Origin: a virus
Lineage: Duplodnaviria > Caudoviricetes
Reading direction: 5' to 3' (one strand)
IMG/VR virus record: IMGVR_UViG_2873571580_000001
DNA: 64,000 bases
Part shown: piece by piece, positions 1 through 64,000 of the stretch
Layout: each line of letters starts with the position of its first letter
How positions within the stretch are numbered: position 1 is the stretch's first letter
Position numbers and translations under genes: made by a program
Notes under the pieces: model-generated
Database searches by the model: none
What the model was told of the DNA's origin: nothing
What the model saw: only the letters and a program-made list of their open reading frames with translations

Positions 1-279
1 TCACCCGGACTGCTTGGCAAAGTACGCTGCGGCCTTTTTTAGGATGTCGCGCTCCTCTGTGACTCGCTTGAGTTCAGCCTTCAGTCGTCGCAACTCCTCG
101 GTTTGTGACACCTGTGCCGGCCGATCATGGGCAGGCGTTCCTTGAGCCTTGATCCATTGATAAAGGCTGTGCTGACTTACGCCTAGTCGGGCTGAAACAT
201 CGGCCACCTTATGGCCGCGCTCAGTGATCTGCTTGACTGCTTCGGTCTTGAATTCTTGGGGATATCTTTGGTTACTCAT
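1..279 (-). CDS. IS3-family transposase OrfA (HTH)
   Basis: MSNQRYPQEFKTEAVKQI...ELRRLKAELKRVTEERDILKKAAAYFAK is a typical IS3 OrfA. Confidence 0.95.
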   Translation of the reverse strand: MSNQRYPQEFKTEAVKQITERGHKVADVSARLGVSQHSLYQWIKAQGTPAHDRPAQVSQTEELRRLKAELKRVTEERDILKKAAAYFAKQSG

Positions 280-342
280 AGCACCTCCTATTGGGCCTTA
301 GATTTAAGGCTCAGAGGTGTCTAGAAAACCCGGGGCGATTCA
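1..342 (-). mobile_element. IS3-family insertion sequence, left part (runs off the window); IRL at about 317-342
   Basis: End reads TGAATCGCCCCGGGTTTTCTAGACAC on the minus strand, same as 35715; followed by orfA. Confidence 0.95.
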
Positions 343-864
343 GGCAGACGCAAGCGCCGTGTTTGCGCTCAGCGCATTGGCTGCCGAGCCGTACTTGCCG
401 TCCGCCGGATTGATCCCCATGCGCGCCATCTCGGCAGACTGCGTGCGCTGCGCGCTGGTGTAGGCAGACGACACATCGGCCGCAGCCTGCCCGGCCAGCT
501 CTTCGCGGCGCGTTTCGGTGTTGAAGGTCTTCGCCTCCTGAATCATCTGATCCTGAACACCCGTCAGCTTGTCACGCCGCTCAATCGCGTAGGCCCGATC
601 CTCGTTCGATTGCTGTTGTGCCAGCTTGGAGGCATCCAACGCAAACTGTGTCGACTCCTTCTGGAGCGGCGCCATGTCGTTGGTGTTCGTAATGATCTGC
701 TTGATCATGTCGTCCTGAACACCAAGATTGCGCACCTGCGCCTCGACAAGGCGCGGATCTGGCGCGGGCGTGGAGCTGCCGCCCTCCAACGTCATGCCGC
801 CGCCGCGCGGTCGGAATGCCCGTTCGGGCAGAAAGTCAAAGTCGGTGGAATGCCAGCGTGCCAT
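340..864 (-). pseudogene. Virion DNA-ejection (transfer) protein-like gene, 3'-truncated by IS3
   Basis: ATG at 864 after GGAG SD; Ala/Gln-rich helical; its stop (340-342) is supplied by the IS end; lies after the GNAT gene as in P22-like ejection modules. Confidence 0.65.
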
Positions 865-888
865 ACAAAGATCTCCTGCTGGAGAGAA

Positions 889-904
889 TGGCAGGCTTGG
901 TACG
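889..904 (-). promoter_or_regulatory. Late promoter/operator motif copy 1
   Basis: CGTACCAAGCCTGCCA followed by TTCT (CAnnnT). Confidence 0.75.
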
Positions 905-1176
905 ACCAAATCGCCGCGTTAAAACACACATATACAAGCGAGTCACGGATGGAAGAAACGAACGATGTCTAGCTAGAAGATCAAAGGTTTCCTCGCCCAA
1001 TACCACAAGATAGGTCAGTACAAATCAATATGTAAGCGCCTAGACGTCCTACGCCCGAGCTGTCGCTCATGGCGCACACTGAAGTCCAGTGCAATGTATC
1101 AACAAAACACTGAACTGAAAGGCGCTCCTGCTAGCGACTGAAGCACCTTATCTCTAACTCGATTGAAGGATTCATC

Positions 1177-1314
1177 ATGTCTCAGCAACAGCAACAAAAC
1201 CCGAGCCAAACCCAACCTGATCAAGATCAGAAGAAAACCGATCAGCAGCAACAACAAACACCTGCACAGAAACAGCCGGCTGACCAAAAGCAGTCCAGCG
1301 CGCCACAGAAGTGA
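1177..1314 (+). CDS. 45-aa Gln-rich hydrophilic peptide (not in ORF track)
   Basis: GAAGGA SD, MSQQQQQNPSQTQPDQDQKK...APQK, own terminator downstream. Confidence 0.6.
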   Translation: MSQQQQQNPSQTQPDQDQKKTDQQQQQTPAQKQPADQKQSSAPQK

Positions 1315-1357
1315 TCGATATGGTTACTGCTTGATTGAAATGTCAACCCACTCTATG

Positions 1358-1380
1358 AAGCCCTCTTTTGAGGGCTTTTT
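1358..1380 (+). terminator. Rho-independent terminator
   Basis: AAGCCCTC-TTTT-GAGGGCTT followed by T run. Confidence 0.75.
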
Positions 1381-1423
1381 CACGGCTCCTTGACTGTCAG
1401 CGGCGGACCGGAATCAGATGAAC

Positions 1424-1454
1424 AAAAATAAAAACCCGCCTTGCCTGGCGGGTT
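1424..1454 (-). terminator. Rho-independent terminator ending the microprotein operon
   Basis: AACCCGCC-N6-GGCGGGTT stem with T-rich tail on minus strand. Confidence 0.75.
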
Positions 1455-1473
1455 GAACGATGCGTTGCTTCAC

Positions 1474-1641
1474 CTAATACTCGCGTGCGATTTTATTCGC
1501 TGCCCGCTGCTGCTCTTCGGTTTTTATTGGAATTGGTGCAACACCATCTTTCGGGGTCAGAATCGCCTCTGGCGGATTCCACATCGATTGCAGCAATCCC
1601 CAAAATGACCCAGTGAGGCGTCTAAGTGGGAGTATGAACAT
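1474..1641 (-). CDS. 55-aa microprotein, MF...SFW family copy 3 (not in ORF track)
   Basis: GGAGG SD; MFILPLRRLTGSFWGLLQSMWNPPEA...; overlaps the end of the upstream ORF. Confidence 0.6.
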   Translation of the reverse strand: MFILPLRRLTGSFWGLLQSMWNPPEAILTPKDGVAPIPIKTEEQQRAANKIAREY

Positions 1642-1825
1642 GGGGCCTCCGCCTCAAGTATTTGCAGATTGGTTTTAGAAATTTAGATTCATCCTCAATG
1701 GGTTGAACCTCGGATGTCACAGGCAGCACTTCAAGTACGGGCATACGAAAATGCATTTGCATATCCCTTGCAAACTCCAGTTCTCGTTTGTGCTTAAGAA
1801 GTGAAAATTTATAGCTATAGCTCAT
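1622..1825 (-). CDS. 67-aa hypothetical protein
   Basis: GAGG SD, closely spaced in operon. Confidence 0.5.
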   Translation of the reverse strand: MSYSYKFSLLKHKRELEFARDMQMHFRMPVLEVLPVTSEVQPIEDESKFLKPICKYLRRRPHVHTPT

Positions 1826-1835
1826 GCGTGCCTCG

Positions 1836-2045
1836 CTAATCTTCTAGATCGTCATCATCACCCTGTTGCACGGTCCTTCTTGCGCGCACGCGCTCCATTT
1901 CACGAGCCTTATCTTGTTGCTCAACTGCTGCAGCATTTGGCCCGCGAAAAACATAGTCGTCATCTGAAACTGATCGACTTTGCACATCTGGCAGTACACG
2001 CGCTCTTGGGCGGATATTAAAGATCGTTTTGTCAGAAAAAGACAT
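1836..2045 (-). CDS. 69-aa hypothetical protein with acidic tail
   Basis: AGGAG SD; ends GDDDDLED. Confidence 0.6.
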   Translation of the reverse strand: MSFSDKTIFNIRPRARVLPDVQSRSVSDDDYVFRGPNAAAVEQQDKAREMERVRARRTVQQGDDDDLED

Positions 2046-2062
2046 TACGTTCTCCTGTCAAA

Positions 2063-2239
2063 TCAAAAATCACTTGGACCGGGGAACACTGTTCCTTTTC
2101 GCTCACTTTTTGAGGCGTCTGCTGGGAGCTTTTTCCCTTGTTCCGAGGAAGTATGCGTGGTCTCGGTTCTTGGCGAAAAGAACGCCTTGATAGCTTCCCA
2201 CAAGGTGGGTTTGCGTTTGGGGAGGGATTGCATGAACAT
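2063..2239 (-). CDS. 58-aa microprotein, MF...TLW family copy 2 (not in ORF track)
   Basis: GGAGG SD; MFMQSLPKRKPTLWEAIKAFFSPRTE... Confidence 0.65.
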   Translation of the reverse strand: MFMQSLPKRKPTLWEAIKAFFSPRTETTHTSSEQGKKLPADASKSERKGTVFPGPSDF

Positions 2240-2297
2240 ATAGACCTCCGGTCTATGGGGGCGAGTCGGTATAGATCGCCTTCACAGACAGTACTCC
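2240..2297 (-). promoter_or_regulatory. Structured leader copy A
   Basis: GGAGTACTGT...GGCGATC-N6-GACTCGCC...TAGACC-GGA-GGTCTA then ATG. Confidence 0.65.
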
Positions 2298-2332
2298 CGA
2301 TAAATCCCCTACCGAGCGCATAACACAATGAA

Positions 2333-2578
2333 TTACGTATGGGGTCTAAACTTGCGCTCTTGGAACTGAGCTTGGTAAAGCATTCCACCGATATCAGCCA
2401 AGATGCTGATGTCGTCATCCGAGAGATGGTCCTCAGACTCCGTCAGCCAGCGAGCTAGCAGTACGATAGGCTCATCTCCATCTCGTATACAACCACGTAT
2501 TTCAAGCAGCTCTGATCGCTCCTGAAACAGTTTGATGAAGCTGTGAATTTGATCACTCATGGCAAAATTCCATATCAA
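2333..2578 (-). CDS. Small acidic hypothetical protein (start may be 2560)
   Basis: Open frame co-oriented with neighbours; helical globular composition. Confidence 0.55.
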   Translation of the reverse strand: MIWNFAMSDQIHSFIKLFQERSELLEIRGCIRDGDEPIVLLARWLTESEDHLSDDDISILADIGGMLYQAQFQERKFRPHT

Positions 2579-2637
2579 CGAAGCGAGCCAACAAGGGAAG
2601 CCCCGAAGGGATTTCGCATCCTTACTTTGAGATGGAT

Positions 2638-2823
2638 TCAGGTCACATTGTTCGCCAAACTTGCATCCCGATGTATGTTCCGCTGCTGATCCTCTTTCGC
2701 TTCCATGTCGGGCCGATTTTTCACCTCTTCTTCTTGCAATGGCGTATTGCGAGCATCGGGAAAGAGCATGTTCTTGGTGACTTCCCAGAAAGAAATACTG
2801 GGGTAAGAAGAAAACTTAAACAT
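2638..2823 (-). CDS. 61-aa microprotein, MF...SFW family copy 1
   Basis: GGAGG SD; MFKFSSYPSISFWEVTKNMLFPDAR... Confidence 0.65.
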   Translation of the reverse strand: MFKFSSYPSISFWEVTKNMLFPDARNTPLQEEEVKNRPDMEAKEDQQRNIHRDASLANNVT

Positions 2824-2883
2824 ATAGACCTCCGGCCTACGACGGCGAATCAGGATGGATCGCCTAGAGGATCACAGTACTCC
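2824..2883 (-). promoter_or_regulatory. Structured leader copy B
   Basis: GGAGTACTGT...GGCGATC-N6-GATTCGCC...TAGGCC-GGA-GGTCTA then ATG. Confidence 0.65.
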
Positions 2884-3038
2884 TTTTAATGACCTTAAAC
2901 CGTCCGCTCCAAAAAAGCCGCTCGAAGGAGGCGCAGAAAAGGGATCTTCCATAGAGACTCGACCTTGCCTCCCAGCAAATCAATTACCTTGAATCATGCA
3001 AATCTGGTGTTCGTCGACTCAGGAAAATCGGCGATCGG

Positions 3039-3425
3039 TCATGCCAACACATTCGTGAGAGACCAGATCACCACATCCCCACCATCCGGTCCAGCTCCAA
3101 GCAGCCTCGCCTCCTCAACCGCCCCCAGCCGTCGCGCGAGAGCACGCAGCTTAGTGTTCGACGCAAGCACATAGCCGCGCACCGAATCCACCCCGCACAC
3201 CCGGAACGGATATGCGAGGAACGCGCGGAGGAACTCTCGCGACAGTGGTTTATCCACGGCCACATGCGCCCAGACCGTGCGTCCGTTGTGGTTCTCAAAC
3301 ACCACACCAGCCGACAGTGCTGCGCCCCGCTGCCACCCAAGCGCCACAGCACCCTCGGTGCGCATCAGCCCTAGTATGCGCTCCTTGAGGAATGCGTAGA
3401 CTGCATCAACGTCGTAGATCAGCAT
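3039..3425 (-). CDS. Phage GNAT-fold acetyltransferase-like protein
   Basis: AGVVFENHNG...HVAV...FLAYPF...RRLGAVEEARL pattern; ATG 6 nt after the motif -10 hexamer. Confidence 0.7.
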   Translation of the reverse strand: MLIYDVDAVYAFLKERILGLMRTEGAVALGWQRGAALSAGVVFENHNGRTVWAHVAVDKPLSREFLRAFLAYPFRVCGVDSVRGYVLASNTKLRALARRLGAVEEARLLGAGPDGGDVVIWSLTNVLA

Positions 3426-3435
3426 CGCCACAGTG

Positions 3436-3451
3436 TGCCAAGCTTGCCACG
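3436..3451 (-). promoter_or_regulatory. Late promoter/operator motif copy 2 (divergent, palindromic core CAAGCTTG)
   Basis: CGTGGCAAGCTTGGCA followed by CACT. Confidence 0.6.
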
Positions 3452-3492
3452 AGTCTGACGAATAGAATGCAGGAGCATATTTAGGAGACTCT

Positions 3493-3861
3493 ATGTTTGG
3501 CGAAATACCGGATGCAGACGAGAGCTTGTGGGCTGCAGCTTACAAAGAGTTTGAAAGCTCGGAGCGTCGCATTGGTCTGTGGGCAAAGTCCTTTGCCATG
3601 ACCGATGGCAATGAGGTTCAAGCTAAGGTTGAGTACCTTAAATTCCGAGTTGTGCAACTCCAAACAAGCCAAGCGGAGTATCAACGCGCAGTAAGCGATA
3701 TATTTCAGCGCCAACAAGCGGAAATTGAGAGACTTGCCCAAATGCCGAATGGGCAGTGCCCCAATTGTGGAGCAATTCAGCCGCGAACGTCAGAATCATG
3801 TCCCAAATGCAATGCAGCGTTTGGACCAGATTCAGCTTGGCGACTTACCCCTGTGCCTTGA
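3493..3861 (+). CDS. Moron: 122-aa protein with C-terminal double CxxC zinc ribbon
   Basis: AGGAG SD; CPNCG...CPKCN; antisense to phage late genes. Confidence 0.75.
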   Translation: MFGEIPDADESLWAAAYKEFESSERRIGLWAKSFAMTDGNEVQAKVEYLKFRVVQLQTSQAEYQRAVSDIFQRQQAEIERLAQMPNGQCPNCGAIQPRTSESCPKCNAAFGPDSAWRLTPVP

Positions 3862-4303
3862 CCCCGAATTCAGGCAAGCATGGCCAAACGATAGCCAGCG
3901 GATCCGGCTGCTCGGTGATGTCGCGCAGCGCACGGCGGTAGGCAAGCCAATCGCCTAGTATCTCAGGCGGCGTCGGAGCATCAGGCATGACACGCCAGTC
4001 ACAAGCTGACAGCAGTGCATCGCGCTCGCGCCGCACCTGCGCCCACAACACGTTCAAGTCAGGGACCCACTTGCGCGCGGCAAAATCAAAACTCCAACCC
4101 TCGCCCAGATTGGGCGGGTACCTGACCGGAGTTTGTACTTCCACATTCCAGTAATGCGTCGTTGGAGACACGTTGCCCTCCACCAAAACCCAACTCCGCG
4201 GACTTGACGCTCCGCCAGTAGAGGATGTTGTGCGAGCAATCTTCATTGTGCGATCGGTGTCAGGAACCGCCTCAAGTTCTGCCCAGATGTAGGGTTCATT
4301 CAT
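3845..4303 (-). CDS. Tail fibre assembly chaperone-like protein
   Basis: WAQVRRERDALLSACDWRVMPDAP...YRRALRDIT...IVWP motif. Confidence 0.8.
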   Translation of the reverse strand: MNEPYIWAELEAVPDTDRTMKIARTTSSTGGASSPRSWVLVEGNVSPTTHYWNVEVQTPVRYPPNLGEGWSFDFAARKWVPDLNVLWAQVRRERDALLSACDWRVMPDAPTPPEILGDWLAYRRALRDITEQPDPLAIVWPCLPEFGVKAQG

Positions 4304-6228
4304 CGCTTTCCTCCTGTCACGGTCACGACCGTGTGAAACACATTGATTGGCTGATTCGAGCCCGGCCCGGATGTTGGGCTCACGATCTCGATGTCGTAGG
4401 TGTAGTCCGCCTCGGCTACAGGTTTGTCGTGCCCGATCACAATCACCTGCGATGTGTAGAGTGACCGCACGGATACGCCTGCATATGCGAAGCGTGTGCC
4501 ATTGCGGCGCAGGTAGGCGGTGATGGTGGCATCACCACCGGCGGCATTCACTTCAGCCATGCCCATGACCACAGCCCCGCTGGAGTTCGCCGGCAGACGA
4601 ATGGATGCCTGCGCGCCCACCCGTGAACCACCACCTGGTACTGACAGCGCCCCGCCTTCACCAAAGTTCATCGCCGTTACCGCAGCGCCGCCGATCTGCA
4701 GCGTGCCCACGGCCGCCTGCCCGATGTACGCCGTGCCGATGGCCGCCGTATCCATGAACACGCTGATGTTGTTGCTGGTGATCTTGGAGAGCCGGTTGAT
4801 GAAATCCCCCGTGCCCAGCACTGTCCCATCCGGAAGCTTCACCGTGCTGCCAATCTGCACGTCGTTCTTTGTGGCCAGCGCGCCGAGACCACTCACACCG
4901 GATGCTTTGATGTTCCGCACCCATGCCGCATCTACGCCGTTGGCGTCGAGGATGACATTGCCGGAGTTGTCGCGCACAGTCAGCCCGCGTGTGTCGACCT
5001 TGCGCGCGGCCACCGTGCCGTCCACCAACAGGTCGCCATTGATCACTGCTGCCGGAATGGTCCACGCCGTGCCCATCCAGTGACGCGTCTGGGCGAACCC
5101 GTTGTCGTTCGTGATGGTGACCGCGTCGCCGACCAACAGATGGTTGTTGTTCGGCGCGCTCCCTGTGTTACCAAGAGCCTGCCAGACAGCTTGCCGCGCT
5201 GTCGCGTCGCTCCACGCACTGCCGCTGGCCGACAACATGACCGAGCCGCGCATGCCGTCCTTGAGTTGGATGCCCGAACCGTCGATGCGGATGTTGCCCT
5301 TCAAATAGACGTTGCGCTGCAGGTAGATGCCGAGGTTGTCCACGCCGAACACCACATCTTCCGGCCGCGGCGTTTTCATCATGCCGCCTGAATAGCTGGG
5401 CATGACGATGGCGAATTTGTCGGCCGAGATGATGAAGGCACTGCTGGTCTTGCCGTCCACGCTCTCTTCGGCGGCAATGCCAAAGCCCGCAAGCGCCCCG
5501 CCCGCCTGCACCTTCAAGGTGTACTGCGCGCGCAGGCCTTCCGTGTACCCGGCGATCACCGTCATCTCCTGCTCGAGCATCGCGCGGCCCGGAGTCCCGT
5601 CCTGATAGTACTTGCCAAGCGATGCTTGGAGCTGCAGCACGTTGGTGGCCATCGCTCGCTGCCCGTCGCTCCACACCGCCGCGAGTTGTCGCTGGCCCGC
5701 CGAGGCCTCGCGCACGCTGGCGGTGAGTTCTCGCACCACCATCGCCATCGATCGCTCGTTGGTCTGGATGATGGTCTGCATGTCCTGAATCGCAGCGCCG
5801 CGCTTGGCCGCCTCATCGGCGATGTTCTGCAGCAGCACGTCGCGGATCTCGGACGCCAGATGATCGAAACGCGTAGGGTCGTCCAGCGTCTTGGCCAAGT
5901 CCTTGAACAGGCGCGAGTCGATGATGGACTGGGCGAACTTGTCCACGGCCACCGTGGCAGTGAAGCCGCCACCCAGATCGATGCCCATCTCGCCCTCGCC
6001 CGGTTCCTTGGTCAGCACCTGCGTGAGATTCGTGACAGACCCTGCAATCTCCTTGAGCTCGCGCACCGTCACCGCCCGCTCGTTGTCGTTGCCGCGCGAG
6101 CCCGAACGCACTTCCATCCATTCGGTGGCCGACTGCACCCAGTTGGCGAGCGCCTTGTCCTGCAGATTCAGCCGCTGAAAACTCGGCATCTTGGCCGCAC
6201 CGGTGTCCCGCTTGATGGTGTTGGTCAT
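4300..6228 (-). CDS. Tail spike/central fibre protein (host specificity); true start 6228, not 6852
   Basis: Coiled-coil N-half, YTLKVQAGGALAGFGI...FIISADKFAI and DGTVAARKV repeats as in gpJ-like C-termini; ATGA overlap with upstream gene. Confidence 0.75.
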   Translation of the reverse strand: MTNTIKRDTGAAKMPSFQRLNLQDKALANWVQSATEWMEVRSGSRGNDNERAVTVRELKEIAGSVTNLTQVLTKEPGEGEMGIDLGGGFTATVAVDKFAQSIIDSRLFKDLAKTLDDPTRFDHLASEIRDVLLQNIADEAAKRGAAIQDMQTIIQTNERSMAMVVRELTASVREASAGQRQLAAVWSDGQRAMATNVLQLQASLGKYYQDGTPGRAMLEQEMTVIAGYTEGLRAQYTLKVQAGGALAGFGIAAEESVDGKTSSAFIISADKFAIVMPSYSGGMMKTPRPEDVVFGVDNLGIYLQRNVYLKGNIRIDGSGIQLKDGMRGSVMLSASGSAWSDATARQAVWQALGNTGSAPNNNHLLVGDAVTITNDNGFAQTRHWMGTAWTIPAAVINGDLLVDGTVAARKVDTRGLTVRDNSGNVILDANGVDAAWVRNIKASGVSGLGALATKNDVQIGSTVKLPDGTVLGTGDFINRLSKITSNNISVFMDTAAIGTAYIGQAAVGTLQIGGAAVTAMNFGEGGALSVPGGGSRVGAQASIRLPANSSGAVVMGMAEVNAAGGDATITAYLRRNGTRFAYAGVSVRSLYTSQVIVIGHDKPVAEADYTYDIEIVSPTSGPGSNQPINVFHTVVTVTGGKR

Positions 6229-8801
6229 ACGGCCTTCAGCTCCTCGGTGGTGGATGTGAGAACGATGGAGGTGATGCGCGCCGCGCTCTCGATCTCCACC
6301 TGGTGTTCCAGCCAGCGGCCCGGCGGCAGGCGCTGCGGCTGCAGGTTGGTGAACGTGGCTATGTGGCGCAGCTCGCCGTCGCCCCAGAGTCGCAGGGTCA
6401 CGGGCTGTGCAGCGCTCTGCTGGCCGTAGACCTTGGCCCACGCGAGCGGCAACTGCTGGCCCTGCGTAGCAACGCTGGACTTCCACGCGCCCACACGGCG
6501 GCCGCTGCCGGTGAAGCACTCCATGATGTCGGTGCCGTGGGCCACATACATCAGGTCGTTGAACTTGTCTGACCACACCGCCGTGCCGGACAGATCGATG
6601 TGCCCCAGCTTCATGCCGTCCTGAATGCTGAACGCGAGACAGCCGCCGCCCGCCCCCGCATAGAACAGGTAGTAGACGCCCTCGTGCTCGGCGCCGAACA
6701 TACTCGACGGCTGGAGCTTCTGCCAGTCTTCGCGCGCAATGAGTTGGCGCGTGACCACCTGAATGCCGCCCGAGTTGGCCAAGCACAAGCCATCGGGCGA
6801 TGCATACAGCACCCCGCCCTGCACGCCCACGATGGAGCGCCGCGCCACGCACGACTGATTGCTGTCCAGGCGCAGCGCCGACATGCTGGCCGAGTGCGCG
6901 CCGGTGATGAAATACGGGTTGCCCGTGGTGCCGACGAACAGCGTCTGATCAAAGCACGCCATTCCCACGACCGGAAATTCCGTAGTGACCTGATACTCCA
7001 CCGGCCACGCATATGGCACGTAGGGCTCACAGAATGCAACCGTGTTGTCGAGGAACCCTGCCATGATGCCGTTGGGCATGCCAGCCATCCCGCGCAGATA
7101 GGGATTCGCGCCGACCGTGGGTTTGTTGTCGCCCGCATATTGGCCATCCATACGATACGGAGGCGCGGACCAAGTGAACTGCGGCTGCAGGCTCTCCAAC
7201 TCCTCACTCGCCTTGTCATCGAGGAACTGCGCGACCGAGATCTGCAGCTCCTGCACCAATTGCCAGGCGCTTGCCGTGCTGGATGTGTTGCTGCGGTAGA
7301 CACGCCACTTCGTCACATTGCGCGCGGCGTGACTCTCGCCCGTCATGGCGCCGGGCCGGGTGATGGTCACCGTGTCGTTGGCATCCACCTCCAGCATATC
7401 GGAGAGTGGCGATGGCTCGGACTCCTCGCCCCAATCTGTGACAAACGCCACCACGTAAAAGCGCGAGTCCACCACGCGCTCCACCGTCTCGCCCGCGATG
7501 TCGGCCACGCCACCCAGCTTGTCGAGCCACTGGCCGATGAGCTTCACATCGTCGGTGGCTGCCTTGTACTGCTTGGCGAGCTGCGTCTGGATGCTGGACA
7601 CCAGCGAAGTGCAACGCTGCTGAATCTCCACCAGTCGAGAGTTCATGCTGGCCGACTGCGATTGGCCCTCTGCCTTGCCAGTGCTGTAGGCGTCCAACGC
7701 ATCGTAGTAGGCCTCCAGATCCTTCTGGTACTGGGTCCACAGCGGGTTCTCGTGCACACCAGTGGAATCGCCCGGATCGGAAATCCACTGCCCACCTTCG
7801 GGCGCGGTCGGCTTATTGGGCGGCTCGGCAGGCGTGCTCCATGACTTGGTCAGCGCGAGGCCTGCAAACTCCTTGACCAGCTTGTCGAGCTCGCTGCGCC
7901 AGTTGGTGCATTCGGTACCGGGTTTGGTCGCACCCTCCAGCAAGTCGGCCAGCTTGTCCGCTTGGCCTGCCGTCAAGATCGTTGTGCCCGATTTCTCACC
8001 GGCAGTATCCGGATACTCGTGAAGCTGCAAGGCCTCGATCAGTTCAGGGCGTCGCCATGGGTATGAATACGGCATGGCCGCGACGGGGATAGCCCAGCCA
8101 CTCGCGGTCTTCATCGCAGACAGACGGGTCATATCCATGGCGCAGGCCTCGGCACGCGCATCCGTGACCACGGCATACAAGCTACCCGGCTCAGCAGAGC
8201 CGCCGACCGCCGCGGACAGCGACAGTCCATAGTTCTCGGTCGGGCCCGCGTAGGATTTGCCACTGGCATCCCAGCGAATCACAGCCTGATTGCCCTCGTG
8301 TGGAATCACTGTTGCCAGCAAGTCCTCGCGCACCGCCTCGGCAAACTCGCCATACAGCCAGGTCTGGGCCTCCTCGGTGGTGAACTCGTCCACCACCTGC
8401 ATCTCGGCCTTGGGCTTGACCGGGCGCACCACGCCAAGCTGGCGATCATTGCCGCGCGAATCAATCACACGCGGGCGCTCGCTGCCGTCGTTGGTGGTGA
8501 CGTAGGTGCGCTCCGTGGCTTCGTCGTTGATCTGCCCTTTCACGAAAGACATCTCTTTCGCGTAGGAACGGATTGCCGCATTGGGGTTCTGGATCACCTG
8601 ACCATTCACATCACGATGGAAACGATGCAGCGTGAGCGCACCCGAGACGCACGCCGAGTGCACCCGGTCATCCGCCAGTGGCCAGAACTCTCCGCTCGGC
8701 AGAAACAGATTGGAATTGCGCCGCGCGAAGTTGGAGCCCAGCGCGCGATCCGACACGCTGGGCGCTTCGCCGACAAAGTTGGACAGCTTGTAGGTCGTCA
8801 T
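6225..8801 (-). CDS. Tail nozzle/head-stabilisation protein (P22 gp10/T7 gp12-like) with large insertion
   Basis: YVVAFVTDWGEESEPS, FCEPYVPYAWP and beta-propeller-like C-terminus; position. Confidence 0.7.
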   Translation of the reverse strand: MTTYKLSNFVGEAPSVSDRALGSNFARRNSNLFLPSGEFWPLADDRVHSACVSGALTLHRFHRDVNGQVIQNPNAAIRSYAKEMSFVKGQINDEATERTYVTTNDGSERPRVIDSRGNDRQLGVVRPVKPKAEMQVVDEFTTEEAQTWLYGEFAEAVREDLLATVIPHEGNQAVIRWDASGKSYAGPTENYGLSLSAAVGGSAEPGSLYAVVTDARAEACAMDMTRLSAMKTASGWAIPVAAMPYSYPWRRPELIEALQLHEYPDTAGEKSGTTILTAGQADKLADLLEGATKPGTECTNWRSELDKLVKEFAGLALTKSWSTPAEPPNKPTAPEGGQWISDPGDSTGVHENPLWTQYQKDLEAYYDALDAYSTGKAEGQSQSASMNSRLVEIQQRCTSLVSSIQTQLAKQYKAATDDVKLIGQWLDKLGGVADIAGETVERVVDSRFYVVAFVTDWGEESEPSPLSDMLEVDANDTVTITRPGAMTGESHAARNVTKWRVYRSNTSSTASAWQLVQELQISVAQFLDDKASEELESLQPQFTWSAPPYRMDGQYAGDNKPTVGANPYLRGMAGMPNGIMAGFLDNTVAFCEPYVPYAWPVEYQVTTEFPVVGMACFDQTLFVGTTGNPYFITGAHSASMSALRLDSNQSCVARRSIVGVQGGVLYASPDGLCLANSGGIQVVTRQLIAREDWQKLQPSSMFGAEHEGVYYLFYAGAGGGCLAFSIQDGMKLGHIDLSGTAVWSDKFNDLMYVAHGTDIMECFTGSGRRVGAWKSSVATQGQQLPLAWAKVYGQQSAAQPVTLRLWGDGELRHIATFTNLQPQRLPPGRWLEHQVEIESAARITSIVLTSTTEELKAV

Positions 8802-8811
8802 GCCTGCACAG

Positions 8812-8827
8812 TGGCAGGCTTGGCACG
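8812..8827 (-). promoter_or_regulatory. Late promoter/operator motif copy 3
   Basis: CGTGCCAAGCCTGCCA-CTGT; ATG 8801 is 6 nt after CACTGT. Confidence 0.75.
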
Positions 8828-8834
8828 CACTGGA

Positions 8835-9689
8835 CTATGTAGCAGCATTGGGGAAAGATCGACCAAGCCCCCAGATAATTCGAGCCGCTCCAGAACCACC
8901 TTGGGCGGTGAAAGAGCTGTTCTGAGATGCGGCAGCACCGCCACCATAGGCACCGCCGCTCGGTGTTGGACTCGCGTTGCTGCCATTCGCCCCGCCCTGA
9001 CCACCGAATCCAGGCTGTCCGGGATCAGCATTTGCCGATGCGCCAGAGATGATGCCCTTCAGGCCGACACCGCCACCACCACCCCTCAAAGATGTGGTGG
9101 GGTGCATGCCGCCGCCGCCGCCGTTGGTACTGCCAATGCCGATGTAATTGTCCGACCCACCCTGCCCACCATTTGAAGAATACCCACCTGCACCGCCGCC
9201 TCCCGCATTCCCATCTGCCCATCCCGCACCACCATTACCACCGCCGTCCCATGGCCCACTACGAGTCCCGCCGGAAACCCCTGGACTGCCGACTCCAGCG
9301 CCAGCCGTGTAGGTGACACCATTGACAGTGATGGTCGTGCCGCTGGTGCTTAAACGCACCTGAACCACCTGTCCCGCAGTCACGGCAACGTTGTTTTTGT
9401 ACCCCAAGGCTCCGCCACCACCGGACCCGCTGTAAACGCCTGCCGCTCCTTGCCCGACCGCAACAAAGCAAATCGACGTGACGCCAACAGGGATGGTGAA
9501 ATCGGCATTCGCTGTGTAAGTCACCTCTCCAGACTTGGACTTGTTGTACAGATCGGCGAGCATGATCCTGCCGGACGACGGCACGCCCGCTGCGATCCCG
9601 TAGAGCTTTGTCATCATCACGGGATTGGCAATCGAAAACTCCCCACCCACCGCAGGCATCGTGATGAGCCCGGATGCAGGTGTGGTCAT
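8835..9689 (-). CDS. Glycine-rich tail fibre tip/adhesin-like protein
   Basis: N-terminal PASGLI...LYG...GVPSSGRIMLADLYNKS motif and poly-Gly segments. Confidence 0.7.
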   Translation of the reverse strand: MTTPASGLITMPAVGGEFSIANPVMMTKLYGIAAGVPSSGRIMLADLYNKSKSGEVTYTANADFTIPVGVTSICFVAVGQGAAGVYSGSGGGGALGYKNNVAVTAGQVVQVRLSTSGTTITVNGVTYTAGAGVGSPGVSGGTRSGPWDGGGNGGAGWADGNAGGGGAGGYSSNGGQGGSDNYIGIGSTNGGGGGMHPTTSLRGGGGGVGLKGIISGASANADPGQPGFGGQGGANGSNASPTPSGGAYGGGAAASQNSSFTAQGGSGAARIIWGLGRSFPNAAT

Positions 9690-10342
9690 GCCGCACCCCA
9701 GCCTGTATCGAGGTCGATTTCCAGCAGCGCAGAAACGGTGGTCGCCGCGTTGATTTGATCGCTCAGCACGCGCTCTCGCTCGAAGCAGTGCTGTACATGG
9801 TCAAACACGGCATCGCCGACGGCGAAGATTTCTGCCGCGCTGAGCACGGTAAAGCCGTCGGGGCCTTTCCAAGACACGGTGGCGTTCGGGGAGCGCGTTG
9901 CGCGAGCGTATGCCCCAGTGATTTTGTTCTGCGCCACAGCATCGGTTTCGAGCGCAACACCGTTCAGTGTCGTGCCGCCTACCTCGCGCAGCCACCGGAC
10001 CTCGGCCAGTTTTGTTGTCAGGCGCAGCTTGAGCATGTCCAGATTTTCGGGAATCCGCATATCCACGACCTCGGTCGGACGCACCCACGAGCCGTCGACA
10101 CACTGAGGCGCGGTGACGCTCGAATCTTCGTACCACTCAAGCGCACGGTCGAGCGGCAGGATTGGTGAATCCGCATGCTGGGCCTGCAGTTCTTCCAGTG
10201 TGAATTCTGGCGGAAATGGCAGGTTGCCAGCCGCTGCCCACGCATCGAATTCCGGCTTGTTTGGATCGGAGTCGTTGAAGCTAATAAAGAGGCCATCGGA
10301 CGCGCGGATGACCCCTGTGTAGTCAGATTTGAATCGGTACAT
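9686..10342 (-). CDS. Tail-fibre-associated protein, DUF4376-like C-terminus
   Basis: RWLREVGG...ETDAVAQNKI...WKGPDGF...QHCFERE. Confidence 0.7.
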   Translation of the reverse strand: MYRFKSDYTGVIRASDGLFISFNDSDPNKPEFDAWAAAGNLPFPPEFTLEELQAQHADSPILPLDRALEWYEDSSVTAPQCVDGSWVRPTEVVDMRIPENLDMLKLRLTTKLAEVRWLREVGGTTLNGVALETDAVAQNKITGAYARATRSPNATVSWKGPDGFTVLSAAEIFAVGDAVFDHVQHCFERERVLSDQINAATTVSALLEIDLDTGWGAA

Positions 10343-10344
10343 GT

Positions 10345-11973
10345 TTACCCCGTCGTTGTGCTATTGGATTCCATGGACGTGTTTCCAATCGATCCGTCCA
10401 CGCCCATGACGTACGCATACGGTTGTCCGACGCTGATCGTGGCCTCGATGAATGTGATCTGCGACCCCGTCCCGACAGTCAATGCGTTATTTGTCGTGTA
10501 CCCAGTGGCAAATGCGCCGCCAGCCACGAATGGGTAGGAAATGAGCGCATCGGTTGACGGGACGCTGCGGTCTGCGGCGATGTAGTCTTCCAGAGCGATC
10601 AACTCGTAGCCCTCGGTGGACGCAGAGGTCCCCGCGAAGCAAAAGTCAAGACTGGATGCCCCATTGGTGCCTAGGTCCACGACACGGAAGCGCACGGGGT
10701 AAAAACCGTAATAGCTGTACGCGCCGAGCACGCGAATTCTTGCCGTCGTATTCACGGCACCGGCGGTGGACTTGCTGAACAGAACTTCCACCGCGTAGTG
10801 GCGAGACGGGCAGGACAGAATGAAGTGCGAGTACAACGGCACGTTCGACGCTCCGAAGACACAAGCAACATTCCAATTCCTGTTGCCCGTATTCAGCGAT
10901 GCGCTGTAGACATTCCCGCCAACGCGCAAGCGATTCTGTGGCGAGACTCGCACACCAGCGGTGAAGACCTTGGTGCCGGAGATCGACTGATCCCCCGTGA
11001 GCTTCACCGCATTGGGGTCACTGGCGCTGATCACCAGATCACCCGCGCCAACGATGCTCCCGCCGTTCACTGTTTTGATGTTCGTTCCGGAGACAAGGGT
11101 GGGCTGCTTGGAGTCCAGTGAAGTCTGCAGGTTCACGATCGTGCTGATCGCCTGAGTTCCCGTGTGTGTCGAGCGGTCACGCAACTGTGCATCGGTGGCG
11201 TTCGCCGTTGCGCCAGCGGCAACGCCGCTGAGCTTGGACTTCTCGGCTGTCGTGTAGTCTTCGGTGGAAAGGCCCTTGCCCGCGACAGCAACGACCTTGG
11301 CATCGAGGGATGCCTGCAAACCTGTCACCGAGGAAATAGGCTGAGCGCCTGTGTGCGTTGCGCGATCCCGGAGCTGCGTATCCAACGCGTTCTTCGTTGC
11401 TTGCTCTTCGATGCCCACCAGCTTCACCATCGCTGCGTTGTCGAAGTCGTTCGCAGAAAGCCCTTTGCCTGCGACCTTGTCCACCTTCCCATTGAGATCA
11501 ACCGCCGTCGCCATAGCCTGGGCAAATGCAGGATTGGGATAAGACCCGGAGAGCACGCCACCGGCCGGACCTTTCGGCACCCGGTCATCGCCCAGACGAG
11601 GATCAGTGCTTTGGGCAAACTCGCTCATCGCTCCAGCCGTGAGGCGAAGCTCGATCATGTCGCCCGCGCTGAAGGACGTGGGAACGGTGCCCTCTCGCCC
11701 GCGCAACACCGTCAGGCGGCATTCGCCCACGACTGAGTTGTCAACCGTCGTGACTCGCATGATTTCGTGCGAATGCTCGAGCGTGCCGGTACGCTTGAAC
11801 GCCGTGACGATGTACCAGCCGCCCGCCCCCGGATTGAGCAGCACCCCGGCCGCCCCGTCGGATACGCGAAGCACCCCATAGTCCAACTCGACGGCTGGGC
11901 TTGCGGTCTCCGGAGCCGACTTGACGTTGGCAATGAGACTGGTCTGAAAGTTGTTGAGAAAGAGCTGCGACAC
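10345..11973 (-). CDS. Tail fibre protein
   Basis: RGREGT N-domain, repeated DAQLRDR.THTG.Q.IS motifs, GDQSISGTKVFT. Confidence 0.8.
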   Translation of the reverse strand: MSQLFLNNFQTSLIANVKSAPETASPAVELDYGVLRVSDGAAGVLLNPGAGGWYIVTAFKRTGTLEHSHEIMRVTTVDNSVVGECRLTVLRGREGTVPTSFSAGDMIELRLTAGAMSEFAQSTDPRLGDDRVPKGPAGGVLSGSYPNPAFAQAMATAVDLNGKVDKVAGKGLSANDFDNAAMVKLVGIEEQATKNALDTQLRDRATHTGAQPISSVTGLQASLDAKVVAVAGKGLSTEDYTTAEKSKLSGVAAGATANATDAQLRDRSTHTGTQAISTIVNLQTSLDSKQPTLVSGTNIKTVNGGSIVGAGDLVISASDPNAVKLTGDQSISGTKVFTAGVRVSPQNRLRVGGNVYSASLNTGNRNWNVACVFGASNVPLYSHFILSCPSRHYAVEVLFSKSTAGAVNTTARIRVLGAYSYYGFYPVRFRVVDLGTNGASSLDFCFAGTSASTEGYELIALEDYIAADRSVPSTDALISYPFVAGGAFATGYTTNNALTVGTGSQITFIEATISVGQPYAYVMGVDGSIGNTSMESNSTTTG

Positions 11974-11974
11974 C

Positions 11975-12259
11975 TCAAACCTCCTTGATGCGCACCTTCA
12001 GCTCCACCTCTTTGACGCGACCGTCATTCGTGGTGGGCCGAACGGTAATTTGATAGTTCACCCCATTGGTGCCGCCTGCGTAGACCCAGACTTTCACACG
12101 CTGGCCAGAGATGGCATAGCTGGGCGGCATGGGCATCGACGGCAGTGCCGCGATATGGCAATCGATGATCTCGTCGCCAGGCGGAAACCACTCGTTGAAT
12201 TCGATGTCGTAGTCCTGCACGTCGGCAGGCTGCTGGGTGACGGTTCCAAGAATGCTCAT
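11975..12259 (-). CDS. Phage fibre-tail adaptor-like protein
   Basis: QQPADVQDYDIEF...VWVYAGG..G..YQITV..TTNDGRVKE. Confidence 0.65.
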   Translation of the reverse strand: MSILGTVTQQPADVQDYDIEFNEWFPPGDEIIDCHIAALPSMPMPPSYAISGQRVKVWVYAGGTNGVNYQITVRPTTNDGRVKEVELKVRIKEV

Positions 12260-12262
12260 GAC

Positions 12263-13021
12263 TTACTCCGTCACGGTGAAAGAGAACTGACCGGCCGGCA
12301 CAATGAACGTGCGGTACTCGGGAGCCTGCTCATCGAATGGCAGTCGTTTGTGAATCTCGAAATCGATCTCGATTACCGCCACTCCTTGCGCGCCAATCGG
12401 ACTGCGACGCATCGCGTGCGCATTGACCACCGCAACGGCCTTGGACTGCGTGAGCGAGGCAAGACGCGCCTCGACTCGCGAGTTGCTGACGATGAAAGCG
12501 ACGCCATTGGAAATCGCAGGCGAGCGCAACCATCGGCGGATATAGATCTGACCATCCGCGTGCACAGATGCGGCGGGCTTGGCCGACACCGGCCCTCGCC
12601 GCAGCAAGCGGGCAGTGGAGGATGCCTTCGCCTTCCCCGATGACACCAACGACGAGCGGACCATCGCATGAGCCGCAACATCAATCTGCGCCTTGGGCTT
12701 GGATCGCACACGACCATAGACAGGCGGCAAGGTGACTTTGATGATGGCCCGGCCGGTGGCTTGCAGCACGCCGTGAATGTCGACCTTTCCCAAGATCCCG
12801 AGAGCCGCGGCGCGTGCCCGCGCTTCGACCGAGAGATTCGCCTCGACCCGCCCAATAGCTCCCGACTGCTTGGCCCGAGCTTTCGCCGCGACGACCGCAT
12901 AGGCCAGCACACGCCCTTGCGCTCGGCCGACGGCATACCCTTTGGCGCTCACGCGAACGCGAACGACAGGATCTGCCACCTGGCCATTGAGCGCAAAGCC
13001 GTTGAGCTGCCCGCGATTCAT
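12263..13021 (-). CDS. Hypothetical virion protein, Ala/Arg-rich
   Basis: Contiguous in the late operon. Confidence 0.6.
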   Translation of the reverse strand: MNRGQLNGFALNGQVADPVVRVRVSAKGYAVGRAQGRVLAYAVVAAKARAKQSGAIGRVEANLSVEARARAAALGILGKVDIHGVLQATGRAIIKVTLPPVYGRVRSKPKAQIDVAAHAMVRSSLVSSGKAKASSTARLLRRGPVSAKPAASVHADGQIYIRRWLRSPAISNGVAFIVSNSRVEARLASLTQSKAVAVVNAHAMRRSPIGAQGVAVIEIDFEIHKRLPFDEQAPEYRTFIVPAGQFSFTVTE

Positions 13022-13034
13022 GTTCGCCCAGCGA

Positions 13035-13451
13035 TTACAGGAGCGCCAGCGTAAAGTCGCCGGTCAACTGCTGGCTGTCCACCACGAACACGTCGTTGAT
13101 CTGCAAGGTGCGCGACGAGGGCAGCGGCTCCGAATACATCAGGGTGGCGGTCGGATCAGCGGCAGAGCCACCCTCCACAATGCCTAGATGTGTCACAGTG
13201 ACCTGAGCACCAATGACAGGCGGGAACTCCGCTCGCACGCTGTTGTAGCTGGCACCGTTGTTCGGCGCGGCGAATGCGCCGGTCGGCACGCGCTGATACC
13301 ACACCGCATTGACTTCCGTGCCAGCAGTGAATGCGTCGGTTGGATCAGAGGTGAACAGCGCGAAGTACGGTGTGCGCAGCGCCGGAAAGGCCTGACCGCG
13401 CAAGGTCGCGTTGATGATGGCGTTGGCCAGCGAAGTAGAAAAGCCGGACAT
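13035..13451 (-). CDS. Phage tail-associated structural protein
   Basis: YFALFTSDPTD...GTEV...YQRV...F..P...N...EFP pattern. Confidence 0.65.
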   Translation of the reverse strand: MSGFSTSLANAIINATLRGQAFPALRTPYFALFTSDPTDAFTAGTEVNAVWYQRVPTGAFAAPNNGASYNSVRAEFPPVIGAQVTVTHLGIVEGGSAADPTATLMYSEPLPSSRTLQINDVFVVDSQQLTGDFTLALL

Positions 13452-13453
13452 GG

Positions 13454-13491
13454 GTGCTCCTCAAGAGGATGAGCACTCCAGCGCCCCGGTT
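13454..13491 (-). promoter_or_regulatory. GGA-hairpin/anti-SD leader element, copy 2
   Basis: AACCGGGGCGCTGGAGTGCTC (13471-13491) identical to 16880-16900; GTGCTC complementary to GAGCAC overlapping the SD. Confidence 0.75.
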
Positions 13492-13516
13492 ACAGCAAAG
13501 GTTTCGACATGAACAA

Positions 13517-13532
13517 TGGCAGGCTTGTTACG
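13517..13532 (-). promoter_or_regulatory. Late promoter/operator motif copy 4
   Basis: CGTAACAAGCCTGCCA-TTGT. Confidence 0.75.
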
Positions 13533-14154
13533 ACGCCGGGGCCATTTCGTTGGATGCTTTCGCCTGCACACCCAACGCGTCGTTGAACAGTTGCAGGTGC
13601 GCGGCAGCGACGTTGGCATTGCCGCCGAACTCCGCATCCTTCGACCATGCTCGGAACAGCATGAAGTGACGCAACGCATCCATCCACTGCGCCGGCACGA
13701 ACGGCGTTCCGGCCTCATCCAGCAGATCGACCACAGCAGGCTCGACCATGGCGCGGATCTTCACGCCTGCGATCACGGGCGGATACACCAGAAACTCGCG
13801 CGGCATCCGCATGTCGTGCATGAAGTGGATGACTTCGCGCGCACCGGCCATGCCACGCCACGCGCCGCTGACAGCATCGAGCACCCAGAGGTTGGTCTTG
13901 GTGATGCGCTTCTGCGCTGTGTTCGCATTGTTGGTGATGTCGATGAGCAGCAGCACGTCGGCGGGCAGCTCGTGGCGCCAGCCATCATCCAGCGTCAGTT
14001 CGCGCTCCTGCGCCAACTGGTCGGGGCGGTGCTCAGCGAACTTGCGCTGGGCAGCGTTGAAATAATCCAGCAGCTCAGACCGCGTCCAGCGCACATGCGT
14101 CGGGTCCTGCAGCTCGCGGGCCGCGTCGTCAATGAGTTGAGGGACCGTCAGCAC
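13528..14154 (-). CDS. Head-tail adaptor-like protein (GTG start coupled to upstream stop)
   Basis: RWTRSELLDYFN...YMLFRAWSKD-like motif FMLFRAWSKD. Confidence 0.7.
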   Translation of the reverse strand: MLTVPQLIDDAARELQDPTHVRWTRSELLDYFNAAQRKFAEHRPDQLAQERELTLDDGWRHELPADVLLLIDITNNANTAQKRITKTNLWVLDAVSGAWRGMAGAREVIHFMHDMRMPREFLVYPPVIAGVKIRAMVEPAVVDLLDEAGTPFVPAQWMDALRHFMLFRAWSKDAEFGGNANVAAAHLQLFNDALGVQAKASNEMAPAS

Positions 14155-14765
14155 CAGCGCACCCTGCCCCTTCCGCCGTTTGGCGTGTTGGATTGCCAAA
14201 CGTCGGTCATCGCGCTGTCAATGGCCTGACGAAAGAACGCCAAGGACACAGCCGCCTGATCCGGTGCGTAGTAGTCGGTCCCACGCGTGTTGAGCAGTTC
14301 GACCTTCGCGCCCTCGCGGATGGCCTCGTGATACAGCGTGCCCACGGAATCGGGGATCGATGTGGCGCGCACGGTGGGCAACACCGATGCATAGACCTGC
14401 AGCGCCCCGACCGATGGCGAGCCCACGGTGAACGTGCGCAGGTCGGGCGACACCAGATAGGTGCAGCCACCTCGCGAATGCTTCCATGGATCCGCCGACA
14501 TGTCGCGAGCGCGGGCGATCTCGATGTCGCGGCCGTTCAAAGATGCCCGCTCGATGCGCAGCAGCTCGGAGCCCTGCGGCAATTCGAACGAGTATTCCTT
14601 GAAGGCCTCGCCCGTGACCTCGGTGGGCTCCAGCCATTCCTGCCAAGCCCGCGTCTCGCGCGTGAAGGTGCGCGCGGCGCGGTTCAGGCACATATGGATG
14701 AGCGGCACCGGCGCATCGGGCGCAGCCAGCACCAGCTCGGGCATCCAGTTATCCCACGAGGCCAT
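14148..14765 (-). CDS. Head-tail adaptor-like protein
   Basis: WMPELVLAAPDAP...RETRAW; position after capsid genes. Confidence 0.65.
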   Translation of the reverse strand: MASWDNWMPELVLAAPDAPVPLIHMCLNRAARTFTRETRAWQEWLEPTEVTGEAFKEYSFELPQGSELLRIERASLNGRDIEIARARDMSADPWKHSRGGCTYLVSPDLRTFTVGSPSVGALQVYASVLPTVRATSIPDSVGTLYHEAIREGAKVELLNTRGTDYYAPDQAAVSLAFFRQAIDSAMTDVWQSNTPNGGRGRVRWC

Positions 14766-14777
14766 GAGCAGATCACC

Positions 14778-15155
14778 TTACGACTGGACGACCGAAGCCT
14801 TCGTGGCCTTGCGCACGCGGCCGGTAGGTGTGGTGCCGCTTTCCACGGGTGCGCCGTCGCCAGAGTCCAGACCAGTATCGCCGTCGCCGTCGTCATCCGT
14901 CGCCTGACGGCCAGCAGACGACAGCCCTGCAGCAACACGGCGCTGCTCGCGAGCGGCGGCCATCTTGTTGAATTTTGCCTCGGCTTCGAATTCCTCGGCA
15001 TCCATGAAGCCCAGCAACTGCAGGTATTCCACATCGCCTTCATCGTCCACCTCGCAGCGCAGCGGCGAGCCCGTGAAGACGTAGGAGTTGCCGGACTTGG
15101 CGGTGACCTTGAGAGTGCCGTCCTTGCGTGCGGGCAGCGAAGAAAAGAGTTCCAT
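14778..15155 (-). CDS. Hypothetical protein, acidic/low-complexity C-terminus
   Basis: GGAG SD before ATG 15155. Confidence 0.65.
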   Translation of the reverse strand: MELFSSLPARKDGTLKVTAKSGNSYVFTGSPLRCEVDDEGDVEYLQLLGFMDAEEFEAEAKFNKMAAAREQRRVAAGLSSAGRQATDDDGDGDTGLDSGDGAPVESGTTPTGRVRKATKASVVQS

Positions 15156-15251
15156 TTTTGTTCTCCAGAGTTTCAAAAAGCCCCCGACGCATGACGCCGG
15201 GGGAAATGCCCTCGCTCAGGGCCGCACACAACTGCGAGCGATGTGTTCGCG

Positions 15252-15701
15252 TCAGGCGTTCGCGTAGACCAGATCCACGGAGAACAGGCCAGCGGCTGTA
15301 CCAGCAGCGGTGATCTTCAGCACCAGCGCGCGGTCTTCATCGGTGGGTACGACCTTGGCGAATGCTGCTGGCACCACTTGGATGTAGCCCCCGGCGACGC
15401 CCGTGGTGTCGTCCGTCACCCATGCACCACCGCCGTCATCGGCTGCGGTGCTGATGTCGCCATTGACATCGGCCAGACCGAGCGAGGCCTTGAAGCCCGC
15501 GCCCAGAGCAGTCGGCACACGGATGTACAGATGCGCGGGCAACGTGCCAGCAGGCAGAACGCCGATAACGCCCTTCGTGCCCACGACGTGATCCGTCACA
15601 GCAATCGACTGGCCAAAGCGGGAGCGGACCAGTTCGGGACCGCCGGGAGTGAGCGGGTTCTGGTGGCCAGCAGCCACCGCACTCGTTTGTTTGAAAGCCA
15701 T
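15252..15701 (-). CDS. Capsid decoration/cement-like protein
   Basis: Small beta-rich Gly/Ala protein directly after the capsid gene; AAGGAG SD. Confidence 0.6.
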   Translation of the reverse strand: MAFKQTSAVAAGHQNPLTPGGPELVRSRFGQSIAVTDHVVGTKGVIGVLPAGTLPAHLYIRVPTALGAGFKASLGLADVNGDISTAADDGGGAWVTDDTTGVAGGYIQVVPAAFAKVVPTDEDRALVLKITAAGTAAGLFSVDLVYANA

Positions 15702-15741
15702 GTTCTGACTCCTTCAATGGAAAGTGGGTTGACCGCGTGGC

Positions 15742-16857
15742 TCAGCGCGAAGCTGCGGCAGTATCGAGCGCGTACAGGCCGTGGTCCTGCGGCACACCGC
15801 CCATCTCGAACACGGACTTCTTCAGACCGAAGATCGAGGATGTGGTGATGATCACTTGGTTGCCGCGATCAGCGGTTTCCTCGTGCCAGCCGTAGCGCAT
15901 ACCCGTGCCCGGCGAACCGAAGGCCATCACGCCCGCCTGCGCGCCCATGAACAAGGCACGCGCGGTTTCCACGTTCTGGCCCGCGCCGTGGGTGTTGTGA
16001 CGAATCACATTGCGGTGCGAGTGCAGCACCACACCGCGATGCATGCCCAGCGCCGACTTGAACAGCGGCGACTTGGCACCCAGCGATGCAGCAGCGGCCT
16101 TCTGCAGATCCATCCACGCGCCCGTGGAAACGTCATTGCGCAGATCGTCTTCCTGCCAGGTGTGCATCACCAGCACGAACACTTCTTCGCCGTCCACCAC
16201 GCAAGGCTGGATCACCGGCACATCGGTGGCACCACCGCCCTGAGTGTCCGCACGGGTCTTGGCATCGCCGATCAGCTTGAGAGTCATCTTGTCGCTGACA
16301 TCGATGTTGGCCGTCGACGTGGCATCGCCGCCGAACATATGTTGATTGGCTGTCGGTGCGGTCAGCGCATTCTTGGCACGGCCTTGATAGCCCAGTGGCA
16401 AGATGAAGTTGGCGTTGATGCCGCGCGAGCCACCGAAGTAGGTGAACGTGAGTTCATCCTGAAAGCGGCCCCACCAGCTTGCTTGCTGCTGCTTGGCGCG
16501 CACACGAAGATCGTGCAGCGTGCGCTTGCGCGACATGCGGCCACCGGTATTCACACCACCGCGCGCTTGGTCGATGTACAGCTCGTCCGTGTAGAACTTC
16601 TGCGCTTCTTCCTTGCCTTCCAGCGTGTCATCGCCTTCGACTGGTGCCATGCGCAGTTCGGCCAGCAGGTCGTAGCTGATCAGGTCACCGGCTTCGGATT
16701 CCAGATCGGTCAGCAGTTGAATGGGAGTTTTCGCGCCTTGGCCGACAGCAGTGAAGCGGCGGCCAAAGTACGAAGCTTGGCTGGCGTCGAGGGCCAGTTC
16801 GCCAGAGAAGCGCTTGACGGCGCGGGGGCTGTTCACGCCCACAACGGTTTTACCCAT
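15742..16857 (-). CDS. Major capsid protein, N4-gp56 family
   Basis: DLESEAGDLISYDL, PVEGDDTLEGKEE, LYIDQARGGV, ARALFMGAQA. Confidence 0.9.
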   Translation of the reverse strand: MGKTVVGVNSPRAVKRFSGELALDASQASYFGRRFTAVGQGAKTPIQLLTDLESEAGDLISYDLLAELRMAPVEGDDTLEGKEEAQKFYTDELYIDQARGGVNTGGRMSRKRTLHDLRVRAKQQQASWWGRFQDELTFTYFGGSRGINANFILPLGYQGRAKNALTAPTANQHMFGGDATSTANIDVSDKMTLKLIGDAKTRADTQGGGATDVPVIQPCVVDGEEVFVLVMHTWQEDDLRNDVSTGAWMDLQKAAAASLGAKSPLFKSALGMHRGVVLHSHRNVIRHNTHGAGQNVETARALFMGAQAGVMAFGSPGTGMRYGWHEETADRGNQVIITTSSIFGLKKSVFEMGGVPQDHGLYALDTAAASR

Positions 16858-16860
16858 GGA

Positions 16861-16900
16861 TTGCTCCTAGTGTGGTAGCGAGCACTCCAGCGCCCCGGTT
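16861..16900 (-). promoter_or_regulatory. GGA-hairpin/anti-SD leader element, copy 1 (capsid 5' UTR)
   Basis: AACCGGGGCGCTGGAGTGCTC at 16880-16900; TGCTC complementary to SD GAGCA. Confidence 0.75.
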
Positions 16901-16929
16901 GAAAAACGAATATCAGTTAGAAAGAGCCT

Positions 16930-17124
16930 TCACGATGGCAGGCTTGGTACGGGCCGCGCCACGGCAGCAACTTTTTTGATTGGTGTGTCAGGCGCTGCAG
17001 ACACCACCATCCGCGCGACCTGCCCTTTCTTGTATTCCATCTGGATGCGCACACCGGCAACCTCCAGCACGTCACCCGTGCGCAGCTCGATGAAGTTGCG
17101 GCGAACGGGTGGCGTGTTTGACAT
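16930..17124 (-). CDS. 64-aa CsrA/RsmA-like RNA-binding protein (divergent)
   Basis: FIELRTGDVLEVAGVRIQMEYKKGQVARMVVSAAPDTPI aligns by eye with CsrA [39 protein letters not shown]. Confidence 0.6.
   Translation of the reverse strand: MSNTPPVRRNFIELRTGDVLEVAGVRIQMEYKKGQVARMVVSAAPDTPIKKVAAVARPVPSLPS
16936..16951 (-). promoter_or_regulatory. Late promoter/operator motif copy 5 (capsid promoter)
   Basis: CGTACCAAGCCTGCCA-TCGT inside the 3' end of the CsrA-like gene. Confidence 0.75.
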
Positions 17125-17138
17125 CGTGGCTCCTGGCA

Positions 17139-18095
17139 TCAGGCAGACATCTGGTACTGCAGACGCTTTTCGGGCGAGAGCTTGGCCAGTTCGCGCTCGT
17201 ACTCGGGGCCGATCAACTTGTCGAGCTCCGCGAACTCGTCACCAATGGGATCGGTGTCACCGACACCACCCGGCACATCGGCGAGAGTCGTCACGACCTC
17301 GCTGGCATCCACCTTGCGCTTGCCGCTGTCCGCAGGCTTCTTGCTCGTCGGAATGCTGTGCAGTGCCACGACGCGCTTGTGCGCTTCCTCGAGGAACCAG
17401 CGTGAAGGCTTGTCGGCATTGGCGGGCACAGCGGCCAGTGCCTTGACGAACGTGTCCAGATCAGCCTGCTTTTCCAGATCCTTGCGGTAATCCACAATGC
17501 CCAGCTCCGGCTTGCTCGCGGCGTCGCCGATGAAGGAGTTGATCGTGTTCGACCATTCGTTCTGCTGGGCCTGCGCCTGCATCTCGGTCGCGATCTCGGC
17601 ACGCGTCTTCTGACGCGAGAGTTCGTCACGCTGGTCTTCCAGCTCGGTCAGCTTCGCGTCGAACTCGTCGGCATCGATCTCGCCTTCGTTGAGCTTCTTG
17701 CGCAGGTCGGTGCGCGCGGAACGGTTGGCCTTGATCTGCTCGTCGTAGTCGGCTGGCAGTTCGGACTTGTAGGCAGATTGCGCAGCCGCAGGCGCGGGAG
17801 CAGGCGCTGCGGTGTCTGCCTTCTCGGCGTCGCCCGGCTCGTCGTCCTTTTCCGCGTCAACGTCAGACGCCTTGCCATCGTCCTTGTCGACTTCGGTCTT
17901 CTCGGACTTCGCGCCCTTTTCGATTTCCTTGTCGGAGTCGTCGTCATCATCCTGCTCATCTTCATCGATCTTGCCGCGACCGATCTCAGCCAACGCTGCG
18001 GCATTGTCTTCGTCCGCATCGTAGTCATCGTCGGCCATGGCCTCGATCTCTTCAGGGCTCAGCAGACGCTCGCGGTCTTCGTCGGAAATGCTCAT
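17139..18095 (-). CDS. Scaffold protein
   Basis: Highly acidic N-terminus, coiled-coil, position between portal and capsid. Confidence 0.8.
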   Translation of the reverse strand: MSISDEDRERLLSPEEIEAMADDDYDADEDNAAALAEIGRGKIDEDEQDDDDDSDKEIEKGAKSEKTEVDKDDGKASDVDAEKDDEPGDAEKADTAAPAPAPAAAQSAYKSELPADYDEQIKANRSARTDLRKKLNEGEIDADEFDAKLTELEDQRDELSRQKTRAEIATEMQAQAQQNEWSNTINSFIGDAASKPELGIVDYRKDLEKQADLDTFVKALAAVPANADKPSRWFLEEAHKRVVALHSIPTSKKPADSGKRKVDASEVVTTLADVPGGVGDTDPIGDEFAELDKLIGPEYERELAKLSPEKRLQYQMSA

Positions 18096-18123
18096 GGTTG
18101 TGTGCTCCTATTGATAACGTGAT

Positions 18124-18543
18124 TCAGGCGGTGGCTTGCCCAGGGCGCGGCGTTCCAGCCAGATCGGCGGCAGCGTCTGCCTCGGTCAGCACGGGGCGTG
18201 CAAGCTGGTCGCGCAAGCGAAAGCCCAGCAGCGGCCAGATCTGGTTGATGGCGTTTTCACGGGCAACAGCGCGGCCGATCTCGGCGTTGAAGTTTTCTGT
18301 GCTGACGCAAGCGCTCTCGCCGGTAACAGTGAAGCCGTTGCGCAGCACTAGCACACAGAAAGTGAGCAGGTTGAGCGCCGTCCCGGCTCGCACGCTGTTC
18401 AGACGGTGACCGCTGGCTCCAATCACGCCATCGGCGGCGGTGAAATAGAACTCGCTGGTGATCTCGTCCTCGATATCAGCAGGCGTCACGCGCGGTGCGC
18501 TGCTGGCCTTGGATTGGATTTCTTGCTCAATGGAATCGGACAT
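18124..18543 (-). CDS. N4 Gp49/Sf6 gp66 family protein
   Basis: LTFCVLVLRNGFTVTGESACVS.ENFNAEIG...A..NA.NQIWPLLGF. Confidence 0.85.
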   Translation of the reverse strand: MSDSIEQEIQSKASSAPRVTPADIEDEITSEFYFTAADGVIGASGHRLNSVRAGTALNLLTFCVLVLRNGFTVTGESACVSTENFNAEIGRAVARENAINQIWPLLGFRLRDQLARPVLTEADAAADLAGTPRPGQATA

Positions 18544-18551
18544 GTGTGCAC

Positions 18552-19094
18552 CTATTGGTTTGATTGTGGAGCTTGCACAGTGGCAGGCTTGGTACGGCTC
18601 AGCGCGTCGAAGGAACGCTCGCAGGTGAGTCCTGCGGCATGGGCGGCATCAGCGAACTCCGCCAGTTCGCCCGCTCGCGCGTCAGCCCTGCTGAACAGGT
18701 CGGCGAACAGATCGAGGGCGTCGCCGGTTGTCGGGCCTGCGGTGGGAGCGCTGGAATGCTGGGCGGTTCGGGCGGCGGTGCGATAACGGGCAACGTCGGC
18801 GAGCAGGCGGTCGCGCTCAGTGCGAGCACCAGCAGCATCGTGACGCGCAAGGTCAATGCGGGCTTGGCCATTGGCGGCCTCCTTATCGATTGCGGAACGC
18901 CACGCGGTTTCAGTGGCGCGGAAAGCGGTAACGGCCGCGGCGGTCTTCTCGCGGATCTCGCTCAGCACAACGGCGTAGTGCGCATGCACGGCTTTCTCGG
19001 CGGCGTGCACGCGAGAGAGATGCCACCAGGTGCCAAGGCCAATGAGTGCGGCCAGCACGACAGCGGTGATGATGAGTTTGGCTTGCGTGAACAT
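18552..19094 (-). CDS. Rz: Rz-like inner-membrane spanin
   Basis: N-terminal TM, Ala-rich coiled coil, AGLTCERSFD; embedded lipoprotein ORF. Confidence 0.75.
   Translation of the reverse strand: MFTQAKLIITAVVLAALIGLGTWWHLSRVHAAEKAVHAHYAVVLSEIREKTAAAVTAFRATETAWRSAIDKEAANGQARIDLARHDAAGARTERDRLLADVARYRTAARTAQHSSAPTAGPTTGDALDLFADLFSRADARAGELAEFADAAHAAGLTCERSFDALSRTKPATVQAPQSNQ
18581..18596 (-). promoter_or_regulatory. Late promoter/operator motif copy 6
   Basis: CGTACCAAGCCTGCCA-CTGT inside Rz 3' end, upstream of gp49-scaffold-CsrA-like genes. Confidence 0.75.
18599..18871 (-). CDS. Rz1: Rz1-like outer-membrane spanin, embedded in Rz
   Basis: Signal LLVLALSATA-C, Pro-rich mature part, alternate frame of Rz; exact start uncertain. 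Confidence 0.7.
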   Translation of the reverse strand: MAKPALTLRVTMLLVLALSATACSPTLPVIAPPPEPPSIPALPPQARQPATPSICSPTCSAGLTRERANWRSSLMPPMPQDSPASVPSTR

Positions 19095-19144
19095 CACATG
19101 CCCCGCCACCAGTACCACCACATCGCAATGAAGATGGTATTCAC
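19094..19144 (-). CDS. 16-aa Trp-rich mini-ORF (MNTIFIAMWWYWWRGM)
   Basis: GTG overlaps endolysin stop, TGA overlaps Rz ATG. Confidence 0.45.
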   Translation of the reverse strand: MNTIFIAMWWYWWRGM

Positions 19145-19692
19145 TGGTCGCCCTCCCCGCGTCCCCAACTCAGGCAAAGCTCCTGCGTGGTCTCGCGCCG
19201 GTCCACCAGCCCGTTCAGCGTGACCAGTTGACCGTTCATACGACCCTTGACCCACTTGGTCAGCTCGCGGCAGCCGCCATCGATGTCGCCGCGATTGAAC
19301 TTCGCGCGCAGTGTCGAATTGACCGTCGCGGGGTTCTCGCCGAGGTTGTAGAGCCAGTCGATCAGCGCTGCCTGAATCCAGCGGTTGTAGGTGTCGAATG
19401 CTGGGAACAGACGCCGCGCGCTGGCCAGAGCAACGGCATAGTGCTCGCGCTCAAGCACATCACACTCACCACGGGTGTACAGCTTGCCCGGAACCACCCA
19501 CCGCCCAGTGACGCCGCGGCAGGCGGTCCAGATGCCGCCCGTGTCGAGATATGGCCTGTACATGACGGATCCGTCAGGCTGTCGCACGGTCGGGCCGTCG
19601 CCTTCATACCAAGCGCCCAACGTCATGGCAATCGCAATCGCGCCGCCGCCAGCACCTGCTTTGATCAACAATTTCCGAAGGGCTTCTTTCAC
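19141..19692 (-). CDS. Endolysin, GH24 lysozyme with probable SAR N-terminus
   Basis: AGAGGGAIAIAMTLGAWYEG, YLDTGGIWTAC.G.T, LNGLVDRRETTQELC. Confidence 0.9.
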   Translation of the reverse strand: MKEALRKLLIKAGAGGGAIAIAMTLGAWYEGDGPTVRQPDGSVMYRPYLDTGGIWTACRGVTGRWVVPGKLYTRGECDVLEREHYAVALASARRLFPAFDTYNRWIQAALIDWLYNLGENPATVNSTLRAKFNRGDIDGGCRELTKWVKGRMNGQLVTLNGLVDRRETTQELCLSWGRGEGDQ

Positions 19693-20009
19693 AGCTTGCC
19701 CCCCTTGAGAGCAGACCAAAAGCCCGCGACGGCAGTGCCCAAGGCCACGATGTACCCGGCAGGCTTTGCAATCTTGCCCAGCCAATTGAGAACCTTGAAG
19801 GCACCCTTCATCGCCTGGAAGAACTCCACCAGATCCTTGGTGCTGTCTGCGACTTCGCGCGTCGCCTTGGTGTTCTCGGCCATCTCCTCACTGAGTGCCG
19901 CAACGCTGCCCTCGATGCGGTTCATGCGCTCATCACCCGCGATCAGACGCTCGTTCAAGGATGCAGTTTTTCCACTGGGAACAAGGTTCCCGAAATCGTC
20001 CTGCATCAT
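19689..20009 (-). CDS. Holin-like membrane protein
   Basis: C-terminal hydrophobic helix; immediately upstream of endolysin. Confidence 0.55.
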   Translation of the reverse strand: MMQDDFGNLVPSGKTASLNERLIAGDERMNRIEGSVAALSEEMAENTKATREVADSTKDLVEFFQAMKGAFKVLNWLGKIAKPAGYIVALGTAVAGFWSALKGGKL

Positions 20010-20719
20010 TGGTCACCCCACGCAGGCAGCACAGACCAAGTCACTGGGGCGCGCAGATCGTGGCCCGGGATCGGATACCACATCTGCGGAGCCAGCGGCC
20101 CGCTGAAAACGTTGTCCACCTCGAAGCCCACGCGGGTCTTGAGGCTGAGCTTGCCGACCAGCTTGCGAGTGACCTTCACAAGCCACGCGCCGCCCGAGCG
20201 CACCACCGTGACAGAGAGCTTGCCTTCGCTGCCCTGCCACTTCTGGAAGCCGCTCGCGCCGCCCACCAGAATGCCGCGACGCCACGCGAGGTATTCACCA
20301 CCGTTGCGGCGATACCAAGCCTTGCGCGCCTTTTCGCTGCGGGGATGTGCCCCCTTGCACCAATAGCACGCGGCCACGGCCTGCGCATATTCTTCGCTGG
20401 CCGGATCAGGGTTCAGCCAGAATGCCTCCACTGGTCGACCACCTTGGGGGGTATCCACCCATGGCCCGTTGTCACCATTCGCTGTGATGTTCAGCATCGG
20501 CGCGATGTCGCAATCTGCCCAGTCGGGCCGCGCTTCGATCAGCCGGTTGTGCTCCCAGCTCATCGCCTTGGCAATCTTGCCCGCACGCAGCAGACGGATC
20601 TTCAGCTTGGCCAGCAGCAGCCCGTCCGACTGCTCATCGGCAAAGTCGATGCAGTCGATGACCTCGGCATGCAAGGTAGCGGGCACGCCCGCGATGGTCA
20701 GCATTCGGGAAAGGTTCAT
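20006..20719 (-). CDS. Hypothetical phage protein
   Basis: Overlap-coupled between portal and holin-like gene. Confidence 0.7.
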   Translation of the reverse strand: MNLSRMLTIAGVPATLHAEVIDCIDFADEQSDGLLLAKLKIRLLRAGKIAKAMSWEHNRLIEARPDWADCDIAPMLNITANGDNGPWVDTPQGGRPVEAFWLNPDPASEEYAQAVAACYWCKGAHPRSEKARKAWYRRNGGEYLAWRRGILVGGASGFQKWQGSEGKLSVTVVRSGGAWLVKVTRKLVGKLSLKTRVGFEVDNVFSGPLAPQMWYPIPGHDLRAPVTWSVLPAWGDQ

Positions 20720-23070
20720 TCAGCTTCTCCGGGTTTCTGTTCTGGGGATTGGTCATTGCCGAACTGGGCTAGTGCTTGGTTCATGGCTGCCAAGCGCTCG
20801 CGGCTCTGGGCTTGGATCTCTGCCACGCGCTCGCGGCTGTCGGCATCGATGCGCGCGACCTGCAGGCGCACATCGGCGTCGCTCTTCACGGCCAGCGTCT
20901 TGTTCGCAAGATCCGCCTGCGCTTTGGAAAGCTGACGCTGCACGCGGTCCAACTCCATGTCGGCATCGCGGCGCACCGTAGCGGCAGCGCCTTGCATCTG
21001 CTGCGCGCGGGCCTGATCGCCACCGGCTGCAACGCTTTCCGCTTCAGCTTCGAGCTTCGCCGCCTTGGCATTGATCTCGCGCACCTTCGCCACCTGTTCG
21101 GCCAACGCCTGCTTGGCGCTCTCCTGCTGCATCTGCAGCGCCTCGGCCTGTGCCTGCATTTGCTGCTGCATCTGCTGCTGCTCCTCGGGTGTGAGCGGCT
21201 TGTTCGGATCGCGCTCGCCAGTGAGCTTGCGCAGCTCGTCGGCGATCAGATCGTTGTTGGGCAGGTCCGAGAAATCCATGGCCAGCGTCATGATGCGCAG
21301 CGCCACGTCGGCCGGCAGTCGGCCGGCGAGCTGGTTCATGGCCTCGAACATCACCTGGCGCAGCGTGCCCGAGTAGTCCTGCTCGCTCACCACGAAGTCA
21401 GCCAGTGAAGCGGTGATGTCGTTGATGTAGCGCACCGAGCCGTCGGGCTGCACCTCGGGCTGATTGATCTTCACCCACTCCAGTGCGCCCTTGTGGCCTG
21501 ACAGGCGGATCACCTTTTCTTCCGTGTACCACTGCTCGATGAGGCTGAGCAGCTTCTCGCCCTGCGACTGGACCGCGAAGCGTAGGTTGTCGAATGGCTG
21601 TGTGGTGACAACGGAGCCCTGCATCTGGCGCGCCTTGATGGCTTCGCCCGAACTAGCATTGGTCTGGCGGCCAAGGTTCTCGTTGCTGATACCGGCGTTC
21701 TTCTGGATCGCCTGGGCGTCTAGCGTCATCATCTGCACTTGCCCGGCCGCCATCTCGCTGTCGCGATGCACCTCGAACTTCTTGCCCGCCTTGTAGAGCA
21801 CCGTCCCATCGGGTTGGTTGACCTCCTCGCGCGCCGCGTTGATGTCCTTGACAGACCCCTCTTCCGCAAAAATCTGGTTCGTGGACAGCAGAAACAGCGC
21901 CTTGGATGCACGCTTGTTCAGATCCTTCTGGAGATCACGCACGCGGCGGATCACGCCATAGGGCATGCGATCGCGCCCACGGCGGTAGCACCAGACCGGC
22001 GTCAGGCTGAAGCTGTTGTGCCGCATCGGCATGGGGCCGAGTGCAAGCAGGTGCGACTCGGTCATGACAGCGACGTGCATGCGCATCACCAAGCGATCCA
22101 CAATGGCCCCGCCGACCTGCCCCACTGCCTGCATCAAAGCGCTGTCCCATGATTCGAGGAACGCACCCTTGAACGGACCTTCCGTCACCACCTTGACCGA
22201 CACCGGCATGCGGAACTGACACTCGATCAGGCGGATGCGCTTGCGCGGCTCGCTGTCGACGTTGCCGCGCCCGCCAGTTACGTAGCTGGTGCTGGAGTGC
22301 GTGGAGCTGGAATAGCCTTGGTAGTAGAACTCGTCCTCGGCCCACTGCTGAGACGAATACTCGTTGTCATGCTGGATCGAGCGGCGCAGAACATCGGCGC
22401 GGCCGGGGTACATGGCGAGTGCCACGTCCTCATCCACCCAACGCGTGCGGAACAGGTAGCGCGCATCCGCGAGATCCATCTCCATCGCGAAGGAATCCCA
22501 GATGACGTTGCGCCAGTCCTCGTACTTGTCGTAGATGATGTCCTTGGTCGGGTCATTGCGCACGCCGGAATCGACCCAGCCAACGCCCACCTTAACCGCA
22601 TCATCGAACGCGCGCGAGCGATTGAACTGCGATCGGTTCACGTCCGTAACGAACTTCATGACCTTCGTTTTCACGTCGGCCATGTCCACATCGTCCTCGG
22701 TGCGCGGCAGCACGCGCCAATCCACGCGAGCCCGTCGCTCGGTGCCAATCAACCAATCCACCATGGGCGCGACCTCGTTGAACACCAGTGGCGTCTGGCC
22801 GCGCTCCTCCAGCAGCGCCGCGTCTGCCGGATCCCATTGCTCGTTGTCGTAGAAGTCCGCATCCACCGACATGTCCAGCCGGTTCTCCGCCTGAATCTCG
22901 CGCTCGCGGTAGTACCAGGACAGGCACTGCTTGAGCACGTTGCGCGACTTCTCGCTGTCCAGCGGATGCGGTGGCGTCACGTCGACAACCTCGAAGCTCT
23001 CGGCTTCCTCGTTGATGACGTTCTCGCCCGGTGCGACGTTGCGACGGATGCGCGGCTCAAGCAGGGACAT
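20716..23070 (-). CDS. Portal protein, P22-like
   Basis: FYDNEQW, LVFNEVAP, DLQKDLNKRASK, long C-terminal Gln/Ala coiled coil. Confidence 0.9.
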   Translation of the reverse strand: MSLLEPRIRRNVAPGENVINEEAESFEVVDVTPPHPLDSEKSRNVLKQCLSWYYREREIQAENRLDMSVDADFYDNEQWDPADAALLEERGQTPLVFNEVAPMVDWLIGTERRARVDWRVLPRTEDDVDMADVKTKVMKFVTDVNRSQFNRSRAFDDAVKVGVGWVDSGVRNDPTKDIIYDKYEDWRNVIWDSFAMEMDLADARYLFRTRWVDEDVALAMYPGRADVLRRSIQHDNEYSSQQWAEDEFYYQGYSSSTHSSTSYVTGGRGNVDSEPRKRIRLIECQFRMPVSVKVVTEGPFKGAFLESWDSALMQAVGQVGGAIVDRLVMRMHVAVMTESHLLALGPMPMRHNSFSLTPVWCYRRGRDRMPYGVIRRVRDLQKDLNKRASKALFLLSTNQIFAEEGSVKDINAAREEVNQPDGTVLYKAGKKFEVHRDSEMAAGQVQMMTLDAQAIQKNAGISNENLGRQTNASSGEAIKARQMQGSVVTTQPFDNLRFAVQSQGEKLLSLIEQWYTEEKVIRLSGHKGALEWVKINQPEVQPDGSVRYINDITASLADFVVSEQDYSGTLRQVMFEAMNQLAGRLPADVALRIMTLAMDFSDLPNNDLIADELRKLTGERDPNKPLTPEEQQQMQQQMQAQAEALQMQQESAKQALAEQVAKVREINAKAAKLEAEAESVAAGGDQARAQQMQGAAATVRRDADMELDRVQRQLSKAQADLANKTLAVKSDADVRLQVARIDADSRERVAEIQAQSRERLAAMNQALAQFGNDQSPEQKPGEAE

Positions 23071-23479
23071 ACTCCGCCCCCTTGTCCTCGATGGTCAGGG
23101 CTTCGGCCGCGATCTGCTTGCCGTCCGCCATGACCTTGAGTTCGCCGAATTCCTTGCCCTTGGATTCGCGCACGGGCTCCGAAGGCATGCGGTACAGGTC
23201 CGGCAGACCCTCGTTGACGATGGTGGCGACGCGCACCCAGTTCGCGCAAGTGGGCTCAATGCCCAACACCTCGCACGCCTTGACGCACTGGCGCGCGAGA
23301 TAGGCCGGATCGTCGTATTGGTAAGCCGCGGACTCCATCACCACGTACCACGACGCTTTGGGCCGGAACGCAGGGATCAGGACAAGGCAGCGCTCACCGT
23401 TGATCCAGGTGTAGACGGCAAGCAGGTCGCCATGCTGGCGGTGCAGATGGGCTTTGCGGAGGTCGATACATGCAGGCAT
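23057..23479 (-). CDS. Conserved hypothetical phage protein
   Basis: ATG 7 nt after motif -10 hexamer; overlaps portal start. Confidence 0.7.
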   Translation of the reverse strand: MPACIDLRKAHLHRQHGDLLAVYTWINGERCLVLIPAFRPKASWYVVMESAAYQYDDPAYLARQCVKACEVLGIEPTCANWVRVATIVNEGLPDLYRMPSEPVRESKGKEFGELKVMADGKQIAAEALTIEDKGAEYVPA

Positions 23480-23490
23480 GCCCGCCACAG

Positions 23491-23506
23491 TGGCAGGCTT
23501 GGTACG
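23491..23506 (-). promoter_or_regulatory. Late promoter/operator motif copy 7
   Basis: CGTACCAAGCCTGCCA-CTGT. Confidence 0.75.
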
Positions 23507-23904
23507 GGATGGCGCGTTTGTGCCCGCAACCTATGAGAGACATTTAAGAGCGAGAGGCTGGTCTTTCGAGGTCGGCCATTGAATGCTTATAGAGAGCCTT
23601 GCTATAGAGAACCTCCGCTAGCGAATCAAGCGGCCTCACATCATCATGAAGCATCGTGCAGTATTTCCGCGACGCGCGCCACTGCAATCAAAAGTCCATT
23701 CGCAGCCATTCGCACTCTACAAAGCGTCACGAGAGTTGAACTCCTCGTATTGAACTTCAAGATTGGGCCCCGACGAGTATCATCCGAAGTGAAAGTCAAC
23801 AATTGCTATCGCGAATCATTTGCTATAGATACAAACTTAATGTTACATTGATGGTGATGTCATATTCTCAGAACACACTTTCCTGATCGGGAGTTACATA
23901 AGCA

Positions 23905-26013
23905 ATGAAGATTTGGACACATCTTTTCCGAACAGCGCTTGTTGCTATGCTCATGAGTGCGAATGTAGCGAACGCGCAGAACATTCTTGTTCTGACCACA
24001 GGAGGTCAAAACTCCCGACCAGCTCCGGAGCTCGAAAACAAATATATGCCAGCGATGGTGCAGGAGTTTTCCAGTCCGCTGACATTCGGCGACTTTACGA
24101 CTGGTGGCAATCCCTGCAGCGGGACAAATAGCACCACTGTTGGCTCGTTGACGAAGTCCGTCACCTGCAATCAGACCGAATTGGTGAATGGCACCGTCAT
24201 GGCTTCATCCACCTTTGACCCGGGCTATGACCTTCTGGTAGTGGCTTCTGCTTACACCACAATAGACGCAGCAGATTGGGCTGTGATCGAGGATGCAGTT
24301 CAAACGCGCAAGGTGCGCGGTGCGGTGTTTTTCATCGACACAATCAACGGGGCCAACACGACGGCCATAGAAGGTTTGCTTTCACGAGTTATGGGAGCCC
24401 CCGTTACTCAAGGCTCTCAGTTTCCTGGTGGCAACTTTTACTTTCCGCTCAACACTGCCGCCGCCGCACAGAGTAGCTTCACCGGCTTACCCACCTTGGA
24501 ACTCAACAGTGGGTTTTATGCATATAACGGGGTGCCATCACGTTACGCTCTGTATACGGGCGTGAATGAATTAGCTACAGCTACTCCGGGGAATGCGACT
24601 GACCCAACGTCAGCCACAGGCATTTTCGTACCCCAGAGTGATTCTTATGCGGGTGCTGGCGCCTGCGTTTTCGGCGTTACGGACATCGGCTGGGGGGTCA
24701 GTGGAACTGGGCACAACATTGGCAAGCTCGGCAATGCTTTTCTGACAGAATTCAACAAGTCTGCTCCTGATGGAATTTGTGCCACTCCCTTGGCAGCACC
24801 TCCCACGCTCGCCATTCAAAAGACAACCACTGCCAACACTGCCGCCTTTCCATCCAACGGTGTCGCGGTTCCCTATACTGTTGAAGTCAGCAACGTAAGT
24901 ACCACTGCGCTGGCACTCAACGTTGGAGTAAGCGACCCGCAGCCTACAGGCATAACACTAGGTCAGTGGGCATGTACTCAAATTACGCCTGCCGCACCTG
25001 CGAATTTGTGCCCCACTGGATTGCCAACTGGCGATCTCGTTACCACAATCGCGTCGCTACCCGCTGGTGCGAAGCTTCAGTTCACCACCAGTGGGACCGT
25101 GACGGACAATACCCAATCACTGACCAACGTGGCTACGCTTCAGTTGCCTCCCGGGGCTATCTGCGATGGAGGCGGCAACCCTTGCACATCACAGGTGTCT
25201 TTTGCCTTGCCGCCATCGATCAGTGTGATCTGCGAACCAAGCAGTATTCTTGATTCACCTTCGCAGACTGCAGTTTGCAGTATTTCCTCCAGCATCTCAG
25301 CACCCGCTGGCGGTTTGACCGTCGCATTGATTCCACCAGCCTCCCCGCACGGACGCTATTCCACCGACTGCGGCTCGACTATCACGATACTCGAAGGAAG
25401 TCTTAAGGCTACCTGCAGCATTACCGCGACGCCCAATGACACGCCTGGAGATGGAGATGTGAATGTGACGCTGGCATTGGCTACTCGACCTGTTGGTGCC
25501 AACTACCAAACGGGATTGCCATCCCAAGCCACAGTATTGGTCAAAGATGACGATGTCGCGGCCGCCACGCCGGAAGCAACACTGTCCTGCACACCGACGA
25601 CACTGGTCGACGCCGAAAATCAGGTATCCATTTGTACCGTCAGCCTAAGCGCTCCCGCCCCAGCAGGAGGACTTGGTATCATTATCGTTCCACCAGCGAC
25701 CAATGGTCGCTACAGCACGACCTGTGCATCGCCCCTCGCCGTTCCAGCAGGCGCTAGCACTGCTACTTGCGCTATCACAGCCACGCCCAATACAGTTGCT
25801 GGCGATGGTAGCGCCTCAGCCCTTGTCCAACTGATACCCGGAACCGGCTATGGAGTGGGTAATCAAGCGCAGGCGACGGTCAATATCAACGATGATGACC
25901 AAACAATGACTGTTGCACCTGTTCCCACTTTGGGTCAGTGGGCCATGATGATCCTGTCGATTCTTGTCGCGTCGATTGGCGTTGGATTGTCACGCAGGCA
26001 GTTGCGCAAATAG
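23905..26013 (+). CDS. Moron: secreted surface protein with DUF11-like domain, two Cys-containing Ig-like repeats and IPTL-CTERM sorting signal
   Basis: Signal peptide; C-terminus VAPVPTLGQWAMMILSILVASIGVGLSRRQLRK; lower GC than phage genes. Confidence 0.85.
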   Translation: MKIWTHLFRTALVAMLMSANVANAQNILVLTTGGQNSRPAPELENKYMPAMVQEFSSPLTFGDFTTGGNPCSGTNSTTVGSLTKSVTCNQTELVNGTVMASSTFDPGYDLLVVASAYTTIDAADWAVIEDAVQTRKVRGAVFFIDTINGANTTAIEGLLSRVMGAPVTQGSQFPGGNFYFPLNTAAAAQSSFTGLPTLELNSGFYAYNGVPSRYALYTGVNELATATPGNATDPTSATGIFVPQSDSYAGAGACVFGVTDIGWGVSGTGHNIGKLGNAFLTEFNKSAPDGICATPLAAPPTLAIQKTTTANTAAFPSNGVAVPYTVEVSNVSTTALALNVGVSDPQPTGITLGQWACTQITPAAPANLCPTGLPTGDLVTTIASLPAGAKLQFTTSGTVTDNTQSLTNVATLQLPPGAICDGGGNPCTSQVSFALPPSISVICEPSSILDSPSQTAVCSISSSISAPAGGLTVALIPPASPHGRYSTDCGSTITILEGSLKATCSITATPNDTPGDGDVNVTLALATRPVGANYQTGLPSQATVLVKDDDVAAATPEATLSCTPTTLVDAENQVSICTVSLSAPAPAGGLGIIIVPPATNGRYSTTCASPLAVPAGASTATCAITATPNTVAGDGSASALVQLIPGTGYGVGNQAQATVNINDDDQTMTVAPVPTLGQWAMMILSILVASIGVGLSRRQLRK

Positions 26014-26115
26014 GTATTTCCCGCAAAAAATACTGAGCCACCTCCGGGTGGCTCTATACGTTTTGGTAGGTTGCTTCAGTAGCGTTTCGGATAGTTCTTA
26101 TCGAGCCATGCTGGA
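25522..26115 (+). repeat. 594-bp near-identical direct repeat, copy 1
   Basis: Matches 30311-30904 from TCCCAAGCCACAGTATT to GAGCCAYGCTGGA. Confidence 0.9.
26035..26054. terminator. Stem-loop between convergent moron and terL
   Basis: GAGCCACC-TCCG-GGTGGCTC. Confidence 0.7.
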
Positions 26116-27477
26116 TCCGTGCCGCTTGATCTTTTGACCCGGATTTCCCGCATCGTTGTCCATGCGCGGCAGTGCCATCCCTATATATCGCCACACGTCC
26201 GCGCCATGACTGGCGTCATCGTGCAGCGGCGCGCCCGGCTCCTGCGTGCGTGGATCGATCTGCCGCTTGTACCGACTCAGGCAGTCCAATAGCTGAGCGC
26301 ACTTCTTCTCGTCAATGTAGGCCTGCGGAAAGATGCCGCGAGCCAGACGAATGCCCGCCTCCAGCCCGAATCGCTCCAGCACTTCAACCTCGCGCTTCAT
26401 GTCCTCAAGGATCTGCTGCGCGGTCTGCCCCGTCTTGAAATCACCGTGCGCACCGTCGTGCGGGAGGAAGTCGATGCCCCAGCGATACGGCAGCTTCTCC
26501 ATCTCCTCGACATACCACTCGAGTGTCTTCTGGTTGTCCTGCATGAAATTGATGACGCGGAAATCCACGGGCGTGCGCTGCACGAACGCGATGGCCATAT
26601 TGTCGGCCCAGCCCAAATCCCAAACGGTGTGCACCGGCAGACGCGGGTTGTACGGCACCAGACAGACGCGCTCCTCGTTGTAGAGCTTTTCCACCTCTTT
26701 GGCGTAGATCGCGCCAGCAATCGCGCGCTTGGGTTTGCCCTCCCAGACATTCCAGTAGGTCTCGGGATCGCGCTTGAAGTGTCGGAGTCGCTCTTTCTCC
26801 AGCACCTCCGGGAACCATGGGTTGTCACGCCAGTTGATCTCGCACAGCCATGTGTCCTCATCCGCGTTGGTGATGAAGCGCGAATAGGTCGCATCGCTGG
26901 CGAGATCAGGATTGAGCGTGAGCCAAATCTCAGAGCCAGGCCGCCGGATGGTCGGTACCAGCACCTCCCAAGACCGAGCACTGACGCTCTGCGCCTCTTC
27001 CACCCAGACAATATCAATGGCCTCGAACGACTTGATGGTGTCGACGGTGTGGCTCTGCAGTCCTGCGAACAGGATCAGTGTGCCGTTGGCTCCACGAATC
27101 TCAGTGTCCAGCACCTCGTAGAACCCGCCGAGTTTCAATGCTTCGATCTGATCGCGCAGAAGCCGGTGCACGGAATCGCGCATCGACTTCTGGATTTCAC
27201 GGGCGCACAGGATACGCAGCGGCCGGTTGCTGCCCATGACGAGCAGCGCCATCGCAACAGACCACGACTTGGCTCCGCCGCGCCCGCCATACATGACCTT
27301 GAAGCGTCGCGGCTGAAACAGCCCGCGCAGCTTACCCGGAAACTCGATGCGAACGCGCTCCCGCTCTACCTCGTAGTCCTGGGCAAAGTCGGCGACGAGT
27401 GAGCCGCCATGCACGTCCGCGAGTGTCGCGGCCAGAATGCTGGGCTGTGTTGTTCCGCGAATCGGAGCGAGTCTCAT
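26098..27477 (-). CDS. terL: Terminase large subunit, PBSX family
   Basis: Walker A YGGRGGAKS, ILCAREIQKS, Walker B VWVEEA, HDDASHGADVWRY. Confidence 0.95.
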   Translation of the reverse strand: MRLAPIRGTTQPSILAATLADVHGGSLVADFAQDYEVERERVRIEFPGKLRGLFQPRRFKVMYGGRGGAKSWSVAMALLVMGSNRPLRILCAREIQKSMRDSVHRLLRDQIEALKLGGFYEVLDTEIRGANGTLILFAGLQSHTVDTIKSFEAIDIVWVEEAQSVSARSWEVLVPTIRRPGSEIWLTLNPDLASDATYSRFITNADEDTWLCEINWRDNPWFPEVLEKERLRHFKRDPETYWNVWEGKPKRAIAGAIYAKEVEKLYNEERVCLVPYNPRLPVHTVWDLGWADNMAIAFVQRTPVDFRVINFMQDNQKTLEWYVEEMEKLPYRWGIDFLPHDGAHGDFKTGQTAQQILEDMKREVEVLERFGLEAGIRLARGIFPQAYIDEKKCAQLLDCLSRYKRQIDPRTQEPGAPLHDDASHGADVWRYIGMALPRMDNDAGNPGQKIKRHGSSMAR

Positions 27478-28277
27478 GCGCCGCCTGCAGTCGGATCGTT
27501 CTCGCGCTTCGGTGGATCAACGAAATGAATCTCGAAGTGTCCGACTCCGCCCCCGCCCTGCTGCTCGTTGTCGCGCTTGTACATGCCGTGGTAGCGCATG
27601 AGCTTCTCGGCGACATCCAGTTGGCTATGGATGCTGATCTCCATTCCGTTGCGAGTTTCCTTCGCGCCGCCGAACAGTGCGAGCGCACCTGCCGACATGC
27701 TGCGCGTGTCCTTGAGCACAGTGCGCGACGTTCCACCACCAAAGCACTCGGGACAGTCCTGATTCGGCGGCTTCCGGGCGTCGTAGCCGATACCGCCCGC
27801 CTCCGGGAAGGTCGCTATCGCCTTGCCTTCCTCGACCCACTTCTCGCGCTTGGTGTTGTATTCCGCCATGGTGTATTGGTACTGGTGGCCAATACCGTAG
27901 CAGTGACGGCAGCAAGCGACATAGACCTCCACCAGTTCGCGCGGGTCAGCCATCAGCATCTGATTCAGGCGGTTCACAACGTCCGCCGCCTTCACCTCGG
28001 CACGCTCCACAACCGCCTTGGAGAACTCCCGCACAAACTCCTGCACCTTCACATTTCTCAACAGGCGAGCGCCCTGCGACGCTGACGTGTTCTTGCTGTA
28101 CCCGGCTTTCACTGCCGCCTGCGTGGCATTGAAATCAGACAACACATACTCTCGCGCGAATGCACGATAACGGTCCTCGGTCGTGATTTTTGGCTTGGCC
28201 GGTGGTGGTTTGGCCTTCGCCTTTGCCTTACTGCTTCGGGAAGCATCAGGCTTGGGCTTTCGGGAGGAATTGCTCAT
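27474..28277 (-). CDS. terS: Terminase small subunit with Cys-rich insertion
   Basis: FAREYVLSDFNATQAAVKAGYS..TS..QG.RLL; CCRHC and CPEC; ATG 6 nt after motif -10 hexamer. Confidence 0.9.
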   Translation of the reverse strand: MSNSSRKPKPDASRSSKAKAKAKPPPAKPKITTEDRYRAFAREYVLSDFNATQAAVKAGYSKNTSASQGARLLRNVKVQEFVREFSKAVVERAEVKAADVVNRLNQMLMADPRELVEVYVACCRHCYGIGHQYQYTMAEYNTKREKWVEEGKAIATFPEAGGIGYDARKPPNQDCPECFGGGTSRTVLKDTRSMSAGALALFGGAKETRNGMEISIHSQLDVAEKLMRYHGMYKRDNEQQGGGGVGHFEIHFVDPPKRENDPTAGGA

Positions 28278-28287
28278 CCCTACAACA

Positions 28288-28303
28288 TGACAGGCTTGGT
28301 ACG
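28288..28303 (-). promoter_or_regulatory. Late promoter/operator motif copy 8
   Basis: CGTACCAAGCCTGTCA-TGTT. Confidence 0.75.
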
Positions 28304-28684
28304 GAATCAATCGCTCAATATACGCACAAAGCTTTCCGCGAAAACCAATGCTTCGTGACGAGGGAGCTGACCGCTGACGAATGGGCGAAGCCCCTCGCCA
28401 AGCAGGTTTGCATGTGTCGAAATCCGCCCTGCCCCTGCATCAATTCAATGAGCAGGTCCGAAATTTCAATAACGCCTTTTGGGTCCATGTCATTCCTAGA
28501 AGTGCCATTCGCATGGGGGCATCCTTGTAGTTGCCGCATAACGTCATCAGACTTGGTGCGGTCAAAAAGAAAATTTGCTTAGAGTCAATCGCTGCTGACA
28601 TTTTTTTGCAAATACTCTCTTTGATCAACAAGAGATATCAGTTACCGTTTGTAGTTAGTTCTATTCAATTGTGATTGAAAAAAA

Positions 28685-30802
28685 ATGATGCCAAACCGAT
28701 TTTCGATCTGCCTGCTTGGTGCCTTGATTCCGTTGGGCGCAAATGCTGCTGCCGGAGCCCCACTGCCTCGCTGCTCAGTTGACTCCCAGTCGTACTATCT
28801 GATGCGCTATACAGAAGTGGGAACTTCTGCCACCAATCTACGCACTCCGACTACCAGTTTAGATTTGGCAGTTGTGCCAGCCAGCGGTTCCGTCACTCTT
28901 ACAAACATCTGGAATGCACAAGCTGCACCAACTCCCTCTCAGTGGGACGGCTCCCCGACTGCGGGCGCGACCGTCGCTGGGGGCATGGGTAAAGACGGCT
29001 ACATCTATGCGATGAGAGCTGTGGGAGCATGGGAGCCGGGCTGGACCAACCCAAACTGGCAAACGCACACGCGTCGCTACGAGATGCTTCGGTTTGGCCG
29101 CAGCGGCGTGGACAATCTCGGTATCGTGAGCGGTTTGGGGCCTTACCGGAATGATGCAAACGTCACGGTGAGTGGAGCGGTGGATCTTCGACTTGGGCCC
29201 AACATGAACGCGGCAGACATCGATCCGGTAAGCGGAATCATGTATGTGGCGTCTTTCCAGTCCAGCGGATTGTTGGACAAAATCTTCAAGATCGATGTCA
29301 CACAGACACCCCCGCAGTACGTAGGGACCCTTGCGCTTACCCAAAGCATTCCAGGAGCTCAATCAGGAGACTTTGCCATAGATGCAGCAGGTCAGTATGC
29401 CTACGGAGTGGCCAAGGCTGCAGGAACCTTCGGCAACTCCACAAGCTATCGCATCAATTTGACTACAGGCGTAGTCGAATCATTGGCAACTGGTCTTGGA
29501 ATTATCCCTTACGGTGCTGCGGCACGATTGCCAAACAATTCCGCCAAGATGGCTTTCTATGGCCTAAGTACGCAAATCATGACTCTGCCCACAGGGACTC
29601 TGGGCACCAGTCAATCCACTCCAACCTCAACCAGCTCAGATGGAGCCGCGTGTCTACCGAAGTTCAAGACTACCTTGCAATGCGTTCCACTTACACTGGT
29701 CGATGCCGACAACAACGTCGCCACCTGCACCATCGCTCTCGATCAGCCAGCGCCAATTGGTGGTATTGCCATCGCGCTGACACCTCCAGTAACTGATACA
29801 CGGTACACGACAACCTGCGCATCATCTGTCACGATCCCTGCCAACACGACCACCGCTCAATGCACCATAGCCGCTACAGCTAACACCACCCCAGGGGATG
29901 GAGATGTAACGGCAACAGTATCACTGACCACACCCGCGGCGACTGACGACTACGAGCTGAGCACGCCATCGAGTGCCAGTATCCTGATCAAGAACGACGA
30001 CCTACCTACCGTCAACCTGACATGTACGCCCAATACGTTGACGGACTCCCCCGGTCAGGTATCAACATGCACTGTCACCTCAAATGTGCCCGCGTCCGTT
30101 GGAGGAATGACAATCGCCTTGGTGCCTCCTGTTGCAAATCCTCGCTACATTAGTACCTGTGGTGCGAACATCTCCTTGGCGGAAGGCGAAAGCAGCAATA
30201 CCTGCACCATCACGGCGAATCCAAATACCACTCCGGGTGACGGCGACGTTGCCTCATCGTTGGCATTAGCAATACCACAACCAGGTTCAGGCTACCAGAT
30301 AGGCACACCGTCCCAAGCCACAGTATTCGTCAGAGATGACGATGTCGCGGCCGCCACGCCGGAAGCAACACTGTCCTGCACACCGACGACACTGGTCGAC
30401 GCCGAAAATCAGGTATCCATTTGTACCGTCAGCCTGAGCACTCCCGCTCCAGCAGGAGGACTTGGTATCAATATCATTCCACCAGCGACCAATGGTCGCT
30501 ACAGCACAACTTGTGCATCGCCCCTCTCCGTTTCAGCAAGCGCTAGCACTGCTACTTGCGCTATCGCAGCCACGCCCAATACAGTTGCTGGCGATGGTAG
30601 CGCCTCAGCCCTTGTCCAACTGATACCCGGAACCGGCTATGGAGTGGGTAATCAAGCGCAGGCGACGGTCAATATCAACGATGATGACCAAACAATGACT
30701 GTTGCACCTGTTCCCACTTTGGGTCAGTGGGCCATGATGATCCTGTCGATTCTTGTCGCGTCGATTGGCGTTGGATTGTCACGCAGGCAGTTGCGCAAAT
30801 AG
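28685..30802 (+). CDS. Moron: secreted surface protein with beta-propeller-like N-domain, three Cys-containing Ig-like repeats and IPTL-CTERM
   Basis: Signal peptide; NAADIDP...GDFAIDAAG blades; same C-terminus as 23905-26013. Confidence 0.85.
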   Translation: MMPNRFSICLLGALIPLGANAAAGAPLPRCSVDSQSYYLMRYTEVGTSATNLRTPTTSLDLAVVPASGSVTLTNIWNAQAAPTPSQWDGSPTAGATVAGGMGKDGYIYAMRAVGAWEPGWTNPNWQTHTRRYEMLRFGRSGVDNLGIVSGLGPYRNDANVTVSGAVDLRLGPNMNAADIDPVSGIMYVASFQSSGLLDKIFKIDVTQTPPQYVGTLALTQSIPGAQSGDFAIDAAGQYAYGVAKAAGTFGNSTSYRINLTTGVVESLATGLGIIPYGAAARLPNNSAKMAFYGLSTQIMTLPTGTLGTSQSTPTSTSSDGAACLPKFKTTLQCVPLTLVDADNNVATCTIALDQPAPIGGIAIALTPPVTDTRYTTTCASSVTIPANTTTAQCTIAATANTTPGDGDVTATVSLTTPAATDDYELSTPSSASILIKNDDLPTVNLTCTPNTLTDSPGQVSTCTVTSNVPASVGGMTIALVPPVANPRYISTCGANISLAEGESSNTCTITANPNTTPGDGDVASSLALAIPQPGSGYQIGTPSQATVFVRDDDVAAATPEATLSCTPTTLVDAENQVSICTVSLSTPAPAGGLGINIIPPATNGRYSTTCASPLSVSASASTATCAIAATPNTVAGDGSASALVQLIPGTGYGVGNQAQATVNINDDDQTMTVAPVPTLGQWAMMILSILVASIGVGLSRRQLRK

Positions 30803-30904
30803 GTATTTCCCGCAAAAACTACTGAGCCACCTCCGGGTGGCTCTTTACGTTTTGGTAGGTTGCTTCAGTAGCGTTTCGGACAGTTCCTATCGAGCCACGC
30901 TGGA
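30311..30904 (+). repeat. 594-bp near-identical direct repeat, copy 2
   Basis: Matches 25522-26115. Confidence 0.9.
30824..30843. terminator. Stem-loop, duplicate of 26035-26054
   Basis: GAGCCACC-TCCG-GGTGGCTC. Confidence 0.7.
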
Positions 30905-31040
30905 CCCTCTCCTCCGAATCTTGCCTCCCCCACCCCGCACGCCAATGATCCCCGCATCCTTGGCCTGCGCCTACTAACGGATGGCATCAGCCCCTTCTGA
31001 GCAGCTTTTGCCAACTACATCAACAAGTGCTGATCACTTC

Positions 31041-31364
31041 TTAAATTGCTACTCCTATCGAATACCGCATCACTGGCTTGCGCCCCGGCAAGCTGCTCAT
31101 CTCCGAGTCAATCAACTCCAGTCGCGCCAAGTACTGCAGCGCCCAATCCACCTCGCCCTTCGACCTCCCCAGCGTCAGCACCAGCTCGGGGTGAAAGAAC
31201 CAGCGGCCGGGGTGCGCGCGCAGAAAGCGCAGCAGCACATCGGATCCGCTTCCCGGCTGGATCACTCCCGGCGGCCGTGGGTTTGCTGGTCGTGGCCTCT
31301 CCTCGACACCACGGGTGCTCATCTGCTCGGCCATCCAGTTCATTGGGTCATTCATTGCTGTCAT
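31041..31364 (-). CDS. Winged-helix-like DNA-binding protein; candidate late regulator
   Basis: VLLRFLRAHPG.WF...ELVLTLGRSKGEVDWALQYL.RLELI pattern; last gene before the terminase block. Confidence 0.55.
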   Translation of the reverse strand: MTAMNDPMNWMAEQMSTRGVEERPRPANPRPPGVIQPGSGSDVLLRFLRAHPGRWFFHPELVLTLGRSKGEVDWALQYLARLELIDSEMSSLPGRKPVMRYSIGVAI

Positions 31365-31794
31365 GTGGATATGGCAGGTTTGCAGGCCACTGGCCCATTG
31401 CTTTGATTTTTCGTTGCGTGTCGGCGGCCCACACCGATTCCAACTCGCGGCGAACAGCCTTCGGACACAGCGCTCCCTGATCCAGCCGTGCATGGCAGCC
31501 CTGAATGCCGGGCCGATCGCAACAGGCCGGAAACAACGTCAGGTCACACGCCTTCATCCCCATACCCTTTCCGGTGTTGGCGTGCGCCGCCTGGCTGAAT
31601 CCGGGCACGCCGCAAATCACACACGGCAATCCAGCCACCGCCCGTCGATACGCCTCGCTGCGAACTGGCGTGAGCTTCGGTGCGGCGCTCACTTGGTCGG
31701 CAATGACGGCGTACATCACCTGCACGGCCAGCGGCTTGTGCACGATCGGCGCGCGCTCGGGGCGTTTTGGGCGCTTGAATCCAGAACGCTTCAT
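31348..31794 (-). CDS. Nin-region Cys/His protein (DUF968/NinG-like)
   Basis: RSEAYRRAVAGLPCVICG...QAAHAN.GKGMGMKACD...PAC...GCH. Confidence 0.7.
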   Translation of the reverse strand: MKRSGFKRPKRPERAPIVHKPLAVQVMYAVIADQVSAAPKLTPVRSEAYRRAVAGLPCVICGVPGFSQAAHANTGKGMGMKACDLTLFPACCDRPGIQGCHARLDQGALCPKAVRRELESVWAADTQRKIKAMGQWPANLPYPHDSNE

Positions 31795-32312
31795 TCGTTG
31801 AAGCCTCCCAGAATCGACTCGATCATCTCGATGCGCGCGACCGGCGTCAGGTGCTTCCACAGCGTGCGGGCGGCATGCTCGGTGCGCAGGAAATTGACCA
31901 CGTCACCATGGAATTGCTCCATCGCGCCCTGCTCCAACTTGCTGTAGCTGATCGAGCGCGGAACGGGAATCACGCCGCCCTTCGGCCCCGGATACCAATC
32001 AACGAACGATGCGCCCACCTTGAGCCACGCACGGAAACTCTCGAAGTCCTCGAAGCGCTCTTGCGCCTCATAGACTACTTGCTCCAGCGCCATGTGCTTG
32101 CGGTGATACCAGCCAAGACGCGGCTGCACGGTCGAGATCTCCATCATCTCGCCCGGCTCCAGGCCCATGATGCGATTCCAGAGTCGGCGCCACTGGCGGC
32201 GGCCCTGCTCGCCCAGTCCATCGATGATCCCGAAGACCACCCGGCGCGCGGCGTCCTTGTCGGCTTCGGTGGCCTGCATGTCTTCTTGGCGAACCAGAAT
32301 GATTTCAGGCAT
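31791..32312 (-). CDS. DUF1367-like phage protein
   Basis: HRKHMAL...FESFRAWLKVGA...PRSISYSKL. Confidence 0.7.
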   Translation of the reverse strand: MPEIILVRQEDMQATEADKDAARRVVFGIIDGLGEQGRRQWRRLWNRIMGLEPGEMMEISTVQPRLGWYHRKHMALEQVVYEAQERFEDFESFRAWLKVGASFVDWYPGPKGGVIPVPRSISYSKLEQGAMEQFHGDVVNFLRTEHAARTLWKHLTPVARIEMIESILGGFNE

Positions 32313-32661
32313 GCGACACCTCCACGCGCACAAACCCGCCGATCTCGTCGGCGCGAACGATCGACAGCGACCAATGCTTGTCGTCCACGCCGAGCACATC
32401 AGCCAGACCATCGAGCCCCGACTTCATCCGCGCCAGCGCGTTGTCGAGGTCAAACGCACGCCGGTTCGGCGGAACGAATGTGAGCGCCAGATGCAACTTG
32501 TCTGCCTCGATGCGGCGCGCGCCCTGCTCCTTCGCAGTCCAGCCACACGCGGCGCGGTAGGCCTTCTTGGCTTTGGCCACTGCGCGCCAGTGCAGACGCG
32601 CATTCGGCGAAAGCTCCTTCGGCGGCCATGGCAGAGTCAGTGTGAAAATTGGATTGCTCAT
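32305..32661 (-). CDS. rusA: RusA-like Holliday junction resolvase
   Basis: LTLPWPP.ELSPN...PPNRRAFDLDN...DGLAD. Confidence 0.8.
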   Translation of the reverse strand: MSNPIFTLTLPWPPKELSPNARLHWRAVAKAKKAYRAACGWTAKEQGARRIEADKLHLALTFVPPNRRAFDLDNALARMKSGLDGLADVLGVDDKHWSLSIVRADEIGGFVRVEVSHA

Positions 32662-33146
32662 AAGGCCACCACCTTGTCGCCCGCGCGCACCGCGCCGCGC
32701 AGAATCTCGCGCACGCGGCGCTCGGTCCGGCGGCAAGCCCCGATGAATTGGCGCTCCGTCAGCGCCTGTACTACAGTGCCGTAGTCCTCGAGCAAACCGC
32801 GCAGGATCTGCATGCCCTCGCCAGTCAGTCGCATGACACCAGTTTCGAGGTGGCGCACACCTGCATGGCCCATGGCGTTCTTCGCCGCAACAATCTGTCC
32901 ATCGTCGTCGGACACAATGCCCATCTCGACAAGGCTTTCCAGAATGTTCACGGCGTCCGACATGTCGCGCCAACCATCCACTTGCGGCACCGCGTCGCGC
33001 TCCATGGACATCAACCCTTCGTGCACCTTGATCAGGTGGTTGTTCAGACGGTGCTCAGGGACCGGATGCACGGAGCTCGCTTGGATCTCGTCCAGCAAAG
33101 TGAAATGAAAGAACTGCGCAGGCTTGCGCGTGCCGTGTTTTTTCAT
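32658..33146 (-). CDS. Hypothetical phage protein
   Basis: Overlap-coupled in the early-right operon. Confidence 0.65.
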   Translation of the reverse strand: MKKHGTRKPAQFFHFTLLDEIQASSVHPVPEHRLNNHLIKVHEGLMSMERDAVPQVDGWRDMSDAVNILESLVEMGIVSDDDGQIVAAKNAMGHAGVRHLETGVMRLTGEGMQILRGLLEDYGTVVQALTERQFIGACRRTERRVREILRGAVRAGDKVVAL

Positions 33147-33442
33147 GATGCATCTCGCTTTGCTCGAGCGAAGCGCCACTTACCAACGGCGTTGCGCTCA
33201 AGGTAGCCCTTCTTGGCCAAGATGCTGACGTGCTCGTTCGCAGTGTTCGCGGAGGTCCATCCGAAGTGACTCGAGATAGCCGACAGCGGAGGCAACTGAT
33301 CGTTTTCCGCAAGGAACTTCACCATGTGGTCGTACACCTGCTTTTGCACAGGCGACAGAGCGAGTGGGTAAGCCTTGGCAACTCTCTTCACTGGACGCAG
33401 TTTTGCCGCAATGGCGTTGGCTTCAGACATGTAGCTCTCCAT
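33143..33442 (-). CDS. LexA N-terminal-like DNA-binding protein lacking the peptidase domain
   Basis: LSPVQKQVYD...PPLSAISSHFGWTSANTANEHVSILAKKGYLER. Confidence 0.75.
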   Translation of the reverse strand: MESYMSEANAIAAKLRPVKRVAKAYPLALSPVQKQVYDHMVKFLAENDQLPPLSAISSHFGWTSANTANEHVSILAKKGYLERNAVGKWRFARAKRDAS

Positions 33443-34827
33443 CACAGCATCCCTCTTCCACGAACTGGCGTCGCAATCGGCGCAAGCGTCGGCGGTCCGC
33501 CCTCCCACTGCTCGAATGTCGTTGTTTCACCGCCATAGAACAGGTGCAGGTCGCCAATACGGCCTTGCCGATTCTTCGCAATGCGCATCAGGGCGTAGTT
33601 CGCCCAATCGGCGGAGAGCGACGGATTCGCCGCGATGGGCCGATGGATGAATGCCACCACGTCGGCGTCCTGCTCGATGGCACCAGAGTCGCGCAACTCA
33701 TGGAGGCCAGGAGGCTGCATCGCCTTCTCGGCAGCGCCCCGGTTGACCTGAGCAAGGCAGATCACCACGATGCCCAATTCCTTGGCCAACCCCTTGAGAC
33801 CTCGGCTGATCTCCTCGATCTGGTAGGCACGCGGCTGTTTGCGGTCCAGACCTTCCATCAAGCCGATGTAGTCAACGATCAACACGTCCAACCCCTTCGT
33901 GCGCTTGAGCTTGCGCGCCATGCTGCGCACCTGCTGGATGTTCAAGCCCGAGCGATCCGAGACAAACCAGCGCAGGCTTCGCGAGCGCTCGACCCCATCC
34001 GACACTCGGCTGTAGTCAAGACCCCGACCACGCCCGGGCCGCTTGATATCGCCAATGGAGACGCGCCCGAGAATGGCGGCCTGCCGATCCCGCACGTCGT
34101 TGTGCGGCATCTCCATCGACAACAGACCCACGCTGCAGTGCGTCGCCATGGACAGGCCAATATTCATTGCAAAAGCCGTCTTGCCCATGGCCGGGCGCGC
34201 GCCGATCACCACCAAGTTGCCACGCACAAGCCCACCGTCGAGCATCTCGTCGAAGTCGTTCAAGCCGGTTGACATGCCGGTAATGGCGCCCTCATGGCGT
34301 TGCTCGATCAGCTCGGTGTGCTGAATGGCGGCGGTATACGCATCCACCCATTCATCCTCACCGCCCTGCACCTCGAGCGCCTGCACAACGGACTGAGCCT
34401 GATCGATGCGATCAGACACAGGGCCGTCGCCGTGCGCAAGCTCGGCCAGCTTGGAACTGGCAGCGAACAGCGAACGTGACCGGGACATGTCGACCAGCTT
34501 GTCGACGAAGAACGGGAGTCCTTGAACGCCATGATCGTGACTTGTCGTGACATCATGGACATATTTAGGGTCCACCTGCCCCTGCAACGCCTGCATCATG
34601 CTCACGGCATCACAGCCGCGGCCCGATGAAATCTGCGCCACGGCTGTAGAGAACATCAGCTTGTTCTCCGGCACAGAGAAGCAGTCGGCTTGCAGGCGAG
34701 CACCCACACGATCCAGCGTGTCCGGAAAGCCGATAAGGATCGAGAGCACGGCAGCTTCGCAAGCTGGCGCTGTGAGCGAGGATGCTTCGGGCGCATATGC
34801 ACCGAGCGGGTAGTCGTTCAGGTTCAT
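33442..34827 (-). CDS. dnaB: DnaB-like replicative helicase
   Basis: GARPAMGKT, SMEM, IVDYIGLM, LAQVNR, LRDSGAIEQDAD, IAKNRQG. Confidence 0.95.
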   Translation of the reverse strand: MNLNDYPLGAYAPEASSLTAPACEAAVLSILIGFPDTLDRVGARLQADCFSVPENKLMFSTAVAQISSGRGCDAVSMMQALQGQVDPKYVHDVTTSHDHGVQGLPFFVDKLVDMSRSRSLFAASSKLAELAHGDGPVSDRIDQAQSVVQALEVQGGEDEWVDAYTAAIQHTELIEQRHEGAITGMSTGLNDFDEMLDGGLVRGNLVVIGARPAMGKTAFAMNIGLSMATHCSVGLLSMEMPHNDVRDRQAAILGRVSIGDIKRPGRGRGLDYSRVSDGVERSRSLRWFVSDRSGLNIQQVRSMARKLKRTKGLDVLIVDYIGLMEGLDRKQPRAYQIEEISRGLKGLAKELGIVVICLAQVNRGAAEKAMQPPGLHELRDSGAIEQDADVVAFIHRPIAANPSLSADWANYALMRIAKNRQGRIGDLHLFYGGETTTFEQWEGGPPTLAPIATPVRGRGML

Positions 34828-35657
34828 GCAGCCTCCGGTTGTTTGCGCGTGTCGTAATTGCCCGCCATCACCTTGGCGAAGTTGTCTGCGTTGGAAAGCC
34901 ACGCCAGATCAGCCGTCCAGCCCCGGTCGTTCTCGCCGACGAGGTGCGGACAGGTGGCAACGAACGCGAAATAGCGGGCGAAAAAATTGAGCGCTGTCAC
35001 CTTGTCGCTGGCGTAGCGGTCGCCGTTGCGTCGCTTGGCCGTCAGCACCCAACGCCAGCGGGAAGCGAGGTTTTTTGCGCGCTGGCCGTCCCACAGCTCA
35101 GGCTTGGGTTGTGGCAGGCTGGGCAGATGCTTGCCAAAAAGATCGATCAGCTCGATGTGTGGGCAGTTCGGCAGCTTTGCTGTCGACAAAGAAGCTTTAG
35201 CTTCTTCATCTTCTTTATCTGTATCTTTATCTGTCGTGACATCGCGTGACGCGTCGTGACCAGCAAAGAAATCACCAGATTCAGCAGCAAGCTTTTCACG
35301 CTCGCGCTGCTCCTTTTTCCTTTGTGCAGAAGACTTTGCGCCTGATTCTGCGTCTCCGGAATCCTCGCGCTTAGGCTGACGCTTATCCCATCCGGAGATA
35401 GTCGATCCATCCATCACGCGACCCTGCATCGCATCCAGAATTGCCTGAATCTGTGACTCGTCACAATCGAGCGCACTTGCCAAATCTTCCACCGTGACTT
35501 CAACGTGACCACGCGTGACATTGCGTGACGCGTCAACAAGGATGTGAAGGTACACAGCTTGCACGAGACTGATGTGCTGCTTTGCGTGACGTGCAATCGT
35601 CCGCCACTTGGGATCTGTCGGCATGTCGTGCCAGAGTCGGAGCCATTGGTTCGCCAT
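34824..35657 (-). CDS. Phage replication initiation protein
   Basis: WLRLWHDMPTDPKWRTIAR N-domain; WTADLAWL C-domain; precedes helicase. Confidence 0.8.
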   Translation of the reverse strand: MANQWLRLWHDMPTDPKWRTIARHAKQHISLVQAVYLHILVDASRNVTRGHVEVTVEDLASALDCDESQIQAILDAMQGRVMDGSTISGWDKRQPKREDSGDAESGAKSSAQRKKEQREREKLAAESGDFFAGHDASRDVTTDKDTDKEDEEAKASLSTAKLPNCPHIELIDLFGKHLPSLPQPKPELWDGQRAKNLASRWRWVLTAKRRNGDRYASDKVTALNFFARYFAFVATCPHLVGENDRGWTADLAWLSNADNFAKVMAGNYDTRKQPEAA

Positions 35658-35658
35658 G

Positions 35659-35714
35659 TCAGATCCCCAGACGCTCAGCGATCTCTCGCACCGCGGCTGC
35701 GTACTGCTCTTCTG
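35659..35714 (-). pseudogene. 3' remnant of a phage gene cut off by IS3
   Basis: ...EEQYAAAVREIAERLGI* ends just before the rep start. Confidence 0.55.
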
Positions 35715-35886
35715 TGAATCGCCCCGGGTTTTCTAGACACCTCTGAGCCTCAAATCTAAGGCCCAATAGGAGGTGCTATGAGTAACCAAAGATATCCCCA
35801 AGAATTCAAGACCGAAGCAGTCAAGCAGATCACTGAGCGCGGCCATAAGGTGGCCGATGTTTCAGCCCGACTAGGGCCTGTTCACG

Positions 35887-36267
35887 TTACCGAAGCAACT
35901 CAAAGATCAAAGCCAGCGAGACAAACGCGGCATACATTGCATCCAACTTGTCGTAGCGGGTAAAAACTCGCCGATAGGCCTTGATCCGCCGAAATAACCG
36001 TTCAACTTCATTGCGTTGGCGATATTTTTGCTTATCTAGTGGCGAGGGATTCTTGCGTCGTGGATGCGCAGGGACAACCGGGATAAGGTTTCGATCCTCA
36101 GCTGCTGCACGCAAGTCATCGCTGTCATAGGCGCTATCCATGAGCAAATACACAGCTGAATCTTGCGCGTCAATCGCCTCGACGAGTTTGCGGCCTTCCG
36201 GGCTGTCTCCGGCTTGTCCGGGCGTCAAACTCCAGATCAATGCATCCTTGCAACTGGCTGCGACCAT
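35887..36267 (-). CDS. IS5 transposase, C-terminal frame
   Basis: LLMDSAYDSD...YRQRNEVERLFRRIKAYRRVFTRYDK. Confidence 0.9.
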   Translation of the reverse strand: MVAASCKDALIWSLTPGQAGDSPEGRKLVEAIDAQDSAVYLLMDSAYDSDDLRAAAEDRNLIPVVPAHPRRKNPSPLDKQKYRQRNEVERLFRRIKAYRRVFTRYDKLDAMYAAFVSLALIFELLR

Positions 36268-36302
36268 GTGAATCTTGCAGCTCCATCCACCTCGACTCTT
36301 GC

Positions 36303-36674
36303 CTATGGCTTGTGGTCCGTTTTTTTCTGAGCCCCGCAGCCATCAGGGTGAACTTTGACGATGGTGGAGTCCAGGCTCAACGCTTGAACAGCCCACTGGC
36401 TAAGTGCCTGTTGCTGCAGATGGTTAAGAACTTCGGCAAGTACGCCGCTATGGGCCCAGCGATACAGCCGCATGTACACGGTGTGCCAGGGCCCGAATCT
36501 GCGTGGCAAAGCTCGCCATTTGCACCCGTTGCTGGCCATGTAGGCCAAAGCATTAAGGAACCTGTAGTGGCTGATCAACTTGCTGCCGCGAGGCTTGGGC
36601 AGCAGGTGACGGATACGTTTGAACTGAGAGCGGGTGATGTGCATGCAGGCCAGCGATTCTCGCTGCTCTGACAT
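36303..36674 (-). CDS. IS5 transposase, N-terminal frame
   Basis: GCKWRALPRRFGPWHTVYMRLYRW...LDSTIVKVH; A7 run near end suggests frameshift fusion. Confidence 0.9.
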   Translation of the reverse strand: MSEQRESLACMHITRSQFKRIRHLLPKPRGSKLISHYRFLNALAYMASNGCKWRALPRRFGPWHTVYMRLYRWAHSGVLAEVLNHLQQQALSQWAVQALSLDSTIVKVHPDGCGAQKKTDHKP

Positions 36675-36883
36675 GCACTCAACTATTTAGGTGAACAGGC
36701 CATAGGCGTAAGTCAGCACAGCCTTTATCAATGGATCAAGGCTCAAGGAACGCCTGCCCATGATCGGCCGGCACAGGTGTCACAAACCGAGGAGTTGCGA
36801 CGACTGAAGGCTGAACTCAAGCGAGTCACAGAGGAGCGCGACATCCTAAAAAAGGCCGCAGCGTACTTTGCCAAGCAGTCCGG

Positions 36884-37759
36884 GTGAAGTACGCATTCAT
36901 CAAGCGCCATGAAGGTGAGTACAGCATTCGCCGACTGTGCAAGGTCATGGCTGTACACCCTAGCGGCTACTACGCCTGGAAGGCGCAACCGATGAGCCTT
37001 CGTGCAAAGGACGATCAACGTCTGTTGGGTCTTCTCAAGCATGCGTGGCTCGAGAGTGGTGGCGTCTATGGCTATCGCAAGCTGACCATGGACATGCGTG
37101 ATTTGGGCGAGAGCTGCGGCAAGCATCGCGTGGCACGACTGCTCAAAATCGAGGGGCTGCGCTCACAGACGGGCTACAAACGCCGTGCAGGCATGCGTGG
37201 CGGCAAACCTGCCATCGTCGCGCCCAATCACTTGCAGCGCCGCTTCGCAGCGGCCGAGCCCAACCAAGCTTGGGTGACTGACATCACATACATCCGCACC
37301 CATGAAGGTTGGCTGTATCTGGCGGTGGTGGTTGACCTGTTCTCACGTCAGGTTGTTGGCTGGTCTATGGGCAGCCGCATCGATACTGGCTTGGTGCTCG
37401 ATGCACTGTTGATGGCCTTGTGGCGTCGCAGGCCTAAGCTGCCTGTCATGGTGCATTCGGATCAGGGTAGTCAGTTTACAGGCCATGACTGGCAGGGCTT
37501 TCTGCGAGATCACAATCTGGTCTCCAGCATGAGTCGTCGCGGCAACTGTCACGACAACGCCGTGGCCGAGAGCTTCTTCCAGTTGCTCAAGCGCGAGCGT
37601 ATTCGCCGCCAGATTTACCCGACGCGCGATGAGGCCAGGGCTGATGTCTTCAACTACATCGAGATGTTTTACAACCCGAAAAGGCGTCATGGCACCGCCG
37701 GAGATATCTCTCCGGTAGAGTTCGAAAGACGGCATTCCCAACGGCTCAACAGTGTCTAG
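36884..37759 (+). CDS. IS3 transposase OrfB (DDE)
   Basis: WVTDITYI, VHSDQGSQF, DNAVAESFF. Confidence 0.95.
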   Translation: MKYAFIKRHEGEYSIRRLCKVMAVHPSGYYAWKAQPMSLRAKDDQRLLGLLKHAWLESGGVYGYRKLTMDMRDLGESCGKHRVARLLKIEGLRSQTGYKRRAGMRGGKPAIVAPNHLQRRFAAAEPNQAWVTDITYIRTHEGWLYLAVVVDLFSRQVVGWSMGSRIDTGLVLDALLMALWRRRPKLPVMVHSDQGSQFTGHDWQGFLRDHNLVSSMSRRGNCHDNAVAESFFQLLKRERIRRQIYPTRDEARADVFNYIEMFYNPKRRHGTAGDISPVEFERRHSQRLNSV

Positions 37760-37777
37760 GAAATCCGGGGCGATTCA

Positions 37778-38120
37778 ATTCAACCCATCCAAATTTGCAC
37801 CCATTGGTTTCGAGCGTTTGAACAGAGGGCTGATTGAACGCAAGGTATCGAATACAGGGAATCGACACGCGGATTGGAAGCGTGTCGATGTCATTGAGTG
37901 GGAGGCGATAAACGGACCTGTCCCAGACGGCTGCACCCTCGTCTTGCCGAGAAACGCGAATAGGTGCTATAGCAATTTGAAGCTGGTGAGCGTAGCCGAT
38001 GTGCCTATCGTCAATTACCAACTAACTGCCCCTCCCGAGGTCAAGGAGCTTATGTCCCTGAAATCACAGTTCAGTCGGCAATTGCGAAAACTTGAAAACA
38101 TCTCAAGTCAGCCTGATTAA
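37778..38120 (+). pseudogene. HNH-endonuclease-like gene, 5'-truncated by IS3
   Basis: PIGFER...RKV...WKRVDVIEWEAINGPVPDG...NLKLVS; no start outside the IS. Confidence 0.65.
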
Positions 38121-38131
38121 GCGTCGAACAT

Positions 38132-38356
38132 ATGCAGCACGAAATCGAGAAATCACCCACTCCTGCGCTCAGCACTCCGGACATCCAAAAGCTCAAAGAT
38201 GTGCTGACACTCCTTCGCGAGCAAGGTCGACAAATTGACCTTGATCGCACCCGTCTCATTGTCAATTGCGCGTCTGATGTCATTGACGCACTCAAACTTC
38301 AATATCAAACCAGACAATCAAAGGAATGCTATGACTCCCAGCAAAACCAAAGGTAA
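38132..38356 (+). CDS. Small phage protein with DLDR motif
   Basis: IDLDRTRLIVNCAS.VID; resembles next gene. Confidence 0.55.
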   Translation: MQHEIEKSPTPALSTPDIQKLKDVLTLLREQGRQIDLDRTRLIVNCASDVIDALKLQYQTRQSKECYDSQQNQR

Positions 38357-38714
38357 GAACATCGATCATCTGCGCGACATGCTTTTCAAGCAGCTCGACC
38401 AGCTCGTCGATATGGACAAACCTGTTGACCTTGATCGCGCTCGGGTGGTTTGTGATACGTCTCGACTCTTGATCGAAATGTCGAAGGTTGAAGTGGAGTA
38501 TGCAAGGGTCATTCAAGGCGCAATAACCCTGCCGTTTATCGAGCACCAGGACGGAAGCGAGGAGCGCCCGCACCCAAGCCTTCCATCAGCATCCGCAGGC
38601 GACGCAAGCAACACCTCCGCGGAAGATCGCACACTTCAGGCTTTGAAATCCGGACCACCCGATAACCATCCATGGCGCGGTGCTGGCAGTCGTATTCACC
38701 GACTCGACCACTGA
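38331..38714 (+). CDS. Phage protein with DLDRAR motif
   Basis: AAGGA SD; DHLRDMLFKQLDQL...VDLDRARVV...LIEMSKVEVEY. Confidence 0.7.
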   Translation: MTPSKTKGKNIDHLRDMLFKQLDQLVDMDKPVDLDRARVVCDTSRLLIEMSKVEVEYARVIQGAITLPFIEHQDGSEERPHPSLPSASAGDASNTSAEDRTLQALKSGPPDNHPWRGAGSRIHRLDH

Positions 38715-38789
38715 AATCACTACACCCCCTCATCAAAGCCGCGCTCGTCGCGGCTTTTTCTTTGGCCTCAACAATCAGTAGGTAAAGCA

Positions 38790-39311
38790 ATGCATCCAGC
38801 TTCCGCTTTTATCTCGGCGAGTTCGACCACGCTTCCTCAGTCGATCATCATCAACGGCTACCAGCTCCGCGACGCACTCAGCCTGATCGCCCCAGAGGGC
38901 ACACCCCAGCAGATGGAAACCCCGGTCTGCATTCAGCCAGGCCCGAGACGCATCACATCGCAGGGTGTGGAGCCCGCAGGTCTGTTCTGCTGGCTGGAAG
39001 AATACCCAGAGGAAGGCAGCGTTCGGCTGGACGAGAACCCGCGCGATATCCGTCTGGCCACCCCACACGACGAGCGGATCGTCAACGTCGCCCAGAAGCT
39101 TCTGGAGGCAGCCCGCTGGGTGTATGGCAATCCAGAAGCGCGAGCCCAGCCCGATGCACGCGCACTCGCCAAAGTCGTGATGCGTTTGGTCCATCCGATT
39201 CTCAACGCTCACGCTGACACGATCACCACTGGATCGAAGCGGCAGCACGGGGACTTCATCCAAGTTCCGCCGTTCAACCCCATTCTTCCCAGCCATTCGC
39301 CAGCACCATGA
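38790..39311 (+). CDS. Hypothetical phage protein
   Basis: INGYQLRDALSLIAP...WLEEYPEEGS. Confidence 0.7.
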   Translation: MHPASAFISASSTTLPQSIIINGYQLRDALSLIAPEGTPQQMETPVCIQPGPRRITSQGVEPAGLFCWLEEYPEEGSVRLDENPRDIRLATPHDERIVNVAQKLLEAARWVYGNPEARAQPDARALAKVVMRLVHPILNAHADTITTGSKRQHGDFIQVPPFNPILPSHSPAP

Positions 39312-39478
39312 AGCCACTGACACCATCGACTCACAATCGCGCCTTCTTGGCGCTATTCACTTTGCCGCCCATCAAAGAAAGCAGCGGCACCGAATTGACC
39401 GTGCCAGCCACACCAGCTCCCCCTGTTGTCACGGGCAACCGCGAACTTGATGCCGTGCCCTCAAAACGCGAAGGTTGA
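39308..39478 (+). CDS. 56-aa ORF or gene remnant
   Basis: ATGA-coupled; PPVVTGNRELDAV. Confidence 0.35.
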   Translation: MKPLTPSTHNRAFLALFTLPPIKESSGTELTVPATPAPPVVTGNRELDAVPSKREG

Positions 39479-39687
39479 ACAACATGACATCACAAAACAC
39501 TCTCGACAGCTTGGTCAAAAACGTCTCGAGCGATGCCGACAGCGAGTGGAATCAATCCCGCGAGCGACTTGAAGCGGCGGCACTTCTTGCTGCGGCAGAT
39601 CTGCTGGCGCATGCCGGCGCTGCTGGCTGCTGCATTGCTGGCCACGGTGTCAGCATCGAAGTCAAAACCATCGAATTGAACGGGTAG
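39475..39687 (+). CDS. Small hypothetical protein
   Basis: Overlap-coupled in the operon. Confidence 0.5.
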   Translation: MNNMTSQNTLDSLVKNVSSDADSEWNQSRERLEAAALLAAADLLAHAGAAGCCIAGHGVSIEVKTIELNG

Positions 39688-39693
39688 CAAGCT

Positions 39694-39924
39694 ATGACTC
39701 CCAAGACACAACCCGCAATAGCCGCTCCGCAGGTCGTGGTCACGCCGTCCAGGTATGTGACGATCGATCTTGCCGTCCACATCACCGGCTTCAGCCGCCG
39801 AGCCATCGAGGGCAAGATCGCCCGCGGTGTGTGGTTGCTTGGTCGGCAGTACAAGAAGGCAGACGGCGGAATTTTGATTGACATAAAGGAGTATGAAAAA
39901 TGGGCCGAGAAGGCAACGGCGTAG
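39694..39924 (+). CDS. xis: Excisionase
   Basis: RYVTIDLA..ITGFSRRAIEGKI.RGVW..G.QY.K..GGILID...YEKWA; overlaps int. Confidence 0.85.
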   Translation: MTPKTQPAIAAPQVVVTPSRYVTIDLAVHITGFSRRAIEGKIARGVWLLGRQYKKADGGILIDIKEYEKWAEKATA

Positions 39925-41051
39925 AGGTGCGCGACAAGTCCATTCGGGTGAATTTCACGCTGAATGGCGTTCGTCAACGCGTGACACTCGACATCCCGCC
40001 CACGCCCGCAAACGAGCGGTACGCTGAAAAGCTGGTGACCAAGGTCCGCACTGCAATCAATCGCGGTACGTTTGATTGGGAGGTGTTCTTCCCCGGCGCT
40101 CCACAGGCAAAGGCCAGGAATCCAGCGAACACCTTCGGGGAGTGGTGCGATCTGTGGCTGGACACCAAGGGGCGCTTGGCAACCAAGACCCTGAACCAGT
40201 ACCGCAACTCGCTCAACGTCTGGAAAGAGCTGCTCGGTGCGGATCGCCAAATGGACGAACTCCAGCACGCCACTGTGGCCGCAGTCGTCGGCAAGACTCC
40301 GTGGGCGTCGGCCAAGCTGCTCAACAACTACCTGATCACGTTGCGCGGCGTGTTCGCACTGGCTGGCCGGAGCCTCAAAACGGAAAACCCAATGGCCGGA
40401 ATCGAGAACAGCAAGCACCAGAAGCCACCGCCAGACCCGCTCTCGTTCCAAGAGATGGAGCAGGTCTTGGCGCACATGAAAAAGCACTGTGACCCGCGCA
40501 TGTGGGCCTATTTCGAGGTGGCATTTTTCACGGGCATGCGCCCAGAGGAATTGATTGCGCTGAAGTGGGGGGATGTGGATTGGAATGGCCAGACCATTCG
40601 CGTTGAGCGAGCGCGAACAGCAGGCGAGGTGAAGCCGCTCAAAACCTACAACGCCCGTGACGTGGATCTGGTCAGCCGAGCGCTGGCCGCCATCCAGTCC
40701 ATGAAACCGTGGACGTTCATGGGTGGGCCGGATGCCGAGATTTTCCAGAACATCGAGACCAGCAAGCCGTTGCACGATGAACGCAGCCAGCGTGACCACT
40801 TCTGGACTCCGACCCTACGGAAATTAGGTATTCGTCACCGCCGGGCGTACCAGACGCGGCACACCTATGCCACAAATTCTCTGGCCGCCGGGATCAATCC
40901 GACCTATATCGCTCGCCAGATGGGTCACAAGAACGCGAAGATGCTTTTCACCGTCTACGCGAAGTGGATCGACGGCGCAGACCGGGGGCGAGAAAAGGCC
41001 AAAATGGAAGCAATGCTCGGAAACGAAAAAACCGCCCAGAAGGCGGTTTAA
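39900..41051 (+). CDS. int: Tyrosine integrase with arm-binding domain
   Basis: TGMRPEE (R), LKT (K), YQTRH, QMGH, VYAKW (Y). Confidence 0.95.
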   Translation: MGREGNGVEVRDKSIRVNFTLNGVRQRVTLDIPPTPANERYAEKLVTKVRTAINRGTFDWEVFFPGAPQAKARNPANTFGEWCDLWLDTKGRLATKTLNQYRNSLNVWKELLGADRQMDELQHATVAAVVGKTPWASAKLLNNYLITLRGVFALAGRSLKTENPMAGIENSKHQKPPPDPLSFQEMEQVLAHMKKHCDPRMWAYFEVAFFTGMRPEELIALKWGDVDWNGQTIRVERARTAGEVKPLKTYNARDVDLVSRALAAIQSMKPWTFMGGPDAEIFQNIETSKPLHDERSQRDHFWTPTLRKLGIRHRRAYQTRHTYATNSLAAGINPTYIARQMGHKNAKMLFTVYAKWIDGADRGREKAKMEAMLGNEKTAQKAV

Positions 41052-41069
41052 TCTATTTGGAACATTCTG

Positions 41070-41089
41070 AATGTCCCTCCAATGTCCCT
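41070..41089 (+). repeat. Putative integrase arm-type sites (AATGTCCCT x2)
   Basis: Direct repeats at 41070 and 41081, between int and att core. Confidence 0.55.
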
Positions 41090-41126
41090 GAAGCCCCTGA
41101 GTCTGGTCAATCTCAGAGAGGGATAT

Positions 41127-41152
41127 TGGTAGGCGCGATTGGACTCGAACCA
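41127..41152 (-). other. att core: 26-bp tRNA 3'-end fragment (tRNA-Val-like)
   Basis: Minus strand TGGTTCGAGTCCAATCGCGCCTACCA = T-arm, acceptor 3' strand and CCA; no tRNA 5' half adjacent. Confidence 0.85.
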
Positions 41153-41232
41153 TATCTCTAGGGGAATCGAGTCGCAATCTGTCGCTACGTCACTCTAGGC
41201 GATGTGACTGGAAGCGACCAGAAAACCCATCT

Positions 41233-41254
41233 AGTTCCCTGAGAAGTTCCCTGA
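41233..41254 (+). repeat. Putative arm-type sites of the second element (AGTTCCCTGA x2)
   Basis: Direct repeats at 41233 and 41245. Confidence 0.5.
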
Positions 41255-41260
41255 AGCTCG

Positions 41261-41527
41261 CTAGCCCCGGAACTGCCCGTGCAGCAGTTTTAGCTTGTTC
41301 GCCAGCGTCTCAGCGTCGTGGCGCATATGCAGGGCCGGGATCGTACCGATACTGACATGCTCATACCAGACGTGAAATGTCTGTGTTTTCGGCATCAAGA
41401 TCGTGGCATCACGGATCGCGCTCATGATCGATCCTGCATGGAAATCTGATTGCTCCGCGTCACCATCCACGACGGTCACGCTGTACTCGCCAGGTGCGGC
41501 CTTCTCGATGATCAACGTTGGAATCAT
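41261..41527 (-). CDS. 88-aa hypothetical protein
   Basis: AGAGG SD; MIPTLIIEKAAPGEYSV. Confidence 0.6.
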   Translation of the reverse strand: MIPTLIIEKAAPGEYSVTVVDGDAEQSDFHAGSIMSAIRDATILMPKTQTFHVWYEHVSIGTIPALHMRHDAETLANKLKLLHGQFRG

Positions 41528-41678
41528 CGCTTCACCTCTGGCGTGAGTTGGATTGTTGCAAGTTTCGATGAGCGACCTGCACGATTCGGCTTGATCCAGT
41601 AGGTCCATAGTCCCTTCATCCACGCCAGCGCGTACAGCACGCTCACTCTGAAACCACACATTTGAGCGCCAGATAAGC

Positions 41679-42959
41679 CTATCTAACTTTACTTGAGCGA
41701 CGGCCCAACAAGCCGAACACACCAAGGAGCGATGCAAGAGAAACCAAGCCCGTCCAACTAGTAGCTGGAACCGGCGCTATTTCCTTGATCGATGCAGGCG
41801 CTAAGGTAACTGTCGCTGTATTGTTGGTAGCAATGGGATCTTGTGGACTTCCCATCTGGGGCTGCGCAGTTATTCCGTGCACGTCAATCGATGCGACGCT
41901 AGGACCCATCCATGAAACCGAATAGACTGCAGTTTGACCAGAATCCAACGGTTGCGTTGCACTGATGGGGCCAGCACCCGATTGTGTCAAGCAAGGTGAA
42001 CCTGAAGGTTGAAGCACACAAGTCCAAGCAGCAGTGACCCCATTAGCGACTCCCGGCAAAGGATCCGAAATAACAGCAGTGGTGGGGTCTGGTCCGTTGT
42101 TGTAAACGCTAAACGTATAGCTGTATTGGTTCAAACCGCCAGTCGGTACTTTCGCGACGGTGCTTGCACCAACAATGACCTCGGCAATAGCCTGCCTACT
42201 CATTGTGAAAAGCGTGTCATCCCAAGAGGCGCGACCGTCGGCGTTTAATCCCGTGCGATAGAGGTAAAAGCGCAACGCGTACGGCGTACCCGGCTGCAAC
42301 GTGATTCCTGGCCCCGGCCCATCCGGCGCACGAACAAACTGATAATCCACTCCGCCAATTAAGCTCACGTCATCTACTTGCTGCAACACTCCTCCAATGG
42401 AGTTACCAGCAGCATCCACCACATACGCAGCATAGCCAAACGAACGGGGATGGATATTACCATTTAGATTCCAACGCTTGGCAATCAAAGCCGCGTTCAA
42501 ATAAAATAAAGCGGACGATTCCGTGGAATCCGCATACATCATTGTTCCGGTTGTAAACGGAAACTCAATGAACTGCTGCGCATCAATGGCTGAGGACGCG
42601 TTGTTCGTCGACAAGCCAGAAATGATTTGGAAGTCCAGATATGTTGCATCGGGACTCGCACTCAGTCCCCCACCAAGTCGCTGCGGGACCGTTCCGGCCA
42701 AGAAATTTGTGTCGTGAGTATCACCTAACACAGGTGTTGGTCCCGTACTTAGCCCACTAGATCCCGGATACCAGTCTTGACTCAGAGTCCCCGGTGGACG
42801 GTTGCTCATCCAACCAGCAACCCAGCCGTCAAGCCCCGAAGCACTTGTCGGGGCGAAAACATATTGCTGCCCAAAGCTTGAAGTAGATGCGCTTACAACT
42901 AAAAATGCGCACGCGATAGACCTAAACTTCTTTGCATCTAAAAACATTTCTGCAACCAT
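41679..42959 (-). CDS. Secreted surface protein with DUF11-like domain and IPTL-CTERM-like tail
   Basis: Signal peptide; VYNNGPD...ISDPLP; APVPATSWTGLVSLASLLGVFGLLGRR. Confidence 0.75.
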   Translation of the reverse strand: MVAEMFLDAKKFRSIACAFLVVSASTSSFGQQYVFAPTSASGLDGWVAGWMSNRPPGTLSQDWYPGSSGLSTGPTPVLGDTHDTNFLAGTVPQRLGGGLSASPDATYLDFQIISGLSTNNASSAIDAQQFIEFPFTTGTMMYADSTESSALFYLNAALIAKRWNLNGNIHPRSFGYAAYVVDAAGNSIGGVLQQVDDVSLIGGVDYQFVRAPDGPGPGITLQPGTPYALRFYLYRTGLNADGRASWDDTLFTMSRQAIAEVIVGASTVAKVPTGGLNQYSYTFSVYNNGPDPTTAVISDPLPGVANGVTAAWTCVLQPSGSPCLTQSGAGPISATQPLDSGQTAVYSVSWMGPSVASIDVHGITAQPQMGSPQDPIATNNTATVTLAPASIKEIAPVPATSWTGLVSLASLLGVFGLLGRRSSKVR

Positions 42960-43239
42960 TTATCGCTTCCTGCTGAAATTTGCGTTCTTTAACATCATGC
43001 TACCAAGACAGGTGGGATGACTGTCAACTAGAAATCGCTTTTTTTCTTGAGCTTCAGTCGTCTGGTCTGTAGCAACATTGAGTTTGAGCGAATCGTGTTA
43101 TGTCCTTAAAGCAGCGCTCCGCACTCCAAAGCATGGGGCCGAGCTTTGTGGCCAGCGTGGATTGGGTCGCTCTGGAGCGGCGCGAGAGCGACCCTACCGC
43201 CGCTCTGGAGCGGCTCTAGGTGCAGACTGTGGCACAGTC

Positions 43240-44481
43240 ATGGCTACTATGAAAATCCTGATGCTGCTCGAACCAGTGGGCTATCGCGAGGGCCCTCAGT
43301 TTCTGACCTGCCACCTTTTTTGGGCGGATCTCATTGATGCAGCCGTTCGGTGCTTGGGCGGCATATTAGCGTTGGCCTCCAACAATACAATTTGTGAGCA
43401 CTGGCAAGCAGTAGACGCGACGCGGCCCTGCTTTGCCATCGACGAAGACGCCGTACTGGCTGATTTCGGAGGCGACCGGCATTTTTACGCGAAAACCTTG
43501 TACCGGAAGTCGCTGCATACGAACTATCTATGTCGCAGACTCAAGGAAATCAAGCAAACCTTTGAACCCGATTTGGTTTTAATGACTTCGCAAAACGAAT
43601 TTGTCCGTTGCGTGTTCGCCGCCACACCACAATTGTGGCTGGAACAATCACCTCTGCCTCGCTTAGGGCAGCCTTTCAGAACATTTTTCGACCCCTGCGG
43701 CCATCAGGTTGGATCAATGTTGGAAACGTGCAAGCAAGACATTATCTCCCTCGCCCTTGACCCGCTGCGCCGCTCGCAGATGGAAGCGTCGTTCGAGCGG
43801 GCTATGCAATTCACACAGAATGTCGATCCGCGCGCTGATTCGGCGCGCCAGGAATTGGCCGAGCTCCGGGTCGATCACAAGGTCGCGCTGCTCGCTACTC
43901 AACCCAGCGACTGGGTCACATTCGAGGGGGCGGGTGGAACGACGCCGCTGCGCGAACTGGTGCTGGACTGGGCCCACGGCCTTCCTCCGGGCTGGATAGG
44001 TGTGCCGACGCTCCATCCCGGGGATCAAGCGGGCCTATTCCTTTCGGAGTTAGCGCCGCTGAAAGATCCGAAACTGTACTGCTTGTCCCCAACTAATATC
44101 ATGGGACTGACGGACGCACTTATCCCTAAGGCCGATGGCTTGGTGACGCTTAGTTCGAGCTGCGCAATGTCTGCCCTTTTGCTCCAAAAGCCTGTAGTGG
44201 TGACCGGCAGCAGCCCTTTTCGGACATGGGGCGTTGAGAGCCCCGCACAAATCGAGCAATGCGCACCGTTGACGGATGACCAAGTGGTCGGATTGCTGGC
44301 TTTTCTAACCAATCGCTACTCTTTCGCGCTGGATGACATGCGTAACGACCCAAACATGCTGGGGGCATTGTTTGTCGAAACCGTAAATCGCAACGGCGCA
44401 GCACATGCTTATTTCGACCTTTCCGGTTGGAGGATAGAGAAGTTCAACCGATTGTTCTGTTGGACAGAAGGCCAGAATTGA
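43240..44481 (+). CDS. KpsC/KpsS-like capsule-type glycosyltransferase domain protein
   Basis: QPSD, LHP and LSSSCAMSALLLQKPVVVTG...F..WG motifs; ORF-track start 43078 is probably too early. Confidence 0.65.
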   Translation: MATMKILMLLEPVGYREGPQFLTCHLFWADLIDAAVRCLGGILALASNNTICEHWQAVDATRPCFAIDEDAVLADFGGDRHFYAKTLYRKSLHTNYLCRRLKEIKQTFEPDLVLMTSQNEFVRCVFAATPQLWLEQSPLPRLGQPFRTFFDPCGHQVGSMLETCKQDIISLALDPLRRSQMEASFERAMQFTQNVDPRADSARQELAELRVDHKVALLATQPSDWVTFEGAGGTTPLRELVLDWAHGLPPGWIGVPTLHPGDQAGLFLSELAPLKDPKLYCLSPTNIMGLTDALIPKADGLVTLSSSCAMSALLLQKPVVVTGSSPFRTWGVESPAQIEQCAPLTDDQVVGLLAFLTNRYSFALDDMRNDPNMLGALFVETVNRNGAAHAYFDLSGWRIEKFNRLFCWTEGQN

Positions 44482-44793
44482 TTACGAATTGTCGAGCTAG
44501 TGATCGAGACTCAACCGGCTCCTTAGCCCGAACTTATGATGCTCTGGCGTGGAGCAAGAGCGACGTCACCTACATTCTGGAACGACTCCAGGCGCACGAA
44601 GAGACGCCTCAACCCGGCACAGGGTACGGGGTAATGTCGGGATGTTACAGCGAGACAACGAGGGGCTCACCGGAAGTGGCCAACGCTGGCCGGAAGTAGT
44701 GCCCATCCGGCAACAGACGGCCAGTATCAAACATCCCAGCAAGTGAAATGAGTGACTGCCACCCTCAGATGCGGAATTTCGTCTTGTGAAGCA

Positions 44794-46254
44794 TCAACCA
44801 ACGGTGTTTTTGTAAATCACCCCGTCCTTCATAACGACGGCAAGGTTTTTTTCGGGGTCTGCAAACAGCTGTATGTTTGCCAGCGGGTCGCCATTGACTA
44901 GTAGCATGTCTGCATAGGCGCCTTCTTCAATCAAACCAAGTTTGCCAGGATACGGACTGCGTTGCCCTGACATGGCGAGCACCTCGGCGTTGACGGTTGT
45001 TGCAGTCGTCAGTATTTCGAGTGAGCTGTACCAACGGGTCATCTTTGCGAGTTGCGCCCCTTGTCGTTTGGCCAATTTCGCATCAAACAATGTGTCCGTG
45101 CCCCATGCCGTTTTCAGCTTGTATTTCTTAGCCAGCGCGTAGGCGTTGTCGGTTCCCTGCGTCATCTGCAACTGCTTGGCGCGGTTGAGCGAGCCCTCAG
45201 GAAAAGGAGTGGCGTCCTCGTCATCGAGAAACGGCTGCATGCTGAGCCAGATGCCCTTGTCGGCCATGATGCGGGCCGTGGAATCGTCCATCAGTTGGCC
45301 ATGCTCAATACAGCGCACACCGCCTCGAATAGCGGTTTGAATTGCGCGTGCCGTATATGCGTGAACGGTGACGTAGGTGCCCCAGTTTTCTGCGGCGTCG
45401 ACCGCCGCACGGAACTCGGCTTCTGTGTACTGCGAAACGTCTATGGGGTCATAGTTGGACGACACCCCGCCGCCCGCAGCAAGTTTGAGCTGGCTAGCTC
45501 CGTGCATGAGCTGTTCTCGCGCTCTCTTCAACACTTCAGCAGGACCATCGGCTATGGCACCTCCGCCAATTGCGTCGCCGCGGCTCAACGGCGCGCCCGG
45601 GGAAGAAGGCAGTTCGTAGAGCTGGCGGTAGTCCCCATGGCCCGAGGTCTGCGAAATCATAGCGCCAGAGGGCCAGATACGCGGTCCTGCAACCAGTCCG
45701 GAGTCGATGGCGCGCTTCAGACTAAAACTCGGACCGGCCATGTCGCGCACACTCGTAAAGCCTCGCAGCAGCACATCCGTTGCTTCTTTTGCGGCTGCCA
45801 AGTTAATGAAGCCCACATCAGCAGTCAGCAACTGACTGATGGGTAACGAAGCCATCATGATGTGGTAATGGGCGTCAATCAGCCCTGGCATCAAGGTGCG
45901 TCCACCACCATCAATGACCTTGACCCCTGTTAGCGGTACGGCGCCAGACGCCCCTACCGTTTTTATCTTATTTCCTTCCACAACCACAGTGAGTCCACCA
46001 CGGAGTGCATTCGATTTGCCATCGAATACCTGCACATCTGTGAAAGCGACTAGCCCCCTTGGAGGTTCGCCATTGATGGCTGAGGCCGCTTTTGGCCACA
46101 GTGCGGAGACACCTGCGGCCGCTGTTCCTGCCAAAAAACTGCGGCGCGACAGCTTGTCGTCCACCTGTTCGCACCACCTAGCAAAGGCAGGGCTATGGCA
46201 AATACACTGGAACAAGCGTGGCGATGAAGCATCGGGAATGGCGGAGTCAGACAT
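44794..46254 (-). CDS. Metal-dependent amidohydrolase (Xaa-Pro dipeptidase-like) with Tat-like signal
   Basis: SRRSFLAG; MPGLIDAHYH; LKLAAGGG; VHAY; IEHG; GTD; EGAYAD. Confidence 0.9.
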   Translation of the reverse strand: MSDSAIPDASSPRLFQCICHSPAFARWCEQVDDKLSRRSFLAGTAAAGVSALWPKAASAINGEPPRGLVAFTDVQVFDGKSNALRGGLTVVVEGNKIKTVGASGAVPLTGVKVIDGGGRTLMPGLIDAHYHIMMASLPISQLLTADVGFINLAAAKEATDVLLRGFTSVRDMAGPSFSLKRAIDSGLVAGPRIWPSGAMISQTSGHGDYRQLYELPSSPGAPLSRGDAIGGGAIADGPAEVLKRAREQLMHGASQLKLAAGGGVSSNYDPIDVSQYTEAEFRAAVDAAENWGTYVTVHAYTARAIQTAIRGGVRCIEHGQLMDDSTARIMADKGIWLSMQPFLDDEDATPFPEGSLNRAKQLQMTQGTDNAYALAKKYKLKTAWGTDTLFDAKLAKRQGAQLAKMTRWYSSLEILTTATTVNAEVLAMSGQRSPYPGKLGLIEEGAYADMLLVNGDPLANIQLFADPEKNLAVVMKDGVIYKNTVG

Positions 46255-46357
46255 GGCGTAACCTTTCAGATGGAAATCGACGCCATGACCTACGCCAGAA
46301 AGGCGCGCTCAAGGCCCTGCGTTGCAAGAACTGAGTGTGGGAGGGGCGGCAGCGTGT

Positions 46358-47116
46358 TCAGAATTGCCACGTTAGCCCTAAAAGGGGGCCCGCCATGTGG
46401 ATGTCAATCAAGGTGCCGCTGCGGCGGTAATCGAGTGACAGATAGCGATAGCCAGCCGAGACGTAAAACGAGTCCTGCAGCTTGTAATTCAACGTTCCAA
46501 TTACCTGCCAGGTGGACTTGGAATCCACGCCAAAACCGCCAACATCGCCATACACAAGGGCAGACCACCGGGGCGTCAACGCTTTGTTGAAACGCACGGC
46601 AAGGACGGGGTCTACTATGGAAAGACTGGACTTCGCGTTGATCCCAATCGCTGGAGCACGAGCTGAGACCTTAATGTCCCAAGCTCTCATGCCGGCCAAC
46701 AGGTCCACCGTTGAACCGGGTTCATCAAACGCTCGGTAGCCTCCCGCCAACGTCAGTGAGGTATTGCGTAGTTTGCCGGTAGCGCCAACGCCTGGAGCTA
46801 CTTCTCCGTCTGCGCCAATGCTGGAGTAGGTTAGGTCGCCGAAAAGAATAAGGCGACCACGTTGCGCGAGTCCCGACACAAATGCGGCCGCGTTGAGATC
46901 GTGCAAAACATCGCGAAACGAATTGCTCATCTCAACCGATGGCGTTGCCGCCATGGGGCGTATTGTGCCCCCCATTCCGGCCATCCAAATGTATGGGGTG
47001 ACCTGAAAGGCCCAATGGTCGAATCCCTCCTCCGCAGCGGCAGGCATAGAAAGCAGCATGACGCCTGACATCGCAATCATGCCGTTTAAAGACTTTGATA
47101 CCCAGAGCATTGCCAT
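46358..47116 (-). CDS. Outer-membrane beta-barrel protein
   Basis: Signal peptide; WAFQVTPYIW; alternating strands; terminal LGLTWQF. Confidence 0.75.
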   Translation of the reverse strand: MAMLWVSKSLNGMIAMSGVMLLSMPAAAEEGFDHWAFQVTPYIWMAGMGGTIRPMAATPSVEMSNSFRDVLHDLNAAAFVSGLAQRGRLILFGDLTYSSIGADGEVAPGVGATGKLRNTSLTLAGGYRAFDEPGSTVDLLAGMRAWDIKVSARAPAIGINAKSSLSIVDPVLAVRFNKALTPRWSALVYGDVGGFGVDSKSTWQVIGTLNYKLQDSFYVSAGYRYLSLDYRRSGTLIDIHMAGPLLGLTWQF

Positions 47117-47430
47117 TCGTTGGACCTTCGTGGGTTTGGTCTTGCATCATAGTTGGCCGCACCCGATGATGTCCAGCGAACCAGCAGGTCGCTTAACTTA
47201 TTTTCAAGGGACGAACTTGAACGCCCTACTGTGAACCAGGCGCTCAGCAATTCAAGGCCAAGGACGGCTTTGGGTCGAGACTGCGTGAAAACTCATTCAA
47301 TCAGGAAGTTCAGAGGTCTTCTCAGCATTCCCCGTCTCAAGAAAAACGCATACAGAGCAATCTGAGAGGTCAGTTTTTTGTCGAAGTCAGTGCCGAGCCC
47401 GTTTTCGACCGCCTCGGTAGTATCCGAACG

Positions 47431-47958
47431 CTACTTGTCAACCTTCATCGCTTCAACCCCAGACCGCCAGCAGGTTTCAGCATACCGCTGAAGGTAGTCG
47501 AGCTTTTCGGCGTCAAGCTGGACGGACTCTCGGAGATCGAGAACACGGCTTGCAGCTTCGCGGTCGAGTTCGACGGCTGCATCGCCCAAGCTGCTGGCGC
47601 TTGAATCTGCGGCCCCGCCACCGGTGGGCTCACGCACGACTCGGGTGACGATGCGCACCCCGCAAGTGCCAAGACGCACGCACTCGCGCAGGCTACGGTT
47701 TTCTTGATCATTTTTGGCGATCCTCTCTGTTGCTGATTTGTCGGCTATGCTGATTGCGGCGTTCGCGGCTTGCTCGAGCTTGCGAACTGCGGTCACAGCG
47801 TCGGTCGTCTTCCGCGCTATCCCGGCCAGCACTTCGGCGTGCTGCCGCTTCACGTCGGCCTGATCGGCACCGGTGCGCCAGCCGTTGACGGCCCAACCAG
47901 CGGTAAGGCCGAGCGCGAAGAGAACGGAGGCGATGATGGCTTTGGCGTAGGTGGTCAT
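47431..47958 (-). CDS. Rz: Rz-like i-spanin
   Basis: N-terminal TM, GWAVNGWR, coiled coil, KLDYLQRY. Confidence 0.8.
   Translation of the reverse strand: MTTYAKAIIASVLFALGLTAGWAVNGWRTGADQADVKRQHAEVLAGIARKTTDAVTAVRKLEQAANAAISIADKSATERIAKNDQENRSLRECVRLGTCGVRIVTRVVREPTGGGAADSSASSLGDAAVELDREAASRVLDLRESVQLDAEKLDYLQRYAETCWRSGVEAMKVDK
47445..47711 (-). CDS. Rz1: Rz1-like o-spanin lipoprotein
   Basis: Lipobox LAGC, Pro-rich, embedded in Rz. Confidence 0.75.
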   Translation of the reverse strand: MIKKTVACASACVLALAGCASSPESCVSPPVAGPQIQAPAAWAMQPSNSTAKLQAVFSISESPSSLTPKSSTTFSGMLKPAGGLGLKR

Positions 47959-48158
47959 GCTTGCTCCCATGGCTTACTCTTGGCCTCGGTTTTGATCACG
48001 GCTGAAATCTCGCCCCTCGGCACGCCGTCCTTGACTAGCGCTTGAATGCGTTTCGCCATCCATGCAAGCTCGGCCTGTGGGATGCCAGAGAACGCAGACA
48101 TCGCCGCCACTCCGTTGTAGGTTTTTCCGTCTTTGTTCCTGAATTGCTCAAGCATCAC
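47955..48158 (-). CDS. 67-aa protein between endolysin and Rz
   Basis: Overlap-coupled on both sides. Confidence 0.6.
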   Translation of the reverse strand: MMLEQFRNKDGKTYNGVAAMSAFSGIPQAELAWMAKRIQALVKDGVPRGEISAVIKTEAKSKPWEQA

Positions 48159-48784
48159 AAACCCTCCTCACACAACTCCCCATTGGCATCCGCCCGGACC
48201 ATCAACCCCGGCAGCGCCACGGACACGCCATTGACCGTGCCTCTGTTCCAACGCGGGTTTTCGCGGCACGCGCCCACCAGGTCGCCCGCATTCGCCTTGC
48301 GCAGCATCGTGGACGACGCAAAAGCGCCCTCGCCTTTGTTGTGCAAGAAGTCGATGAACGTGGCTTGAGTGAACGCGCCGTACGTGTCCCACAAACGAAG
48401 AAGCCGCTTTGCAGCGGCCTCGGATCGGATGTAGCGGGCTTTCTCAAGCCGGTAGCAGTCACTCGGCGTGTAGTACCTCAGCACCACATCCGGGCCGGTG
48501 ATCCCGTTGCAAACAGTCAGGGGTTGCCCCTTGCCCAGCTTGTCGATGTACGGGTCGCCAATGTGCCGATAGCTGGACTCGTAGTAAGAGCCCATCACCA
48601 TGGCGATCTTGACCGCCGTGGATGTGCTTGTGTCCTCGGCTACGGCTTGGATGTACTCATTGCGCTTGGCTTCGGCTGCTGCAATGGCTTGCTCGCGCTC
48701 ACCGACAACGTAGCCGCCACCCACCCCACCGAGCAGGACAAGGGCCAGCAGGCCCGTGCGAAGTGCGTCAGGAATTTTGCTCAT
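48155..48784 (-). CDS. Endolysin, GH24 lysozyme with N-terminal membrane anchor
   Basis: YESS...PYIDKLG.GQPLTVCNG.TG; DFLHNKG..AF.SSTML; LPGLMVRA. Confidence 0.9.
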   Translation of the reverse strand: MSKIPDALRTGLLALVLLGGVGGGYVVGEREQAIAAAEAKRNEYIQAVAEDTSTSTAVKIAMVMGSYYESSYRHIGDPYIDKLGKGQPLTVCNGITGPDVVLRYYTPSDCYRLEKARYIRSEAAAKRLLRLWDTYGAFTQATFIDFLHNKGEGAFASSTMLRKANAGDLVGACRENPRWNRGTVNGVSVALPGLMVRADANGELCEEGL

Positions 48785-49025
48785 CACACTCTCCAAACTT
48801 GCACGCCCAGCGGCCCCATCGATACCGGCAGAGCCAGCGGCACAGCTTGCGGCCCAAGTCCGTCTCTTCGCGCATCCACTTGCGTGCGTAGTAGCCGATC
48901 TGCACCAGCAGCAGCACCACGGTCAGAACCATGATGATCCATTGGCCCGTGAGCAAAAACGCCGCTTGCCCCGGCACTTGTCCAGCCAGTCCCATTGCAA
49001 TATCCCTCGCCTCTGTTTGATTCAT
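48768..49025 (-). CDS. Holin
   Basis: Hydrophobic WIIMVLTVVLLLVQIGYY helix, basic C-terminus, upstream of endolysin. Confidence 0.7.
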   Translation of the reverse strand: MNQTEARDIAMGLAGQVPGQAAFLLTGQWIIMVLTVVLLLVQIGYYARKWMREETDLGRKLCRWLCRYRWGRWACKFGECDEQNS

Positions 49026-49040
49026 CGTTGGCCTTTCGGA

Positions 49041-49065
49041 AAAAAGAAAACCCGCCGAAGCGGGT
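49041..49065 (-). terminator. Rho-independent terminator
   Basis: ACCCGC-TTCG-GCGGGT plus T tract on minus strand. Confidence 0.7.
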
Positions 49066-49083
49066 CTGTTGGTGTTGTCAGGC

Positions 49084-49644
49084 TCACAGGGCCTTGGCGT
49101 AGTCGAAGAGCGCCTGCAGGTCGCCCTCGGACAAACTGAGCGATGCAGCCAGCATCTGCACGGTCGGGCTATCGCTCTCAATCGATGCTGCGCCCTGCCA
49201 GTCCACGCGCGCCCGGTAGCGCTGCGTCTCGTCCGGGATCTGATCGATCTGTGCATCGATGTCGCTGTCCTTGATGCCTCGCAGGTCGAACAGCGCGAGC
49301 AGCGCCTGACGTTTTGTGATCGTGATTCGTGCTGCATCTGCTGAGGCCTTTTCATCGGCCACGCGCTGCGCGTCGATTTGCGCCAGCTCGTCGCCGTTCA
49401 GGGCAACGATTTGCCACTTTTGCGTCAGCACGCCGCCCACTTTTTTCGGTGCGATCTGCACGGCCTTATGAGTCGTTGCGTCGTGCTCTGGCTGGACCGT
49501 GGCCGAGTAGCTCTCGAAGTGCTCCAGCACTCCCTCAAACTCATCCGCGATCATCGCCACGCGGCCCGCCTGCGCAAACCACGAGCGCATATCACCAACC
49601 GACAAGCCGAATTCGCCCGTTTCTGTGTTTCGAATGTTGTTCAT
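49084..49644 (-). CDS. Tail-fibre-associated protein
   Basis: ITKRQALLAL...W..A.SIESDSP.V..LA..L.L...DL.ALF..A. Confidence 0.65.
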   Translation of the reverse strand: MNNIRNTETGEFGLSVGDMRSWFAQAGRVAMIADEFEGVLEHFESYSATVQPEHDATTHKAVQIAPKKVGGVLTQKWQIVALNGDELAQIDAQRVADEKASADAARITITKRQALLALFDLRGIKDSDIDAQIDQIPDETQRYRARVDWQGAASIESDSPTVQMLAASLSLSEGDLQALFDYAKAL

Positions 49645-49651
49645 GTGATCC

Positions 49652-50347
49652 TCAATTGATCAGCCCGCCCAAGCGCGTGCCCGTGGCGATCCAAGTGACT
49701 TTGCTGTTGCCGTTGACTGCGTTGCCAGCGGCCACTCCCGCCTGGGCATATGACTCATATCCAGCTGCCGAATAGTTGCCTCCCACGGAGCCATCAGCGC
49801 CAGCAGACCCAGCAGTACCCCATGCGCCACCATTTCCACCGGGGCCGCCGCTGGCCCATGGGCGCGTGCCAACGACGGAGCCGGAATATTCGCTGTAGCT
49901 GCCGCTTGCGCCATTGCCTGCAGCCACAACTGTCAGCGAGCTTGCATTCAGGAAGCCCTGCCCATCACCGCCAGCACCACCCGCACCGCCGACTCGACTA
50001 GCGCTGTAGTCACACCAGACTGATGCTCCCGCGCCGCCCTTGCCGCCGCCACCGCTGATGATGCCGAGATTGTTGATCTCCACGGCGACGCCAGTGGTCA
50101 ATGCGGTTCCTGAGTTCAGCACACCGCCGATCCGCGTGGATGCGGAAATGTTGATACGCAAGCCACCCGCGAAAGCTGTTGATCCAAGATTCAGCGTATT
50201 GATCAGTGGTGCGGTGATGTTGACGATCAGCGGTTTGCTAGGACTCCAGCCAGCAGCAATGGCGAGTGCGCGGATATCTGGATTTGCGACCGAGGCTGTG
50301 ATGTTCAGCGTAAACGCTCCACCACTGGCAGCGATCAATCTGGACAT
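49652..50347 (-). CDS. Glycine-rich receptor-binding adhesin, T-even gp38-like
   Basis: IAAGW...PLIVNIT...EINNLGIISGGGGKGGAG and poly-Gly motifs. Confidence 0.65.
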   Translation of the reverse strand: MSRLIAASGGAFTLNITASVANPDIRALAIAAGWSPSKPLIVNITAPLINTLNLGSTAFAGGLRINISASTRIGGVLNSGTALTTGVAVEINNLGIISGGGGKGGAGASVWCDYSASRVGGAGGAGGDGQGFLNASSLTVVAAGNGASGSYSEYSGSVVGTRPWASGGPGGNGGAWGTAGSAGADGSVGGNYSAAGYESYAQAGVAAGNAVNGNSKVTWIATGTRLGGLIN

Positions 50348-51498
50348 CACCATGGGTGCAGCCCTCCGTCGTATGCCTGCCAATTGCCGTCCTGCCGAGC
50401 CACGAGCGTGACAGTCAGGATGTGACTCGCGACGCCTGCGCGGATGCCGCCCACTGGAGCCTTGACATTGCTCGAAAACGCAATCGACGAGACCGAAGGA
50501 AACGAGAACATCAACGTGATCTGATCACCCGGCTTACGCGATGCAGCAAGCGTGACTGTCAGCGGAGCACTGATGTCGATGTACTGCAACGTGGCCTCGC
50601 GGGGGTTCGCCGTGTACGCGGAGCCGGGTGCGGAAACGTACTTCGATTTTTCCATCAGCGAGATGTCGCCGAAGAATCGCTGCCACGAGCTCCACGTCGA
50701 GTCGTGCAGCGAGCGGACGAACATCGACGACTGCTCAGCGCCGGCAAAGACTTGCCATGCGATTTGAGTGCGCCGAGTCCCGGAGCCAAACGTGAATACA
50801 TTCCAGTACGACGGAAACCCCGATGCAGGCCAGTCCGCGCCAGCAGATGCAGTACCGGGAAAAGTCGCCCACTGCCCCAGTGGCGCATCAGACATGTACG
50901 CTGCCTCAGCCATCATCTGAGCGCCGCTTGTCACTGCATTGGTGATCCCGTACCCACTGACTGTTGACGGCTTGTTGAGCACCTGAGTCGCCCAATCTAC
51001 CGTGGCCGGATTCCCCACACCCACAACCCACGCAGTGCCAGACCACCAGTGCCAGCTGGAGCTTGTCGTGTTCGTGTACCACGCGCCCACCTGGAGCGCC
51101 GCGCCTTGGTTGTCGGTCGTTGGGGCGGAGGTCTTCGCGCCGAGGTAGAGCTTCTGCATCGTGGCGAGGGATGCGGCTGCCGTGCCCGCACTGGTCGATG
51201 CCGCCGAGGCACTGCCAGAGGCAGCCGTTGCCGATGAGGCTGCTGCATTCCGGTAGCCCATGGCGGCGTTCGCCTGCCCATCCGCAGCCGTCGCAGATGC
51301 TGCTGCCGCACCAGCGCGTTCATTCGCCGCCGTCGCGTTGTTCCACACATTTTGGATCGCCGCATTCATCTGGCTTACCAGCTTTTTCAAGGCCGCGACA
51401 AGGTTGAACGACTTCGTGTTGAACTCTGCTGGCGTGTCCGTTGGCAACGGCTCAGGGGGCAGTGCGTCAATGCCAGGTGGCGTGACAATATCGGTCAT
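50347..51498 (-). CDS. Tail fibre protein
   Basis: Ala/Ser-rich shaft, YLGAKTSAPTTDNQG, knob-like RRTQIAWQ...FVRS. Confidence 0.8.
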   Translation of the reverse strand: MTDIVTPPGIDALPPEPLPTDTPAEFNTKSFNLVAALKKLVSQMNAAIQNVWNNATAANERAGAAAASATAADGQANAAMGYRNAAASSATAASGSASAASTSAGTAAASLATMQKLYLGAKTSAPTTDNQGAALQVGAWYTNTTSSSWHWWSGTAWVVGVGNPATVDWATQVLNKPSTVSGYGITNAVTSGAQMMAEAAYMSDAPLGQWATFPGTASAGADWPASGFPSYWNVFTFGSGTRRTQIAWQVFAGAEQSSMFVRSLHDSTWSSWQRFFGDISLMEKSKYVSAPGSAYTANPREATLQYIDISAPLTVTLAASRKPGDQITLMFSFPSVSSIAFSSNVKAPVGGIRAGVASHILTVTLVARQDGNWQAYDGGLHPW

Positions 51499-52412
51499 GT
51501 GAGACCCTCCAATTCGATTTCTGAATCCGCGTAGTCGGTGTAGTTGAGGATGATGTCGAACGACTTGTAGAAGCCGTAAACGGTCGTCGATTCGTACTTG
51601 CTGGAGCCGATCCAGAGGCACGGTGTTGCGCGAACTTCAGCGAGGAAATCGTTGAACGCATCGACCTCGCCCGAGGTCATCAACATCGAGAAGTTGGCCC
51701 GCTTTGCGAAGGCTCGCTCAACGATCAACACGTCCCCGAACTCATTGCGCTCCTTGCGCGAGTAGTCCTGAATTCCGACCCGTGCACCGCGCAGAACACC
51801 CATGGTGAACTGCTTCATTTGTCCCAGCAGAATCACACCGACTGCAAGCTCTGTCGTGCCGATAATCTCGATCACAATCTCTGCTGTTGGGTAGCTCGGC
51901 AGATCGGTTATCAGCACCTGCGTCGGTGTTCGGCGCTCCCCGAATACCCACTCCCACCAGCCAGTCGAGACCGGCGTGCTGGCGAGGTTGTAGGTCTTGT
52001 CGTGGACCGTTCCGTATGTCGGATCGATCATTCGAACCCGCATCGACGTTCCGCCCTTGATGTTCAACACACCGAGCGATGTGATCGCCTGCCCGGGCCT
52101 CAGGCTGTACCAGATGTTGGACGGAAAAACCGTCTGACTGGACACAGATTTATCGAACGCCTTCCATCGGTTCGTTGCCCCGACTTCGAGCCATTTCGGT
52201 TCTGCAACCACTGCCGTTGGATCGTTGCCAACATTGCTGGCAACTGTGCTTTGATAGACCTTGTGCGTTGCGGCCACAATGACCCGATCACTCACGCCAT
52301 AGCTAGCGCTGGCGTTCCATTCACCGTAATCGGCTTCAGGAACACCAGTGCCAATAAGCATTGCAGGGGTGATCGAGACAGGCCGCACTACACGTAGTGC
52401 GGTTGTACTCAT
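51495..52412 (-). CDS. Tail tip/distal tail protein
   Basis: Directly after TMP; RVGIQDYSRKE..EFG...VERAFAKR. Confidence 0.65.
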   Translation of the reverse strand: MSTTALRVVRPVSITPAMLIGTGVPEADYGEWNASASYGVSDRVIVAATHKVYQSTVASNVGNDPTAVVAEPKWLEVGATNRWKAFDKSVSSQTVFPSNIWYSLRPGQAITSLGVLNIKGGTSMRVRMIDPTYGTVHDKTYNLASTPVSTGWWEWVFGERRTPTQVLITDLPSYPTAEIVIEIIGTTELAVGVILLGQMKQFTMGVLRGARVGIQDYSRKERNEFGDVLIVERAFAKRANFSMLMTSGEVDAFNDFLAEVRATPCLWIGSSKYESTTVYGFYKSFDIILNYTDYADSEIELEGLT

Positions 52413-55400
52413 GCAGGTTGTTCCTCTCGTTGCGGTGGCAAGCCGCCACCTTCCCAGCGCTCCACGATCTTTGCGATTCGCAGATTGAGCCGGACGATTT
52501 CACCGGCCTGAGCGCGGTTGTCTTCACGCAGTGCGCGAACCTCTTTCAGCAATTCGCCATCGCTGCCGGATCCGCCGTTTTGAAGTGCTGCCATGAGCGC
52601 CCGGTTATCCGCTGCCGGAATGATTGCCTCTCCCTTGTGAACCATTGCGAGCATGTCGTTCGGAACGTAGTTCGTGCCCACGGCAAATTGCGGGATTCCC
52701 AAGCGCTTGCCAGCATCGATGAGGTCTTGATAACCCCAGCCCATGACTGCCGCGATGTCGTTCATCGAGTAGCCCTGAGCCTTGCCGTCGTTCAGCATGC
52801 CCGCGACATCGCCCGTACCGCGCCACTTGTCGATCCACTTGTCCAAGCTTGTCAGCTCTTCCGAGTTGTCAACGACATACGTTGTGCCAGCGCCTGTGAC
52901 GACCTCGCGATACCAGCCACCCGAACCGGTTGGCCCGCTCTTGACGGGATCACCAGCGACAGCACCGTTGCCCACAGTCGGCCCGGTTGTGCCGGGCTTC
53001 GTGGTCGTGCCTGTTGTGGGTGTCGAGGTCTTGAGGTCGTAGAGCTTGTAGATGTCACGCACGGCCTGCTCGACCGAGATGGTGGCGTCGTACTCACCCT
53101 TGCTGATCGCAACCAGTTCCTTGATGTTGGAAAGCTGGTCCTGCAGATATTTGGTCTGCTTGTCGATGCTCGTGATCTGTTGATCAAGCGCTTCGAGTTG
53201 CAGCTCTGCGGTGGTCTTTTGCTCACCGGAAATCGACTGCAGAGCAGACAGCTTCCCAGCCAGCAGCAGCGTGTCGTAGTCCTTCTCGACTTGTGAGCGA
53301 TATGCCCCCGCATCGATACCGGATCGCGCCGCACTGATCGCCTCGGACAGCTTTTCCTGCTCCGGCAGATAGCCAGTGCTCTGCGCTGCGCCGAGAGCCT
53401 GCTCGATAAACAAGCGCCCTTGCAGGGCCTGCATCTCTGCAGCACTCTCCACCGTGCCGTACAGGTCTCGAGCGTTCTGCCGCACAAGATCAAATACGCC
53501 AGTGATGAGGCTCAGTGACTCGTTCGCCAACGACCGTTGCTCGGTGAGCGCGGCCTTCTGGTCATTGAGTCGGTCAACCTCGCGCGCCGTGGCCTGCTCA
53601 AGGTTGCGCATTGCCTTGTTCTGCGCGTCCTCTTTGGCTTTTCGCGTCGCCTCTGCCGCAGCCGCCTCCGCAGCCTTCTTGGCCTCCTCTGCCGCGCGCT
53701 TGTCCTGCTCCTCCCAAATTTTGCGCTGCTTGTCGATGATCGCGTCGCCGTAGGGCAGCAGCTCCTTGATGCGTTTTTCACGCTCCAGAGCCAGCGCCTC
53801 GGTGTCCTTTCCTTGGGCTTTCAGTAACTCAATGTCGAGATCGAGATTCAGCGTTGCAAGCTGATCGGCGGCGTTGTAGATAGTGTTCAGTACGTCGGAA
53901 ATTCCCATGAGTGCGGCGTAAGTCTTGCGCCCGCTCTCGGTGGTCAGATCCTGCGCATTGAGCAGTGCCTTAAGCTCCTCGCGCGTCTTCGGAATCGAGT
54001 CAACGCCAATAGCCTTCAGTGACTCGCTCACCTGCTTGTTCACCAGGTCGAGCTGCTCAACTTGGCTGAGGTAGTTGCCGATGAAGCTCTGAATGGACGA
54101 TGCAAACGCATCATCACCGCCGAACTGATCAACAAGTGACGAAGCCATGTCAGCGCCGACGACAGACACCTCCAGCAAGTTGTCTTTCATGACATCGAGC
54201 CAGTGATTGACCGCCACCATGCGAGTGCTCAGGCGGGCCAGTGTTTCCGACCGCGTTTCTTCGCCCTGTGTGTACTCATCGGACGCAAGCACCATCGCTG
54301 CCATCTCGTCGGCAATTCGCTTGAATTCCTCCGCAACCTTGGTGTTGATTTCGGAGTCGGTGAGCCCCATCATCGAGATTTTGAGTTTCGATGAAAAGCT
54401 ATCGAGGCTATCTGCACTCAGCCCAATGGACTCGGCCATGTCGGCCACACCATCCTTGACGCCGCCGAACATGTCAGCGAGCCCGCTACGGGTCTCTTCA
54501 TCCAACTCCGAATATTTGGTTTTGTTCGAGCGGAACCAGCCTCCTTTGTAATACTCGAACTTCCGCCCCTCGAAACCCGTTTCGCCGCCGACAGTACCCT
54601 CCACCCCCGCGTCCTTCAGCGTGCGTCCAAACATCTTGTTGAACGTGTACGTCATCACTGGCGCACCAGTCAGGATGTTGGCCCACTTGTCGCCTACGAT
54701 CTTGCCAAGGATGGATGTTTCAATCTGGTTGCCGATGCCCAGCGCTTGGCCCGCGCCCTGTCGCCCAAACTGGTTGATGCCTTGGCCATAGAGCTTGTTG
54801 GACATGAACATGCCAGCGATGACTGCTAGAGGCCATGCGGCAGACATGCCAGAAAACGCACCGGCACTTGCTCCGCCACTCGAAGGGATCATCCCGGTCA
54901 CTGCCGTAGCCGCGCCGCTATATGCACCCGATGCAGCCGCTCCGCCGCCAATCCCCAACAGCCCCTTAATGCCTGTAAGGACAGTTCCCATGATGCCGCC
55001 GCTACCGGTAAACATGCTGTAGATCGAGCTACCCAAGCTCGCGAGATTGGACAAACCACCAAGGCCACTTGAACCGCCTCCGCCCAGACCAATCGCACCC
55101 ATTGCGCCTTGCACAACGGTGTTGATCAGCCCGGAGATCGGAGCCATCACAGCGCTGATGATCGGCTTCAACACCAGTGTGTTGAACATGTTTTTCAGCG
55201 TGTCGCGGAAGTTCTCGGCCATCGACTTGCCGGACTCAAAACCGCGCAGCAGAGCGTCAGTCAGGGACTGGTTGATCTGGTCGGTGGTCTTGGTCCAATC
55301 GTCTTGGATGGCCTTCGAAACAGCGGCCTCACCCTCGATGCGCTTGGCCTGCTCAACAGTCGCACGGGCAGTGTCGCGCCCGACTCCCGGCTCCATTTGG

Positions 55401-57910
55401 TCGATCTTGTCGAGTTCTTTCGCATACTTCAGCTCGACCTGACGAAGCGCAACGATCTTGGCGCGCTCCACCGATGTCAGCCCGGAAAGCGCCGCCTCGT
55501 CCTTGTACGCCGCGGCCATTGCATTGGCGTTCGCAAGCAGCTCGTTTGCATGCTGATTGATCTGCTTGAACTCACCTGCACGGGTCTCATTGACAACCTT
55601 CAACTGCGCATCGAGCTTGGCGTAGAGCGCCGCGATGTATGCCGGGTCGTAGCTGCTATCGCTACCGCCTTCGACCTCCGCAAGTTTGGCGCGAATCACC
55701 GCGAGGCGGTATTCCTCAACCGCAACCTTCCCCTTCCCATACATCGCGTTGGACGCAGCCAGCTCTTCGGCGTTCTGGTTCAGAGCCGCTGCAGATTTCA
55801 GCGTCTCGTCGATCAGGGCTGCATATTCGGTCTTGGATTTCTCCAAGCCTGCAATGCGTTCCTTTTCGCCAGCCACCTGCTTGTCCACGGCTGCGAGCGC
55901 CTCGGCAGCGACCAACGCATCCTCCTTGCGCGCGCGGGCAACACCAGTGATGCTGGTCTTCAATTCTTCCTTGATCTTGATGACCAGCTTCTCGCCTTCG
56001 GTCAGCTTGTCAGCTTGCGCGCCCTGAGACTCCAGTAGTGCCAGGTACTGCTTTTGCGCTTCCGTGCGCGCCTTGATCTGGGCGACTTCGTTCTCACCAA
56101 CACCAGCAGACCCCGCGCCAGACTTTTTGTCCTTGTATTTGTCCTTGATGTCGGCAATACGCTCGCGCAGACCCGCCTCGGTGAGCAGGCCCGCGTTGAT
56201 GAGCTCACGCCCCTCAACCTCGGCCTTACGCACCTCCTCGTCGCGCTTTGCGGCCTTGGACTTGAACTGATCGCCTTGCTTCTCCCACTCGAAGAATTGC
56301 TGGCTATTTTTCGCGCGCTGCGCCTCGGTTTCAGCACCGCGCTTCATCATGCGCTCTTGCTCAGACAGCAAAGCGATCTGCTGGCGCAGGTGCTCGTTAC
56401 CCTTCTCCCAGTTGCCGCGCACCAGCTCGTTCGTCGGGCCGGATTGCATGCGTTGATCCAGCGACTTGCGAGCGGTCTCCAGTTGCTCACCCACCGTGGC
56501 GGAACGGCCGACATTGAGCATGGCGTCCCAGCCAGCCTTCGCGGCGTCCTTGATCGCGCGCCAACCACGCTCGATGTACCCGAGGTTCGCAGTGATCTCG
56601 CTGGACCGGCTTGTCAGTGCGTCAGCATAGGCGCGCTGCGCGGCGGCGGCGGCTTCGGTGGTGCGCCCTTGCTCTTCGAGGCTCTTGATCTGCTTGTAGA
56701 CGCTGACGGTGAGGAAATTGGTTCCCTCGTTCAGCTTGAGCACTGCGGACAGCGGCTCATTGGCAAGCGACGCGAACTTTTCTGCCGTCTTGGTGGCGGC
56801 TGTGCCCGTGGCGCGCTCATACTCAACCGCAGCTTGCGCCGCCTCTTTCAGCACATCGTTGGTCACCTTGCCGCTTCCGGCCATCGCGGCCAGAGACTCG
56901 GCAGCCGCTGCTTGCGTGCCGACAACACCGCTGATCTCGCGCGCGTAGGACGAGAGTTGCGAGACTGTGGTGCCTGCGGCGTTGCCGGTCAGGATGATGG
57001 CATTGCGGTACTCGTCTGCTTCTTTGCTGCCAGAGTTATAAGCCATCGCGACGGCGGCAAGGGCCGCAATCGTCAGTGTCACCGGATTTGCGAGCAGCCC
57101 CAAGAACGCACCACCGAGCGCCTTGATCGCTGGCACCAGACCGCCAAACATGTCGCGCAGTTGCCCGCCCTGCTGCAACATGACAGTCATTGGCGCTTGG
57201 CCGCCTTGCAGCGACACGATGATGTCGGTTAGCTGCGCGGGCACGCCGCGCAGCGCCATGGTCGTCTCGCCTGCGGTTTTGCCGTAGGCGTTCAGGGTCT
57301 TGGTGTTCTTCGTCATCTCCGCATCGAGCTTGGCGATGCTGGCAGACGCCTGATCAGACACACCAAGATCACGCGCGCGGTCGGCGAGTTGCTGGGTATA
57401 CGACTTGCCGGACGCGGCTGCGCGTTGCTGCAGATCGGCAAGGAACTGCGTTTGCTCAGCGAGCTTTCGCTGCGCCTGGGCGGCAGCGGTCGTGCGCGCC
57501 TCTTGCTGCTCCAGCAGCGCAATCATCGGGTTCAGCGCGTCGCCCCACCCGCGAACGGCAGCGGTACTCTTGAAGTACGCCGCGTTGTACTTCCCAACAC
57601 TTGCGGAGCCGCTGTCCAACGCCACAATTTGGCGCTCCATGGATCGCTGTGCGGTGCGCGCGCCCGACTCAAGATCGACGCCGCTGCGCTTGATGGAGTC
57701 GCTGATTTTCTTCTGGGCAGCGCCGATCTTTTCGGACACCTGCCCAGCACCATCGCCCATCGACGCAATGCCCTTGGCTGCATCCTGCCCAGACTTGGCG
57801 ACGTCTTGCGCCATGTCCTTCACATCGCGCTTGATCTGCTCGAGACCTGTTTTGACCTCGGAGCCATCCACGCCAAACGCTAGTTGTGCTTTTCGTTCTT
57901 CGTTTGCCAT
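52409..57910 (-). CDS. Tape measure protein
   Basis: 1833 aa, Ala-rich helical; QLTDIIVSLQGGQAPMTVMLQQGGQLRDMFGG motif. Confidence 0.95.
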   Translation of the reverse strand: MANEERKAQLAFGVDGSEVKTGLEQIKRDVKDMAQDVAKSGQDAAKGIASMGDGAGQVSEKIGAAQKKISDSIKRSGVDLESGARTAQRSMERQIVALDSGSASVGKYNAAYFKSTAAVRGWGDALNPMIALLEQQEARTTAAAQAQRKLAEQTQFLADLQQRAAASGKSYTQQLADRARDLGVSDQASASIAKLDAEMTKNTKTLNAYGKTAGETTMALRGVPAQLTDIIVSLQGGQAPMTVMLQQGGQLRDMFGGLVPAIKALGGAFLGLLANPVTLTIAALAAVAMAYNSGSKEADEYRNAIILTGNAAGTTVSQLSSYAREISGVVGTQAAAAESLAAMAGSGKVTNDVLKEAAQAAVEYERATGTAATKTAEKFASLANEPLSAVLKLNEGTNFLTVSVYKQIKSLEEQGRTTEAAAAAQRAYADALTSRSSEITANLGYIERGWRAIKDAAKAGWDAMLNVGRSATVGEQLETARKSLDQRMQSGPTNELVRGNWEKGNEHLRQQIALLSEQERMMKRGAETEAQRAKNSQQFFEWEKQGDQFKSKAAKRDEEVRKAEVEGRELINAGLLTEAGLRERIADIKDKYKDKKSGAGSAGVGENEVAQIKARTEAQKQYLALLESQGAQADKLTEGEKLVIKIKEELKTSITGVARARKEDALVAAEALAAVDKQVAGEKERIAGLEKSKTEYAALIDETLKSAAALNQNAEELAASNAMYGKGKVAVEEYRLAVIRAKLAEVEGGSDSSYDPAYIAALYAKLDAQLKVVNETRAGEFKQINQHANELLANANAMAAAYKDEAALSGLTSVERAKIVALRQVELKYAKELDKIDQMEPGVGRDTARATVEQAKRIEGEAAVSKAIQDDWTKTTDQINQSLTDALLRGFESGKSMAENFRDTLKNMFNTLVLKPIISAVMAPISGLINTVVQGAMGAIGLGGGGSSGLGGLSNLASLGSSIYSMFTGSGGIMGTVLTGIKGLLGIGGGAAASGAYSGAATAVTGMIPSSGGASAGAFSGMSAAWPLAVIAGMFMSNKLYGQGINQFGRQGAGQALGIGNQIETSILGKIVGDKWANILTGAPVMTYTFNKMFGRTLKDAGVEGTVGGETGFEGRKFEYYKGGWFRSNKTKYSELDEETRSGLADMFGGVKDGVADMAESIGLSADSLDSFSSKLKISMMGLTDSEINTKVAEEFKRIADEMAAMVLASDEYTQGEETRSETLARLSTRMVAVNHWLDVMKDNLLEVSVVGADMASSLVDQFGGDDAFASSIQSFIGNYLSQVEQLDLVNKQVSESLKAIGVDSIPKTREELKALLNAQDLTTESGRKTYAALMGISDVLNTIYNAADQLATLNLDLDIELLKAQGKDTEALALEREKRIKELLPYGDAIIDKQRKIWEEQDKRAAEEAKKAAEAAAAEATRKAKEDAQNKAMRNLEQATAREVDRLNDQKAALTEQRSLANESLSLITGVFDLVRQNARDLYGTVESAAEMQALQGRLFIEQALGAAQSTGYLPEQEKLSEAISAARSGIDAGAYRSQVEKDYDTLLLAGKLSALQSISGEQKTTAELQLEALDQQITSIDKQTKYLQDQLSNIKELVAISKGEYDATISVEQAVRDIYKLYDLKTSTPTTGTTTKPGTTGPTVGNGAVAGDPVKSGPTGSGGWYREVVTGAGTTYVVDNSEELTSLDKWIDKWRGTGDVAGMLNDGKAQGYSMNDIAAVMGWGYQDLIDAGKRLGIPQFAVGTNYVPNDMLAMVHKGEAIIPAADNRALMAALQNGGSGSDGELLKEVRALREDNRAQAGEIVRLNLRIAKIVERWEGGGLPPQREEQPA

Positions 57911-57958
57911 GCGGACCCCAGAAATGCAAAAGGCCCGCCGAAGCGAGCCCTAGAAATG

Positions 57959-57980
57959 AAAAAACCACCCGAAGGTGGTT
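57959..57980 (-). terminator. Rho-independent terminator after lipoprotein moron
   Basis: AACCACC-TTCG-GGTGGTT plus T tract on minus strand. Confidence 0.7.
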
Positions 57981-58001
57981 GTTTGGTTGGGTGTTAGATC
58001 G

Positions 58002-58418
58002 TCATTTCCACTCGCCTTCGAGTTTCTTGATGTCCACACCGCCGTTATCCGTGATCTTCACCGCAACACCGGAGAGACTGGGGGCAGCGAATGCAAAGGC
58101 CGCAGCCCGGTACTTCACCTTGACTTTGACGACCGCATCAGCGCCGACTTGTCGGGCCTTTGCAGCGAGTGAGGCGTAGACACGAGTGGTGTCGCCGTGC
58201 ACGGCCTGATTTGCGCGAAGCTCGCCCAGCACCTCGAATTTGACTTCTGCGGGCAGGTCGCCCTTCGTCATCAGAATCAGCTGACTCTCGGGGGTCCACT
58301 GCTCGCGCGGGAGCGGCCTCAACAACTCAATGTTCTCGCCCGCGTAGGTGGTCGTTTTCGACCCGGCGCAACCGGCCAGCGCAGCCGCAGCAAAGATGAC
58401 CAACAAAGCAATTCGCAT
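58002..58418 (-). CDS. Moron lipoprotein (YbjQ-like fold suspected)
   Basis: Lipobox LAGC; LAAKARQVGADAVVKV. Confidence 0.7.
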   Translation of the reverse strand: MRIALLVIFAAAALAGCAGSKTTTYAGENIELLRPLPREQWTPESQLILMTKGDLPAEVKFEVLGELRANQAVHGDTTRVYASLAAKARQVGADAVVKVKVKYRAAAFAFAAPSLSGVAVKITDNGGVDIKKLEGEWK

Positions 58419-58453
58419 GTGCCCTCCAAAGAAAGCAGGAATGCTACCAAATG

Positions 58454-58800
58454 TCACTCTTTGCGCGCCTGCTTCGCCCTTGTCTCGCGCTCTTCATTCA
58501 TGACCGCCAGCGCCTCAGATTCCATCTCGACCACGTCGTCTTCGAGCTGCCGCGCATCGTCATCTGAGAGATTCAGCCGCTGCACACGGGCGAACAAGAC
58601 GTTGTGATCGATTCCGAAGGCCACGCCATCGCTGACCCGCCACTGACGGCGCAATGCGAAAAAGAGCTGGAAGGCTTGCTCGTTCTCTGGCCAAACCTCT
58701 ACACCCTCGTCTGCATAGTCCGTGCGCTTGAAACCGAAAGCCGCCAGCTTAGAGTCCGATGGTTCGGACTCGTAGAGCGCGCGTGCGGCCTCTCTCAGTT
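58454..58800 (-). CDS. Tail assembly chaperone GT extension (reached by -1 frameshift)
   Basis: Open -1 frame KLREAARALY...VWPENEQAFQLF...RQWR...GIDH. Confidence 0.75.
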
Positions 58801-59190
58801 TCCCAAGCGGCCATCGGCCACCGCAGCGCGGTAGGTCTCCATGATCGCAGCCACAGCACCCGGCAGTTCATTAGCCAGTTGCTCGGCGCTTTCTTGGTTC
58901 AGTTCGGCATCCACATCCCAGCCCTTGAGGATGTCCAGCAAATAGATCGCGTTCTTTTCGACCGCGCGGCCCAGCAGATCGCCAAGCGTTACTGTGGTGT
59001 CGGCTTCTTCGCCAATCTGATCGGCTTCTGCCTTTGCGGTCTTCGTGATCGAGTCGATGAACTCGCCGAACTCCTTCTTTGTGCGGTACTTGAAGTCGCA
59101 CATGATCGCGCCTTCTGTGCCGTCCAGCATCGCGAACTTAACCTTGCGCTTGAAGGATTCGGGGCGCTTGCCGAGGATGATCTTTGCCAT
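58795..59190 (-). CDS. Tail assembly chaperone G
   Basis: Follows tail tube; ends in slippery GGGAAAC. Confidence 0.85.
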   Translation of the reverse strand: MAKIILGKRPESFKRKVKFAMLDGTEGAIMCDFKYRTKKEFGEFIDSITKTAKAEADQIGEEADTTVTLGDLLGRAVEKNAIYLLDILKGWDVDAELNQESAEQLANELPGAVAAIMETYRAAVADGRLGN

Positions 59191-59305
59191 GATTTATTGC
59201 TTTCGAAAGAGAAAAGACCCTTCCCGCATACGTTCGGGAGGGCATGAAAAAGCCCGCCGAGATTGCTCAGGGCGGGCGGTGGCAACCGCTTGCGCGGAAG
59301 GTTGA

Positions 59306-59947
59306 TCAGTAGCGGACGGGGCGACCTTGCAGCGAGAACGTGGCCGTCACCTGCATCACTTGGCCCTTGGTCAGAGTCGGGGTCTCGTTGAACGACACGT
59401 AGCCGTTGTAGAGAATTGCCGAGCCGTCTGGCAGGTTCACGCGCAGCGCGCGGATCTCGCGTTTTTCGCCGGCCACCTTGAGAGCTTGGTAGCCCGGCAG
59501 CGATGGGTCATCGCCGATGCCGATGGTGATGGACTGCGCGCTGGTGGTGGTGGGCAGTTGGCGGTCGAAGTCATCTTCGAGGAACGAGCCTGTCCAGAAC
59601 TGTTGATCGCCGCCCTGCGTTTCCACGCTCAGGATCTGGGGAATCTGAGTCCATGCAGTAATTTCGCGCAGCGAGCCGCCCGAGGAACCCGCAGGAAAGC
59701 GGTTCGTATCGGTGGTGTCGGAGCCAGCGATCTCGATGGTGTTGGCAGCGATATTCGCGGCCTTCCAGATGCGTTCGCTGATCTTCTGCCATGCGGTTTT
59801 CAGCTCGAAGAACGAGCCGTTGGCGATTGCGTGGGCTGCGCTGGTGAGCACGCCGGGAGCGCCGTTGGTGATGCTGGAGACTGGCTTGGCGGTGCCGTAG
59901 CCAGTAGCGATTTGGATGGTCGCGCCATCAGGGAGACGAATAGCCAT
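59306..59947 (-). CDS. Major tail tube protein
   Basis: MAIRLPDGATIQI...WTQIPQI....GGDQQF...FLEDD. Confidence 0.85.
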   Translation of the reverse strand: MAIRLPDGATIQIATGYGTAKPVSSITNGAPGVLTSAAHAIANGSFFELKTAWQKISERIWKAANIAANTIEIAGSDTTDTNRFPAGSSGGSLREITAWTQIPQILSVETQGGDQQFWTGSFLEDDFDRQLPTTTSAQSITIGIGDDPSLPGYQALKVAGEKREIRALRVNLPDGSAILYNGYVSFNETPTLTKGQVMQVTATFSLQGRPVRY

Positions 59948-60035
59948 GTTGGGCCTTTCACAAACAAAAAAGCCCGCAACAGCGGGCATGGGGTGGATGC
60001 CCTCGCGGGCGGTGTTGGCCGAAAGGCCTAACTAG

Positions 60036-60392
60036 TCAGGAGCGGTTGCCCCAAATGGAAAATGTCTGCATCGCACCATTGCGGGCGTCTGCGTCGTCGA
60101 ATGCGTCATTGACCTCACTCACAGGCGTAACCTGCAACGCGGCGGAAGCACACAGCGCGGCTTCGATCTGCGCCAGCAGCGCATACGCATCCATGCCTGT
60201 GTCGTGCCAGACCGTGATCTGCACCAGCGCGTTGCGCTTGCTGCCGAGCGATCCTTCGAGGAACTGCACCGATTGGCCGCCGCCACGCTCCCAGATCACA
60301 TAGGGCGTCTGGGTCGTGTACGGAGCGGTGTTCAGATGCACGCGCGGGCACTTCGTCTTGAGCAGTACGATGAGGTCGGTTTCAAGGCTCAT
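60036..60392 (-). CDS. Tail terminator (DUF3168-like)
   Basis: APYTTQTPYVIW...VQITVW. Confidence 0.8.
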   Translation of the reverse strand: MSLETDLIVLLKTKCPRVHLNTAPYTTQTPYVIWERGGGQSVQFLEGSLGSKRNALVQITVWHDTGMDAYALLAQIEAALCASAALQVTPVSEVNDAFDDADARNGAMQTFSIWGNRS

Positions 60393-60949
60393 GACGCCCT
60401 CGCCAAAACACGTTGCAGCAGTTCGTTCTCGGCGGCGCGGTACGCAGCGTCGAAGGCCGTAGCTGCATTGCGCACAAAGAACTTTCCGGGCACATGCACA
60501 GGCGTGTCGAGCATCACATAGTAGGCGGCCTTCTGCGCCGCGCTCGCTCGTCTACCGGGCTTTGGCTTGCCCTCCATGCCGGGACGCACCATGGGCCGGA
60601 TCTGGCCGTCGTTGCCCTTGTAGTAGCGGTAGCGTCGCAGGTAGCCGTACTCAACGAGGTGCCCATGCGGCGCTTTCTTGCGGTTCCACGACACTTGGTA
60701 CTCAGCGTTGCGCCCCTCTTCCGAGTTCGTCTTGCTGTACACCTGATAGATGGACGACGCCAGATTGCCGGACTTCTTCCCGATCTGCGCGACGTTTGCT
60801 TGCACACGCTCATAGAGCACCTGCACGCCAGCCTGCGCAGCCGGTCGAATCGCCTTTTCCGCCTCATCCCCGAGTTGGTCAAGGTATGCCGCGAGGCCCG
60901 ATGTGTCGATCTCAGCCGTGAAAGTGCGAGCACCTGTGAGCTTTGCCAT
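60389..60949 (-). CDS. HK97 gp10-like neck protein
   Basis: SGNLASSI, HGHLVEYG, VPGKFFVRNA. Confidence 0.85.
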   Translation of the reverse strand: MAKLTGARTFTAEIDTSGLAAYLDQLGDEAEKAIRPAAQAGVQVLYERVQANVAQIGKKSGNLASSIYQVYSKTNSEEGRNAEYQVSWNRKKAPHGHLVEYGYLRRYRYYKGNDGQIRPMVRPGMEGKPKPGRRASAAQKAAYYVMLDTPVHVPGKFFVRNAATAFDAAYRAAENELLQRVLARAS

Positions 60950-61275
60950 CACATCACCTCTTCGCAAACGAGATCGATAAACACGCGCTTGCCGTCCACC
61001 GCCAGCGGTCCAGCCTTGACGTTGTAGATCCGCTCGCCGTGCACCACCCGCATACCGGGTTTCACGTCATTCCGAAACCGGATGCGAATCGACGTGCGCA
61101 CGATGGACACTTGCGCGTCGGCTTTGATGGCGGAGAGGCCCGAAGGCTGGCGGATGTCGGCCCATGGTGAGCAAACATCGACCCACTGGTCTTTGATCGG
61201 CTCGCCCCATTCGCTCTCGCCATCGCCAAGCTTCTGGATCGTGACTTTGTGGCGGAGTTGTCCGGCTGTGGTCAT
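60949..61275 (-). CDS. Head closure protein (SPP1 gp16-like)
   Basis: GQLRHKVTIQ...WGEP...IRIRFRNDV..GMRV. Confidence 0.9.
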   Translation of the reverse strand: MTTAGQLRHKVTIQKLGDGESEWGEPIKDQWVDVCSPWADIRQPSGLSAIKADAQVSIVRTSIRIRFRNDVKPGMRVVHGERIYNVKAGPLAVDGKRVFIDLVCEEVM

Positions 61276-61277
61276 GG

Positions 61278-61619
61278 TCAGAATCCGTTCACGATGCGAT
61301 GCGGACGGAGCAGAGAGCGAGCGCCGAAAGGCAACTGCGCCACAGTCTGCCCCGCCACCACGTCTTCACGATTGGCGTAGAGGTGGCCGAGCGTCAGCAA
61401 GATAGCGGCCTTGATTGCGTAGTTGACGACGAGCGGGTTAGCGCCCGCCCCCCCTACAGTCGCAGCGTCTTCCAGCACGTCCTGATCCGCGAACACCTGA
61501 CGATTCAGATAGTCCATCGCGGACTGTTCTGCGGCCAGTGCGTACAGCGTGATCAGGTTGTCCTCTGGGCCAGCCTCCACACGCAAATGCGCAATGGCCT
61601 CGTCAAGTGTCACGAGCAT
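61278..61619 (-). CDS. Head-tail connector (HK97 gp6-like)
   Basis: LVTLDEAIAHLRV...AILLTLGHLYANRE. Confidence 0.9.
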   Translation of the reverse strand: MLVTLDEAIAHLRVEAGPEDNLITLYALAAEQSAMDYLNRQVFADQDVLEDAATVGGAGANPLVVNYAIKAAILLTLGHLYANREDVVAGQTVAQLPFGARSLLRPHRIVNGF

Positions 61620-61621
61620 GG

Positions 61622-61780
61622 TCAGGCTTTCGGCTTGGTCTGTTTGTCGGCCTTGCCTTCCAGCACTTCGAGTTCGCGCGCGGCGTCCTCAAGCTCTGGT
61701 GGGCATTCATCACCGGGCTGGTACTCGACGGGGTAGATTTCCCCGTCAGGCACGCCCTTGAAGGTCTTTGCGAACTTCAT
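61622..61780 (-). CDS. 52-aa post-capsid protein (not in ORF track)
   Basis: AAGGAG SD; MKFAKTFKGVPDGEIYPVEY.PGDECPPEL. Confidence 0.7.
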   Translation of the reverse strand: MKFAKTFKGVPDGEIYPVEYQPGDECPPELEDAARELEVLEGKADKQTKPKA

Positions 61781-61791
61781 GGGCGATCTCC

Positions 61792-62970
61792 TTAGGCTGC
61801 GGCGACCTTGAGGGCGCGCATCGGTTCGGGGTTGTGCACACCGCCGCCTACGCGCTTGGTCGTGTAGAACAGTACATAGGGCTTGGCCGTGAACGGATCG
61901 CGCAACACACGAACGCCTGTGCGGTCGAACACGGTGTAGGTGCGCTTGAAGTCACCGAACAGGATCGGCACTGCATTCGCGGCCACATCAGGCATGTCCG
62001 GCACTTCCGTCGCGACAAACCCGGCAACGGTGCTTGGCTCCCCAGCCACATATGTGGGCTGCCAGAGGTAGTTGCCTTGGCCATCCTTGAGCTTGCGGAT
62101 CACACCCAGCGTCTTGCGGTTCATCGTGAAGCGCGCGCCGCCAGTGAAGGCGCTCGGCAGGTCATAAACCAGATCGAGAATGCCATCAGCAGTGATTGCA
62201 GCGGCCGCGCCAGAATTCACCGTCTTGATTGCGCCAAAGGGGTGCTTCGCTGCGTTCGCGCCACCAGTGACATAGGTCAGGATGCCGAATGGCTTGTTGG
62301 TGCCGTTACCAGACCAGAAACCAACGCCTTCTTGCTTGGAAAACTCGGTATCGACCTCATTCGCAAGCCACGACTCCAGATTGATCGCGGAGTCATCCAG
62401 CATCTGCTGTGTGGCCGCTGGGTTGGCGTAGATTTCTCCCCATCCGAAGCCCAGCGACGCAAACGTGCTGGTGTTCGTTTGTGGGCGGTCGTCGGTTTCG
62501 CCAACCCACCCAGACGATGTGCCGCCCTTGTTGAACAGTTTTGTATGTCCCGCACCGGAAACGGTTTGCACATTCGCCAATGCACGCATTGGCGACACAA
62601 GCACCAGCTTGTCGGTGATGGTGCGATCCCATTCGACCGGGGCGAGATAGCCGCCTTCGTCAGCTGCGCCCTTGTTCAGCGCGGACTGGATGTCGCCCTT
62701 CTTGAAGTGAGCGCGGAAGGCTTCGCTATATTCCTTGTCCTTCGGGCCAGCACCGCCGCCAGCACTCATTTGGGCAGCTGCGATCTTGGTGTGAGCATCT
62801 TCGATTTCCTTGGTGTGCTGATCCATTGCGGCATTCAGCTTGTCCAGCTTCGCTTGCAAATCAGCAGTGCCTGCGCCGTCCTTGAGCGCCTTCACTTCGG
62901 CGGCGTGGGTGGCCTTAAATTCCTCGAACGCTTGGCCGAGGGCTTCGATGGTCTTGGTTACGTCAGTCAT
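61792..62970 (-). CDS. Major capsid protein, HK97 family
   Basis: EGGYLAPVE, QQMLDDSAINLE, GNGTNKPFGIL, FGDF, KRVGG. Confidence 0.95.
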   Translation of the reverse strand: MTDVTKTIEALGQAFEEFKATHAAEVKALKDGAGTADLQAKLDKLNAAMDQHTKEIEDAHTKIAAAQMSAGGGAGPKDKEYSEAFRAHFKKGDIQSALNKGAADEGGYLAPVEWDRTITDKLVLVSPMRALANVQTVSGAGHTKLFNKGGTSSGWVGETDDRPQTNTSTFASLGFGWGEIYANPAATQQMLDDSAINLESWLANEVDTEFSKQEGVGFWSGNGTNKPFGILTYVTGGANAAKHPFGAIKTVNSGAAAAITADGILDLVYDLPSAFTGGARFTMNRKTLGVIRKLKDGQGNYLWQPTYVAGEPSTVAGFVATEVPDMPDVAANAVPILFGDFKRTYTVFDRTGVRVLRDPFTAKPYVLFYTTKRVGGGVHNPEPMRALKVAAA

Positions 62971-63815
62971 TGTTTGCCTTTCATGGCGGAGATGAGGTTT
63001 TGCAGCGATGTCGCTGCGACTTGGTTTGCTGCCGAATCGCTCAGGCCGCCATTGCCGACCGAATCACTCAGGCCGGACTTGAAATCAGAGAGAAGGGTTT
63101 GTGCATCAGTGCGGGACATGCCGCTCGCACGCAAAGCTGCTTCCATTCGTCGCACTGCAGCAGCCTTTGTCTTGGTGTCGGACTCGCCGATCTCGGAGTC
63201 ATCCATCAGCGCGTCAGCCCAGCCCTTTTCGACTGCCGCAGACCCGCCAATCCATGTCTCTTTGTCCATCATGGACGCGATTTCTTTGGGGTCTACGCCG
63301 GTTCGTGCGTGGTAGACATCAGCCATTGCCGCATCAAACGGAGCCATTTGCTCGGCGGCTGCAGCCATGTCGTAGCGGTTTCCTACACAGACTGACCAGC
63401 AGTTGTGGATCATCAGGAACGAAGGTCGCCCGATGCGGATTTCGTCAGCTGCCATCGTGATGATCGAGGCTGCGGAGGCTGCAATCCCGAGAACATTTAC
63501 TGTCACCTTGCCCTTGTGCTCGCGCAACTGGTTGTAGATGGCGATGCCCTCGAACATATCGCCGCCAGGACTGTTGATGTTGACCACCACGTCCTTGTCA
63601 GAGCCAATCGCCCGCAGCGCTCCGGCGATACGCTTAGAGGTCACACCCTCGCCGCTCCACCAGTCTTGTCCGATCACATCAAGGATGCTGATGGTGTTAT
63701 CCGACTCGCTGGCAGCAGCTTGGACTGGCGACCATTTGGCAAGCGCACTGGGAGCAATGAACGAACGAAGTCCGCCAAAGCTCGCTTTCAGTTCAGGTAG
63801 TTGTTTGAGGCTCAT
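62967..63815 (-). CDS. ClpP-like prohead protease
   Basis: VNINSPGGD, GIAASAASII, LMIHN, ETWI. Confidence 0.95.
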   Translation of the reverse strand: MSLKQLPELKASFGGLRSFIAPSALAKWSPVQAAASESDNTISILDVIGQDWWSGEGVTSKRIAGALRAIGSDKDVVVNINSPGGDMFEGIAIYNQLREHKGKVTVNVLGIAASAASIITMAADEIRIGRPSFLMIHNCWSVCVGNRYDMAAAAEQMAPFDAAMADVYHARTGVDPKEIASMMDKETWIGGSAAVEKGWADALMDDSEIGESDTKTKAAAVRRMEAALRASGMSRTDAQTLLSDFKSGLSDSVGNGGLSDSAANQVAATSLQNLISAMKGKQ

Positions 63816-64000
63816 TCGTTGCCTTTCGTTGGCTCATTGGTTCGGCCACTTGCGCATGCTTCGGGTCGCCAGATTCAGGCAACTCCGAGAGATCACGCAC
63901 TTCATCCACACCCATCCAAGGCTGATGCCCGCCAGCGCCGAGCGCCTTGGCGAAGAACTCAGCCTGATCCTTGAGAGTGCCGCGCATCAGGGCGCGTTCG
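63793..64000 (-). CDS. Portal protein, HK97 family, 3' end
   Basis: LMRGTLKDQAEFFAKALG...VDEVR. Confidence 0.85.
   Translation of the reverse strand, partial: ERALMRGTLKDQAEFFAKALGAGGHQPWMGVDEVRDLSELPESGDPKHAQVAEPMSQRKATNEPQTTT

Follow-up and report, generated by a model that had tools for sequence, protein, structure and literature searches.

Genes of the csrA type have been catalogued in phages (PMC7366521, PMC8450108), and the copy in phage JC1 was called a moron (PMC9144972). Host targets for phage CsrA are favoured in this literature (PMC7366521, PMC8450108, PMC9144972), and a single CsrA peptide was found in a JC1 virion preparation (PMC9144972). A 2025 functional-genomics paper described the role of phage csrA in the phage life cycle as previously untested and found a growth defect; small plaques were obtained on CRISPRi-ART knock-down of a phage csrA homologue (PMC11879866). 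PTXU04, a phage of the CRISPRi-ART paper, was not among the tblastn matches of two CsrA-like queries against the phage collection. Our literature search retrieved no paper tying a csrA-like gene to a capsid leader. The gene family is already known, usually under the label 'moron'; the leader and the pairing of gene and leader appear to be undescribed.

At an E-value of at most 1e-3, the phage family PHROG 8397 comprises 932 clusters at 50% identity. Bcep22 gp54 (annotated as 'CsrA-like regulator') and the 'carbon storage regulator' of GP4 are encoded between scaffold-like and capsid genes, and the CsrA-like genes of PEp14, Parlo, Itty13, Skulduggery and LASTA occupy the same place. Members were found after a scaffold-like gene or, in the F116 type, after an adaptor gene. 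The family sits in the head-morphogenesis block and not among accessory genes.

The locus studied here lies in the window, the whole 64,000-nucleotide stretch of DNA that was analysed. The late region of a prophage spans ~1-38 kb of the window, with its genes on the minus strand (Table 1). Its order runs from the terminase through the portal (20716-23070), lysis genes, an N4 gp49-like gene and the scaffold-like gene to a 64-aa ORF, followed by the major capsid gene, a 149-aa gene, a terminator, virion proteins and an SU10-type adaptor. The 138-aa gp80-like gene comes after this adaptor and before the fibres. The scaffold-like gene has the same position in Bcep22, PEp14, Parlo, Itty13 and LASTA. 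Two ~700-aa genes on the plus strand, antisense to the late operon, flank the terminase genes and contain a 300-nt direct repeat with 88% identity (25469-25768 and 30258-30557). Positions 46000-64000 hold a second, unrelated siphovirus-type prophage with an 1833-aa tape measure protein, an HK97-type capsid gene and a head protease.

Table 1. Features of the prophage late region, with positions in the window.
Feature	Position	Strand	Remarks
138-aa gene, GP4 gp80 'fiber I' family	13035-13451	-	Pfam PF23140, E 7e-30
Second leader	13452-13532	-	16-mer 13517-13532, 21-mer 13471-13491, H1 13471-13486; covariance model R1, E 4e-3
Ribosome-binding site of second leader	SD 13457-13462; lock strand GAGCAC 13454-13459	-	before gp80-like gene
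Intrinsic terminator	15181-15203	-	strong; ends the unit of capsid and 149-aa genes; layout as Bcep22 gp55-gp56-terminator
Major capsid gene, Phage_capsid_3 / N4 gp56 type	15742-16857	-	Pfam Phage_capsid_3, E 1e-56
Capsid mRNA leader	16858-16935	-	covariance model R1 match at 16843-16901, E 2e-10
SD AGGAG (16864-16868) and 3' strand of H2 lock, GAGCAAUCC (16858-16866)	16858-16868	-	pairs with 16880-16888
Hairpin H1	16880-16895	-	5' arm 16890-16895; loop UGGA 16886-16889; 3' arm GUGCUC 16880-16885
21-mer AACCGGGGCGCTGGAGTGCTC	16880-16900; 13471-13491	-	two exact copies
CsrA-like ORF, 64 aa	16930-17124	-	last gene of portal / scaffold-like / CsrA-like block
Acidic scaffold-like gene, 318 aa	17139-18095	-	PHROG 8246, Bcep22 gp52 type
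16-mer CGTACCAAGCCTGCCA	889-904, 8812-8827, 13517-13532, 16936-16951, 18581-18596, 23491-23506, 28288-28303	-	7 copies at no more than 1 mismatch

The CsrA-like protein

The 64-aa ORF is a real gene. It begins with an ATG preceded by AGGAG, 14 nt past the stop codon of the 318-aa scaffold-like gene, and a gap of 72 nt separates it from the downstream capsid gene. An earlier note on this DNA had pointed to the residue pattern of CsrA in an ORF upstream of the capsid gene; the pattern is present, and a profile alignment places the ORF onto CsrA strands b1-b5. In a PHROG profile search the ORF matched phrog_8397, 'CsrA-like regulator' (E 4.4e-11, 43.6 bits), its residues 12-55 aligning with profile positions 5-48 of 64. 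Judged from this profile match, the ORF is a member of PHROG 8397, a large phage family. The Pfam CsrA model PF02599 (curated cut-off 27 bits) gave no match to the window ORF at E<=1; the sole Pfam result for the ORF alone, LolA_3, was rejected as a chance match. A phmmer search with the ORF against the PDB returned nothing relevant. Because tblastn with the ORF found no match in 50,697 phage records, the capsid gene and profiles were used to find relatives.

The ORF has 28 close homologues. Close homologues and the corresponding ORFs of related loci were brought together in an alignment (A2), and a profile was made of its 14 members. The A2 profile matched solved CsrA, RsmA and RsmE structures across strands b1-b5 (E 3e-5 to 5e-3), and 7 of the 14 members individually matched Pfam CsrA, the best at E 8e-8. 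An AlphaFold2 model computed with A2 had a mean pLDDT of 86.8, rising to ~95 over residues 11-50. When this model was compared with the PDB by Foldseek, the best 14 matches were all CsrA/RsmA/RsmE chains, with an rmsd of 0.8-1.6 A over 42-46 residues and a TM-score, normalised to the query, of 0.58-0.67; with so short a protein, the Foldseek E-values were weak. Strands b1 and b5 have no pairing partner in the monomer model, which is what a swapped dimer would predict. DSSP assigned no C-terminal alpha-helix to the model, where residues 50-64 have a pLDDT of ~68-74. The CsrA assignment of the earlier note is therefore upheld by PHROG 8397, by the family profile and by the AlphaFold2/Foldseek comparison, and not by Pfam PF02599 on the window ORF.

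The RNA-binding residues compared were L4, R7, V42 and R44 (E. coli numbering). R15, the equivalent of R7 in E. coli CsrA, is nearly invariant among relatives. R44, which is critical in CsrA, aligns with K52 here, and relatives have R, K, V or L at this position. The hydrophobic positions of b1 and b5 are retained. On the strength of the predicted fold, the ORF encodes a divergent CsrA-fold protein with a putative role in RNA binding. The host genome (6.2 Mb, 100% complete) contains no Pfam CsrA match at E<=1.

Two details of the ORF concern its 3' end. The C-terminal tail overlaps a DNA motif, the 16-mer copy at 16936-16951, which coincides with the last codons and sets a C-terminal 'VPSLP' that is invariant in close homologues. 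Loci L005 and L007 read the same DNA in another frame (RTKPA), so the conservation is at the nucleotide level and not at the peptide level. In a prophage of Acidovorax sp. SDU_ACID1 (L009:5727-6032), the CsrA-like frame has no stop codon before the capsid gene, which may reflect a frameshift or a sequencing error.

The capsid leader and its two pairings

The identity over 21 nt that had been claimed between the leaders of the capsid gene and of gene 13035-13451 is exact. The 21-mer heads these two genes, capsid and gp80-like fibre, and has no further copy in the whole 6.2-Mb genome; no 21-mer match was expected from 100 shuffles, even at 3 mismatches. The identity between the two leaders ends at exactly 21 nt. 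The hairpin H1 (GGGCGC/UGGA/GUGCUC) alone folds at -7.9 kcal/mol. The alternative pairing lies within the minimum-energy fold of both leaders, as GGAGUGCUC:GAGCAAUCC in the capsid leader (-17.2 kcal/mol) and as GUGCUC:GAGCAC in the gp80-like leader (-22.7 kcal/mol), and in folding we thus recovered both structures that had been read from the sequence, a hairpin with GGA in its loop and a pairing that covers the SD. A search of 13000-19000 with Rfam gave no match on the leader at E<=1; the sole match there was sub-threshold and lay on the terminator (15173-15241).

In the alternative pairing, H2, the loop and 3' arm of H1 base-pair with the segment that begins at the GAG of the SD and reaches the AUG; frequently the 5' arm also pairs with codons 2-3, which lengthens the helix. 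H1 and H2 are mutually exclusive, and both are conserved. The minimum-energy fold of every leader examined was H2 (-15 to -31 kcal/mol), with SD and AUG both buried, and the SD was hardly ever free in the predicted ensemble. When H1 was enforced, the best fold was 2-18 kcal/mol worse than the H2 lock. Since H2 is the predicted minimum-energy fold everywhere, the start site would be locked by default, and since H2 beats H1 by this amount at equilibrium, activation would have to be kinetic.

Conservation of the two helices was examined in a comparison that took in ~120 related loci and phages overall. The leader set consisted of 17 genome loci and 80 IMG/VR loci with a capsid identity of 61-87%, which yielded 58 unique leaders. 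A core, GCGC-loop-GUGC, was present no more than 100 nt from the capsid start in 94 of 95 related loci; in the form GCGC-NNRA-GUGC it constitutes the conserved hairpin H1. The RNAalifold consensus over 57 leaders was H1, with six pairs, including a conserved G.U, and a loop of 4-5 nt. Within this set of 57-58 leaders the arms of H1 are invariant, so that covariation is absent. Compensatory changes in the outer H1 pairs appear in distant phages, from A-U/G-C here to U.G or C-G with C-G in PEp14, Parlo, Itty13, LASTA and Skulduggery, and to C-G/G-C in F116 and Dartukuta.

MAFFT and RNAalifold lost the register of the SD-to-AUG strand, and the outer part of H2 was therefore scored by anchored counting and duplex energies. 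The inner six H2 pairs had 92% of cells paired, compared with 28-65% when the partner was slid, and an anchored ungapped count gave a mean of 8.5 of 10 positions paired. At the variable outer positions cognate partners formed 2.70 pairs and swapped partners 2.42 (15 of 5000 permutations were as high), and the H2 duplex energy was -10.5 kcal/mol for cognate against -9.2 for swapped and -4.0 for shuffled partners (0 of 2000 permutations were as low); as the sequences are related, these permutation tests overstate independence. Individual compensations in H2 include GGA:UCC, GAA:UUC (L048-51), AGAG:CUCU (L012) and GGAAG:UUUCC (L053, L063, L087), and in PBC5 and POI1126 a compensation, AUGA:UCAU, extends to the start codon. 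The covariance model R1, built from alignment A4, recovered the capsid leaders, the Bcep22 leader, both gp80 leaders and the Dartukuta element. Consistent with the two-state element proposed in the earlier note, both helices are conserved with compensatory changes among related leaders and phages. By this comparative evidence the leader is a conserved two-state RNA and not a chance repeat.

The loop of H1 is less uniform. It is UGGA or AGGA in 83 of 95 related loci; 11 of 94 related leaders have a loop with no GGA, as do PEp14, Parlo, Itty13, LASTA, PBC5, Atu_ph08, POI1126 and Dartukuta (AAGA, AUGA, UGAA). UGGA itself is confined to the window's clade, with AGGA, AGGAN, AAGA, AUGA or UGAA elsewhere, and the proteins are similar across lineages despite the GGA-less loops. 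The idea of an altered specificity for C-UGGA-G was therefore abandoned. Loop bases and the H2 partners near the AUG change together, which indicates that loop identity is at least partly set by RNA-RNA pairing; such pairing alone could explain the conservation of the loop bases. A low-GC lineage (L095, L097 and L099, leaders at ~3941-4015) has a core with no GGA loop (GCGCAYGUGCUC) and keeps the pairing with the start region.

The second leader requires a narrower statement. Only the window's clade has the 21-mer copy in front of the gp80-like gene. In the gp80 leaders of relatives H1 is kept exactly and the ribosome-binding site is locked by other pairings; the coexistence of H1 and a lock in these leaders means that H1 is not always the opposite of locking. 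The earlier claim of one element on both the capsid gene and a second gene thus stands for the window's clade and does not extend to its relatives.

Both leaders begin just past a copy of the 16-mer CGTACCAAGCCTGCCA. All copies lie on the coding strand of the late region, 10-78 nt before start codons, and the motif occurs nowhere else in the genome at one mismatch or fewer. Complementarity to GCCUGC is frequent immediately 3' of the 16-mer. At the corresponding places, relatives show versions particular to their lineage (AAGGATGG, AAGCATGG, AAGCACAG, AATGATGG), and the version in L011, CCAAGGAUGG, resembles the SELEX site. In Bcep22, GP4, PEp14 and PBC5 a sigma70-like promoter takes the place of the 16-mer, and a near-consensus sigma70-type promoter precedes the leader in PBC5, Atu_ph08 and POI1126. 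We put at even the chance that the 16-mer is a phage-specific promoter, the copy at 16936-16951 being that of the capsid unit; or else it may be a processing site. A sigma54, sigma70 or ECF promoter was rejected, as the motif fits none of these and has no conserved upstream -35, with 0 sigma70-like sites found. An internal hairpin or CsrA target within the 16-mer was likewise rejected: the hairpin is not conserved, its GGA is replaced in other lineages, and phages of the Bcep22 type have a plain promoter there.

Elsewhere in the prophage, two paralogous microprotein genes (~2243-2262 and ~2828-2847, minus strand) have their SD, GGAGG, in a hairpin of 6-7 bp whose triloop is GGA (AUAGACC-GGA-GGUCUAU). 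A change from A-U to G.U preserves a pair of this stem, and the AUG follows the stem directly. These hairpins are further candidate sites of the CsrA type in the prophage.

Occurrence of gene and leader in related phages

Loci were counted as informative when the sequence available upstream of the capsid gene was 690 nt or longer, which left 83 related loci. Gene and leader were both present in 80 of them, at a median gap of 80 nt, and both were absent from one (L052). The remaining 2 had the core and no detectable gene. One of these, L078, has only 693 nt of upstream sequence. In the other, L095, no CsrA-like gene was detectable in 49 kb (contig 81% complete), and the leader core is GGA-less; its sibling L097 has the same leader, with a CsrA-like gene 2.3 kb upstream.

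In PBC5, Atu_ph08 and POI1126 the capsid gene is not preceded by a CsrA-like gene, yet the leader is present. In these three phages a small CsrA-like ORF directly follows the portal and scaffold-like genes; its distance from the leader is 1.3 kb in POI1126 but 27 kb in Atu_ph08 and ~30 kb in PBC5. Neither gene nor leader was found in the Stx-type phage PA28, in Vibrio D96a or in Paracoccus KLEP18-1, and in PA28 and D96a the capsid gene begins 23-24 nt after the scaffold-like gene. The earlier note had tied the leader to the ORF, and this tie proved firm: the two occur together also where they are unlinked (PBC5, Atu_ph08), the phages with a leader and no adjacent ORF (PBC5, Atu_ph08, POI1126) carry the gene elsewhere, and the CsrA-less relatives (PA28, D96a, KLEP18-1, L052) have no such leader.

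When family members were picked by protein alone, the element was found just downstream in 4 of 4. In F116 and Dartukuta the CsrA-like gene follows a structural gene, and the element lies at the 3' end of the CsrA-like gene, before the next gene, with its upstream strand inside the CsrA-like ORF. In L127, a metagenomic locus of the F116/Dartukuta layout, the preceding structural gene matches SU10_adaptor. The F116 capsid gene has no leader. A relationship between the gp80-like protein of the window and the gene after the CsrA-like ORF in phages of the Dartukuta/F116 type was considered and rejected, there being no significant similarity and no Pfam match. F116 (NC_006552.1 16448-16600, 33363-33569) and Dartukuta (MW749009.1 10721-10876, 25862-26056) each carry two CsrA-type genes. 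One of each pair is a canonical CsrA that scores above the Pfam cut-off, and the other is of the divergent structural-module type and is followed by the element. The arrangement points to two phage CsrA lineages that differ in function.

A proposed switch, its rivals and known systems

We propose that the CsrA-like protein acts on the two-state capsid leader and switches translation on, and we regard this proposal as a whole as fairly probable. In the H2 state, the core loop and 3' arm would pair with the SD-AUG stretch and bury the start site. In the H1 state, the core would fold on itself into a GC-rich hairpin with a loop of 4-5 nt (UGGA here) and leave the start site free. The CsrA-like protein would be made from the upstream portal/scaffold message and would capture nascent H1, keeping the 3' arm and loop, as a 'toehold', off the SD-AUG strand. 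The lock would thereby be kept from closing, and capsid translation would come on once portal and scaffold are made. The protein probably binds the leader RNA, and, given binding, we think activation slightly more probable than repression. Its likely target is the leader of the capsid mRNA, together with that of the gp80-like fibre gene in the window's clade.

The argument for an activator starts from the lock. Capsid protein is needed in the largest amounts, and its start is locked by a stable, selected helix; something must therefore open this lock. The CsrA ligand that Dubey et al. (2005) obtained by SELEX is reportedly an RGGA tetraloop on a short stem. H1 has such a ligand-like shape, and the sole conserved partner of the leader is a protein of RNA-binding fold made just before it, which is why capture of H1 is favoured. 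Near-consensus sigma70 promoters stand at the leaders of the Bcep22 type, and timing may for this reason need post-transcriptional control.

The alternative we take most seriously, though we consider it unlikely, is that the protein is a classical CsrA-type repressor or feedback governor, whose dimer faces would occupy the H1 loop and the GGA of the SD until it is titrated, for example by an assembly intermediate, in a parallel to B. subtilis CsrA on the flagellin mRNA. The architecture is canonical for such a repressor: a hairpin site lies 20-35 nt upstream of the SD, and GGA is always part of that SD. Furthermore, in several phages the SD lies in an internal loop of the closed fold, a possible display of its GGA, and the one CsrA peptide in the JC1 virion preparation hints at contact with a capsid part (PMC9144972). 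However, H2 already locks the start with no protein, so that a repressor looks redundant, and the GGA of the loop is not conserved.

A related and distinctly improbable reading, drawn by analogy, would make protein and leader an assembly-coupled governor, in which the protein is held by scaffold, portal or procapsids as CsrA is by FliW. Translation of capsid and fibre would then track the supply of assembly partners. Such a governor would be the phage equivalent of the flagellin checkpoint and might represent an ancient role of the CsrA fold; the one JC1 peptide associated with virions would fit it.

Somewhat less probable than repression is an autonomous lock, in which the leader closes the ribosome-binding site in cis and is opened by RNase III, by co-transcriptional folding kinetics or, in some phages, by translating ribosomes, and the CsrA-like protein acts on other host or phage RNAs, as the 'moron' view holds. 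The long imperfect helices of 15-20 bp resemble phage RNase III sites, H2 pairing accounts for the identity of the loop, and L095 is locked with no detectable gene. In F116 and Dartukuta, where the upstream strand is inside the CsrA-like ORF, translation across it would open the lock. Other SD hairpins with GGA in a loop are present in the prophage, and the literature favours host targets (PMC7366521, PMC8450108, PMC9144972). An autonomous lock nevertheless leaves unexplained the genome-wide co-occurrence of gene and leader at 27-30 kb and their joint loss, as well as the mutual complementarity of the H1 arms through sequence change. A role of the 21-mer at the DNA level is highly improbable, whether as operator or as promoter element of a late transcription factor (imperfect palindrome GAGCGC-N4-GTGCTC). 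The 21-mer hardly varies in the clade, and its place is between a promoter-like motif and a gene, but the conserved G.U pair of the helix would be a mismatch in DNA, the pairing is with the SD-AUG stretch and shows wobble-only and compensatory changes, and the element is always on the coding strand.

With the proposed switch, phage CsrA homologues, long catalogued as host-reprogramming morons, now have a concrete candidate target. If the proposal is true, head assembly in these phages would have a dedicated post-transcriptional timer or ratio control, with a reach across widespread T=9 podophages and prophages of alpha-, beta- and gamma-proteobacteria, and the pair would represent a compact protein-RNA switch with natural specificity variants.

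The closest known relatives are the members of PHROG 8397 (Bcep22 gp54, GP4, PEp14, Parlo, LASTA, F116 p47), which the window ORF resembles in its direct family match and in its place after the scaffold-like gene. It differs in forming a divergent branch in prophages of Comamonadaceae, with an ELRTGD/KKG signature; in the papers found, the family is presented as a moron or host manipulator with no proposed target. With CsrA, RsmA and RsmE (PF02599) the protein shares its size, the chain fold of b1-b5 and the conserved positions G9, R7 and 'KG..xR', and the leader shares a candidate target with an (A/U)GGA tetraloop upstream of the SD. Unlike them, the window protein is below Pfam detection, has K in place of R44, has no predicted C-terminal helix and has its gene in the head module of a phage whose host lacks CsrA, and its candidate target has a loop GGA that is not conserved among relatives and a built-in competing lock helix.

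In the B. subtilis CsrA-FliW-flagellin (hag) system, too, a dedicated CsrA governs how the main subunit of a self-assembling structure is translated, with one hairpin site plus the SD; the system differs in that no FliW-like partner was identified here and the phage leader is self-locking. Leaders processed by RNase III, as in lambda N and the early mRNAs of T7, also have a long imperfect helix over the start region; those leaders have no conserved alternative hairpin and no gene for a partner protein. In the regulation of mom by Com in phage Mu and in the activation of E. coli ymdA by CsrA, a small protein binds upstream of a structure that sequesters the SD and frees the start. Com is a zinc-finger protein and not CsrA-like, and the targets are unrelated; we infer activation in the phage leader, and the mechanism favoured here is that of Com/mom and ymdA.
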